This document shows positions 1 through 64,000 of a stretch of 64,000 nt of DNA, piece after piece. The notes below the pieces were generated by a model that had not been told where the DNA came from, made no database searches, and worked only from the letters and a program-made list of their open reading frames with translations. The position numbers were made by a program, and so were the translations under genes. Positions within the stretch are counted from its first letter, which is position 1. Every line of letters begins with the position of its first letter. The DNA comes from Raillietiella orientalis (taxonomy: Eukaryota): assembly GCA_036172245.1 (NCBI GenBank), contig JAYWIR010000002.1:4898001-4962000 (forward strand), written 5' to 3'.

Positions 1-143
1 CCCTCCATCGAATGCTTTAATAGGTAAAAGAATTTCGTTGGTGTTAATGTGTTCTCGTGTTTTGTATGTATTCTGGTATGTACTTTTTCAGATGGTGGCT
101 GAGGGATAAAATTAGCGTTGTTCCAACTCTTTATCACGACTGA
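1..143 (+). CDS. Possible 3' end of an unidentified gene running in from the window edge (exons 1-23, 92-143)
   Basis: Donor AG|gtaaaa at 24 and acceptor tttttcag ending at 91 join in frame to give PSIECFNRWWLRDKISVVPTLYHD-stop. No homology recognised. Confidence 0.3.
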
Positions 144-1471
144 CATTCGTTAGTGTTCAAATTACAAGACCAAACACAAGACAGATGAAGTGAGTATGTG
201 AGTTGGCCTTCGATGGGAATGCGTCATTTGCTGACATTTACTGTTGAAACAAGTTTTTCAGTTTCTCGCCGGCTCTTTGTTCAGAACTCTAAAGTTCATA
301 TTTGTAACTTTTATGTTGAGAATAGGCTTGATTTTTGCGGACACTTTCGAAGGTTCCTCTTGAAGAATACCATTTTGCAATAGAGTTTTTCCTTGCATTG
401 ATTCCCTTGTCTTCTCAAATTCCCATGAGGAAATGTTCTAGTACATTCGAGTTGCATATAACCATTTTTTGCAGTAGGTCTGAAGTTTGGTATAAAGATC
501 CAATTCTAGGAAGAGCACTAATTCCCCAGGCAAATCGCTCTAACTCAGAAAGTGTAGTATATGCTAAGCATTTTTCATTACTGTTTGTACTATTTGCCAC
601 ACTGGGAGAAAACTTTGTTTCATATTTTCGCATAACCTTCATTTTTCAAAAACAAGCAGAAACAGCTCCAATGGTTCCTCTTCAGATGATGATGCTTAAA
701 CCTGCAATTATGGTGATCGAAAATGATAAAACAGGTATTATGAAAGTCTAAAAAAGGAGGGCCATTTTAATGTCATTTGCAAATGCACATGGATGACGAT
801 GTCTGAATTTCGGAAGTAATATGCTACTGCACTTATCCCTGATTCTAGACATGTTGGCATTACATAATGCGATAAAACCTCAAGCTGGCCTTCTCACGTT
901 TTTGGGTTCTGGATGAACTTACATAATGTTGGGGAAAATTCGCTTGCTTGAGGATTTGTGGTGCTAAGAAATCTCTCTTGCACACGAATCTCCGAAAACA
1001 TTGAATGAGGAGGGGGCAGGAATGTACCATAGATCCTTCCTATTTTTCTAAAGTTCTCTAGACTTTATTACGAAAACCATATATTATCCATCCAAACCAA
1101 ATCGAAATCATACCAAGTAATACAAACACAAATATTGCTTCTATTCCTATTGGCTGTGATTGATTACCAAGAAAGCAGTAGCTTACACCAAACATAAAAG
1201 TATAGATGCTGTAACAAGTTTTTTTCCTAAGTTTAACCATTGGCATATTATTTACTGAAGCCATAAAGTTTGATATACCTGCTGTTGCAGTATGTAATCT
1301 TCAATACTGATCACATTCCACATCCCATTTCAGATTTTTTTCTGTACCCAATTGTTTAATATACTTATGATGAATTAAAAAATATTTTGGAAAACAATCG
1401 TAGTTGAAAATATATTTTTCTATTAATCCTGTATATGATAAAAACATGTCTGCTATTCGGTGTTGGAAAGT

Positions 1472-2371
1472 TCATTTTACACATGATGGCCAAGATGCCC
1501 CACCACATGCAATAGCTCCAATAATGTATATAACCAACTAAAATTCACATAATGAAACTTAAAATATCAAACATCTCTTAACTTACAGCAACAACAACAA
1601 ATAAGAATACCATTACTCTAACATTCTTCCACCAGAATGATCGAGCCAAATTCCTACTTGTTACTCGGAATGTCATTGACTAACCAAAATTTAGTCATTT
1701 CTCAATATTCTACTTACACTGCTTTCTAAATCTTGTGTTTTGTTGACTAGGAGCTCCAATTTTTCCCCACGGCACATCAGGCTATCTACATAAGTATTAT
1801 TAAGTATGTTTGTTTCAATACAACTAATGTACCGATATTTTTCACCATAATATCTGTGAGCTCATCCAATTCATCCTGTGCACGACTTAATGCACTTGAA
1901 TGCTGATCTTCAGAATAATATTTCTAATACAAATATAAAAGATAGAAACAAACAATGAGGTTAATTCAAGCATATTCACCATTTGGGTTCGTAAAGTACC
2001 AGAGAAATCATAATTCATTGCAAAAGGAAGTGCTGTAAGGGCTCGATCACCATAAGTCATTTGAAATTGCTTTTTTATATCATTTAGGAATGCAAAGGCA
2101 CGAGAACGATCAAAGCCCTGAAATCCAAAAATATTACATTTAGTTTACTTATGATTCAACACACATTATCTGTGATGCACAAATATGTGATTTCATTTTC
2201 ATGGATGTAATGGAACAGATAGTCGGCATTGGCATATGTCAACTTTGGTGTCAGTTCAGGTTGCATCTGGGCTAAAACTTGATCTGTTACTTGGCCAAAA
2301 TTGCCCACACAATCTGCATGCCGAGCAAGCACAATATTGCCTCTAGCAACTACACTGAATAAGATTGGCAT
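1472..2371 (-). CDS. VAMP7: Vesicle-associated membrane protein 7 (longin R-SNARE), 220 aa, 6 exons
   Basis: Exons 2371-2165, 2117-1980, 1923-1833, 1785-1718, 1679-1587 and 1537-1472 total 663 nt, with GT-AG introns throughout. Longin domain MPILFSVVARG..YLFHY..YLCITD..FDRSRAFAFL, R-SNARE motif IMVKNIDSLMCRGEKLELLVNKT, C-terminal TM followed by CGGASWPSC. Confidence 0.96.
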
Positions 2372-4579
2372 CTTTGCTAAGAGTCTTTTAAAATAGAGGA
2401 ATTTAAACAAAATTCATTGCTTAAAAATCTACTGAAAAAACAAAAAAGTTTTCAAAATTAAACAGTCCTGTGCTTCAAAAATAAAATTTATTTTCTCTTG
2501 AAAACAAAAATTATATTTCATTCTACATCCTTTTCTATCCCTTTTGCGCATGTTCCCATCTTTCTTATGCATCACTTATCATTACAAATCATTTTTAATT
2601 GCAAACTAAGGTATTCCAATCCATTGTTTATTTGTGCCTTCAATGAATCTACAATATAAGTTTGATAGAACTAATTATGATCATTACTTTCTCATGAATT
2701 CAATTATAACATTAGCAGCTCGTATTATTTTTAAAACACAATATCTTAATGTAGCTTTGCAGCTGAGATAAACTGGAATCACCTGACAGATGTTATTATT
2801 GATGCACCTAATAGCAACCCATGAGAACAGCATGGGGTGAAGGTCTTAGTGTGTACAGGATTACTATTATTGCAGACTCACAGATACATAGAGACATAAA
2901 GTAATTGGTGCATCTTGAAATGCAATATGTCAAAATTGACTCAAATACCCACTTGCAAAGACTCATCCACATGCATAACTTTAAACAAACAATGCAGCAA
3001 GCACATACAAGGCCAGCTTATATGAAAGTGATCTAAACTTCAAGACCAAGTATTAATATAGATGGCTGAAGAGAAATCATGCTGAGAAATCTACCTATGT
3101 TCTGGATAACAACAAAGTCAATGTCTTACATAGAATGAGAACATGAGGTAATGACTAGGTGTTTTCATGAATGAAATCAAAGCATGCAAAACATTTCTGT
3201 ATTTATCAAATAATGATGGCTAAGAACAGCATGATCAAAGGGGCAGATGTATAATTGTGTACTGAAGATGACCCATCACTTTTAATTCATTACCTCACCT
3301 TTTGTAAGTATTCCTACATGTCAGCTTATGGGAAAAAATTCCATCCATTTCGATGTATAATGCAATGAATATGGAAAACTATAAAATAAAAGTTAAATAT
3401 GATATTATTTATCTCAATATCACTCCTGATATTGTTGAAGGTGAGTGCTTTGTAAGCATAGTATTTCAATGTTTGCATGGTTTATTGCTCTGGCCAAGAT
3501 CATAGCATAAAACCGAAGGCAGTTAGATGACAACAGCATTACAATTAAAACAGTTTGTGAAGGAAAACTTGCAACAACCATAATAGTTTCCTGTTCAACT
3601 AATGGTAAACGGAAATTAAATAGTACGATTGAATTTCACTGATATGTTACAACATAATGTAAACAAACGTAAAACAGCTGACTCAAGAATGAGTTGCTTG
3701 AGTAATGATGAAATAAATAAAATTCAAAATCTTTTTCTCTTTGAACACACATATGATGGTAGCATATATTCATTACAAACAAGTTTCTTATGTTAATCTC
3801 AAACTGTAGTACGACAAAATACACAAAAACCATACTGGTCCGTACCAGTGTAGTTTTTGTCAAAAACCTTACAACCATACTTCAAAGTTATCTTATCATG
3901 AAAACCATTAACTACGTGCATGTATCTTCTCCAGCATTCGTACCACAAATGGATAAATACTAAAGCATGGAAGCCAAATCAACAGAACAAATGATACAAA
4001 TGCACTTGGCACCGAAACATTGCTACTTTTTTATCGCATATTGCACCCAGGTTATATTTCCAATTTAACTTTGGCTTTTGATACAACTCACTTTCAAGCA
4101 ACTATTTCTGAGCCTTCTTACACCTTGCTTAGTTTACAACCAAGTGCGTTAGTTACTTTCGGAAATAATATTAGCATACTTCATTGGTTGTAAATATTAT
4201 AAAAAAAAACAATTAGACCCAAGAGAAAAATTCCTAAAATCAAGGTAACAACATTTGAAAATACAAAAATATTCTGCATAGTTCCCTAGATTTGAAAGGA
4301 AAAATAGTTTTTCCATAAAAAGATTCGTCACAAACAACACTGACTTGCGGTGATTTTATTTTGCTCATAAAGAAGAGAAAAATTGACACAGGATTAAAGA
4401 AATTCAAGTGAACACAAATGCATAGTAAGTTAATGTTGCACAAAATATTGGTGAGCAATTTATCTGACGATCAGATTATTTAAAAATTTCCCACTAGCCC
4501 AATCACTAAAAATAACGTGCCTCACAATTAGCTTACTAAAAACATTATTAAACTTCCTGAACGTTTTTCATTTCCTTCT

Positions 4580-4680
4580 AAATGAGTATCTCATGAATGA
4601 GAAGATTTTATTTATCCATTTCTTTAATTCAGTCCTATTTTTCTTTAACCCGGCTAACTTTTTAAGCCACAGAGCAGTTT
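4580..4680 (+). repeat. AT-rich dispersed repeat of about 100 bp, copy 1
   Basis: aaatgagtatctcatgaatgagaagattttatttatccatttc...cctatttttctttaacccgg...aagccacagagcagtt matches 7221-7313 in direct orientation. Confidence 0.8.
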
Positions 4681-7220
4681 GTTATCTGGATCGAATAATA
4701 GTACTGTTTCTGTTGTAATTTATTAGTACTCAATACCATTTGTCAAAATTACTCCCAAACGAGATTTTGTGGGTTGATTTTCAAGATATTTCATGTTCTT
4801 CAGAAAATGATGGTATCCGAGAAACCAGGATACAAATCGTGGGTAAAAAATATACACTGTCCCATATATTGTCACATACTTGTGTATCCTAATATTTGTA
4901 AGATTTAAATTTCTGATAGCCAAACAAAACTCAATTTCTCAGTTGCCTCTAATCATAATGTAACAGACCTACATTGATATTATTAATAAAGTCTTATGAT
5001 GTCCAGAAAAGCATATGAATACATATCATTCCTACACACGAATACAATAGAGTAAAATTTGCATATTTGTTTCGTTGAAACGAAACAAACTTTTATATAA
5101 AGTCTGTTTCGTTTTGGGAATGATAAAGGTAATCGCAATAGAACGAAATTTTTCCACTTAATACAAATATGTAAATTTTATTTGATATATCTTAATGAAC
5201 TGAAATAGATTTCGAGACTAGCACTTATGTAATGCATTGAAAATCAAGTCTCAAAGAAAGGTTCGTCGAAGTAGTATCAAGAAACGATCATACCATCAAA
5301 AAAATGGGATTTCAAAGTCAATAAAGAAAATGCATTATCACACAGTGACTTCATGAATGTTAATGATGAGACCGGAAATTCTATCGTAGGTTCCAGATGT
5401 ACACTAAGAACTTCTGTGCAAACATCCAAGGTCATGTTAATACAATTGGTCACACTTATTCGTAGTTTATAAAGCACATCGTGATTGCAAAACCTATCGG
5501 GTTACTCCCATCTTTTGGACTGAAACATAATTCTTTCATAGAAGTGCTCACTGATGCTACGAAGCTCTCCATTCCATTCCTGATTGCAAATTTTCACTCG
5601 CATTTCGGACAAATTTAGGATAACATTCGATCTTAGGATGAATAAACTTTTTGCGATCGCAAACACAGGTGAACGTATGGAGCTGAGAGTAGGAATTCAT
5701 CTAGCAGAAAAATGGAAAAAGTCTACAACAGTTTTACAGCACTCCTCTCATCCTATGAGCTGGTTTGGAACGAGATTGTCTTGCCATTTTTGAATGCCCT
5801 TGCATCGTGATTCAGAAACTATCCTTAACAAAATTCACAGATTACCTTTGAGATATCCCTCAAGTATGACTAAAATGAATAGTAGAAGACCTGTTTTGTC
5901 CCTCACAAAACATGGCCATAGGTAATTATCTTCCAAAGGCAGTAAGCTAAACACTATGAATGGATTCCATACTGATCTCGTCAGATTGTGTTATTCTTCT
6001 ACAAACTCAGACACTGAAGATTCAACAGATAGATACTTGTAATTAAACGATCAAGAAATTGGTACATCGTGTGATACCTCCGTTCAAATAAATAGAGATT
6101 TTATTCTACAGGGCAACCGATAGCTAAGTTTGTTTCATAACTCAACTCTTCAACTCATTTACATCTGTAATGAGGTTCAGCATACCGGGATCTCTTCAGT
6201 TGCTGCCAAACATATCTGGATTAAAATATAAATTCTAGCTATTTTAAAAAACAGCAAAGCACTTGTAATAATTCCATTATACAGTTACCAATGCCGTTTC
6301 ATTATAAGTCAATCATATTTTTTTTGTTGCGGATTGAATGAACACAGCATAGCATGATAACGGCGATGAATACTGTTTTTATCAAGGCATCTTTTTAAAA
6401 GAATAAATTAATCGTTTGAATTATTTTCTTAATCGATAGTAAATGACAAAATCATTTCTCATGGTATATTCGCTTACAGACACCAAATGAACACTGCAAT
6501 AATAAAAAAAATGCAGTTGTTGTACATGCTATACCAGCATACAAAACATTGGCATTTGCGTATGCTAGCCTGTTTAATGTACTGGAAATGGATTCGTGAA
6601 GTCAAATTCAAACTTACTGTTAGTGCATAGCCAATATGAAATTATTTCAGATATTACTACGTCTAAACGAAAGGGAAAATATGCATACATTACTTAGCAT
6701 CTTCGAAGTAAAGGAAAAGCTGTCAAACAGAAAAAAATATAAGATTCCTTAAATGCGTGGAAGCACTCAAGTAGCTCAACAGCGATTGGGGTTTAGAAAG
6801 ATGAAGGTTTTCGATTTTGAATATATTACAAATAATATTTCTGATAATTGCACAACATCTATTTAATTCTAGAGTGGCAATAGACTTTCAAATACGTATG
6901 AAGTGAACCTGAATGGTATTTTGCCCGTACGTGTGCAAAAATACCAAAATAAAAATATAAAACAAAATGTAAAATGTAAAAAATATATATAAAAAAATAT
7001 AAAATAAACTGGCAATAATTGGGCAACTATAAACAAATGAAAATTCGTCTTTCACGGAAGAAAATCTTTGTTGGATCCCTTAGTGTTCACTCACTTACTT
7101 CATTTGTTTATAGTGACTACCTCTTACTCATATTACGCTTTTATGAAGCCTTACTGCACCCTTGAATTTCGTATTGAAAGAAATTTTGGTTTTAATTAAA
7201 AAAAAAAGATTCTCTGCATG

Positions 7221-7313
7221 AAATGAGCATTTCATAAATGAGAAGATTTTATTCATTCATTTCTTAAATTCATTCCTATTTTTCTTTAACCCGGTTTCAA
7301 GCCACGAGCAGTT
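7221..7313 (+). repeat. AT-rich dispersed repeat of about 100 bp, copy 2
   Basis: aaatgagcatttcataaatgagaagattttattcattcatttc...cctatttttctttaacccgg..aagccacgagcagtt matches 4580-4680. Confidence 0.8.
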
Positions 7314-7819
7314 CGCATGGCATGTACATGTATCCACATGTCTTTCGTACAAAAGGAAATCATCCAGTTTTTTCTTTCCCATCAAGGCCTTGAAAGTATT
7401 TAGGTGTCAATCGTACCGCTTGTATTTGAATGTGATTTTACTCTTATGCTAACTTCTCTATTGCAACCAGAAAACTCGAACAAGGAGCACACAACAGAAT
7501 ATTCTCCTTTTAAGCAAGTGAAACTATTCATATACTCTCAATGGTTCGATCTGGTTGAATCTCATTCACGAATGAAATTTTACATAGAGTCGTACAAGTT
7601 CTCAGCTAAACTCACCAAAAGCATTCAACTGCCTTTCCCATAACACAAATGTGTGATTCCTCATGTTCCTCTTCGAAAAAAAAACCTCACTGAGATCTGG
7701 ACTTATTTGTTATTGTGGAACAGTTAAGGCGTTCGGAAAGGTACGCAAAATTATTCAAGGAGCTGCTGCCCATTCCGTTTTTGTTGTGTTTCTCATGAAT
7801 CATGCCTTGCCTTCTCGAA

Positions 7820-8260
7820 TTAAGTTGGCTACAGGATGCTGCATCACAGCCATTTACTCACAAATCAGGAACTGCTATGAGTTACTGCAACTCATTCTTT
7901 TAAATCATGAGGTTCGAAAATTTAGTGCTGTTTTCAGTCCCCGTTGAATTGTACTCATTTCGACTTCCATCACGATTCAATTTCTCTTGCAGCGTACAAA
8001 AGCCATATCTTTTGCCGGAAATACTCCAGGATCAATCTTCCAGCTCTAAGAACAATAAATACAAAAAGTGATTAACGGATGGAATGGAGAGCTTCCCTTG
8101 AAATTCGAAAAATTACGTTTCAAGTAGGGATGCATGTGTTCAATCCAGGGTTAGGTTGTTTTTCCCTGTTCATTCCCCCCCAAGATTGTCAAGTTTCAGA
8201 AGGCTCGTGGCTTGCCCTTTGGACTGGTACCATCCAAAGTTTAAACTGCATGCACCGCCA
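7820..8260 (+). mobile_element. Possible very decayed Gypsy integrase relic
   Basis: ITAIYSQIRNCYELL resembles TTAYHPQxNGxxER. ITFQVGMHV...WLALWTGTI resembles the integrase C-terminal FxVGDxV...WxGPY, and the two occur in the expected order. Confidence 0.3.
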
Positions 8261-8829
8261 AGCATTTTTTTGCGTTTCATGAATTCTGCATTTTGTACAC
8301 TTATTAAAATTTCACTCGAATAATTAGTACGCACCTCGATTGCTTGAATTTCAAATCTGTTGAAGAGTTATTCTCACATTTTTGAGTCCTCTGAATTTCG
8401 AATTCGTTTGCAATTTTTCCTCAGTGTGTACCATTACAGAACATGTCCCCGATGTCTCTTTTTTGCTGATGGAAAGTAAGATGAAATCGATGGCAGTTTA
8501 TGGTGAAAACCTCGATTTTGAAATGCTTGCTGAAACTAGAAGAGCAAATAAGCCTTAAATCACTATCTGTCTGCATACTTTGGACATCACAAGTTCTCAT
8601 TTTCCACTTTTGAATATTTTCTGTACCTCTCAACTTGCTACGGCAGGAGTATTTACTCTATAGGTATAAAAGAAAAAAGTCCGAAAAACCCCACTACTAA
8701 TGCCTACGCAAGTTTTGAAAAATGCTTAAACAAGATGAGATTTAAGTCAGATTTCATTCTTATGAAAAGAATTTGAATCATTCCACAAAAATTGCATACA
8801 AATGAATGCTATGAAGCTCATCTGTTTTC

Positions 8830-9130
8830 ACTATGTTTTCCCTGCGGGAAGCTGCCCTTCTGAATTTCGGAAGCGTCCCTTCGGGGTTCTCTTCAGAGAG
8901 GTTCCCTTGCGGGTTCCCTCCGGAGAACAAATTCCTACTAGCGGCGGATCCTTTCCGAGTTCCCTTCGGAGAAGATGAAATGGAAAGGAACACCCTCCGC
9001 AAGGAAGGTCCATCCGGAGGAAGAGGAAGAAGATTCCCTTCTGGTTCCCCTTCGGAGACAACCAGGGTGGGAGGGGCGATCCCCCCATCCGGGGGATCCC
9101 TCCCCAAGCGTGAGAGAAACGGACAATTTT
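8830..9130 (+). repeat. GC-rich interspersed repeat (family A, probable Gypsy gag/protease-region relic), copy 1
   Basis: Shares translated motifs (GSVPSG and VPFGE; SSPKGT and PEGTLP on the opposite strand) with 59911-60247, and similar PSG/PFG-rich sequence with 30200-30500. It forms a sharp GC island in AT-rich DNA. Confidence 0.7.
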
Positions 9131-12100
9131 AGTGATTTTATAGAGCTTCGTTTTTAGTTTTCGATTAATGTAATTTGTAAACTCCTTAATCCTTTCATTA
9201 TAACTGCAGTTCCTTTTTCACAAAACAGTACATCATATGAACAAAACGGTACGACCAATATTTCAAAGCTTATCTTCTATCATAACTACATCATGTTTAT
9301 TCATATTACGTCAATGCAGACATGATAAAGTATTCTTTGACACCTTGGTGTGAAACAATAACGATGTGGGATCTTCCATATGATCTTTAATGTATTATTT
9401 TTGTGTTTTACCATACTAAATTGCTTCATAAACATCTTTGTGAAAATGCATTCGATGTGTTATTGACACTCGGTTAGATTACGTTTTAGTTCATTTTTGA
9501 AAACCGCCACATTATAATCGGTATTACTTGTGAATCGACAAGACTATGACCTTCGTTGTTTTAATACCAAGATGATTACCTGCTGACTACGAAATTATCA
9601 TAAGCTTCTATAAATGTTTACCAATGTTCCAGGTCTGACATGACAGCCAAGAGTTCTCACTGAAGGATTACATCCAATAGAAACTAAACAACAAAAAAAA
9701 AAGGACATTTCGTCCTCAGAAGAAACTGTAAAATCTCATCCGTACATGAGATCTCAGTGGAAATCAAGAAAAGGAAAGCAAAGAAATAAATCGAATTCAG
9801 TAGGAAAGCGAGCAGCCCCGGATTACTTTACAGAATCCGATCCATTCGCTTTCGAGATAATCAACAGATTTTCAGCGTTATCATCTGCTAAAAAACGCCC
9901 AGACGCATCAGCCCTTAAATTTGCACTTCTATTTTCTTCTCCCGAAATTGCAATTCATTTCCAAGCAATTCTAACATATGTTACATTATGGAAAGTTTTC
10001 ACGTGCTTCTAGTTGCAAAGCAGGCGTGAACTGCTTTTCTACAAATTACTTGTTTCTTAACACGCAAAATATGGAAAAAATAAGTATTGATTTCACATGA
10101 CCAGCCTTAGAGGGTATTTAGCAAAAACATAATTTTTGACTGATTCGAACAATCATAACAAAAATATTCATTTGAAATATTTTGTAGTTGCTGATTAATT
10201 CTTTCAAATATTGCGCAATGGTCTATTGTCTCAGTATCTTTGAATTAGATTAAGATTAATTCATTAAATATTCCAAACCAAGACAACTTATAAAACTTAG
10301 ACAACTTATATATAAAATAGGATTCAAGGTTTTAAATTTCGATCCAAATTTCTCTTCTTCACAATGATAAATGTTGTTTGCTCATAAACATATAGGGAAG
10401 AACTAGCCATTATTCATTCTTGAAATGTGATCGGAAATAGTTAAAGAAAACAAAACAGTTTACTTAAGTGTGAACGCAAGCATATGCAACATTACTTATC
10501 AATCTTAACAGCACAGATTAAGAAATAAGGCGATCCTTAAAACGAGTGTTTCCCATGAGTCATTAGTGCGGCAAGCATAACCATTTTGCTCATGGCAAAT
10601 AGACATCGCGTCAACTCTTAGAGGCTTCGAATTCTTCTTGAGAAACCTTTTTTTTTTTTAATTTTTTTGAAAAGCTTCGGTTCTTTCCAACAACGCTAGG
10701 ACTTCCCAAAATACGATCGGCTATTCACGAGCTCTTTCGTGATTACCAGAACTGACTGATAAAAGGGTTATCTGCCTAGTTGTTACGACAGCATTAGTTC
10801 TCCTCTCACAATCACAAAAGAACTCACACTAGTTTATTTCGGCATGCATCTGCGTTTTTTCACTTGCAGCAGAGTTGCATTTCCAGAAAATGCCCTCTTG
10901 CAACGTTTTTATCAAGCTGGGAAGGCGAAAACTGCAGATACTGAGAGATTTGAATCGGCAATATGAAACTTTTAGCTATTCTTCAATGCAGGTATTCAGG
11001 CATTTGGCGCAAAACAGATTTTAGGACTCTTTAGCCCGTTTGTCATTGTAAAGTTAACCCCCTCGACCATCCGTCAGTGTTGCAGCGAAATTTCCTTTGT
11101 TTGATTGGGAGCTGAAATTATTCTTAAAATCTATTCAAAAAAGATTGCGGGGCTGAGTATGTCATCATGGATATGCACATTTTCAAGACAGCCTTTTCAC
11201 TCTGTTGCAATTTCTTTCCATGGTGAATCTGTGACACTAGAGAGATAAAATTCCACTGAAAGTCACCCAATCTTTAATCACTTTCGTATGGGATTTTTGC
11301 CCAACGCAAGAGTATTACGGGAATTGTACGATGCTATGTGATTTTTATTTTAAAAAAATATGCAGTAAGCAGTTTTTCACTGCTAAAAGACATTAGTACC
11401 CACGTATACTTATATATGAACTACAGATATTATCTTAATAACCAGACATCTGTGCTGGATTGTGCTTTTGCCATTTTTTGTTTTTCAATAGCGATTGGTT
11501 CTATTCTGTGTTTAATACTTTACTTTAGAGGTCCACCTTGAGGATCCAATTACCCAGTTTAGGTGGATATTTGAGACTTTCCCAAAAGTTCACGAACACA
11601 ATTTTCGAAACAATATTTTTATTTAGTTTCTCTGCCACAGTGTAAATATAATGAAACAAACACCAAAGCTTACTACTATCCGATCTACTACTATATTGAT
11701 TCCAACAGCAGTCAGAGTTTCATAGAGGAATTCAAAGAAGCTAAAAGTGAAGAAATCCAAATGGAGGAAATATCATTGACAATATTAACATTTGCAATCA
11801 ACATTTAGAAGTTGACGGACTCAAACTAAATGAAACTCGTTACAGTGTGGTCATGAAATGCCGGGTGCAGATGATCCTACAATGAATGGAGACAATTTCG
11901 GTGATTTTATAAAAGATTGAATAGTTAATCCAAATGAACACCTAAGTAGGTGCCTCAAGAAACGTAGATCCACTGATTCTTTTGAATTCTTGTGTTGATT
12001 GTTTACCTAAAGTTTCCATACCTTTTTAATAACTCATTAGAAGAACAACTGAAAATAGTCTGTGTAAAAGTTCCTATTCATTTTTTTTAAAGGAGAATTA

Positions 12101-14419
12101 TTTACGCGGGGCGTCTTCTGAATATAAACACAGATTCTGTAAACTTATATCAGAGATGGTTATGCAAACAATACATCCACAAACATTTTTGAAATATTAA
12201 AGAGATACAAAGAATCCATAATAAGTGAGAAGGATGCAGTTTTCATGGTTTATGTTAAGCGAGAAAATTTCAAGATGAGATTTAACTTTGTACACCTCTA
12301 TGCGTTCTACATAAAGAAAATGAAAGGAGGAATCGCCTCGAATTCGATATTACCAGAATTTTTTGCGAAGTTCTATTGGTATTTCTGTTCTTCCTAGTTT
12401 TTGCTTACTCCCCTCGTTATTCATCTTGCAATGTGTGAAGGCAGAAAAAACCTGGGAAAAGGAAAAAACATTACAAACACGAGCAGCTCAAAAACTTTTG
12501 AAAATTCACAATCAGCGCGTCACATTGGCTAATGATTTCATTTGCTGCTTTTGAATTGAGAAGGAAGCTTTAGAAGTCAGCAATGCAAATGCCGAATGCC
12601 TTTTGCACGTGGATATCGTACCTTTTTCCATTTCGTTCAGAGTTTGCATAACGATCACAGTTTCGCATACAATAATAAAACATTAATATTGCTTACAGAG
12701 TTTACTTTTCCCTTTGTTTGCTGTTCGGATTGCCTCAGAGCCTGAAAGGTCATTGATTCTTTTGATTCCTGAGCTTTCAATCAGTATTTTTGTGTGAATA
12801 CTTAATCAGAAACAGAATAGTTCAAAAAAGCAGCAGACCGCTAAGAATATGAACTGCTGGCCAATGTGATCTTCTTTACAGTTCAGGAGACTGAATGTTT
12901 CGTTACAATTCAAGAAACTGTCTTGGATTTTGATGAGTTCATAAGAGATGGAATGCCTCTTCTGACCCTTGCGGGTATCGATCCAGAAATTTAGTGTGAA
13001 GCCAACGCTGGACCCATGAGTACGTTTTCCTAAATACTTGGTCTTTTTAGTTTTCATAGAGGAGCTCAAATTCTTGTCTAAAGTTTGAACCAAAGCTCGT
13101 TTCACAAATTCCTCGCTCAAATAGATGAAACTGAATGTTTTCCTTAAAACTATGTGGCCTATGTTTAAGGAAAGTTTTCCTGAAGAAGAGAATACCATGC
13201 TTCTTGAACACCTAAAACGTTGCGTAACGAGCATACATCCTCGTGTTTGCCTCCCAATATTGTATGCTTTGAATGGCAACATATGGGAATTTTGACATTA
13301 GTTCCGCCTTTCACACTGTCCTATCTCTAGCTGTCTTAATCTTTTCAACCAGTCATGCTCCAGCCTGAATTCTTCAGTGGCTGCGTGCGCAGTTGTATTA
13401 CTTGAAAAGATGATATTTATCAAAGTATTAGTTCTCTTAGGCTTGGCAGAAGTATATGGAGCTTTTATGAAACCTTTCAATGTACATACGCGAAAAGTAT
13501 GCACGGGTGTCTGAGAGACTTGGATCTGATTCCTAAATATACTACACTTAAATTGATTTTTCTAACTAGAGTGGATTTTAATTTTTAAATCATATAAGAC
13601 AGGAAAAATCGGCCTTAATACGAAAAGCACTGGTAGTTTAAAGCATTTGTTTCGGAGATTACCCAACACCTGCTAAATATTTACTATATACAAACGTAAG
13701 TGGCATACAAAAAGGAGCATTCATCATTCCAAAAGAACCGTATTATGATTCATTTTTAGTACTGAATTACTACTTGGTGACCAAATAATGGTTATTGTGC
13801 AATTCTAAACGCATATACTTACTGCTGTTCTCTAGAGATTTCCAATTTCTGAAATTACAAAAATCCACATGTGTTTGTGCCTTTAAATACAATAAACGTA
13901 AAGAATAAGAAAACAAGCACATATTTGGTTGGTTTATTTTCTCAGATCCTTTTTCATAAAATCACATCCAAGTCTTTCCTGGAGAGATGTCATTAATAAT
14001 CCATTCTTAGTCTTGCCACATTCTTAGATGTATTTGCGGTTAGAAGTCTTGATATAATTTTAAGAGCTGATGTTCATGTTTTAGGTTATCATTTCTTACG
14101 AATTTTAACTTTTTTTTTTTTATCGTATTTCTTATAATGAGATCATTAATTCCCCTGATTGCGATCAGATAACCCCATCAGTTTTCGTGGATCCATCCTC
14201 ATTTGTTTGGTCATTATCTATAAAACCTACTAATAGGAATCTAATCCCCTCTCTTAATGGCAAAGAACTTCGCAGACGTCTAAGAAAATGTTCAATATTT
14301 TTTCGAAGTATTTCTTGGTGTCATTGGTTTTGAAGAAGCTTAACTGCATTTGTTTGAGGAAGAAATGTGCCTGAAATATTGATACATGTTGCTATATCAG
14401 ATCTCTTCGATGAAATTCC

Positions 14420-14710
14420 CGTTTTTGATGTTAATTACTAATTCATGTACTTAGTATTTGAATGGGCTGACTAATGGATCGAGGACTGAAGTCGTATCGG
14501 AAGAAGATTATATAATTTTGTTCAATGGCTGAATATGAAAGTTGAGTCATTGAGACAACGTTTTAACAAGCACACTCCATGATTGTATTTTTAGTCCCAT
14601 GTTCAGGTTCAGATTTTCCAAAAACTGGCAGTCATGCCAATCATCCAAGCAATTTTGTCGGCTTATCATCTCTTCATGATATAATAATCAGGCAAAACTT
14701 TAGCTAAGAA
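14420..14710 (+). mobile_element. Possible decayed PIF1-type (Helitron-like) helicase fragment
   Basis: In-frame FLMLITNSCT*YLNGLTNGSRTEVV (about 14422-14496) resembles the PIF1/Helitron motif VMLxxNLxxxxGLxNGSRGxV. Downstream MPIIQA...GKTLAK resembles FPLxLA...QGxTLxK. Stop codons are present. Confidence 0.35.
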
Positions 14711-16164
14711 AACGAAGCTCACGATTTTCTCAGATGAAAGTGATCTTTTTTAAAAAACAACAATGCATCCTAGTGTTCCTTTGGGAATTTTCTTCTATAT
14801 TTTGAAATCTCATTCTTAAACTTCATTTGACATAGTTATTTAAAAATAATGCCACTTGCTCAACATCTACTTGCTCAACTAATTGTTCAAGAAGAACTTC
14901 ATGCTGTTCTTAGATTCGTAATCTATGAATTTCCTTAAAGTAATCGAAGCAATTTATTGCAATGTCTCTGTTCACAGAGCCAGTCTTCACAGTATCATCG
15001 CTATTCATCATGTATTGTGTCACTTTCCCAATTAAAGAGACTACTTTGGTTTGCTTTCAAACTTTCGTCTTAATTAACAAACCTCTTGAAAAGCCATTTC
15101 CTTGTGAATTCCTCTTAAAAGTGGAACTCTTCTTGCTCGAGTCACGGGCATCGTTAAAGAAATGTTTTGGTGATTATCTCATTATCAGCAATCACGATTT
15201 TTTGTTGATTCTGAAACACATTAGTTGCCGAACCTTTTTTAGTTATTGTTTCTTGCACGCTTTTCTTCTCTCTGTTGTCTTTCATATATCTCTTCCCTTT
15301 TTCTCCTGATCTTGCTTTTTCTATTTTCTGGGAACTCAAAAGAGATGAAGAATAGCATATTCGCATAAATTAGCCAAATCAAAGATTACTGTCAATCAAA
15401 AATCTCTTAGTGTTCCATTGATCCTGAAATTCTGTTAATGCTTCAACAAATAAGGAATAATTTATGATGTTGAAACGCCTATAGTAACCAAAATATTAAT
15501 ATGAATAAAGAACGCTGGATATGAGAGCCACTGAAAAGATTATCTTGAATGCTAAAATAACTTCTATATATTCCAAGAAATTACTTTCAAACAGAAACAA
15601 AAATCCCAAGAAACAATCCTTAAAGAAGGAATGTTAGATAAAAATAAATGAGTCTTCCATTATAAGGAAATGAGCTATTTGAAATCAAACCACATAAAAT
15701 TTTAAAAAATCCGCGAGGAAAATATTCGTATCGATCAAGATTCAGATCTATGTGGTTTTGTTTTGTTTTCAGAAAAATCATCAGGTAAAAGTATAGTTCC
15801 AAAATTCTTTTGAAATTAAAAAGAAAGCGATTTCTTGTTTCCATTTCCTCAGATCAATTCTCACTTCAAAGGAAGATCTTCAGAAAAAAATGAATTTTTG
15901 AGCTCATTCTTAATAAATGCATTCGTTTTTCCACATGACTATTAAAAGTTTTTCATGACAGTAAATCAGTGGTGATTTGCTTGTTCCCTTGGTGATTCTA
16001 CAATAAGATACACTAAAAAAAAAAGAGCTACATATTAATAGGAAATTAGAAATGTGATCACCTTTCAAAGTGATGTAGTGTAGTCTGAATATTTGGTTTT
16101 CGGAACAAAGAGCTCTTTTCACAAGAGAATGGTAATTCCTATTTCATGTAAGCTTAACACAACT

Positions 16165-19100
16165 ATGTCGGGTAAGATAAGTTGTAGCATAACATATAGG
16201 AAAATACCGAAGGAATCTTGTAGAAATTGGGATAAACAAGGAAAATATGATTTGTAAGTAAACTATGTGGATCCTGTTTGTTTATTTTTCATTGCAAATT
16301 GGGTTTTTCTTAGTTTTATGTTAACGTATTGAAGTCATAAAAGGGAACACATTTGTTATATAAGCGGCACATACCGACCGTAATTAAGGAAGGCCGTGTG
16401 CTTTCGGTATTTTATTCTATCATAGTAATTTAGATTCAGTTGCATTCTACTCATATAATAATTTTTCGTAACAGTGCTTACGAGTATTCATATTTAATCA
16501 CTTTCAAGATCAAGTTTGCGTTGCAAGTGTTAAATTGATTCATCATTAATCGTACGGGGAATGATTTTTCTTTCATACTTTATATTCGAAATTAGATTTG
16601 AGTCAATTCATGCCATGATACTAATGAATCTGAAGTTTTGATGCTTGAGGTGAAGAGCCTTCTCATTTTTATACCAAAAGTTGATTGAATTTTCTTTTTC
16701 CTGTTAAAAAAGTACGTGTTGATTTTGTTGCAAATATGAATTTAAAAGGAGCATCCTAATTTGAAGACTGTTGAAATGCTTGATGCATTTATTCGTCTCT
16801 TTTTTTTTGTGCCATAGATAAGATGTTTAAATTAGGATCCCATTTTTACAACTAGAGAATCATAGTGCAAGTACTTTCAGTTTTAAAGATATTGAATACA
16901 ATGTTAAATGACTTAGTATAAGTCAGTTAACACTCAGTTAACACTGTCAGATCTAAAACTACAACTTTTAAATTAAGTTTGTCTGCTAACAAGTTTGAGT
17001 AATCCCATTTTGTAGTTCAGAAAGTAGGTGTTTTCATAAAAACTCAAAAAAGCATTTTCAAGTGAAAATCGTATAGTATCAGTTGTTAGGTACTTACTCA
17101 ATTCACTTTAATGATAAACAGCAAACTTAGTTTGGAATAATGTATAGGACATATGTGTATAGAATTGGAGAACTCTTTTAATGGTTGTCGCTCAGGCAAA
17201 AATAACTTTGATTTAAGTTTTTATTTGTGAGAGCTTACTTTTCTAGATGAGGTGAGCGCGTTTCAGATCTTTTGTGCACTTATAAGGTTCTAAAGTTGTA
17301 AATTATAATCTTTAAAGTTGAACACAGCATATTCACAATATAATGATAGATTGCAGGAAAGCTATAATTAATTTGTCTCCATGCCAGCGATTTTTTTATA
17401 GCTAGAGTTCATTTGAAAAAATACTTTTTGAGCTGCTCACATAGGGAAGTTTTGTGCCATTTGTTTGATTTCCAGTTTTTGATGATTTGGTAGAAAATTC
17501 GATTTGAGAATGCTGTCAGCTTTTCAATGGGTCATCTTTATCATGATAATGATGTTTCTGTTTAATTTTTAGTTGTAAAAATTCTCCCTTGGTTTTTCTC
17601 CTTCCTAGATAAGCTGTATTATTTTTATTCCCATTGAAATATTTGAAGTATAATATGAAATGCTGTTGATTTATGAGTGCAGGCTGGAGGCTTAAGAGTC
17701 TGTAAAATTTGCTCCAATTTCATAGTCGTTATGATATTGGTTTTGTTTGTAGATAGCTTGCTCGTCAAAGGACTATGGTAGCACTTACTTGTGCAAAGTT
17801 AAATTGCTTCCCAGTTGCCACAATTATTGGTGACATTTCAGAGGTGAACTAATGAATTGTATTATATATATAAAACTTCCAGTAATTCAGTTGTAATCAT
17901 TCATACAATAACTATTATTATTATTACAAGGATGTAATTAAATAAAAAAAATGGGAAGTTTTCATTTATGCAGTTTAAAGTATCTAAGTTCATTGCTCCC
18001 TCTTCCCTCCCAGTCACTTAGGATGTAAGATCCAAAGTAATGTGCCATTGCGCTACTTCACTCTGCAGAACTTTCACAATGAATCGTGCAGATCACCAAA
18101 GAATAAGAATAAATGGAAATGAAAAGCATCATATGGTGATCCAAATAAATTGTTGAAAATATTGGTTGACTGATAGCCTATTCTACAGTTATGGTGCTTT
18201 ACAATATGAGTTTGTATTTTAATCATTGTGACTATTTTTCAAGCCCTACTTAGTGATAAGTGAAAAAAATGTAACACATCTGATGTATGTGACGAAAAGT
18301 CTTTTGTGGACTCTAAAAGTTCTCAGCCAGCCATGACTTGTACTCATATGAAAATAAAAGGAAGTCCTTAGCAAGAAACCATTTAGCATAGAATGTATAC
18401 ATTAGAATACTCTATAGTTAGAAATGAGAATTGAACTGTTACAACGAATTCAGGGTTAATTGAAATCTGAAAACAGTTATAAAAAGAGCAATAGAAAGTT
18501 GCCAGTACATTGATTTCTAAAAGGGCAGTATTTAAGTTACATGTGAATACAAAATTCTGTATTCAGTCAGAAAATTGGTGCATAAAATTGATAACCATGG
18601 CAGGTATCATATATCTATGAGTGTCATTTTGACAGCAGTTTAAAATAACTTTTCATGCACTATAAGATATTTATTTCAAAATGCGATTACATAAAAGAAT
18701 GAAGATGCTTGCCTGTTGTGTTTTTACATTCTTGGCTTATAGCTTTGATGTCTTTGAATAGGAATTTTAAGAAAATGCAAATTTATTATTCTACTGTTTG
18801 CTGTAGCTCATAAAATTTCGTGCTTGATAGCACTGAGTTGGTTTCTTCAAATTTTATGTTTAAAAACAAAGTATACTGTCTTATATTTGGAATTTTTAAA
18901 ACTAGAGGTTAGGAAATTTCTCTTAGTTAGTGCATTTAGCTATCAATCTTGTCACATTTTTGAGATGCACTCTTGCAAGTTCCAGTTTCTCAGAGTAAAA
19001 TAAGACAGAAGAGGTTGTAGTGTGATGTGGAACAGAAGTTGCAACATGAACAAATGCAGGGCCTTTGCTGTAAGGTGTTCAAAGCAGACGGATTGCGTGA

Positions 19101-22100
19101 TCTCCGTTTTTATTCTAACTTTAAATGTATATTGGTTAGCCCCAGGACCCTGTTTGGGTGGAGGGGCATGCCACGGATGGTTCCTGCAGGTCTGACATGG
19201 AGGGCGGCTGCACTCCTGAAGCACTTTAGCTATTCATGTTGCACATGGAAGACGTGCAGGGTTGATTTCGGGTCCTTCTGGTGGCATTTTCCATGGAACT
19301 GATGCTGGCGTGGCTCACCTAATGTTGGTTTCTCTGCTTCCCAGTTTCAAGCTGTGCAAGTGTGCTGCCAACAACTCTGCAGGCACCGATGATACAGGTT
19401 AGTGTCATGTGTGAAGAGATATATCAATAATGGTTCTACAGCTCTCAGCCTCTCCCTGTATGAGTTGTTATGGCTTGGCATTTCTGGCCATCTATCTGAA
19501 GCAAATGTGGTTTCTACCCTTAGTGAGGTGCTGGTAAGATCGTTTTAGCAGTAAAATTTCAGTTTCTTACAAAACAGTGATAGAATTACAATCCTGAGAT
19601 GCCTTCAATACTCACTGATGTAATAAATGTTGTGGATACAGAAACTTTAGCTGGAGACGAGTCCCACTGTCGACGTACTTTTGTTTCTATCGTCAATGAA
19701 GTTAATCAGGTAAGTGTGCACAACATTATTCAAAAATGTGCTATTTTTGCATCTTAGCGATTACCTGATGCTTTTTTAAAAGAACGGATAGAGTTTGATT
19801 CTCTTGAAGATATGGGAGCATTACAGGGTGGACTGAAAAACAAAAAAAGTTTTTATACCAAATTCATAAAAGTGAAAACCAAATTATAGTAAGTAATGGT
19901 ACTGAAAATTAGCTCTCATTTTAGTTTCTAGCTATAAACAGCATAAATTCAATTTGTTACGTGAAGAAAGCGAAGGATATGCCAAATTGCTCTCTGAATT
20001 AAGTGTAGGTGAAGCAGTTGGTGCCGATGCAATGTTACGTGTAGTTCAATCTCTAATTGGTTGTTTCAATCTCGATCCGAACAGAGTTTTAGACATACTT
20101 TTGGAGGCTTTTGAAGCACAGCCAAATCAACATGCCTTTTTTGTTCCTCTCCTTAATGCTTATGCTTATGACACCCCAACACTCTGTGAAATTCTTGGGT
20201 TCAAATTCAGTTTTTACCACAGTGCTGAAGAGGAAGCTACACCAGCAAGTCTTTTTTTGCTCACTGCACAATTATTGCAGCATGATGTTATCACTTTGAG
20301 TCAAATATACCCTTGGGTGAGGAAATGAAACTTGTAAACATTCTTAAGAGATAGTGTGGGTTAGCTTCTTCCAGATGACTCTGTGATTCATCAAGAATAT
20401 GAGAAGGAAATGACAGAAGCTGCAGATCTTGCCAAACGTCAAATGATTGTATCTACTAAAGGAAATGGAGAGGAGCTAACAGAATCTCGTGAAACTGTTC
20501 CAGAAAAAGTCCGTATTTAATGTTGCTGGAGTGCATCTTTTTCTGTTTTTTTTGTATTTTAGTACGAGCAGAATCAAAAACTGGGATTGTTGGAAGCACT
20601 TCTTCAAATTGGTGCTTGGAATAAGGCTCAGGAATTGATGCGCCATTTCCCAGAATATTATGCCCCTATGCATGAAGAGATTGCCCTTTCCATGTCAAAA
20701 TTAGTGAGCGCTGTGATTGAGCCTGTTTATAGGCTTCATGCATCATTGCCACCTGGAATTAAGGGCATTCCTGTTCCTCCTATAGATAATAAACTCAGTT
20801 GTCCTTGTGCAAAATCTCTTCATGATTTGCGTCGAGATGCTTTCCCAATGCTCCTTGCACTTGGCCCCAACCTCTGTTGTGATCCAGTGCTTATGTATAA
20901 AATCATTCGATTAGCACGATATTGTGTGTCTAAAGTGAGTGAATATGAAATGAAGAAATCAGAATGTATATGCATGTATTGTAGCATCCTATGCCAAAGA
21001 ATGCAGTGGAATTATCAAATGCTTCTCCAGAAGCTGGGATGGCTTTTGATATTTTAACATTACTTGATGAAGTGCTTCTCCCTGCACTTTCTTTGTTGCC
21101 TAGCAACTGTTGCTTAGCTGAGGAATTGTGGACACTCTTGCATTTGTTTCCCTATCAGCAACGTTATCGTCTTTATGGTCTTTGGAAAAATGTCACCTTT
21201 CAGCGCCATCCTGCTTTGCTAAGACGTAAAGTTGATGCATTTCGTCGTATCAAGTTTGTCATGAAACGTGTCAGCAAGGAAACAGTGAAACCAACTGGTC
21301 GAACCATTGGAAAACTGAGTCATGCAACACCTGGATTTCTATTTGATTATGTAAGTATGCAAAATGCTTCACTCAAAATAATTTGCTTCGTAGATTTTGT
21401 CTCAGATTCAGATTTATGATAATTTTATTGGTCCTGTTGTAGATTCTCTCAAGTATTTGACTTCTCTTTCATATGATGTGTTGGCATATTGTATTGTGGA
21501 GGCACTAGCTCATCCTGATAGAGAGCGTACTAAACATGATGGAACATCCATCTCTGCATGGTTGCAGTCGTTGTCAGCTTTTTGTGGAGCTGTTTGTAAA
21601 AAATATAGTCTGGAATTAGGTGGCTTGTTGCAATATGTCGCCAATCAGTTAGTTGCACAGAAAAGTGTTGATTTATTAGTCCTAAAAGAAGTTGTACAAC
21701 GAATGGCTGGGATTGAAGCAGCTGAGGAAATGACAGAAGTACAACTCAGTGCTATGGCAGGTGGCGACCTTCTAAGATCAGAAGCAGGATATTTTGGTCA
21801 AGTGAGAAACACGAAAAAATCATCTCAGAGATTAAAGGAAGCATTGTTGGAAGAAAATTTAGCAGTTCCATTATGCCTGATCATGGCACAACAGCGCCAG
21901 TGTGTCCTGTTTAAGGAAACTGGAGCTGGGCATCTGAAGTTAGTTGGCAAATTGTATGATCAGTGCCAAGATACGCTGGTTCAGTTCGGTTCGTTTCTTG
22001 CTTCCAATCTGGGTATGGAAGATTACATAAGACGGTTGCCTAGTCTCCGGGATTTGCTCACTGACTATCATATTAGCTCTGATATTGCATTTTTTCTGGC

Positions 22101-24705
22101 ACGCCCTATGTTAACACATGCAATAGCTTCACGTCTTGATGAATTAAGGCGTGCAGATCGAAAGTCATTGGCAGCAAAAGAAAGAATTCAACGCTATGTG
22201 GAAGTTACCCAGCAAGTACTTCAGCCTGTGATAGAAGCTGTGCATCCTCTGCATAGTGCAAAAGTATGGGAAGATTTATCACCTGCCTTTTTTGTAACTT
22301 TTTGGTCACTTACTATGTATGATCTGGAGACACCAGCAGAAACCTATGAGAAGGAAGTTGCTCGACTTAAAGGCCAATCACAGCAAGCTAGCGAAAACAA
22401 GGAATTGGCCACTACAAAACGTAGAAAAGAACAAGAGCGATGTGCCACACTGATTGAGAGAATCCAAGAAGAAGAACGACGCCAGCGTGAACATGTTGAA
22501 CGAGTTATGGCAAGATTGACTCATGAAAAAAGTACGTGGTTTCCACCACGCTCTGCAAAAAATGAAACAGTTACTCAGTTTCTACAATTATGCCTTTTTC
22601 CACGGTGTACATTTACAGCCTCTGATGCATTGTATTGTGCCAAGTTTGTACATACAGTGCATAGTTTGAAAACACCTAATTTTTCAACTTTAATTTGCAT
22701 CGATCGTATTTTTTGTGATGTCACATATGCAGTTACATCATGCACAGAAAATGAAGCAAATCGTTATGGACGTTTTCTTTGTGCGATGCTAGAAATGGTT
22801 ATGAAATGGCATGCAAGTCGAGCAATCTTCGAGCAGGAGTGTGCCGATTTTCCAGGATTTATGACTAAATTTCGTGTAGCAAATGTTCACTCGGAAGCAG
22901 ATCATGTTGGTTATGAGAACTTTCGACATGTGTGTCACAAGTGGCATTACAAGCTGACTAAAGCTTTGGTTGTGTGCTTGCAGTCAGGAGAGTATGTGCA
23001 AGTTCGTAATGCTCTCCTGGTGCTCATTAAAATATTACCTCATTTTCCCATTGTGACAAATCTTTGTTATGTTGTGGAGCGCAAAATTGAAAGGGTGCAA
23101 GCTGATGAGAAAGAGCGTCGTCAAGATCTTTACATTCTTGCTACAAGCTATAGGGGGCAACTTAAAAATCGCAAAGTTCCCTTGATTCCAGAACAAGAGT
23201 TTCATTTGAAAGAAGGGAAAGCAGGAATACAACGTGCTGCTGTTGCTTCCAATACAACACCACCTCCAGCTACCATATCACCAATAACTTCCTTGCCAAC
23301 TTTGACAACAAATCCAAATGTGACTGTTTCTTCCACTGAAGATTCCAAACCCCTTATTTCCCCAACTACTTTAACAGTAACTCCAGATTCTCGCCAAATT
23401 CCCAAAAGTGAGATAGACCCTGTTCAAAGACGTGTGAAAGACATATCAGTACGTAATCCACGCAAGGAAGCGGAATCTTCAAATGAGAATGCTGTTCGTG
23501 AAAGTAACAAGCTTCCTCCTCAAGATTCCACAAGGGAAAGAGTGAGAAAAGAGCCATTACAAGAAAGAGTGAATGCCAGTCCACCATCTGGTGATTCCAG
23601 GCAAGCAACCAGTTTGAGGAGTCATTATTAACAAAGTATTCCAGCCCAAAAACAGTGAGAGAGAGAATTAAAGTAACAGGACCTAGCTCAAATACTACCG
23701 AATTAAAAGATCGTAGGATACCTAGGGATAGGGGGAAGGTAAATTTATGGTCATGTATCAGTTGAAAAAACAGTTTAATCTAGGATGAGCGTCTAAAGCT
23801 GGAAAAATCCCCCAGACCCCAGGACTTTGAAGAGGTAAGTCCAGATGAAGATCGCCTCACTTTGAAGGATTCACTGAGAGAAAAGACTCGTTCTATCCGT
23901 GATGACAAACCATTTAGACATCACCGAGAGTCAAGTGCTACTTCCACAGAAAGTACTGGTTCTAATTCCCAGCGACGTTCTAGTCAGGAACCTATAGAAG
24001 GGAGTGAACAAGGTAATCAGTATATATATATTTTTTTCTTCCAAAATATGACTATGCTGTAGATTTGAAACGGCGAAAAATTGATGTTGGTGTGCATATA
24101 TCCAAGGTGGGTCTTCTCTTGTCTTTGTTTGGCTGTAATCATGATGTTAGACCATTCGTGATGAACGCTCTGATAAGAAAAAAAAGGGAGTAAAGAGAGA
24201 GAAAAGCTATGATGATGAGAGTGGAGATAGACGGGAGAAAGAGCGGCGTTTAGATCGTTCTGACAAAAAGAAGGTCTAAAATTTATTTACAAAAATTTTG
24301 ATGAATTCAGATTTTCGTGTAGGATCTTTCAAGTAGCAATCTCATGCTAGATGTACGAAGGCGTAAAGAAGAGGAGAGCATGAGTAGGTGTTAAAGATGG
24401 TGGTCATTGGCTTTAAGCTTTGTTGTAGCACGATCCTCAGGGCGCTCTCCTTATGAAAATGGAGATGTGGACAAGGAAATGTATAAGGACAGGCATAAAC
24501 TGAAGGTAGGCCGAGGGATAGCCGCCCGGGGTTGCCATGCAGCGCCAGCTCTCGTGACCAGGGGTCGCCCTACGGAGCGAGGTCAACACGAGATAGTGAC
24601 AAGGACGTCAAGGACAAAAAATATCCTTTGTCAGGGATAAAACTATGTAAATCAATTTCTTTAACAGACAGCATGCAACGCAGCTGTGAGCGCAAGAAGA
24701 GGTGA
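16165..24705 (+). CDS. THOC2: THO complex subunit 2 (TREX mRNA export), multi-exon; 3' end uncertain
   Basis: Exon 1 at 16165-16253 ([15 protein letters not shown]; an in-frame upstream ATG lies at 16129) is followed by a 3.1-kb intron, and exon 2 starts at 19345. Conserved [80 protein letters not shown] and [11 protein letters not shown], then a charged low-complexity tail in small exons. AATAAA near 24756. Confidence 0.95.
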
Positions 24706-25899
24706 CATCCAAGTGTCCAGCTCTCCTTCACCACGGTCACCATCAGTTTCGTTCCAATAAAAGATCTTACGAGTTATGCAGTTTTTTAATTGCTCCCACA
24801 GGTTTATCCTAGCTAGTAAGCTAGTTCTTTAATTTGTTCTCTTACGCATTTTCATCTGTAATGATCTATCCAACAGATGAGTGAACAAGCTGAGAACACG
24901 CAGGCTTCTCAGGTAAACTCCAGCATGAAATTCTCAGTTGAAACAATTTTTTTTTTTAATGCATGTATAACACAGAGTCTGATGAGGAAAGTTACCAATT
25001 GAGCATTTTCATTGTGTTAGCTGGGGTAAGTGTGCCTATTTGCAAATGGTGTTTTCACAATTTGTAAACGTACTGTAATTTGGCCACTTGGATGTAAAAT
25101 TTGTTTTTGTCTAAGGTGCCAGGTTGAGCAACAGTGGCTGCACTATTATCAAGATTACTTTTCAGCAGTGCTGTATGTAATTATTTTTTGGTGTTTCGTT
25201 TGTGCTACTCAGCATATTTCCAAGTGAAATTTGAATTAAGATAGTAGTGCAACCACCCATGTGAAGAATCCAGAAAGTTGTTGAAAGATTGATGATACTT
25301 TGGACAGCTCTTGAGATTACTTCCAATTTACTGCATTGAAATCAGAAAACAGTGAAAACAGAATGAACTAACTTTTGCATAATAAACTTCATGTTTATAG
25401 AAGCCGTCTATTACTCCTTCCATGGCCAAACTCTCCGCAAAATGTTTTCTAACAAATGTATTCGAAACTTCTTGTAGACCTTTGTATATGATTTCAAAAA
25501 CTAATCCAAATCTGTAATTAACATCCTCGCTCCTTTTCTGCAGATTGACAGAGACAACATGAACAAATTTGTGATAGATCATTGAAAAATTATAAACGTT
25601 CTTCAGTCTTTTTAAAGGATTTGTATATTAAGTGCATGCCTGCCGAATTGTAAGAAATTTGCAAAGATTACTACTTTTCGCTTATATTGCAAAAGCACAT
25701 CTCTCTGACATGACGCATTCCATATCCGATGTTGAAATTCGATGTAAATCTCTTGGTTTCACAGTTAATGGTGAAAACTTTTCGTTTTATCCACCATTTT
25801 CCCCAGGTCCGACATGAGACGTGGTGAACTTATTAAGCTGAATAAGGTTTTATAGCAATCAACAAAAACGCACAGTGCATGTTCACAGTCTCTTCGGAA

Positions 25900-26900
25900 T
25901 TCTACTCTAATGAACCCACTCCAGTTTTCCTTTCAACCACTCTTGCACTTCCGACGGTGTCACTTAGGATAGGGTCATCTTGGACTCAACGAGCCACCGG
26001 CAGCTTTTGCCGGTGGATCGATGAATCCGGCAGTTTTTGCAAGATGTTCCTAAATGCCCAAGCGGGCATCCTTCCGTAGTTGAGGATCACAATTTCCTTC
26101 ATCATCAGTCCTTAAAAGATCTTCGTTATGGGCACATTTTTCCTTCGGCGCAGCTTCCACCTTCTCTCTTCATCTTCGTCATCACTGGCATGTGATGACG
26201 AAGGCTAAGGTCGCTCGCATCGTAGGGTTGTATGCCAGGACTGTCCCCCTGGAAAGGACCGCTCGGAGTGTCTACCTTCAACACGTCCCGGGGGCCGGCC
26301 TGTCACCTGTGGAACCACTTTCCAGCCGTGGATCAAGGTTCGGCAGGTGAGCACGTGGTGTTACGTTTCATTTCTCACTTTCCGTATGCTTTGCAGTCCT
26401 CGACACCTGCACTCTCCATGTTTGGTGCCTGAGCCGGGCATCCAGCTAAAGACCTCCGCAGTAAAACAGTAAAAGATCGTCTCGCGTGTCTGGTGATGGG
26501 TCCGTCTTGCAGATCACCGTGGCGATTTGCATTTTCCGGAAGCGGTGGTGGTGGTGGGTGCCTCGGAAGTGGTCTCATCCGCCGTGGCTAGTCTTCGAAC
26601 GCTTTCCTTCCAGTTTGTTTCTCGACTCGGAACCATTCCCCTCCTCCATCCTTGCAGAGGGCTCGGGTGTTCCGGATGACTCTGCCTCTCGTTTGGGTTG
26701 TACACTTGAACAGCCGCATCTCGCGGGGATCTCCTTGCGTGCCGTCCACAGCGCCCGGCCTTCCATCTTAGCCTCTAGTGAATCTCGTCGTTGCGTTGCC
26801 CACGAAACAAGGAAACACTGAAGTGAGACGAAACAAGGAATCACTAGGACCAGTCCCTTGTCCCAGAACTCCTTGCTCCTGGATACGGATCTGGAAACAA
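25900..26900 (-). mobile_element. Decayed GC-richer ORF-like segment, possibly a retroelement ORF1/gag relic
   Basis: Broken frames give RHPPPPPLPENANRHGDLQDGPITR, LKVDTPSGPFQGTVLAYNP and MKEIVILNYGRMP. No diagnostic motif. Confidence 0.2.
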
Positions 26901-28949
26901 GGGCTGGCAAGCATCGACTGGCTCAAATTGATGTTTGCCCGTTTTCTTTATCATGCCAACATATGAGTATGTTTAACTGTTCCCCTCCCCCCATCCTTGC
27001 TGCTGTTTTCGAAAATTCAGCTCGTTTGAGCTCTTCACTAATTTTGTTCTTAATTGCACTAGTGCCACGGAATCCATGCGGAGATGCAGAAATTGTTTTT
27101 GTTGGAAGTTCGCAAGTTGTACGTGAGCGGGACCGTTTGATAATACGTTAATGTTCCTTTCTTCGACTTTCATTTAACAATTAAATCATTTCGTGTGTGG
27201 CTTTTACATTGCCAGTTCAAAGTGATGGATGCTTTATATTTTTCCGAATTCCGAAGAACAGTGGACTCTTGGAGCAAATCTAAAGCAGGTACTTGCTCAG
27301 TTCAAATCTACAAAACTCCATAATTGCAACGGTTCATCCAAGCAATTAGGCACACTCCGAGATCTGTCTTACATTCCTCCCTGAACAATCCTGAAAGTCG
27401 AATATCTCTCTCATGAGCACTTTGTCTTCGGAAGGAAAAAAAGGAAAAAGACGCAAATTCAGCAAGACCGGAAAACAGTTGTTTCGCTGTCAGCCCGATT
27501 GGTTGCACCGTCTCTACAACCAGACCTTGTTTTGGAGACTTTTAGGATACGAAACGAGTTTTAGAAGGGGATTTGTCTAAGCATTCAACCCAGAGGATCC
27601 ATTTCCGTGCAATGATAAAAAGATGTACTTCTAGGAGATATGGGGCTCAAGTTTCTTATGTATCTGACATATCATGTGGTTGTTTGGAGGCTTAAAAGCT
27701 TGGAAGTAATGTTAGTAAAAAAAAAAAAAAAGCCTAAATGATGGGTAAAAGATTTAAACTAAAACTAACCTTGGAAACTGCAAAGCTTAAACAAAATTCC
27801 CGAGATAAAAATAAAGCAGGAAAAGTCTTTCAAAGATGAATCTGCTATTTCAGCTGATTTTGTCCATTTCTTTCGGGTCGAATCCTGTTTGACATTTGAA
27901 CGAAGTGACTCTTTGTAACCCTTGGAGTGAACACAGGGATTAATTACTGTGAAAAGCTGCTCGAATTACGACGCCAGAGACGCTCCTTTTTCCCCTGGAT
28001 GACCTCGCTTGACCCTGCTCCCCCGGACACCGTTCTTAGTTTCCTCTGCCTAGTTTTCGTGTGCAGAATTCACGGGTTCTGTGGATTGATGCAGACCCTG
28101 TCTACCATTTGTCTTGTCGGTTTTCGCCGGCTTTTCCAAACTGTAACTCTCGCGGTGAAGGGAACACGCTCATTCCAATTTCCGGGCTCATCATTTGCGT
28201 GGACCTCGGTTTCGTGGCGCCGAACTTCGAAGCGTCTCTTTTTGGGCTGTTCCGTTTTCACACGCAGCTCCCGCACGCAGTTCAGCGCCTTTCTTCTTCG
28301 ATCTTTCACTCCTTGCTCGAATTTGAACGGCTTTCCGAGGTTAGACACACTTCTCTCGTCACAGCTACACTCGTGTGCGCTACCATTTCCAACGCAAGTT
28401 GATCAAACATGTTTTTGCCACCCTGCATCCATGCATGCTGGGTATCGCTAAATTTTCGTTTCCTAGGCCGTTTCGGAATGTTTTCAACTCCTAGAAGTCC
28501 AAAGAAGGAAAGCTCTCACGACGAACGATCGCGCCCCATCGCGCCGGGTAAAAACGCTCGCGCGCGTTGCCGCGATCGAAAAGACGGTCGCGCACGTGGT
28601 CAACTCAACGAGACAAAAAAAAAAAAAGGGGTGGGAGGATGGGCGCGATCGCTGACGCGGGACTGTGCGCCTCTCTGCCTTCTCCGGACGCGCTTCTTAC
28701 GCGAGAAGAGGAATCCCGCACTTTGGGGTGCTTGTGGGTGGGAAGTGCAGGCCTCCCATGAGAAGAGACAGTTATGGTTGCTCAGTTATGGAAGCTTCGG
28801 AAGCTTCCTCTTCCGGAAGTGGAGGATGGGTGCCTCTCACGAATCTCTCTTCCTAAAACGGGAGGTTCTTTGGAGCCGGGGGCCTGTCCGAAGTCGCGGT
28901 CTACTTGGCCCACGGACACAAGCCGTCGCTACGGCTCGGGGCAGGCCGT

Positions 28950-29580
28950 CCAATGTTACGCTTCCATTGCGCACTCCTTCCAGGTAGAACTCTCAAGCTG
29001 AAAGTGTCGGGGGAAGAGCTAAAAGGGCTTTTCGTCGATTTGGAGTGCGGACCCGTTGGTAGACGTGACCTGCAAAAAAGCAGGTCTGGCTCAATACGCC
29101 GATATGTGGACAGTCTGTGTGCGTCCACTGAAGCGAGACGCCTCTTAAAGCGTCCCGCTTTGCCTCAGTGGCTACAGACTGAGGCCCCTGAAGAGGGGAT
29201 GTCACCTGCCACTCCGTGCCACAAGTGCAACAAGTTGGTGTGTCCTCTTTTTCGGGAACATGCGGGGGAATTCTGTCGCGAAAACAAACAGAAGCAAAGT
29301 GCACGCGCAAAATCCCCCCTCCCCCCTTTTTTTTTTCCAAAAAGAAAAAAAAATAACAGAATTATCGTTGGGGTCGGAAACAGAAAAGCCCGAGATAGCT
29401 GTGGAAGGTGCTGCCTGGGTGGAAATGATAATCCAAAGAACGCACAAGAAAACAGCATGAAAAAAAAAAGGACAACTGTAGCATGGCCACGATACCGCGG
29501 ATACAGCAGAGGACTGCGAGCAATGCGGCTGGAGGCAGTGCGACACGCGCAAAGAGGAGTCTGAAAATGCCCTTGGGGTT
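28950..29580 (+). mobile_element. Gypsy-like gag-region relic, inverted relative to the 32.3-kb copy
   Basis: 29480-29580 is the reverse-complement homolog of 32240-32345 (AALLAVLCCIRGIVA vs AASLAALCCLRGIVA). Cys-rich remnants CHKCNKL and CGRCCLGG. Confidence 0.5.
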
Positions 29581-29599
29581 GCCTATTGGGGATCCTAGG

Positions 29600-30900
29600 G
29601 TCGCCGCGAGGCGATACCAAAGGGGTGAGGAGGTAGCACCGTCCCACAGCGGATGCTGGAGAGTCACCCTCTCCCTGCACCTGTCATAGTTTCCGTCCAC
29701 GCTCCCCCATGTCCAGTGGTGAAGACGCGCTTGCACGAGATTCCCCCATGCAACACTAGCAACGTCGACTCCTACCGCTTGAGGGAGAGGTGGCCACTGT
29801 TCCAGCTCCCTGGAAGTCAGTTCACCTCCTCCGGAGGGATTTCGAGCAGCTCGCCCCAGCGTAGAAGCCCTTGGGGTGGGACACTCGGGGTCACAGCTGT
29901 CCATCACTTCCCGAGTTGCCCATGCCCCCAGAATTTTCTTCTCTACTGCTATGCAGCAAGTCACTTCGCACCCTGCCGGTATTACTCTGTCCCTTGCATC
30001 TTTTAGGTGGGGCAGCACTGGTTTAAGGGGGATGGACAGGGCCCAGAGTTGATGGAAATCCTTTTGGGTTCTTTTATTCTCTCTGCTTTGCTTCCAGCTT
30101 TTTTTTTTGGTTCTCCAAGTGCTGAGGAACCGCTCATCTCCTTAGGGGGGCCTCACAAGACTCTTCAAAACTGTCCATGCCACCCTAGAGACCACCTTAT
30201 GAATCCAGGAAGGTCTCCGGAAGAAGGAGTCCGTTCCTCTTACGCTTGGTAGGGAAACCGAAAGCAACCTCTTCCTGATTCTCTCCAGAGGATTCCCCCA
30301 AGGGGGACACTACTCATTTCTTATCCAAAAGGAACCCGGAAAGGACTGCTCCCTGTGTTCTCCTCTGAAGAGAACTCCGAAGGGAGCTTCCCACTTCTTC
30401 TGAAGGGCGCTCCCCGAAGGAAGCAGCGCGCTTCTTACATTCTGGAGAGGCAAGCCCCCGGGGAGATGCCAACCAGCTCCATGGAACGGCTCCATTTGCA
30501 CAACCGGAGGAGAGTACCTAAGGGAACCGGCTCCTTGATTCCTGGAGGGACCCAGGAGGGTTGACTTCCAACCCCGGAGGCCAGTCAACGGGACATCCGG
30601 AAGTTTCCGACTTCCACCAGTGCCGTACTCGACAGGGATGCCATCTATTTTGCTATCCTCTTCATGAGGACAACGTCAAGATGGCTCCATCTGGGAACCA
30701 TAAAACAGGAACTTGCTGGGATCCTTACAAGGATGCAGAGGACGCCCTCCAGCACACAGTGATCCCTCCCGAATCCCCCCATTTTTTTGATTGTATGTTT
30801 TTTGTTTTATCCTTTTTGTTTGTCTCTTCCCCTGTGCTGCCGAGGCGAACCCCGCTGGTCTGTGTGCCAGTTCCCAGCAGATCCTTCTCGTAGTTATAAG
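29600..30900 (-). mobile_element. Decayed Ty3/Gypsy gag-protease-preRT relic containing family A copy 2 (30040-30620)
   Basis: Degenerate zinc knuckle REGSLCAGGRPLHPCKDPSKFL (30690-30770), homologous to 32420-32510. 30040-30620 aligns with 59700-60350. Downstream RVIPAGCEV and ELTSRELEQW resemble the Gypsy pre-RT region. Confidence 0.55.
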
Positions 30901-31019
30901 CAACGTGACAGGATCAAATGTTCTGCCACAGACGCGTATGTTTATTTTTTTATAAACAAACGCCTCGGTGTGACCAGGTGTTAACCAGACCCGCACTTGA
31001 ATTGGACAACCGAAGCCAT

Positions 31020-32700
31020 CCTATGGGGGAAGAGGGGAGGATTCAAAACCCATGGAGCACCTCTCGTTCTCGGCGTCGACCTTTCCTTGGGCGAGATTAG
31101 AACCCGCAACGCTTGTTGCCACGCGCAGAGACCGCAGCCACACGACTGCCATCGCGGGCACATTCTCCGGGGGACTGGCTTTTGAGTCAGCAGAGCGAAG
31201 CAGACGATTGTTCCTGTTGGTACAGCCTGAGCTGGCGTCAGTCAGACTGGATTCCCCTGGCAGACATCTCAAGCACCTCGGTATCCCAGCAATCCGAAGG
31301 CAGGCCGGGGGGTGCAAGTCACTCGCCTCGCACCTTCCGAGCCGGTTCTTGGGGGTCCACCATGCAAGACGAATTCTCTCTCTGGGAAGTTCCATCCTGC
31401 ACGGAGCGTGGGACGCGATGCCGGGGGCTCAAGCAAGAAGGATACCTCACGAGCAGCATGAATGCCGCGTCCCGACTTGGATCTCGCTCTGGACGTCGGA
31501 ACGGCAAAAAAGCAAGCGACCATCAGGCAGGAGAGCTGCAGTGTCTCCCTCCTCGATCCCAGCTTCTGCGCCGGAGAGCTGCAGTGTCGACTGTCTGCAG
31601 GAAGCGGACACCTCTTCTTCCCCGTGAAGGAAAGTTTCAGATGGAGCCAGGCAGCCTCCTGCTTCCCTTCGCTCTCACACGTGTGACGCTCTCACACGTG
31701 TCGCGCAGCCAGTCTCGAGTACGCCGACCATGGTGTGGTCTAAGTAGCTGCGCCAAAGGCACGCCTTTTTCAAGTGCCTCCTTTCTCCTTACTACGATGT
31801 TCCCAAGAGAAGGGGTGCCTGGCTTCAGGAGACGGTTCGCGCGTGGGCGGGGATCAACGATCTGAACGAGTCATCACAGCGATTGCAGTGACCCTTTTGC
31901 AGCTGTTTCCAGCTCCAGAAGACCACCCGTTCGTTCCGTGAGGAGTGCGTGGGCAGAAAAAACCTCCCTTGCCGTAGTGCTGCTCTCCCTGAGTGCTTGG
32001 GCAGTAGCCTGCCGGGAAGATCAGAGGTCTCCTGCGAATCAACTCCAGGTGCAAGGATTTAGGTGGTTGGGCCTCGGGGTGAGCTGCTGGAGATTCTCCG
32101 CGAAGATCTAACGTGGCCCCCGATGTTCTTGCACAATCACACCTTCCCTCTCAAGTGGCAGGAGTCGGTGCTTCTGACGTTGCACTGGAGTCTTCTCGCA
32201 ACACTTGCCGCCATTATTGGTCACTGGGGGGTGGGGTGGGACCCCAGAAACGTTTTTTAAGCACCTCTTGTACGCAATGCATTACCGCTCCAGCCGCATC
32301 CCTAGCTGCTCTTTGCTGCCTTCGTGGGATTGTGGCTGCCTGGAGCGCCGCCGAAGGAGGCGAGGACGATAGGGAATCAATCCTATCCACTTCGCCATCC
32401 GCTTCCTGAGGATGACGAGATGGCCCCATCTGGGAAGCACGGAGACAGAAATTGCCGGCATCCTTGGAAGATGCGAAGGACGCCCCCTCCGGCAGAACGT
32501 GATTCCTTCCCGAGAGCACCAACTTTTTTTTCTATTTCTTTTAATCCTTGATTCTTTCCATTTCTTTTCGTTTTTGTTTGCTTTCCTCCCCTCTGCTGCC
32601 AGGCGATCCTCCGGCATCCAGCGGTCTCGCGGTCCAGTACTGCCGAGAGTCCTACCACTTACTTTACCGCCCTTGTATATTTACTGAATGCAATGAACGC
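31020..32700 (-). mobile_element. Decayed Ty3/Gypsy element: gag knuckle, RT and RNase H relics
   Basis: In order on the minus strand: ITFCRRGRPSHLPR (knuckle-like); AGYCPSTQGEQHYGKGGFFCP..SSGAGNS (like SGYxQ..KTAF.TP..PFGLxNA); SYLDHTMV with YLDHTMV at 31726-31746 (YxDD-like); ERREAGGCLAP; LTDAS at 31231-31245 and AMAVVW (RNase H). Confidence 0.6.
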
Positions 32701-35700
32701 ATGTGCACACAGTGCCTGCATACATTCTTCCGTACTACAGGTACACCTCAAGGCCTCTCACCTGTAGTTTGTGAAGGAGAGTCACCCTTTCCAACACCAA
32801 CACAAGGCAGGCTGGGATGAGTACACCGTGCAAATTTTCACAGCTCTTCACATCGTTTAGGCTGGCTTCCCAGACTCGTGAACTGCAGGATCAGCTTTGG
32901 GAGTCTCGCTGATGTGACGGTTAGTGATACTCAGGGTGATCTCACTGAGATGAACCATCAACAGAGGGGTCCTCAGCTACCATCAGAAACTGCCGACTTC
33001 TGATGCTGAGAGGGCTCTGCATAAGCGCTGCACAAGAGCTGCGTCTCTGCACGCAAGCTCCCAGACGCCTCCCATGCTTAAAGTCGTGTGGGACTCGCGA
33101 ATCCTTCTCCCTGTACCTCAACTCTGCTGGACTGATGGCTCAACTCACGAGCAGCGCTCCGTCACCCGAGGTGATTGGCCTTGCAGTGGAGTGCGGGACT
33201 TGTTCTCGGATCCAACTCTTAGGCGATTTATCTTGCTTTATCTTTTATCGGGGCTTCATACGCTTGTATTTCCGCACTCCCTAGGGTACTCTGTGAACTT
33301 CAGATTCAACCTCCACATCTCGGCAGATCTTCTCGGGGTTTGTTTCGGAGAGATTTGTTGCCAGCGTGTTCTCATACATTCAGGAGGCAGGTCCCTGCTG
33401 TACAACTTCTTGGCTGGGGAGCGATTCATAATGGAGCCGACTCACACGAGGGAAAAAAGAGAAAAAAATGCTCTCCTGTTGAGACACTGTCATTGAACAT
33501 GGCATTCTCTGCAAAACTCTCTGGAAGTTTTCGATCCTTCAGAGGTGATTCTCTCAGTCGCTTGCTCCGTGAGTGATTCCTTCTGATTCTCGGAAGCGAC
33601 AAAAAAATTAGATCCGTCCTCTCAGCACAACGGAACTGCAATCATTTTCTCTTCTGTGGTCGGTACAGCCGGAGATTCCTTCGAACCTTCAGCTTAATTG
33701 ATTTTTTTTACGATTTACTGAGAACTCAGTTCGGTAAATTCTACTAGCTGAATGTTATCAGTGTGTTGCAACAGCAACCCATCCCTCTCATAGAACAGCC
33801 TGCCTTCGAAATGGGTACTCTGTTTGAAACTACATGAAGTGTAAACAGTTTTCCCTAAAATAGGCAACTGCAAAATCGAAAAATAGGATTAGACACACTA
33901 ATGGAAATCTTCACAAACTCTGTATTGCTGGCCCATGAATCCGGCCGGCAGTGCATGAGGGAAATCAGTTTATACATGAAAAGTTTCTCTAGAAATTCTG
34001 CGATGCATTTCTAATCAACCATAATAGTATACGATGATTTAGCAAAAATGATTTGGTATACGCCTGGGCTATACTCTTACTATATCTTTGGTTTGATTAG
34101 CTTTACTGGGATGTATGTTATGGGAAGCATGATTAACGCCATGAACACGTTACAAACACACGATAATAGTGTAGCAACAATGTCATGTTTATTTGAATTG
34201 ATTATAATTTATTTGTTATCATGCTTGAATGAATATTTTTACAACTTCGCAAGATGTGATTCTGCACATACAAATAATATATGCGCTCGTTTTTAAGAGG
34301 AATACGTTGTGAATGAGAAAGCTTAATCATCTGAAAACTTACCATAATGCAAGGCAACTCATTGCCAAGATTTCGTTTCTGGTTCTAACTTTGCTCAATG
34401 GGTTTCGGTTCATATTTTAAGAACGTAAACGTATGCCTCACGAGGGAATTCAATAAGAGTAGCTTTTTTTCCTTTTTTCTATCCCTTCTATTCGTTTGAT
34501 GCCCAGCACCGACAGGGGCGAGGCAACTCGACAGTTGGGCCCGCGAAATCGCAGGGCATTCACACAATGTATGCGTGTGAGTGAGTGTACATTTGAAAAC
34601 TGGCATCCGCTGTCCACAAAACTGGGTTCCTTGGTACACTTTTCGAGAAGGATGGCAAACGTGCGGGGGAAACGGGGTTGTCGTCTCCTCGGCTCCATGT
34701 TAGAGAATACGTTACGGGGGCTTTGATTCCCGTTTAAGTATTGCTGAAGGTTGTTCGTCCGCTCCTCTTCGGTAACTGACTTTTACCCTGTTTTCCACCA
34801 AGCATTTATGTCCGTCCGTGCACCTGGGAAGTCTGTGGTTATAACAGTGCGCGACGACGACGCCCTCGGATCCGAATCCATGGACATACGCCTGTTGTTA
34901 ACCACCGACCTTATGCTGGGCAAATTTTTTTCACGTATAGGAAAACGCAACTGGCATCAATGACGTTCGTGGTCAAAATGCCAACTATGTAAGAAAAAAT
35001 AAAAATAAACCAAATCGGCAAATTAACAGATGAATCCGTGTTGAACGCGTTTCAACATCAATCAGAAATCAGTTCGTCGTCACACGAGACAAGATTTTTA
35101 TTTGTTTAAAATCTTTCCATCTTTCATTCTTCAGTTTTTCCATTTGTAAACTTCTAATGCTTTCATTTTATCAGTTTTTCAGAATTTCACATCAAATGTG
35201 CTGCCCATTGCACAGAAAAGAAATCACCAGACTTCCTATCACAATGCTTATGATACATATTCCAAGTCTCCCATGTCATTTCATTCTGCAAGTGCTTCTT
35301 ACATACTTCTCAATGTGTAAAGAGTTTTTGATCTCATGGTTGAAGTTATTTAGTGGCATCAAAACATTCTTTTGGACTATATTCTTCCAACCACATTTCA
35401 CATCATTTTCCATCAGATGTACTTACCAGTACATTTACCAATCTTGCTGCATTTGTCACTGAACATTGGTTAAATAACTGATCTGAATACTCAAATAAAA
35501 ATTCTAAAGATCAATCTTCAACATGTTTGTACATGTCAACCTCATATCATCTTGAAAATATATGCTACCATCTGTGGCTAATTCATAACTTGATTGAAAG
35601 TCAGTCACAGCACAAGTTTAAAAGAATGATAACTTCCGCGGACTTGTATAAAAATTCAAAACTTCAACAACAGAATGCAAACAGCTTTTAAATACTACAG

Positions 35701-35776
35701 TACTTTTAAATCCAACACACAAGAGTTGCGATTTTCTTCCCATTAGCAAGAACTTTGCACTCCTTAGGACATGTAT

Positions 35777-37182
35777 TCAAATCAAATTGGAATTAGTCAC
35801 AGGAGCCTCAATACGCAGCATCTATAATAGTTGTCTATTAATGAATTATCATGATGAACATACCTTTTCTGTGAGTATGAAACGTGCATTGCAAGATTCT
35901 GGACAAACTTGGTAAGGCAACATTACATCCAGAAGATAACCCAAACCATGCAAAACTAGTCTTTCACAGTTTATTTCCAATTGGAGTTCTTCAGCTGATC
36001 TCTGAAAAGATTTGCTACAACACTAGTTTCTGACTCACTATTTCTGGAAGGTACACTTCTACCAACATGTGCTTAACTCCTCCTTCCACTGGAAACCTTA
36101 AAATCCTATGCTTTGGAACTACAGGTCTCTGTGGAAGAGCTGGTGAGAATATTTCCTGGATAAGAGGACTGTGTCTACTTTCAATAGGTTTGGCTGGAAT
36201 GCCATCACCTAATTCTTGAATCAATCTATTCTGTATGTGCTGCTCTTGTGGATTACCAATATATTTACGATTCTTGAGAACAACCCATTCTGTGAAAAAA
36301 GATAAACAGTATGCCAATATGTCCAACTTTTCCGTATTTAACCTTCCCCATCAGCAGGTCCATTCTTGTACTTCTCATCAACTGCCTGCAAACTGGCTCC
36401 CACAACAAAAGAACAAAACAACTTACTCTTCCTGATCTTGTCCAGGAATTCTGGATTGATAATAATGTCATGCACAGTGCATGACACTCCACCTGGTAGC
36501 TAATGATAAAAACTTTTATGCAGGCAACATAAATACCTTTATCTCTTTCTGTACGGGGTTCTCCTACAGATAAAGGTATTTTGTAAGGAGGCTCATCATA
36601 TTTTTCTAACAACTCTGTTAACTCTTCCTCTGTGATGTCCTTTGGTGGAGGTACCTGAGGGGCTTGGCATATGTTTAGAAATAGCTTCTGATTTTTCTTA
36701 TCACGAGTCTTTACACAAAATCCTGGAAAGAGCTTTCAGTGTAATTACACAAATTGTGAGTTTACCAGGAGTAGGAAGTATACGTAAACTGCTTGGCTGC
36801 CAATTGACAGTTCCCTCTGGAGGCACGATCAAAGAATCTCTGGCAGGCTCCTGGAAAGAAATTGTATTTACTCCTTTTGGCTTCAAAAAACAGAATTACT
36901 AAGGATATTTTAAAATTAAATCAGCATTGATTTGTAATGGAATTGTGTATGAGTTACACAAGTATAAAATAAATTCCATATGCATCCTCAAACATAGCTG
37001 TTAGGCATTTTTTTTTCAAATAGGCACCTAACAAAAATAACTATTCAACGGAATTGCTGACACAAAAAAAAATTAATCACATATTCAAATTGCATTCATG
37101 TTCACAGAAATGTTACCGTCAGTAACAGTGATTTTTCCAAAATAGTTTCATCGATCTCCAGGAAGTGCTTCCTTTCTTTCAT
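35777..37182 (-). CDS. PIH1D1: PIH1 domain-containing protein 1 (R2TP co-chaperone)
   Basis: Exon 1 at 37182-37117 (MKERKHFLEIDETILEKSLLLT) splices to 36850. Then ILPTPGFCVKTRD..KLFLNICQAPQVPPPKDITEEEL..YKIPLSVGEPRTERDK..CTVHDIIINPEF..WVVLKNRKYIG..LIQEL and a C-terminal CS-like domain. GT-AG introns include 37 nt (36038-36002) and 42 nt; TGA at 35779-35777. Confidence 0.92.
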
Positions 37183-38999
37183 TGTATGAATTATATTAAC
37201 TTAGGATTCCGGACACCTTGCAGCGGTGTTCTATCAAAATGCTCTATAGGAGTCTGAATCTTAAGCAGGGCTACCTGATTGAACAGTTTATAACAACTGA
37301 TTTGCACAACTAAATCCATTCATATGTTGTTGAGTTTTTTCGGTAATAAATAAAATTATAAACACGCAGATGAGCACAAACGTGGTATTTATTAGTTTCC
37401 ACTACCATACAATGTTTCTCATAAGATTAAGTTTTAGAGCAGTTTTGATTAGTTTCGGCATTTTTCTCGGAATTTACACTTTAGAGATTAACGGAGTCCA
37501 TTACCATAACCCAGGGGGAATTGATATTCACTGTTTGTGAAGCACAGCACATTCGAAAATACAAACCAACCTTTCATGTCAATGTTTTCACTCGATAAAC
37601 TGGCTAGTTCTGTTCGATGGGTTTTCATCGCAAGGACAATGTAACAATCTTATACGAAATACCTAATTTCATTCAGCGACTGTATTTCTCGGGGGAATGT
37701 GCAAATCAAATTATATAAAATCTACCAAAGAGCAGTTAATAATTTAATAAAACTACTCAATTCAGTTATCACGGCAACAACCCTACACTACATAGAGCGT
37801 TTCTACATTGCACATACCATTGGGCACGGATCAAAAAGCAGATGATAACTGTAAAGTCAACGAGACTGTAGTTATTGGGGTATTACTCGATAAAATTGAG
37901 AAAATTACAATTACAATAACGATCATTTTGTTATATTTGATCACATCTTTCCTATGTCTACGAGGAACACCAAAGCATTAAATGATGAATACAGTATCCC
38001 GTTTAATTTACCTAAAATATTTTCATTTCTTAATTAGCATATCCAATGATGGCCGTAATTTCATGATCAAAATAAGTTGCTGAAACATGAAAAAAAAATC
38101 GAAAAGTGGATAGTTGGTTTATTTTTTTAAGTATCATAGCAGTTTCATTCAAATATCTGAAAAGCTGTATTGTTTTAATATCTTCATTTTATTATTTATG
38201 TGATTATCAGTTTGGTTAACTAACACCTATTTCATAATTTTGATTATTCACTGATACTCGTTTGTATTAATCATACAATGCTACTAGAAAACATTTCAAT
38301 CATTTGCATATTCCTTGGATAATACCCACTCATTATAGCTTTTGGCAATTGCTCTTTGATTTTCTGCACGAAGATGCAATTAGTGAAACCTGTTTAATGA
38401 TTATATGTCTGACTTTCAGAAGTCAATGTACACTATATCACAAGCACCATAATGCTAGTGTCATACTAGGGATTAAGTATTAACATAACGATTTTTTAGG
38501 AATGGCTGGTTTGGTAACCGTACGATTAGAAAATTTTATATCTGAGATTCAGTTTGATGCTTCCGTGAAATGCTCAATTGAATCTACCGAAGTGAATCTC
38601 AAGTACTGATTCAAATCAAAAGTGCTGCAAAACACCTGAGGTCTGAAAGGGGATCTCTCAGAAACAGAAAATGAAGAGGAACATTGTGATCTCACTTTCT
38701 GATTTTCCATGTTCATAGAGAACATGCAACCATTCTCAGGTTTCCACCTCAGAGGAGGAGGATCAAATAAACCATGAAAAAAAAAAAAAAAAACAATAAT
38801 AAGCATATGATTCTACTGATGAAAACGATGGACCTTTCAGATTTTATTCTGTGTCTCAAAAACCTAATGAAATTCTCGAATCTGACGTCCTTCCTCACGC
38901 ATAGTAATACAGCAACGTACAAGGAAGATGAATCCGTAGACAGTGATGATTTTTTCACCATAGCTCTATCCTCTGACTTTTTATTTCGTACTTCTATGC

Positions 39000-41900
39000 T
39001 CCTAGCATCCCCATTTGGGCCTACACATTTGTCTCCATCCACCAAATTCCCATTCGACATCTTTTCGTAAAAATAATGCGTGCTGGGCATGATTTGAAGA
39101 AGGTTAGATCGCGCAAATTTTTGTTCGATTTTATATGCTTCTTTTTCCACATTGCAACCTTCTTTATACCCTTCTGGAGAATAGGATGATCCCGCTCGCG
39201 TAATACCCTTGTCTTTACTTGCGACTCCCAACTAATCATCAACGAACATCGGAATGCTCACAGCCACACAGTAAACGTTCAAGAATTCGCTTCATATTAA
39301 GAAATAAAACAGAAAATGCAAGGATTCTGTTAATCATCTAGTAACGCTATTCCCTGCTGCTAGCTCTTGGAATTTCTTGCAACGTATTACGTGCAGCGAT
39401 AGCACCGGCAAAATTGGACTTTAAAGGAGAAAACACTATTTGTCCCGCAGCTTGAGGGAATTCTAACTACACAGGGAGACACATTTTTCGAGACAACATA
39501 CTCACAAGAGATAGACAAGAAACAATTTCTTTGGAAAGAGCAGGTAGTATAGAAAAGGGAAGTAAAGCAGTTAGTTGAGGAACAACAAAGACAGATCTAT
39601 ACATGCAGAGAGTGAGTATGTTTGGAGTGTTTTTGTTTATAGTGTGCACTAATCTATGCAGCTCTTGAGAAATTTCCTGTTCAGAAGACATGGGTTCACC
39701 GCGTAGCTGTCAGCACCGATGCCAATGTGTAGACATGGATGGATTTCATGCTATACTTTATCGCGTACTAACCGGGAGCGTACGTTAAATGCCCGAAGAC
39801 CGCAAGGTATAACTCTGTGGTGCTCCAGGTTGCCCTGTGGCTGCCAGGCCAAAAGCAACATTGTAAAGCAAATGCAGTAAGTCTGCAAATTACATATTTC
39901 TACATTTGTTCGATCGTTTTAGATAATGTGCAACCACCCCTAGCAACACAAAATCCAGTCTTGTGCAACCTCGTGCCCTATGATTCAAGAAATTCCAGAA
40001 ACCATTGAGTTTTGCATTCAAGGCGATGAATCTGTGGTTTCTCTTCTCTTCAGGAAACGCTTCTGTCCATTTGCACCAGGGTCACTTTTCCATTGTGGTT
40101 AAAAGCAGCGCATCCGGCATCCCATAGGTGTTCAAAGGTCCTCCGATTTTCATCCCTTTGATTCTGGAAAACTTGGAATTTTCAAGCGAAATGAATGTTG
40201 TCAGTGGCTTTGAATCCTTCATAAATGTGCACGTAGGTACGCTCCCACCTATCTGGTAACACTTCTGGTGACGCATGTCTCAGATCCTCAGGGGAACACA
40301 ATGGGAAAGGCTGCTATCAGCTACTGCCAGAAGAATTCGTTTTTCTCCTGGAGGCACGATTTTATCGGCATTTAAAGAACCACTTGAAAGCATTTCTTTT
40401 CAACCTTTAACCCTCTCCCCATTTCCTTAAGCGGATTCCATAATCTTTCGATGGTGGTGGGAAACAACAAATCGAACGTGATGCTTCCTTGGTTCCAACC
40501 AAATCATTCTCTGGAGAGGAAACCTTCGTTCCATCCTGGACTGTTTTGACAGGCGTACATGACCAGTTTACAAGGCGAGAGTTTTCCTCTGTTTCCATCC
40601 GGCTTTCTTGTTACCAAATTCTCCAACATACAGGGGGAAAAGCGCTTCTTTGGGCTTTCCCCCAGTAACCTTGGTCTCCTGCTTTCGCCTACGTCACTTA
40701 TGAGCTCGCTTGGGCATTATGAAAACAAAGAGATGGAGGTAAAAATAGTTCAACAGAATGGCGCGGGCGGCCTAAATTCTTGACCACCTTTTATTCCGTG
40801 ATGCTTGCGGAATTCAGTAGGCGAGGACAGCAACACCCTGGAAGTCTTTTATCTAGAACAATAGGAACATCTTGACTTTCGAGAGCTGGAAAGGAAAGAC
40901 GAAATGGAATCTCGTGTGCAGCGTTTTCCGTCTGAAGTATTCAGGCATCTCCCCCCCCTTCCTCCCCTAATCTGGAGAACGCGGCGCCCTGGCTGGCCTG
41001 GAAAACGGAGAGGAAGGAAAATGGAGCACGTAAATAAGATGCAAAGTAGAAGCATTTCGGTCTTGCCTCGTCAACCACCTCCCAGCCAACTTTAAGGCTT
41101 CCCACAGAAGAAGCAGATCTGCTACGGGTGTCCGTTCGGAGACCTACATCCGGGTCTTCCTATGGCACCTATATTTCCGACCAAATTTCTTAAGCAACCC
41201 CATCCATAGATTGATGTAGCGTTTGCCCTTTGAGCCGTCCTCTAGAGGCTGCTGAAGTTCCTTCGATGTGTGATGCAGTCGCACGGGAAAACACAACGAC
41301 TCATCTCTTCAAAGGTCTCTACAGACTTATCCGTTTGAAGCTGAAGATACCTCCTTGTAATTGAAGCTCCGAGAAAGTCACCGGTGGATGTATCTGTTTC
41401 CTAAGAAACAATCGCTTCTGACTGCTTCTTTCCCTCTCTTTCTTTCCAAGTAGCATGCTAACCACCCCGTTTCCTCAAGATTCGTGGTGCAGATTTTCAA
41501 AAAGCTGCAGCGCTCCCTCCATGAGCAAGTGTAAACGTTGGTTACGTGATCTCCCAGGTCTGACGGGTAACACGAAACAGACGGAGTCGCGATGGGACTC
41601 AAGGTACTGATTCCTGCAAGAAACTGAGCTCGAACCTGAACTGGATGTCCAAACGCCTTCAGAGTCATCGTTGCTGGGAGACGTTCGAACTGAAGGAGCA
41701 CGGAGGCGATGCGAAGTGATACCAGAAGCACCAGAGAAACATGCTGTGGCTTCAATGTTGCCGCGTGCAGTCGCTGGACCACCGTCCTCGCAGAACGGCC
41801 CTCAGGAAACCCTTGTCCCGAAACACAGGCGCAGCAACCTGTTTACAAATGGTTCTTCCTCTAAGGTACCGGCAGAAGTGGACGATTCCCTCCACGATGA

Positions 41901-42600
41901 TTTCCCTCTTGCTCACTGCATCCCGTTCCCGTACTCCCACCCGCCCCTGGGGATCATCTTCGATACGTCACCGACCTGTCCTCCAAGATGCTTCACGGAA
42001 ACGAGCTGCGGTGTCGGTTTCCTGGTCACAGCGAGAGGATGAGGTGACCAGTGACGACGCGAAAGTCGATGAACCAAGATTCATCCCTGGCTTGGTAGCT
42101 CACTCCCTCCAGGGAGTACCTCAGGTGTGTGACGGGTGCAGTTCGGCATTCTTTTTCGAGAACAAGAAGCCTCCGAGACAGCAAACGAGGAACGGTCATG
42201 TGAACCAAGTCTATGGCTCTCTATGAGTCATTCATAACCGAACCATGGCGAAATTTCGTGAAGGTGGGTTGCAGAAGGAGAGAACCAAGGAAGAAAATTT
42301 GGATGTTTGCTTGGTGCGCAGCGTCGGCAGACGAGTAGCAGAGGCCACGAAAGAACCCGCAGACCCAAACGGCGAGACTTGGGGAAGCAGGACATTCCGG
42401 GATCACATCCCAGGGCTTTCCAGGCAAAGCTTGGAGACTGATGGAAGGTCAATTTCATCATCATCTCGTTCCAAGCACCATTCGACTAGGCGCCACCTCC
42501 AAACGGACCACCAAGCATCCCATGGAACGGCAAGAGCAAACAGACAAAAGAAGTTGCAGCTTCTGCATCCTGGTGCCCCTTCCGTTCATGAATTTCTTTC
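39000..42600 (-). mobile_element. Ancient Ty3/Gypsy pol fossil (RT-connection, RNase H, integrase)
   Basis: Colinear on the minus strand: APVTHLRYSLEGVSYQ..LILSL (connection); REIIVEGIVHFCRYLRG at 41857-41907 (RNase H ELLAIVxxxxHFRxYLxG); KIVPPGEKRILL..FSRIKGMKIGGPL..KWTEAFP (40370-40052, integrase); AWQPQGN (about 39830-39850). The RH-before-IN order indicates Gypsy. Confidence 0.6.
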
Positions 42601-42949
42601 TTTCTTTTTTTTTTTCTTTTCTTTTCCTTTTGCATTCATTTCTTCGCCATTTCCAGACACCACTGACCATAGCCCGGAACCTAAGTTTCGTCTGCACACG
42701 GGTCCAACGGAGCGCGAGAACGCGGACGAGGAGAGGACCTTTCATCCCGGCATGCGAGCGGAAACGACTCGGCCCTACGAGCGGAGCTTTCGTTCGCCCG
42801 GTTTCCGAGCAGCGGCGTGAGGAGGCGCTGGGGAGATCCGTCCGAGAGGCAGCTTCCTGGCCCCGCCGCAGCTCACCTCGGTCCAGTCATCCCGCCAGCG
42901 CTCGCAGACGCGAAGCGAAACGAGGCAAAGCAGACGAGGAGGGCAGGAG

Positions 42950-43912
42950 GACGGCCTGGAGCAGTGCATCGACCGCCTGCGAAGTCTCGACGGGTCCCCG
43001 AGCGCTGAGCGCGCCTACTCTCCGCATACGACCTTGATCGTAGCGCTGCAGCCCTCCCCTCGGGGAGCCTGGCAGGGTGGACGAGGCGAAACGCGCTCTC
43101 CGTCCCCACGCGCGCGTCGCACGTGCCCCAGCGGGCGACCTCCGCCGCCGCAGCCTATGCTCTTGGAGGCCGCAGCGCGCGAGCGAGAAGGACTCGGGCG
43201 TGCCCCGGAGGGCGTTCTTGAAACGCCCAGGCCCTTCCGGAGCGGCAGCACCCGGAGGCACACGCGGAATCCGTGCAGAGACCTCCCCCCCTTCCCCCCC
43301 CCCTTCATCACCCTCCTCCTAAATTTCCCTCGCCTAACAACCCTTCAGCATCCTCTGGAGAGAAGAGGGGAACCTGGCTGCGGACTGCGTCGAGCCTCCC
43401 GCCCCCCGTCCTTCCCCAGTCTGATGCGCTCCCTGGGGAGGTCCTCCGAGGTCGCGAATGTTCTGGAAGACGTGGAACCCCACCGGTCACTCGGAGACCG
43501 CGCGGCACGGCGGCGCCGCACAGCACAGTGTGGGGTTTCGCACATGCGCCGATAGTCCTACGGGCCAGCCCGGCGGAGGTTCCTTCGCTGCATCAGTCCT
43601 CGCCTGACTCCATCTACACCTCCTACTTCTCGGAACAGTGAGGCCACGTGGTCCGGGGAGCGACCCAGGCAGCGGCGGCGATGAGAACGCTCGCGCGCCC
43701 AGAAGAGCTGGCGGGGTGGGCGCAGGGAGCTTCCTCCAGAGGAAACCCTCCTATGATCCGGCCTCCTTCCGGGACTCGGGAGAAGATAGTGGATACTCCT
43801 CTCGAATTCTGTGCCGGTGCCCACATGGCTCCGTTCCCGGCACCCCTACGCGTCCCTCCCCCTCTCTCCCGCCTCTTGACGCCGGGTGCCCTTCCTTCCC
43901 ATCTCACAAAGA
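42950..43912 (-). mobile_element. GC-rich Gypsy RT/RNase H fossil immediately outside the left inverted arm
   Basis: GAMWAPAQNSRGVSTIF (like GLxNAPATFQRxM); GRIIGGFPLEE (like DDIIxxSxTxEE); DLPRERIRL (the same peptide as ELPRERIRL at about 31366-31392, with synonymous changes); LQRYD...AVDALL (like LQxYD..ADALS). Confidence 0.45.
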
Positions 43913-45096
43913 GGCTCCCCCCTGGGCGCAGCATCAACCGCCCCCGAGGCGGGAGCGACGGCGCAGGGGTTCCCCTGCCTAGCCTTCCCGGAACGCTCGA
44001 CCCGAGGCGAGTCACCTCCAGGGTACGGAAGGGTCGCTCGTCGATCCCTCCTGTCGCTCCTTCACCCCCTCGCCGCGGGTCGCACGCTCTCCGTCCAGAG
44101 TACCGGATGCGACCTCTGCAGGGGACTGCGACCTGCCTGACTGCGGGGGAAGGGGTCGCAGCCGCTCGGCGGTGAGGGAGAGGAGGGGTGGGAAAAGCCG
44201 GCGCGCGTCTCCAGTGATCGACTGATCCAGAGGGAAGGAAGAAGAGGCGGGGATTCGTGATCCGCCGCCGGCCGGGCGTGACCTGCAGCGCAACGCCCGT
44301 GGGGCCACGCGGCAGCCCTGCTTGGACGGACCGCACGTTCCTCTGGGGGTAGGAGGACCAGGGATGTTGCGCACTCCTGTCCCCCTTGGAGGGAAGGATG
44401 CGAGGGCTCCCCCCCGTCCGCCCTGCTGATGGGGAGAGGAGTCGCCTCGCGTCCCTGGAGTTTTGCGCTGTCCTGCAGGAGGAGTCTCCCTTCTTGCGAG
44501 CGAGCGGGGAGAGGAAAGGGGATGACTGGCAGCTCTGCTCGTCGGAAACGAGGGAGGAACCGTTGCGGGCGAAGGGAGGGGGGAGACCTTCTACTTCCCT
44601 CCCTGTTCCCTTCAGGCGTCTCCTGGCTTGTGGCGGGACGCATCCCTCCGAGAAGACGTTGCAGTTTCCAGATGCGGGTGAGAGAGAGAGAGAGTGAGAG
44701 GGGAGGGGAGGAGGAGGAAGTAAGGAGGGTCTCTGCGCAGCTTTCACGGAGCCTCCGTCTCTCCGTGACGTCCTCCGGGGCGCCGAGTCTCCTCCCTTCT
44801 CCCCCTCTCTCTCTTTCTCGCGCGTCGCATCCCGGGGAGCTTCCCGTTAGCGTGGCATCCCTTCCCATCCGTTCAGTTCGTCCCCTCCGCCTCTCCTCTT
44901 CCGTTCCTGAGGGCGCAGCCTGAGGGGTGGTCTGGAAGAGCAGAGCTCCCCTCCTTCGGGAGACTTGGCGCTTCCTCATCCTGCCTCTCCCGTCTCTGTT
45001 CCTCTGGTCGCGACCTCCCCGCAGAACGCGGCCACCCTGCTCGGCGGAGAAGGACGAGGGGTATACTCTCTGCCCCCTGGGGGGGTCGACGAGGAG
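43913..45096 (-). repeat. Left arm of a 1,184-bp near-perfect inverted repeat
   Basis: Reverse complement of 47026-48209. Paired ORF ends all sum to 92122, so there are no indels, and the translations are identical in several frames (e.g. 44062-44979 vs 47143-48060). Two mismatches are visible near the inner end. Confidence 0.97.
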
Positions 45097-45393
45097 TAAT
45101 GGTCGATGCTGGACTCCCCCCTCTGCCTTGCGGCTGGGGTGCGCGCCTCCCCGCCTCCCTGGATGCTTCGCTGAGGCTCTCCCTCTCCCCCTCCCTGAGG
45201 CTCCCCCTTGGCGATGGGTAGGGAGGGAGATCCTGCGCCTCCAATCCTGAGGGGGAAGCCTCCCTCGCTCCGGGAGGAAGGATGAGGGGAGGACGTTTTT
45301 TTTCTTCCTTTTTTTTCCCTCTTTTTATTGCTCCTCCATTGTGGTTGAGGGAGGGAGTTCCCCGGCGCCACGACCAGGAAGAGGTCGCTGCCC

Positions 45394-46461
45394 TCACTCC
45401 TCCTGGCAGTAGTCGCAGGAGAGGGCACAGTATTGCTTCATGAAGGCGGGGCTGTGCCTGCAGCGTTTCTCGGCCACCCAGTGCTGGCAGTAGCGGGAGA
45501 AGGCGATGGAGTCCCGGCAGCCTCCTCCCGAGGACGCGTCCTGCTGGCGGAAGGGCGCGTGCGGCAGCGCCGGGGGCACGAAGCACTGCCCGGGATGCGC
45601 CAATCGCGGGAGGGCGAGGAAGGGGAACCTCATCGCCCCTCCGAGGACCATCCAGGGAGCCTGGAGCGCGTATCCCCCCCCCGTCCAAGGCGGGGGGTAC
45701 GCGAAGTGGTGGTAACTTGCCGGGAAGGCAGAGGGCTGGTAGCCGAAAGACGCGGCGGGGGGGAACCCGAAAGGGAGCGGGCGCCCCCCTGCGATCAGGG
45801 GAAGCGCCGAGATGAGCTGCTCACCCAGGGCGCTACCGGAAGCGCAGCGGGGGACGTCGCAGAATCCGGGGTCGCCGCTTCTGGTGTAGCACCACGGGCC
45901 CAGGGGGTTGCGGTCCGGGTTGCGGCAGAAGTTCCTCGCGCGCGACCTGCTGCCCTCGGGAAAGTCCTTGTCCTCCGGGGGCTGTTCGGTCCTGGGCAGG
46001 GGTCCGGAGTGCTCCGTCCACGGCAGGCAGGCGCTACCGTCCTTCGTGACGGCCAGTGTGCCTGCGTATTCCCATCCGTGGGTGGTCGAGCGGCAGCTTC
46101 CTGGGGGGGAGGAGAAGGAGAGAGGAGGAGAGGGGGAACGGGGGACGGGGCCGCGTCAGGGGCAAGTCCGCCCCCTCCGCCTCCCCTCCGCGCCGCACGT
46201 ACCGACGGATTCTCTCCGCATGGCGTGCAGCATCCACAGGAGGATCGCCGCACGGCACTCGAGGAAGCAAACGTTGTGGTAGGTGACCCCGTCCGTGCCA
46301 CACACCGGAGAGTACACGGGGTCGCAGGGGCACCCGCCGAAGGGGAGCGTCGCGAAGCCGGCGGCCCCGCTCAACAGCAGGGCCGGGAACACCGTCGCCG
46401 CCAGCAGCGCCGCAGCCGCCGCCAAGAGTCCGAAGCACCAGCGGCGTCCGGGAGCGGGCAT
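45394..46461 (-). CDS. Secreted Kazal-Kringle-(Pro/Gly/aromatic linker)-ShKT multidomain protein, 309 aa, 3 exons
   Basis: ATG in gccacgATG at 46461. Exons 46461-46203, 46100-45825 and 45788-45394 total 930 nt, with phase-1 GT-AG introns of 102 and 36 nt. Hydrophobic leader; Kazal CPCDPVYSPVCGTDGVTYHNVCFLEC; kringle CRSTTHGWEYAGTLAVTKDGSACLPW..NFCRNPDRNPLGPWCYT..FCDVPRC; ShKT CRDSIAFSRYCQHWVAEKRCRHSPAFMKQYCALSCDYC. AATAAA at 45329-45324. Confidence 0.88.
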
Positions 46462-47025
46462 CGTGGCCACGTGCCGAACGTCAACTGAGCGGCCGGCGGG
46501 GAGGACCTGCCACCAGCCAACCGGGGGAAGCGGCGCCCCTCCGCCACGCTCCGCCGGACAACCGCAACGCCCTGCCCGTTGCTGGAAGCCGGACTCCAGG
46601 GGTCGGGTCGGTCGTCCACGCCTCCCGGCCCCCAGGCGCGTCGCCGCGTAATCCGAGGAACGTCCGTCCCTTCGCCCTCCCCCTCCCTCATCCCCTTACG
46701 CCTCCCCATTCGCTGCAGGAGGAGCAGCAGCCGCGGGAGATGTCGAGCGGTCGCCGGACGGCAAGGTCGCGCGGCGGGGTGAAGGGCGGTCATCACCGCG
46801 AGCGCGTGTTCCTTCCCGCCCAGGGATGCAGGAAGATGTGCTTCTCGCCTGCGCAGCCCCGCGCCCGAAGGAGAGGATCGCTCCCTTCTTTCCGGGTACG
46901 TCAGGGAGGGAGGTCCCGCTCACCAGAGCCGGTCCCTAGAACGGATTGAAGGAGTGCGCAGCAGAAGGTTCCCGCCTGCATCCTGGAACCCCACGGCGTT
47001 CCCGGAAGTTCGCTACCGGCTGTTC

Positions 47026-48209
47026 CTCCTCATCGACCCCCCTAGGGGGCAGAGAGTATACCCCTCGTCCTTCTCCGCCGAGCAGGGTGGCCGCGTTCTG
47101 CGGGGAGGTCGCGACCAGAGGAACAGAGACGGGAGAGGCAGGATGAGGAAGCGCCAAGTCTCCCGAAGGAGGGGAGCTCTGCTCTTCCAGACCACCCCTC
47201 AGGCTGCGCCCTCAGGAACGGAAGAGGAGAGGCGGAGGGGACGAACTGAACGGATGGGAAGGGATGCCACGCTAACGGGAAGCTCCCCGGGATGCGACGC
47301 GCGAGAAAGAGAGAGAGGGGGAGAAGGGAGGAGACTCGGCGCCCCGGAGGACGTCACGGAGAGACGGAGGCTCCGTGAAAGCTGCGCAGAGACCCTCCTT
47401 ACTTCCTCCTCCTCCCCTCCCCTCTCACTCTCTCTCTCTCTCACCCGCATCTGGAAACTGCAACGTCTTCTCGGAGGGATGCGTCCCGCCACAAGCCAGG
47501 AGACGCCTGAAGGGAACAGGGAGGGAAGTAGAAGGTCTCCCCCCTCCCTTCGCCCGCAACGGTTCCTCCCTCGTTTCCGACGAGCAGAGCTGCCAGTCAT
47601 CCCCTTTCCTCTCCCCGCTCGCTCGCAAGAAGGGAGACTCCTCCTGCAGGACAGCGCAAAACTCCAGGGACGCGAGGCGACTCCTCTCCCCATCAGCAGG
47701 GCGGACGGGGGGGAGCCCTCGCATCCTTCCCTCCAAGGGGGACAGGAGTGCGCAACATCCCTGGTCCTCCTACCCCCAGAGGAACGTGCGGTCCGTCCAA
47801 GCAGGGCTGCCGCGTGGCCCCACGGGCGTTGCGCTGCAGGTCACGCCCGGCCGGCGGCGGATCACGAATCCCCGCCTCTTCTTCCTTCCCTCTGGATCAG
47901 TCGATCACTGGAGACGCGCGCCGGCTTTTCCCACCCCTCCTCTCCCTCACCGCCGAGCGGCTGCGACCCCTTCCCCCGCAGTCAGGCAGGTCGCAGTCCC
48001 CTGCAGAGGTCGCATCCGGTACTCTGGACGGAGAGCGTGCGACCCGCGGCGAGGGGGTGAAGGAGCGACAGGAGGGATCGACGAGCGACCCTTCCGTACC
48101 CTGGAGGTGACTCGCCTCGGGTCGAGCGTTCCGGGAAGGCTAGGCAGGGGAACCCCTGCGCCGTCGCTCCCGCCTCGGGGGCGGTTGATGCTGCGCCCAG
48201 GGGGGAGCC
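47026..48209 (+). repeat. Right arm of a 1,184-bp near-perfect inverted repeat
   Basis: Reverse complement of 43913-45096; boundaries ctcctcatcgacc (47026) and gggggagcc (48209). Confidence 0.97.
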
Positions 48210-49900
48210 GCGCTCTTATCTGGACCGCGAGGTGGTCGTGGCGCCGAGTGGCGAAGACTAGCTAGGGTGAGGCAGGACTCTTCCTTCACATCCTTCCCGC
48301 GCCCCCCCCCCTCGTCCTTCCGTAGGCACAGAGGCGAGAGCGCGAGGGATACCCGGGGGAGGGGGGAGGGGGGAGGGGAGAGGGAATGGAAGGGGAAGAA
48401 GAGGCGGGAAGGGATGTGCGGGTGAGCTCCTCCATAGCCTGTGGTACGCCCAATGATCCGACCTTTCCAGAGCTCCCGGAGGTCAGAAGCACTTTCCCAC
48501 AGGAGAGATCGCCTCTTTCCCATCTCTCGATGGGCGCGAGAGTACTTCCCAGGCAACGGCCGCGCAACCGGACGTGGGAGCGCATTGATGGGCTGGACAT
48601 CTTCGGAAGTCCAGCCTGTCTCCCCCGGCCACGTGACCGCGTCCTTCCCTGAAGGCTCTCCCCGAGTGGTTTTGGTTCGCCTCCCTTTCTCAATCTCCCT
48701 CCCAAGCTCGAGGGGTGAGGATGGGGCTGGAGCTGCGACGCGCTCCGGGAGTGTTCCCTACCACTTTCCTGAGGTCCGGGCCGTAAGGTCGGCTGTCGCA
48801 GGAAGCGGAAAGCCAAGGGGCGTGAGGGGGGTCGTCCATCTTGAAAACGGGAATGGAAAAGAAGGAACCCATCCCAAGGTATGGAGAGAGAAGATGTTGG
48901 AGTCCCTGGCTGAAAGCGCTGGCAGGCCGACTCCCCTCCTCCGCCTTCCCCCGGATCCGAAGACCAACGACCCTCTTCTCAGAAGGGAAGGTAGTTCTTC
49001 CTCAAGACGAGCGCCCGAAGGAGTCGCCGCCCCCGTCCCCATCTGCGAGAGTTACCGGACAACGGTTGGCGGGTTCGTTTTCGGTCCTCCTTCAGCAGCT
49101 TTCTGCGCATCCTCGCCGTACCCATGCATCCCTGCAGAGTCCTTCCCGATCCCAGGGACTCGTCTTTCGCTAGAACACGATTTCCCCGGACTTTCCCGGC
49201 TGTTCCCATACCGCTGTTCCGACTGCCGCCGCTAACGGGCGCGGATTCAGCTGAGCAGTGTTCCCTCGTGGGCAATCGGAGACGAGAGAACGAATTCCGC
49301 AACATCCGAAGCCAGGAGAGGTTCTTCCCCCAGTGCGTTCCCGCTCCTCTGCCCCTTGCGAACCCTAGGAACGTCTTTCTTAGCTCCGTCCCATTTCCCA
49401 TCCAGGAGCGCCAGCCTCCACCCCCATGCTTCTTCCTCCCGAGTGTCCACTCCCGCGATGCGAGGCCGCTCCGTCCCCACTGCGTAGGTACGATGGACCG
49501 CCTCTCCTTCGCCCCCTTCGCGGACTCCCGGGAGGAGGCCACGACCAGGAGTCAGCCGGAAAGGAATCAGATTGAATAAGAAGGAAAGGAGCCAAGGGAG
49601 GGAGGAGACACTCCGGTCCCTTGCTCGGTCAGCGGCGGTCACTCTGGTCGATGCGCTTACTCTCGAGAGTCCACGAGGGAGCGGGTGCGCAGAAAAACAT
49701 CATCTGTTACGTTGACAGCTCGCCCTCGTTGCAGCTTCCGCTGCTTTTGCGCTACCTTCCTGACTGAGCGTGCCCCCGGGCCAGCTTCCAAATCGTCTCC
49801 GTGGGGCCGCCGCGGGCGTCCCTCGTTGCGTCGAGGGTGACGATAAGGATCGGCTTCACACTCCAGTTTGTCGGGAAACGGGAATGAGTGATCTTCCTGG
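47450..49900 (+). mobile_element. GC-rich Ty3/Gypsy pol fossil (RT, RNase H, integrase) running through and beyond the right arm
   Basis: Colinear degenerate motifs: SSPFLSPLARKKGDSSCR at 47597-47650 (SPWxSPxVLVxKKDGSxR); LEVTRLGSSV at 48101-48130 (EVxYLGH); RALIWTARWSWRRV at 48209-48250 (RxFLGxxGYYRRF); GARVLPRQRPRNRTWER and LRECSLPLS*GPGRK (RNase H); AVPIPLFR..ERFFPQ..PLRPHCVGTMDRL..PF (integrase, 49200-49530). Confidence 0.55.
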
Positions 49901-50976
49901 GAAATATTTCCCGAGGAAGGGGGGTGGGGATCAGACTGCAACGGATCAGACGAGAGGGGAGGAACGGCGGGAAGTCGCGGGTGCTGAAGGCGGAGGCGAT
50001 GCTGCGTTTCCAGCAAGTCTGAGGAGGATGTGTCGAGGGAATCCTAGCTCGCTACTGAAAGGTGTGAGGAGAGACTGGAGGATTCCTGAAGGACACACGA
50101 AAAAATGCAACCGGGGATTCATCCTGTTTATTTCCGGAAATGCACGAGAAAATGGTCCGGAATTGATTTGCTGATTGAGAGGAAGTTTCTAAAGAATGCG
50201 TCGGCGCGAGAATGACGCCTCGGAAGACTTTCGTAGAACCCGTGGGAGAAAAATCTGAAATATTAAGCAGACTTCAAGAAGGGAAGTATTTCCCTCCAGA
50301 GAAAGAAACAAAAGTAAAATTCACTGGGTCAATCGCAACTTCCCCCTCCTCCTCCCTCTCTCTCTCTCTCCTAGCATCAACTTCTTCGAGAACCACGTAA
50401 ACGAACACTTCCGAATGGGGGCGGACGATCACCGAGAAGACAAGTTCAGCATTCCGCTAAGCACCAGCGTTTCACGCGGATCGGTAGGTCTCTAAAACTC
50501 AGAAACACTGCAAGAATAGGTCTCGGAACCTTCCGAGAGCCACCTTCTCCCGATAAAACACTCAAACCCCACTTTTCCCTGATTTTCATCTTGGAGCTGG
50601 TTTTAGAGCGATTATAAAGAGCTTTCCCCGTGCAAGGTATGGTAATTCTTCGTCAGCGGCCACATCCGTAACAGTACTTTCCCAGTGCAGCTCCATTTGC
50701 AAACCTTCCTCGGTGAGACGAGTACGCTTTTTGTCCTTCCAGAGAGAGGACAAACAATGACTTCGGAGCTCCCGGTCTTCCATCAGACCGCGACGTTTCT
50801 ATGGAAACCTTAAAGAAGAACGATCACGAGTTTTTTTTTTTTTTTCGCCGTCCCTTTTTATGTCATGAAAATTACTACGATCGAGTGCATTAAAAAAAAT
50901 GAGCCGCTCTCTTCAGGGAGTGCAACGTCATGAGTCCATGCCCAGGGAAAGTTCAGCAATGAAATAGGAACTGAAT

Positions 50977-52494
50977 ATGTCTGTTGCGAGCCGGAATCAA
51001 AGAAAGTTTCCGTGTGGTGGATGTCTGGAATCGAAAGGTGATGGGGCGAACACGCCTCGGGCACCCAGAAACAGTTCGTGGAGTCGTGTGCCCACCCGGA
51101 GTGCCGCATCCCTTCGCACAACCCTTAAACCTCCGTTGGATGAGCGACCAGCATGGGACAACTCGAGTTTTGTTCCACGGACTCCGGTGCAGGTCAAATC
51201 GCCGATGCGAGCTGCAGTTGAGGAACTGAAGCTTTCTGTACGAAGCATAGAAGAGCAGATTGTATCCCTGGACATAAACACAGAACACTTTAAGGAACAG
51301 TTTTACCTACGACTCAAGGATTGCGAGGAAAGCATGACAAAACAGAAAGAACTCATTCAGACTGACCTCGTGCACTTACAAAACAAGATAAGCGACGAAT
51401 GCAAGAGTCATCAAAAGAGTCTATTTCAGAAATTGGGAGAGATCCAAAACATTCAGAACTCTCTTCAGAGTGAAGATCAGAATGACGAGTTTGCAAGACT
51501 GGATAAGGAAACACGTGTTTGGAAAATTATTAAGGAATTGAAAAATCGGATGGATGATATCGAAGAGAAAGGTCTATTATCGCCTGAAGATATGATATGC
51601 CTCCAGGAAAAAATTGCAAACCTGAGAATAAGTTTAGTTACCCGTGACGAATACTGCTCATTCAGGAAAGAATTGGTACAATTTCTTGAAGAATACACTT
51701 TGAAAGGGGAATGCAACAGATTCAAGGATAAGTTATTTTGTTTGGCAGATGAGCTGGCGCAGAAAGAGTCATGCGCAACTCTTGCCGAAGAGCTGATGCA
51801 ACTAAAAGAGGAAAGCAGACAACTTATTTTCTTCCAAAACAAGAGAGAAATCATGCGGAATCTCTGCCAAAACCTGGAAAAGGAGATGAAAAATATTGAA
51901 ATGGAAATGAAAAAACTTCAGATACTCCATTCGAAAAAACGACTGCTGACTCATAAATGGGATAGTCTTCTTTCATGTGAATCGAATCTAAATTCCCTTG
52001 ATCACTATGGTTTGAAAGAAAGCATTGGTAAAATAAGAGAAACAGAAAGGTCACAAGACATAGCTCAGCTCTGTGAAGAAATAGAAAAATTAATTTCCCA
52101 ATTTCTAAGAGAGAAATATTTAGATACCCCCAGGATAATGAACGACAATGTTAACTATACGATTGGAAAGATTCGGGAAGAAGTGGGAAAAGAAATCGAG
52201 AAGGCACTGCAAACCTTACACGATGATATTTCACAGAAACTTCGACAACACGGAAATGACCTTCAAACTAACTGTATTCCTCTGCAACCAATATTTGACT
52301 CTGCAGTCTCTGAACATTTGGATAGTATTAATGAATCTTTACAAAGAAAACTACAGAATCTGACTTCGGAATGTGAAGCACAGTTGGATAATATGAAAGA
52401 CAAATTCAATCATCAATTATCAGGTCTTGAATCTTATGTAGTGGAAAAGTTAGGAAGAGATGCTGAAACCAAGCAGGCAGTTGCACCATCATAA
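50977..52494 (+). CDS. Intronless 505-aa coiled-coil protein of unknown function
   Basis: Uninterrupted 1.5-kb ATG-to-TAA ORF, mostly in AT-rich DNA, too long to be chance. A basic Pro/Ser-rich N-terminus is followed by about 400 aa of E/K/L/Q-rich heptad-like sequence. Confidence 0.7.
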   Translation: MSVASRNQRKFPCGGCLESKGDGANTPRAPRNSSWSRVPTRSAASLRTTLKPPLDERPAWDNSSFVPRTPVQVKSPMRAAVEELKLSVRSIEEQIVSLDINTEHFKEQFYLRLKDCEESMTKQKELIQTDLVHLQNKISDECKSHQKSLFQKLGEIQNIQNSLQSEDQNDEFARLDKETRVWKIIKELKNRMDDIEEKGLLSPEDMICLQEKIANLRISLVTRDEYCSFRKELVQFLEEYTLKGECNRFKDKLFCLADELAQKESCATLAEELMQLKEESRQLIFFQNKREIMRNLCQNLEKEMKNIEMEMKKLQILHSKKRLLTHKWDSLLSCESNLNSLDHYGLKESIGKIRETERSQDIAQLCEEIEKLISQFLREKYLDTPRIMNDNVNYTIGKIREEVGKEIEKALQTLHDDISQKLRQHGNDLQTNCIPLQPIFDSAVSEHLDSINESLQRKLQNLTSECEAQLDNMKDKFNHQLSGLESYVVEKLGRDAETKQAVAPS

Positions 52495-54750
52495 AATTCA
52501 AATCTCAAGAGCTACGAGAATTCCACAGATGGTTATAAACGTCTAGAAACTTACACATCTGGATAATGTGAAATTTGTACCTTTTACTGAGAAAACTTGT
52601 TGTGCTGTACAGAATTCTCCAATTAAACACAAATCCGGAAGATCTGCGTTGCATTTGGATGTGGATATAGTGTCAAATAAATTTGGTCCAGATACACACA
52701 TAAATTAATTGAAGTCTACTTTACAATACAATCGTTCCAGGTTTGAAATATGCCAAAAATGTTGCTCTCTTTGACCTGGAAAGGGCTTTGAAAATATTCA
52801 GCGGCCGTTTAGAGTTATCCAACATCGTTGCAATGCTTCCAAATGAATATGCAAAGTGATTTGGATCATATTGAAAATCATGGGATGAATTGTAAATGTA
52901 TGAATGTTGCAGCAAATGCTCGTTTTGAATTTGTGTTACGTCTGAGAACAACATTGATAGATTTCTGCATCATTGGTCGGGAAATTTTCAAACTATGAGC
53001 ATGCTCAAATTTTCCGTTCATCCACAGAAAATTTCACTTTGGTACCTTAAAATTATTCTCTCACTCTTTGCATTTGTTTCGAACTCTTAATACTACTGAG
53101 ATGTTAAGTAGGGCTAGCTTTTATTGAATGTCATGCAAGGATTCCTTCATGTAATAATTTGTCCAGTATACCTTAGAATATAAGCTTTCAAATAAAGGTA
53201 TTTTTGAAGTCTTTGATGCTATCAACTACCTAGCTTCCGTGTAGTCTTCTATGACCTGATTTGTCTGTTAATTGATGACCAAAAATTAGTTTTGTTTAAT
53301 AGAAAAACCATGCTCACGATTTCGCTAAATCTTATTGTGTTTATCTCAAAAAAAAAAAAAAAAAAACTGTGAGTGTCAAAAAGTAAGTACTAATAAAAAT
53401 TGCCGAATAGGTTACTTCCGTAAATGTAATTGCATAAGTTCTTGCTTTGGAGTGAAACTGTTGAAATCTGGAGGCACTGCGCAAGTGCTTATTCTGACCG
53501 TACTTCGATGATTTTCTAATATTCGAAACGGTCGAATATTTTTGAGCTTTCTATGGTTTTCTGCTTTGTTACAGCAAACACTTTGAGGTCTTACAATGGA
53601 AATCTCTGTGCTTCCCTGAATGATGCATATAATTTACATGGAATGGTGAATCACTTAAAGCACCTGTAAAACATTTACTCCTTAATAAAAACAAGTTTGT
53701 GTTGAAAATAACATTTTTCGATTCACTAGGCATAGTTGTTTTTTCCAAAACGCTAGCAATTCCTTGTTGAATTCCTTTGGTGGCCTCAGTCATTATATGT
53801 TACTGTATAATCCGCGGAAACAAAACAGTCCTGTGATTTCATTTAAGTTGAGATTTTTTGACAATCATAACTGAGACTTACGGTTTAAATTGGGTGCAAA
53901 AAACGAATTAAATTCAAATACCAGGTATTTTTCTACAAATCTCAATGCTGTTTATTTTAGCAATAGATGTTTGGCAAATGAAACCAAACAAAAAGACAAA
54001 CAAACATTAGAAATGTTCCTTGCTGATGAAATAATTTCAATAATCCTTAATCAGCCAAGACCATGGGCGTTATTTTTCTGTAGAAGGAAACTGGATGCGC
54101 ATATGACATGCAACACAACGATTTCTTCAAAACCATATCAGTACATATGTAAGCAAGATGTTTATTCCAAATGTATCAAAATGTTGTCCATGAAATAATT
54201 GCAAAATCTGGAAAGCAGAGAATAAACAATCAACTTCACACCAAAATGACCAAGAACATACAGGAGATTTCAATCATAAGTATTGAGGAAAATCTCATGT
54301 TTCCCTCAAGTAGCATTCATCATACATGAAAGATTGCATATTCTTTGAGCTTAGGATTCACCTGATCTTCTATGTGTTGTAATATAATTGTTTCTCCTCT
54401 GTTTCCAATTGATATTCTATTTCTTCTAATAACCACATATATATGTTGAATAAGTTAAATTTCAGTTTCTTTGGAAAGGTAAGGCTAGCTGGTTAGCCTG
54501 AGGCAAAGGTTGAATAAACATCAATACAGTATGGTTTCACTTGGTTTCCCAGAAAAAGATAAAACATGCTAAGTTACAGCATTTAATTCAAAATATGTCA
54601 ATGTCTAAAATCATGTATCGGAAATAACTGCTGCTATGGCACTAGGTACAAAATCTGTGATTTTTCTATACTGATTTGTTCTTTTAGCAAACTATTTGCT
54701 ACTCACATTTCCAACAATCAACAATGCATGCTGAAAACAAGGGTTTGTTC

Positions 54751-56295
54751 TCACTTATTTTTCGGAAAGAAATACAGATCGCGAAGCAGTGTGGTTGTTA
54801 CATAGGGCACTTGCTTCTTTCCATGTTTCCAAGGTGACAAAGGACAGTTAGATTCAAAATTGAGTGCTACATGACGACAAACAATAGTCAGTATCGAGAG
54901 CAAGTCTTTAGTATCACTATATTCTGTTAAAACTGAGCAGAGCTCTTGAATGAACCATGATCCAGACAACAAATTCCTCCAAGAAAAATGATCTAAAGAA
55001 GAAAAACCTTTACTGTTCATCTTCATTCATGTCTTTTTATTACCTGGAATAGTGGAAAAAACAATAAGAAAATCTGCATAGTCAGGAATTGTGTAGGGTG
55101 CACTTTCAGTTTCTGTAACATAAGCAGTAGCACAATTCTTTGGTTTAGGCATCACAAGGACTCCATCTTGACATTGATCCCCTTGACAAGCCTAGGCAAC
55201 ACTTATCAACACTTATAAAAAGTACCCACTTGAATAAAAAATAGTTTGGGTTTCCCTGCTAAACTCCTACAACCATCTGCTAAGAAGGGTTTCCACAGAT
55301 CATCAACTTTGATTACTTCATCCTGTGCATACACTATTCCCTTAGTACCATGACTAAGGAAGCACATGGCAAAACAGTCACAGTCACTATGATCATCCTC
55401 TGTCACTGCACAACTTTATTTAGTCTTAAAAAAAAATAAATAAATTGCTTACAGTCTTTGATAATACACAAGATCTCTTGCTTGGTCAAGTCGACATATT
55501 CAAACACTTCAAACCCAAGTTTAGAAAATGTAGAATGCAGGGCATCTGAATCTATTTTGGTACCAATCCTATTAGATAGTCCCATGGAATTTTCAAAATA
55601 ATTGTGACTAAAAATTGTACACTTCCCCCTTCGGGGATGCCTCATGTAATATGAAAAAGCCTCTCTTTCGACTGTCAGCATGATGCTTTGTTCATGAAAT
55701 CTACGGAATGCCAAAAATTTAGAAACAACGAATCACCTTCAAATTATTTGAATACTATTCAATTAAAATACCACATGAATGCAGTATTTTGAGTTTTCAC
55801 AGATTGTTAAATACATAAGCAAAAAGCTGCTTTTCTTGACATAACTAAGTCGGCCAATATATTCAAATTCTTATTGCAAGCATATGACAGACATTAATTG
55901 AATTCAAATTTAATCATAAAATTATATCATTTTGATTAATGTTCCAATAATTTTCCATGGACTTGTAAATTTGGAGAAATTATACTGAAACTGATTTCTT
56001 TGCACAGTTTCATTGACTCATTCAACATTATACATATTAATACTACTAAGTAATAAAGTTGTTTCCAATATGCTGACCTAAAGTATTCATTTTCAAATGT
56101 GCTATTAAGCTGTGCAACTGACGGTTTAATGGGTTCCGTTGGACTATCATTATCCAAAACACTTTTTGAATTCAGCTCGCATTCTATAACACGTCTGGAA
56201 TTTGAATACCTTCCTACGTCATCATAAATGTACTCATTCACTACAGGTTGGAATGAACTGGTGATTTCCGTTGCAGAACAGATTTTTTCTTCCAT
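54751..56295 (-). CDS. Effector-type caspase (Drice/Dcp-1/caspase-3/7-like), 343 aa, 5 exons
   Basis: Exons 56295-56078, 55700-55453, 55405-55230, 55191-55044 and 54992-54751 total 1032 nt. Motifs YYMRHPRRGKCTIF, RIGTKID, CFLSHG (catalytic His), KPKLFFIQACQG (catalytic Cys, split by a 38-nt intron), SWRNLLSGSWFIQELC and KKQVP. Short prodomain with no CARD or DED. Confidence 0.93.
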
Positions 56296-58944
56296 AATAT
56301 GGAATCAATACTAATGCATCTAATATGTTCTGTACGGGATCCTCTTATCAAGCTGATTTAAAGGAATCAAACAAACTCCACCCACAATTCACCATGCAAA
56401 AATTGCAACCAAAATCTATGTAACACCTTGATTTATTTTAATACCTCAAAACAAAACAGCTGATATACTTTTCTGAAAAATGATTTTTGGTTGAGGGTAA
56501 GGAACGATTTAAAAATGCCGGAATTTTCTCTATACGCTTTTGCGGCTTACAAATGGATCGGTAAATTTATGTAACTTTTATCACAACAGCAGTTAAGGAT
56601 TTGGGATGTGGAATGTAAGTTAAATACAAACGGCTTTGTCATATAGTTCCTGACATGTTTGAGCAAAATCCAGAGCTCTCACTAGAAGATGCCAGTACAA
56701 CGCTTAATTTATTTGAGTGGCAATAATTAGAAAATCACAACAGGGTTGGCAACTTTCACCGTGAACTTGTTTACGTAACATTTCATCAGATACTTCTGTC
56801 AAGGTTGCCACAAAATCAAGGAAAGTCGTTACCAAGAGGACACTTTGTAGAAAGCAAAACATTAGTACTGAATGCCGGTCGATATGTATTTGAAATTCTA
56901 AAACGTTTTTGTATGATGTTCATTCCTTACAATCACCCAGCAGTTTCAAGTATCACAAAATCTGTTCGTATTTGATCAGTCACAGTATCCGAACCTGCAA
57001 AACTTACTGCTATATATAATACAGTCACCTGAATCACCAGGTTCATTCACCGTCTTTTAGCATATCCTGATTATTGAAGACTCCATCGAAAGATCATATA
57101 CGAAACTCTAGACTCTATGCTAATACATTTATTATGTTCCCTTATGTGATATCCCTTCCTTTCAGTAAAGTGCACTTTGCATGCATCTATCGCTCTTGTA
57201 GAATTCCTAAAATTTAAAAACTACACACAACTCTTTTATGCCAATTAATGATTTTTATGTTCCCATGTGACAAAGAATTGTGTATCTCTAATTACGCTTG
57301 TGAACTATAAGACTTCTCATATAAAATGATTAGTGAGCGTTTAAAATGGTTTCTACATTTCTAAATTCATTATAAAAAAATCCACAGATCTAAGAATAAT
57401 GCTAAGTTGCATAATTTTCTTCCTCACAGAAACGAAACGTATTTATCGATTGACCTTTTAATATTAAGCAAAAACTATGATGTTGTTGAAAGTGGAAAGT
57501 ATACTGCAAGTTCCATTTCTTCTACAGTAGTAAAATTCATAGCTCATGTCAGCTTTTCTTATTTTTCATGATTAGGAGAGTTTATTTCTTTGTCTTCCAA
57601 TAGCATTTTCTATGATATCTACGCACTGTCTTGTACCATTTCTATTCACTTGAATGCCCAAATATGTATACACTATGGATGATACTTATAGCTATCTCAT
57701 AAATCTACATATTGCTTAAGTGAGTCTTTATTTTTCTTTATTTGAACTAATTTTTTTCAAATCTTCCCATTCAGAAAGACCTTAGATATGTTTCACTTTG
57801 TAAATTTAAACAGAACGGGTAGTTTCGATTTCGGAATTTATTACCATCAATTTATATTGATGGTAATAAATTCTGCTTAAAACGAGTAATATACAGAACA
57901 GTTTTCCTTTCAGAAATGGCATGTTCCTGTCCGAATTTCGATGCCCAGATTTGTTGTCCACGGATGTGACCGGCAACAGTATCCCTCTGTTGAGAGTCAG
58001 CCTGTCGTCAGCCGACGAGCACATATTCGGACACAAGATCTTCCTGAGGACCGCAACGAAGGGGAGCGCGGCCACAGGCCATAGGAAGTGCTAGGCCTCC
58101 TGGACGCGACCTGATCGACGACATTCTTTTCAACGAGGACGCTGAGCAGACGGTCAGGGGCTACGAGCTGTCCAGAAATGACATTAGAACGTGCTTTCTT
58201 ATGTAAACAGCACATTTCCTCATCAAGGAAAGTGAAATCATCATACGTAATTCGTACATATATAAAGAGGAAATGAGGATAAAGAATAGCAAATTTGAAA
58301 GAGGATACGAGACTGATCATTCGTTTCTTGTATGCCTTAGTACTGAATGGAAAGTCTTGAACGAACGAAAGTCCAGTTCCTATTTGTCTCTTTTAGATCT
58401 GAAGTGTTTTAGCTCACAAAATTTGAGAATTCTTTCTTTTTCTTTTTCCTTTATCGAAATCAAAACGAGTGATGAAGGAAACATTTCCCATCGAATTCTT
58501 TCTCATATGCTTTGGAAACAGAGACTGTAACACGAAAAGAATGGTCCTTCTATGAAAAGGAAAAAAGGAGGAAAAAAAAGGATGCAAATTTAAACGTAGG
58601 ATAGACTCGATTCGTTGTTTCACATGTTTTAGATAAAGGATTGAAATAAGAAGAGTGTTTTCTTTATTTTGATTCCGTAAATTACACAGAAACTATAATG
58701 CAGACTGGATAATGATCTACTGTCCCTTCTACCTAAAAGGAACGGAAATTATGATTTGAATAAAATAAATCGATAGCAATCCCTTTATGATAATGCATAA
58801 AGGGATTGGTATCAATATATTCTACTCTTAGTGGTAAAATGAGTGGACGAAGTTTAATTCATCTTTATTGCGTTTTCACAGAGCTTCAAATACCGAAGGA
58901 ATGAATGTTGTCATCGCTTCCATGATAATTGCAGGATCACATGA

Positions 58945-59260
58945 TAAACAGGAGCGGTTCCTTTGCAGGTTCCCTTTGGAGAAGAAAAAATGGAATGGTC
59001 TTCCATACGGGGGTCCCTCCGGAGAGAATAAGGAAGGAGATTTCCTTCGGGATCCTTCCCCAGGCATGAGAAGAGCGGACTCTGAGCCCTTCCTGGATTT
59101 ATAGGGGGGACGCCTGCCTGTGTACTTTTTATCTTGAAGAATTACTAAAGAATGCACCCTTGGGTGGCATGGTGTAGCGTCAAAGAGCTGCATGAGGCGC
59201 CGCCAGGGGTGCAACGGTTTCTGAGGTGCTCAGCGAACCAAAAAAAGCTGAAAGGAAAAA
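58945..59260 (+). repeat. Family A repeat copy 3, inverted relative to copy 4
   Basis: The reverse complement (aatccaggaagggctc...ttctctccggaggga...ttctccaaagggaacctg) aligns with 59780-60085. Confidence 0.75.
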
Positions 59261-59699
59261 GCCTTGTGTACCTCAGTTCGTGATAGTTCTATCCAGTTCT
59301 ATCATCAACATTGACTAAATTAGCAGTGTTTTTCCCTCTCTTACTCTGGCCTGATACGGTCAGTAAATTTATGTAGTACGTAACAATTACAATAATTTTA
59401 ACTTTAACTAGTTAGCTTAATATGGCTTTGGTCTTTGTACCAACTCTCGGCGCGATATTTAACAGAGAAGACAGAAAAGTCCCCGAAAGATTTCCCTTGT
59501 CTGGGCTATCCTGAAAGAGAGGAGCAACAAAATCCCGAGCCCCATAGCTGAAACGCCTCGTGTGGACAGCGGGGGCGTCGAGTCAAGCGACTTCCCAGTC
59601 CTTGCCGACGTTGCGTGGTACCCGCCACTAGAAATGGAAAAAGCTCTTTTTTTCTTCCTTCTATCTCTATAAAAGGTCAGCAGAGGGGAGAGCGTTACT

Positions 59700-60350
59700 A
59701 TTGACCCAGGATGTTCCTTTTGAATTCCTCTGTTTTCGCTGCTTTCCTTCAAGCTTTTTATTTTGTTTTCTGGTTTTTGCTTTTTCGGTTCGCCGAGTGC
59801 TGAAGGACCGTTCGCCTCCTTAGGGGAAGCTCACCAATTTCTTTGACACCGTCCGCGCCGCCCGAGGGTGTGCGACTCTTCACGTTGTAAGGGTCACCCC
59901 GGAGGAATGATCATCCCGTGAATCCAGGAAGGGCTCCGGAGGAAGGAGTCCGTTCCTTTCTTACTCTTGGGAGAGGAGCCCCGAAAGGGACTTCTACCTT
60001 GTTCTCTCCGGAGGGATTCCCCGGTTTGTGGGGGTCACTCCTCGTTTCTTCTCCGAAGGGGACCTGGAAAGATCCGCTCCTGGAATTTCTTCTCCGGGGG
60101 AATCTCCCGGGAAAAATCCGCTCCTTGTTTCCTCCTCCCGAAGGAACGCTCCCCGATTCCCCTGAAGGGAGCAGCGCGCTTCTGACGCTCTGGAGAGGCA
60201 AGCCCCCAGGGGATGCCAACAAGCTCCATTTGCACAACCGGATGTGAATCTCAAACGACTCCTAGATTTCTGGAGGGGCCTCGGAGGGTCGATTCCCTAT
60301 CCCGGAGGCCAGTCGGCGGAGGCATCTGGAGGTTTTCGGCTTCCACCGGA
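59700..60350 (-). repeat. Family A repeat copy 4 (probable Gypsy gag/protease relic)
   Basis: About 600-bp direct homolog of 30040-30620 (gaatccaggaagg..ccggaggaaggagtccgttcct; gcagcgcgcttct..tctggagaggcaagccccc..gctccatttgcacaaccgga). Minus-strand RVAHPRAARTVSKKLV resembles a decayed D(S/T)GA protease motif. Confidence 0.8.
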
Positions 60351-63300
60351 TTTTCCAGATTTAGTCCTGTTGATTTGGAGAATAAGCATCCCATTGTAGG
60401 CTAGGCAGTGTTGCTGGATCCTCGCTCCAAGAGACAAGGGTTTTCTAATTATAATTTCAGTAAGTAGGTTGGGAATGCTTCAAAGGAGGAACTTCAATCC
60501 CTAGCTCCTCGTGTACCCGTGTCCTTTATGCAGGAAAGTGAAGCTGCGGCTGCATCTTCTTCCTTGCGGGATAAATTTGATGAGTCTGTTAGAAAGGTAA
60601 ATATCATAGCATAATTTCTTCTTTGTCCGCGAACGAGTAGTTTGTACTACACTTGAATTTCATTTCTGTTTGCCTATGTACTATTTAGTACTTTTTTGTT
60701 TTCAGTTCACTGTTGAATCGAATCCACGAGTGGGTGGCATAATTGAACGAAAAAGATATTTCAACAAACCCTTACTTCCCTGACATTTGGACCGTCTAAT
60801 CTGGTGGAGCCACCGAAGGGTTGTGTATCCCTTGCTATTTGAACTGATGCTTTGGTGTGCCTGTGACTTCCGTGTCCTACGAGAGGGTTTTTCCCAAAGC
60901 AGGTTACACTTTAAAGGAGAATAAGGATGAAATACTCTAAATGAGAAATGGTAGTTGTTTTAAATGGAAATTTGTAAATAAGTATGATGCTTTTATTGTT
61001 TTTTTAAAATAAATGTCTGCTTATGGTTCAGTATTGTTTTTAGCCACCCGTTTTTTTTAATAACAATAAAAATATTTGGTAAAGAGCTCCCATAATAGCT
61101 TAATATAAAAGAAAAGTGTTCAAACATGAATGACTGGGTTTCCGATGTATTCAAACATCAATAATACGCCCTGAAAGCCAACATTTGCGACATCCGCAAA
61201 AGCAGATTAATTCTCCATTTCCATGTTCGCTTTAAGCAAAAAAAAGGACTACAGTTTGAACCAGTGAACTTCGTTGAAGTGATCGGCCAAGATAAAATCA
61301 GTTCCTTTCAATGAGCTATGCTGCCCATCTCCAATTGCAACGTCGTCTGTGTTCGTCTGCGAAGTATTTTTCAAAGAAAATGATTTTTCTATTCAAGTTA
61401 CTTGCATCATGAAAAATGGAAATCTTGATGAGAACTAGATAAGTGGATGCCCTGTTTTCGAAAAGGGAACATTTACCATTCCTTTGTTGAAACAAGAGTT
61501 GCTCAGAAAAATCGGAAAAAGATTATAAAGATTTGTTTCGGATTCGTTACTAATGATTGTTAGATTCCGTTTCTTCTATAGAGATAAACCGTAAATGTCA
61601 TGATCATTCTCTTAAGCCAAAGTGATCCATAAAACGAAATATCACCAGCAGGAAATACGAAATGAAATAGGAGCACTCTGAAGAATAATAGACGATTTTG
61701 TGAAATGTATGAACAAGTACAAATTGCTGTTAAGTTATTTAGGTATGAATTTTAAAAATACAAAAATAATCAAAAAAAAAAAAAAATTTAAAAGACATTG
61801 TAAGCTAAACAATCTTTGTAACTCTCGATATTTATATCATCCATTCTTATATGAATAAAAGTTAAATATGAAATCAAGATGCAAACTTGATGGAATTGGC
61901 CAATGTTGCGTACATGTGCTTAAAGAAAATTTCAGTTGTTGATGGAGTATCGAATAATAACTTCAAATTAATCGGAATGTAGAAATGATGTTGAATTCTT
62001 GAAGGAGAATTTGTAATGAAAATCATAATGAAAACCACGAATTAAATAAATTTCTGAAAGTAGGCAACAAAAACGTTTTGATAAAAACCAAAAAAAACTG
62101 CTTATGTGACTCATTCCTATTATTTTCTGAAACGCAATAAAGAAATATGACTGAAAATTAATTTAGACAATGAACTGAAATAGAAAGACCTTTATTCTGG
62201 TTTTTCTCATATTCGAAGCTTATACGTAATGATTACTGCTTGAAAAAAAAAGATTTTCACATAAGATTTTCTTGAAGAATCCAAATGATCAAAACTCTGA
62301 AGCAGAAAGCGTTCTGAAAACCAAGTGTTTCATCATGAAAAATAAAAGTAGTTAAAACTCGAATATATAGTTCTCAGTAAAAGGTGAATTGCAATCTCTT
62401 TTATCGGCGTTCTAAGGTTGAAGCTGGAGCTTTTTTCTTCTCTGAAAAAAGCAAAACAAATCATTGCAATTTACAAGACTAACTCTCACCCAATTATTTG
62501 GGTCTTCATGCAATACTTGCACTGACATATCACTAGTTTCTGGAAAAAAATCCGGGAGTGTATGAATAAAGGTCATAGATGCATTGAGCAAAAACAAAAA
62601 AAGCATTCAAAGTTCTTTCTCATAAGAAATAATTATGGCCTGGGTTAACTAACTTCCTAACCACGCTAAAATCCTTGAAAGAATTAATATTCAAATAATA
62701 TGCTTTGAAGGGCTGATATGTGTAGGTATGTGCTGATATACTTAACGTGGTTGTGGAGATTTCTGAATAGAGATGGCATGGAAGCTGTATAGTAAAGTTC
62801 ATAAGAAATAGCTTGGAAACGAACAATGAATGCAAGAAATTAAAATGATTCCACTGCAGTATTGAAATACGCACCTAATGGGAAAAAGAAGTCTTTAGGT
62901 AAAAATGCCATTAAAAGCAGATCGTAAATATAGCAAAGAAAGAGACGAGAATCGAATTTGGAAAAATGACATTCTCATTTAAACACAAGATTCCGAAAAC
63001 AACTCATATACCCAACGGAAGAGCTTTCCAGATGTTCATGCTTTATAAATGGTTTTCACGTTTGGATCGAAGAAAATCTCTCTCGTTCACGCTTGTTAGA
63101 AATCCAATATCAGTCAACGGTTTTGCTTTTATGTACACTAAGGTATATTATCCTGGTAAAAAAAAAATGATTAGAATTCTCAACATCCGTTCACCATGAT
63201 TTGGTTCCAATTATTTAATGTAAACCCTCATTTGAAATGTGATTTCCTGTATCGATGTAAACATCTGTGGAAAACACCTAACATCCCATTGTAAAGAGTC

Positions 63301-63692
63301 TCTGCGAATTATCCTGAATTAAGCTTTTATTCATGGTTAACGAAATTCGTCCAAATACATTTCTCATCTGCAAGCTGTTACACATACGATAATTGTTTCT
63401 GAAATCCAGTTGATGCAATGAAAGCACCTTCCACCTGTGCGCACACGTTCCAAGAGATCCCCATCCAACATCAGGAGAGTAATGCATGGAATGGCATTTG
63501 GTTTCACTTGTGTCTGACAGTACTTTATTCTGAAGAGCACATGACTTATCCAATAACGAAGTAGCACGTTATTTGTGATCCCTCAAGTGGCAGTTTTTCC
63601 ATTCAGAATATAAGACTGAAGTGGGATCAAATCAAGCATCGACACTGGTGCGGTACTCGAGGACTATGTCTTGCAAAGAATAACTTATTAAA

Positions 63693-63893
63693 ATGAACAC
63701 AGATTCTCGAGACGTGCGTTCTATAGGAAAAGTAAATACAAAGATAAAATATTGCTCTGTACTTGTGATTTTGTTCGTTTTCTCAGCAAGTGTAACTGCA
63801 AAAAAATCTAAAGGAGAAAAGCCCAGTTGGGCCCAAAAACCCATATCTGAGTTTTCAGATGCAGATGTTGAGAAATTGTACGAACAGTGGGAA
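63693..63893 (+). CDS. MESD: LDLR chaperone MESD/boca, first coding exon (gene continues beyond the window)
   Basis: Signal-like VLVILFVFSASVTA, then KKSKGEKPSWAQKPISEFSDADVEKLYEQWE, matching boca/MESD KPxWAKKDIRDYSxADLERLLDQWE. Donor gtaagt at 63894. Confidence 0.85.
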
Positions 63894-64000
63894 GTAAGTT
63901 ACTTTGTTGATGTTTGTAAATACGTCTGCCTCATTTTTAATGAGTCTTTGTACACAAGTGTGCAAATAACCTAGAGTACAGCTTGAAGCCAAAATATAGA

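What the first reader, a model, noticed from the sequence alone, without database searches (positions are those of the whole stretch)
43913..48209. Palindromic cassette: an intact secreted Kazal-Kringle-ShKT gene enclosed by 1.18-kb near-identical inverted arms
Seen: arms 43913-45096 and 47026-48209 (no indels, two visible mismatches at the inner end) flank a 1,929-bp spacer. The spacer holds one complete gene with its polyA signal and about 560 bp of upstream DNA. I see no target-site duplication or transposase. Known: recombination between inverted repeats flips the spacer, and arm-to-arm conversion keeps palindrome arms identical. Inference: (a) an invertible cassette with two orientation isomers of a defence/effector-type gene, (b) a foldback or Pack-type mobile unit carrying a host gene, or (c) a source of long dsRNA by read-through that regulates the gene. 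This is the best candidate for an undescribed system in the window.
Basis: partly seen in the sequence, partly recalled or inferred. Interest (0 to 1): 0.88.

Follow-up and report, generated by a model that had tools for sequence, protein, structure and literature searches.

The report
Small repair-made palindrome around one gene
Two mirror-image copies of 1.2 kb of non-coding DNA enclose a single-copy gene for a secreted protein in an arthropod genome; the edges look like the scar of DNA copied during break repair, a known kind of structure, and nothing points to a dedicated gene switch.

Summary
Inverted arms (43913-45096, 47026-48209) are identical over 1,166 bp, with two transitions at the inner end. 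They enclose an intact two-exon gene: signal peptide, Kazal, Kringle, ShKT. I found no target-site duplication, terminal repeats, transposase or recombinase. A flip would leave 1.18 kb on each side of the spacer unchanged, so no promoter is swapped.

The edges are informative. A 22-bp transition-rich fringe continues inward (P about 0.002-0.009). A 6-bp direct repeat brackets the identical core (P about 0.005, post hoc). The inner edge falls on C-run/G-run quasi-palindromes. The palindrome sits at the summit of a smooth 9-kb GC dome, yet the arms are no richer in GC than the left flank or spacer.

Best reading: templated copying during break repair, primed at short inverted homology inside a long-lived recombination hotspot. 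An old palindrome kept identical by gene conversion is the main rival. No reads or genome were available, so an assembly artefact and spacer flipping are untested. The scan has noted many similar palindromes on other pieces of this genome, one with the same ragged edge (unchecked notes). Known kind, modest interest.

The parts
43913..45096 (+). Left arm, non-coding, GC 0.672
   Evidence: no codon periodicity; no Pfam or Rfam match
47026..48209 (-). Right arm, inverted copy; differs at 47043 and 47032 only
43913..45078 (+). Perfectly identical core (1,166 bp; partner 47044-48209), including a 14-bp GA repeat and C/G runs without a single indel
45097..45118 (+). Inner diverged fringe, left side: 12 of 22 identical to 47004-47025, 8 of 10 mismatches are transitions
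47004..47025 (-). Inner diverged fringe, right side
43918..43923 (+). Hexamer CCCCCT near the outer end of the core (mirrored at 48199-48204)
45073..45083 (+). Same hexamer ending exactly where perfect identity ends (45078), within a C5-T-G5 quasi-palindrome
47038..47049 (.). Perfect 12-bp palindrome C5-TA-G5 centred on the first mismatch of the right arm
46203..46461 (-). Exon 1: hydrophobic leader and Kazal domain with five cysteines
46101..46202 (-). GT-AG intron, 102 nt, GC 0.755
45394..46100 (-). Exon 2: Kringle, Pro/Ala/aromatic linker, ShKT, stop
45324..45329 (-). AATAAA polyadenylation signal, inside the spacer
41400..50300 (.). Smooth GC dome (about 0.30 to 0.71; half-height limits), midpoint about 45,850 against palindrome centre 46,061

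Best explanation
The cassette is a by-product of DNA break repair, not a machine. A long-lived recombination hotspot built the GC dome by GC-biased gene conversion (inferred). Inside it, two short, imperfect inverted look-alikes of about 40-50 bp already stood on either side of the gene. A break at one of them, at a C-run/G-run quasi-palindrome, was repaired by pairing with the other. About 1.16 kb was copied, and the strand rejoined its own chromosome where the hexamer recurs. That single recent event gave a second, inverted arm. The enclosed gene is an ordinary single-copy host gene that was not duplicated. The spacer may flip passively by crossover between the arms, with little expected effect on the gene. 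Shown: the anatomy and the edge features. Inferred: the hotspot, the break, the order of events. Which arm is the copy is not settled.
For: Zero differences in 1,166 bp, slippage-prone tracts included. The outer edge is sharp with no fringe, while the inner edge is graded: 0 of 1166, 2 of 18, 10 of 22 mismatches. The fringe score is reached by 79 of 48,825 random pairs with transition-aware scoring and 437 of 47,196 without. A 6-bp direct repeat brackets the core; 32-57 of 8,370 overlapping control segments show this. C5-W(W)-G5 occurs only at the two inner edges in 8.5 kb. Arm GC equals the left flank (0.672 vs 0.674, P 0.97) and the non-coding spacer (0.683, P 0.61), so arm-to-arm conversion did not make the dome. 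No transposon or recombinase features. The Kazal-Kringle junction with the same five-cysteine spacing occurs in a protein of the ostracod Cyprideis torosa, so this part of the gene has an animal counterpart. Known parallels: microhomology-primed templated and inverted insertions at breaks (PMC11724301, abstract); CNV breakpoints enriched at GC peaks in dog (PMC4053742, passages).
Against: Ten of the 12 mismatches in 45079-45118 are transitions, against a background share of 0.31. This suggests descent from a common copy and fits an old palindrome as well; G-T wobble pairing would favour only 7 (top strand) or 3 (bottom strand) of them. The hexamer and motif tests were made after seeing the sequence, and their control segments overlap and include the arm. 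The arm is richer in GC than the right flank (0.672 vs 0.622, P 0.011). No outgroup, reads or population data were available. The hotspot itself is not measured.
Confidence: 0.5

Rival explanations
1. An old small palindrome kept identical by recurrent arm-to-arm gene conversion. The inner fringe is the margin that conversion tracts rarely reach, and the spacer gene flips now and then as a neutral polymorphism.
For: Graded, transition-rich inner edge. Palindrome centre within about 200-300 bp of the dome centre. Known in nematodes, where inverted structure outlasts sequence (PMC1803023, first quarter read), and in primates, with genes in spacers and about 50% of spacers inverted between species (PMC8327919, passages). 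Unchecked scan notes report conversion patches in other palindromes of this genome.
Against: No fringe at the outer edge and no residual homology between the flanks or between the spacer halves. Arms are not richer in GC than the left flank or spacer, unlike primate X palindromes (PMC8981503, passages). The arms carry no gene whose selection would preserve them.
Confidence: 0.25
2. Assembly or whole-genome-amplification artefact: a chimeric fold-back read, or a mis-join, duplicated one arm.
For: The core is perfectly identical, and the window cannot show otherwise. Amplification makes artificial palindromes (10.1101/173872, passages), and assembly errors can create palindromes (PMC7953838, passages). 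The scan lists 111 notes matching 'inverted arms palindrome' in this genome, a number that could also reflect a systematic artefact.
Against: The structure needs two switches, the second returning to unique right-flank sequence. Decayed inverted pairs of 57-61% identity in the same window show that such structures arise in vivo here. The GC profile runs smoothly through all four junctions.
Confidence: 0.12
3. A mobile element: either a Foldback or Pack-type unit whose long terminal repeats captured the gene, or two copies of a 1.15-kb non-autonomous element inserted into similar target sites, the hexamer being its target duplication.
For: Long inverted termini around a host gene. The hexamer repeat (9 bp in the left arm) resembles a target duplication. 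Unchecked scan notes describe site-homing GC-rich LINEs in this genome.
Against: No duplication outside the cassette, and no TIR between the arm's ends. No internal tandem subrepeats, no Pfam transposon match and no third copy in 64 kb. Identity extends beyond the hexamers on both sides.
Confidence: 0.07
4. A selected regulatory device: a programmed invertible cassette, or convergent or read-through transcription giving dsRNA against the gene.
For: Geometry resembles yeast flip/flop loci with 2-kb inverted repeats (PMC6692504, passages). An initiator-like hexamer (consensus recalled) in each arm points into the spacer (44873 +, 47249 -).
Against: Only one gene lies in the spacer, with identical 1.18 kb on both sides; no silencing landmark was identified next to either arm, and no recombinase was found. 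The initiator-like motif occurs 12 times in 8.5 kb, so it carries little weight. The polyA signal lies before the arm. No Rfam match.
Confidence: 0.06

Closest known systems
Templated and inverted insertions at double-strand breaks by microhomology-mediated template switching (PMC11724301, abstract and outline seen; FoSTeS/MMBIR recalled)
   Same: Inverted copy of nearby DNA, short homology at both junctions, no transposon marks.
   Different: The local fold-backs in that abstract are mostly 5-34 bp. Here 1.16 kb is copied across a 1.9-kb spacer, and the inner homology is about 40 bp at 70% with excess transitions.
Conversion-maintained palindromes of primate X and Y chromosomes (PMC8327919, PMC8981503, PMC3723533; passages) and nematode inverted repeats (PMC1803023; first of four parts)
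   Same: Near-identical inverted arms, single-copy spacer that can hold a gene, passive spacer inversion possible.
   Different: Arms here are 1.18 kb (8-140 kb on the human X), non-coding, and not richer in GC than the left flank or spacer. Age and conversion are not shown.
Inversions flanked by inverted duplications from staggered breaks in Drosophila (PMC1885836, passages)
   Same: Inverted duplication of non-repetitive sequence around a single-copy segment.
   Different: That model joins ends without homology and does not predict the inner fringe or the hexamer. Without an outgroup it is unknown whether the spacer is inverted.
GC peaks as recombination hotspots and CNV breakpoints in dog (PMC4053742, passages)
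   Same: A duplication sitting on a local GC peak.
   Different: The dome here is about 9 kb wide and rises by about 0.35-0.4 in GC fraction (dog peaks about 1 kb). Recombination rate and PRDM9 status are unknown.
Flip/flop mating-type loci of yeasts (PMC6692504, passages)
   Same: Invertible segment between repeats of about 1-2 kb.
   Different: Those hold two alternative gene sets, with orientation-specific silencing shown or inferred (a telomere or centromere in the cases where it is known). Here there is one gene and no such landmark was identified.

Membership tests
Repair-templated inverted duplication | Copy of nearby single-copy DNA in inverted orientation | tested here: met
   (two copies in 64 kb; rest of the genome not searchable)
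Repair-templated inverted duplication | Microhomology or homeology at both junctions | tested here: met
   Inner 40 bp at 28 of 40, and the hexamer repeat at the outer end; post hoc
Repair-templated inverted duplication | Ancestral single-arm allele exists | not testable with these tools
   No genome, relative or run
Conversion-maintained palindrome | Arm identity above 99% | tested here: met
   1182 of 1184
Conversion-maintained palindrome | Structure older than arm divergence implies (orthologous arms in relatives) | not testable with these tools
   No orthologous locus found; the inner fringe is only suggestive
Conversion-maintained palindrome | Arms richer in GC than flanks | tested here: inconclusive
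   Equal to left flank and spacer, higher than right flank
Foldback / Pack-MULE transposon (features recalled) | Target-site duplication outside the termini | tested here: not met
Foldback / Pack-MULE transposon (features recalled) | Termini are a dispersed repeat family, often with tandem subrepeats | tested here: inconclusive
   No third copy or subrepeats in the window; no look-alike in the scan's index; genome not searchable
Programmed invertible cassette (flip/flop) | Inversion changes promoter or silencing context of alternative genes | tested here: not met
   One gene; 1.18 kb identical on both sides. Distal enhancers or chromatin not testable
Programmed invertible cassette (flip/flop) | Both orientations present and regulated | not testable with these tools
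   No run listed
Hairpin-RNA / endo-siRNA locus (recalled) | Transcript spans both arms and yields small RNAs | not testable with these tools
   No RNA holder listed

The most novel reading that the evidence does not exclude
In this arthropod genome, GC domes are very old, fixed break hotspots that keep spawning and re-homogenising palindromes at C-run/G-run quasi-palindromic sites. A single-copy gene caught at the summit is then flipped and GC-loaded far more often than its neighbours (GC3 0.87 against 0.29 in THOC2), giving a standing two-orientation polymorphism. This 4.3-kb cassette is short enough for one long read to span, so flips and conversion could be counted molecule by molecule.
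Probability: 0.2. Interest if true: 0.6.

Novelty: new member of a known kind. Interest (0 to 1): 0.27.

Why it matters
As a structure it is ordinary. Its value is as a small, readable example linking three things: a steep GC dome, a palindrome at its summit, and edge scars that name a repair pathway. If the genome's many palindromes prove to sit on dome summits with the same scars, this would give a testable origin for palindromes outside sex chromosomes. The Kazal-Kringle-ShKT combination was not found among the relatives checked and may interest people working on secreted crustacean proteins, but its function is untested.

Tried and rejected
Own genome: none held. Sequencing runs: none was listed, and no RNA holder was listed, so no reads were laid; this is no evidence either way.

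Relatives of the gene: word-indexed searches with exon 2 and exon 1 gave nothing. Metagenome contigs gave 85 pattern matches and 0 confirmed. The ESM Atlas gave no usable hit. HMMER gave 2,196 hits at E up to 0.001; the best stretch of all 150 listed starts in the Kringle. Of those 150 I scanned 63 with Pfam: 1 had Kazal plus Kringle, 0 had ShK. A BLASTP of the ShKT part against the 154 proteins found nothing. A paper search for Kazal, Kringle and ShKT listed 2 papers, neither on this architecture by its listing. A search for ostracod, genome assembly and palindromes listed 3 unrelated papers.

Arm: no look-alike in the scan's index, no Rfam match in the window, no Pfam match in six frames, no codon periodicity, no similarity to the window's other repeat family.

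The first gapped fringe test (112 of 14,904) was spoiled by control pairs drawn from the same place and was redone without them. The first splice attempt used a wrong start coordinate and was corrected. Initiator-like motifs are too frequent to place the start site. Foreign origin of the dome was rejected as unlikely: GC rises gradually and runs into the neighbouring ORF. The organism is an arthropod with no close relative in the database (best true THOC2 identities about 65%). An ostracod link is weak: C. torosa Kringles rank 14, 19 and 20 of 154. No structure or complex was predicted. No supplements were read.
Full report
OBSERVATION. The arms are in the assembly as described. 43913-45096 and 47026-48209 align without gaps at 1182 of 1184 bp. 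The outer 1,166 bp are perfect, and both mismatches, each a transition, lie in the innermost 18 bp. The 1,929-bp spacer holds a minus-strand gene of two exons around a 102-nt GT-AG intron, encoding 321 aa. Kazal, Kringle and ShK score above their Pfam cut-offs, the leader is hydrophobic, and AATAAA follows the stop inside the spacer. Codon periodicity is seen in 4 of 27 windows between 42 and 50 kb, all over this gene and none over the arms. No genome is held and no run was listed, so nothing here is checked against reads.

CONTEXT. THOC2 places the window in an arthropod with no close relative in the database (about 65% identity to ticks, insects and crustaceans alike). One of 63 Kringle relatives scanned (of 150 listed) has Kazal followed by Kringle. 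It is a Cyprideis torosa protein with the same five-cysteine spacing, so this part of the gene has an animal counterpart. None of the 63 had ShK. The function of the protein is untested; 'defence or effector' is a guess from the domain names.

The cassette sits at the top of a smooth GC dome. GC climbs from about 0.30 at 38 kb to 0.71 at 46 kb and returns to 0.33 by 53 kb. The half-height midpoint is 45,851 and the palindrome centre 46,061. The gene's GC3 is 0.87 against 0.29 in THOC2. The arms (0.672) match the left flank (0.674) and the non-coding spacer (0.683) and exceed only the right flank (0.622). Arm-to-arm conversion therefore cannot be the main source of the dome. The lead to read the dome as GC-biased conversion came from notes on other pieces of this genome; those notes are unchecked.

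EDGES. First, similarity fades inward instead of stopping: 0 mismatches in 1,166 bp, 2 in 18, then 10 in 22. Eight of those 10 are transitions against a background share of 0.31 (P 0.002). Random pairs from the dome reach the fringe score in 0.14% of 200,000 ungapped trials, and in 79 of 48,825 (transition-aware) or 437 of 47,196 (no transition bias) gapped trials. An earlier run had a faulty control and is set aside. The outer edge shows no fringe with transition-aware scoring and only a weak one without (1,919 of 47,196).

Second, the hexamer that ends the perfect core also stands 5 bp from its outer end; in the left arm the repeat is 9 bp. Control segments show this in 32-57 of 8,370 cases, but they overlap and the test was post hoc. 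Third, the pattern C5-W(W)-G5 occurs only at the two inner edges in 8.5 kb. There is no duplication outside the cassette or around either arm, and the arm has no terminal repeats of its own. There are no subrepeats, no third copy in the window, and no Pfam transposon or recombinase match in 39-45 and 47-53 kb.

MECHANISM. These features fit templated copying during break repair. Two short inverted look-alikes flanked the gene. A break at one paired with the other, copied about 1.16 kb, and rejoined where the hexamer recurs. That accounts for the perfect core, the one-sided fringe, the bracketing repeat and the place at a presumed hotspot (confidence 0.5). The break, the hotspot and the order of events are inferred. 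The excess of transitions is the weak point: it suggests that the look-alikes were old copies, which also fits an old palindrome kept clean by repeated conversion (0.25). Against that rival stand the bare outer edge, the lack of extra GC in the arms and the lack of a gene in them. An artefact remains possible (0.12): amplification makes false palindromes (10.1101/173872, passages). However, two switches are needed, and decayed inverted pairs in the same window show that such structures form in vivo. A mobile element (0.07) or a regulatory device (0.06) has little support. A flip would leave the 564-bp upstream DNA and 1.18 kb on either side unchanged. In human palindrome P6 inversions were rare next to conversions, 3 against 56 (PMC3723533, passages).

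COMPARISON. It works like known templated inverted insertions (PMC11724301, abstract) and looks like a miniature of primate and nematode palindromes (PMC8327919, PMC8981503, passages; PMC1803023, first of four parts). Staggered-break inversions give the same outline (PMC1885836, passages). A tie between GC peaks and duplication breakpoints is reported in dog (PMC4053742, passages). Flip/flop loci have two alternative gene sets and, where known, a silencing neighbour (PMC6692504, passages); this cassette has one gene and no such neighbour was identified. Palindromes were few in the parthenogenetic animals surveyed by a gene-based method (PMC7953838, passages). The scan holds 111 notes matching 'inverted arms palindrome' for this genome (8 shown), including a 2.2-kb pair with the same ragged edge (e1-7590415), and GC domes whose notes mention no palindrome. 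I could not check any of these.

VERDICT. Real in the assembly, probably real in the animal, and a new member of a known kind. It is not shown to be an invertible, mobile or RNA-producing system. The most novel reading not excluded is that fixed GC-dome hotspots keep spawning palindromes in this genome and flip the genes they enclose (probability 0.2, interest 0.6 if true). Interest 0.27.

Noticed in passing
window 29692-29857 and 32076-32241: Decayed inverted pair (95 of 166 identical, 40 transitions) centred near 30,970, inside a second GC-rich block at about 28-33.5 kb.
   Followed up: partly
window 58949-59245 and 59781-60082: Decayed inverted pair (190 of 312 columns identical) in a third small GC high. 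It belongs to a dispersed repeat also at 30059-30620 and 8841-9048. All three main GC highs in the window carry an inverted pair near their middle.
   Followed up: partly
window 46203-46461 (-): The Kazal domain has five cysteines and runs into the Kringle without the sixth; the same spacing occurs in a Cyprideis torosa protein. One unpaired cysteine lies in the linker before ShKT.
   Followed up: partly
window 50968-52494 (+): A 508-codon open frame, coiled-coil-like, with only sub-threshold apolipoprotein-like matches. Its first 100 codons lie in the dome's slope and are GC-richer at second positions (0.56 vs 0.26).
   Followed up: no
window 20563-23631 (+) and 36265-36735 (-): THOC2 exons and a PIH1-domain exon: ordinary host genes in AT-rich DNA.
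   Followed up: partly
window 4580-4653 and 7221-7294: 74-bp direct repeat, 91% identical, 2.6 kb apart.
   Followed up: no
window 57834-57873 and 58758-58827: Two short hairpin-forming palindromes (40 bp at 95%, 70 bp at about 80%).
   Followed up: no
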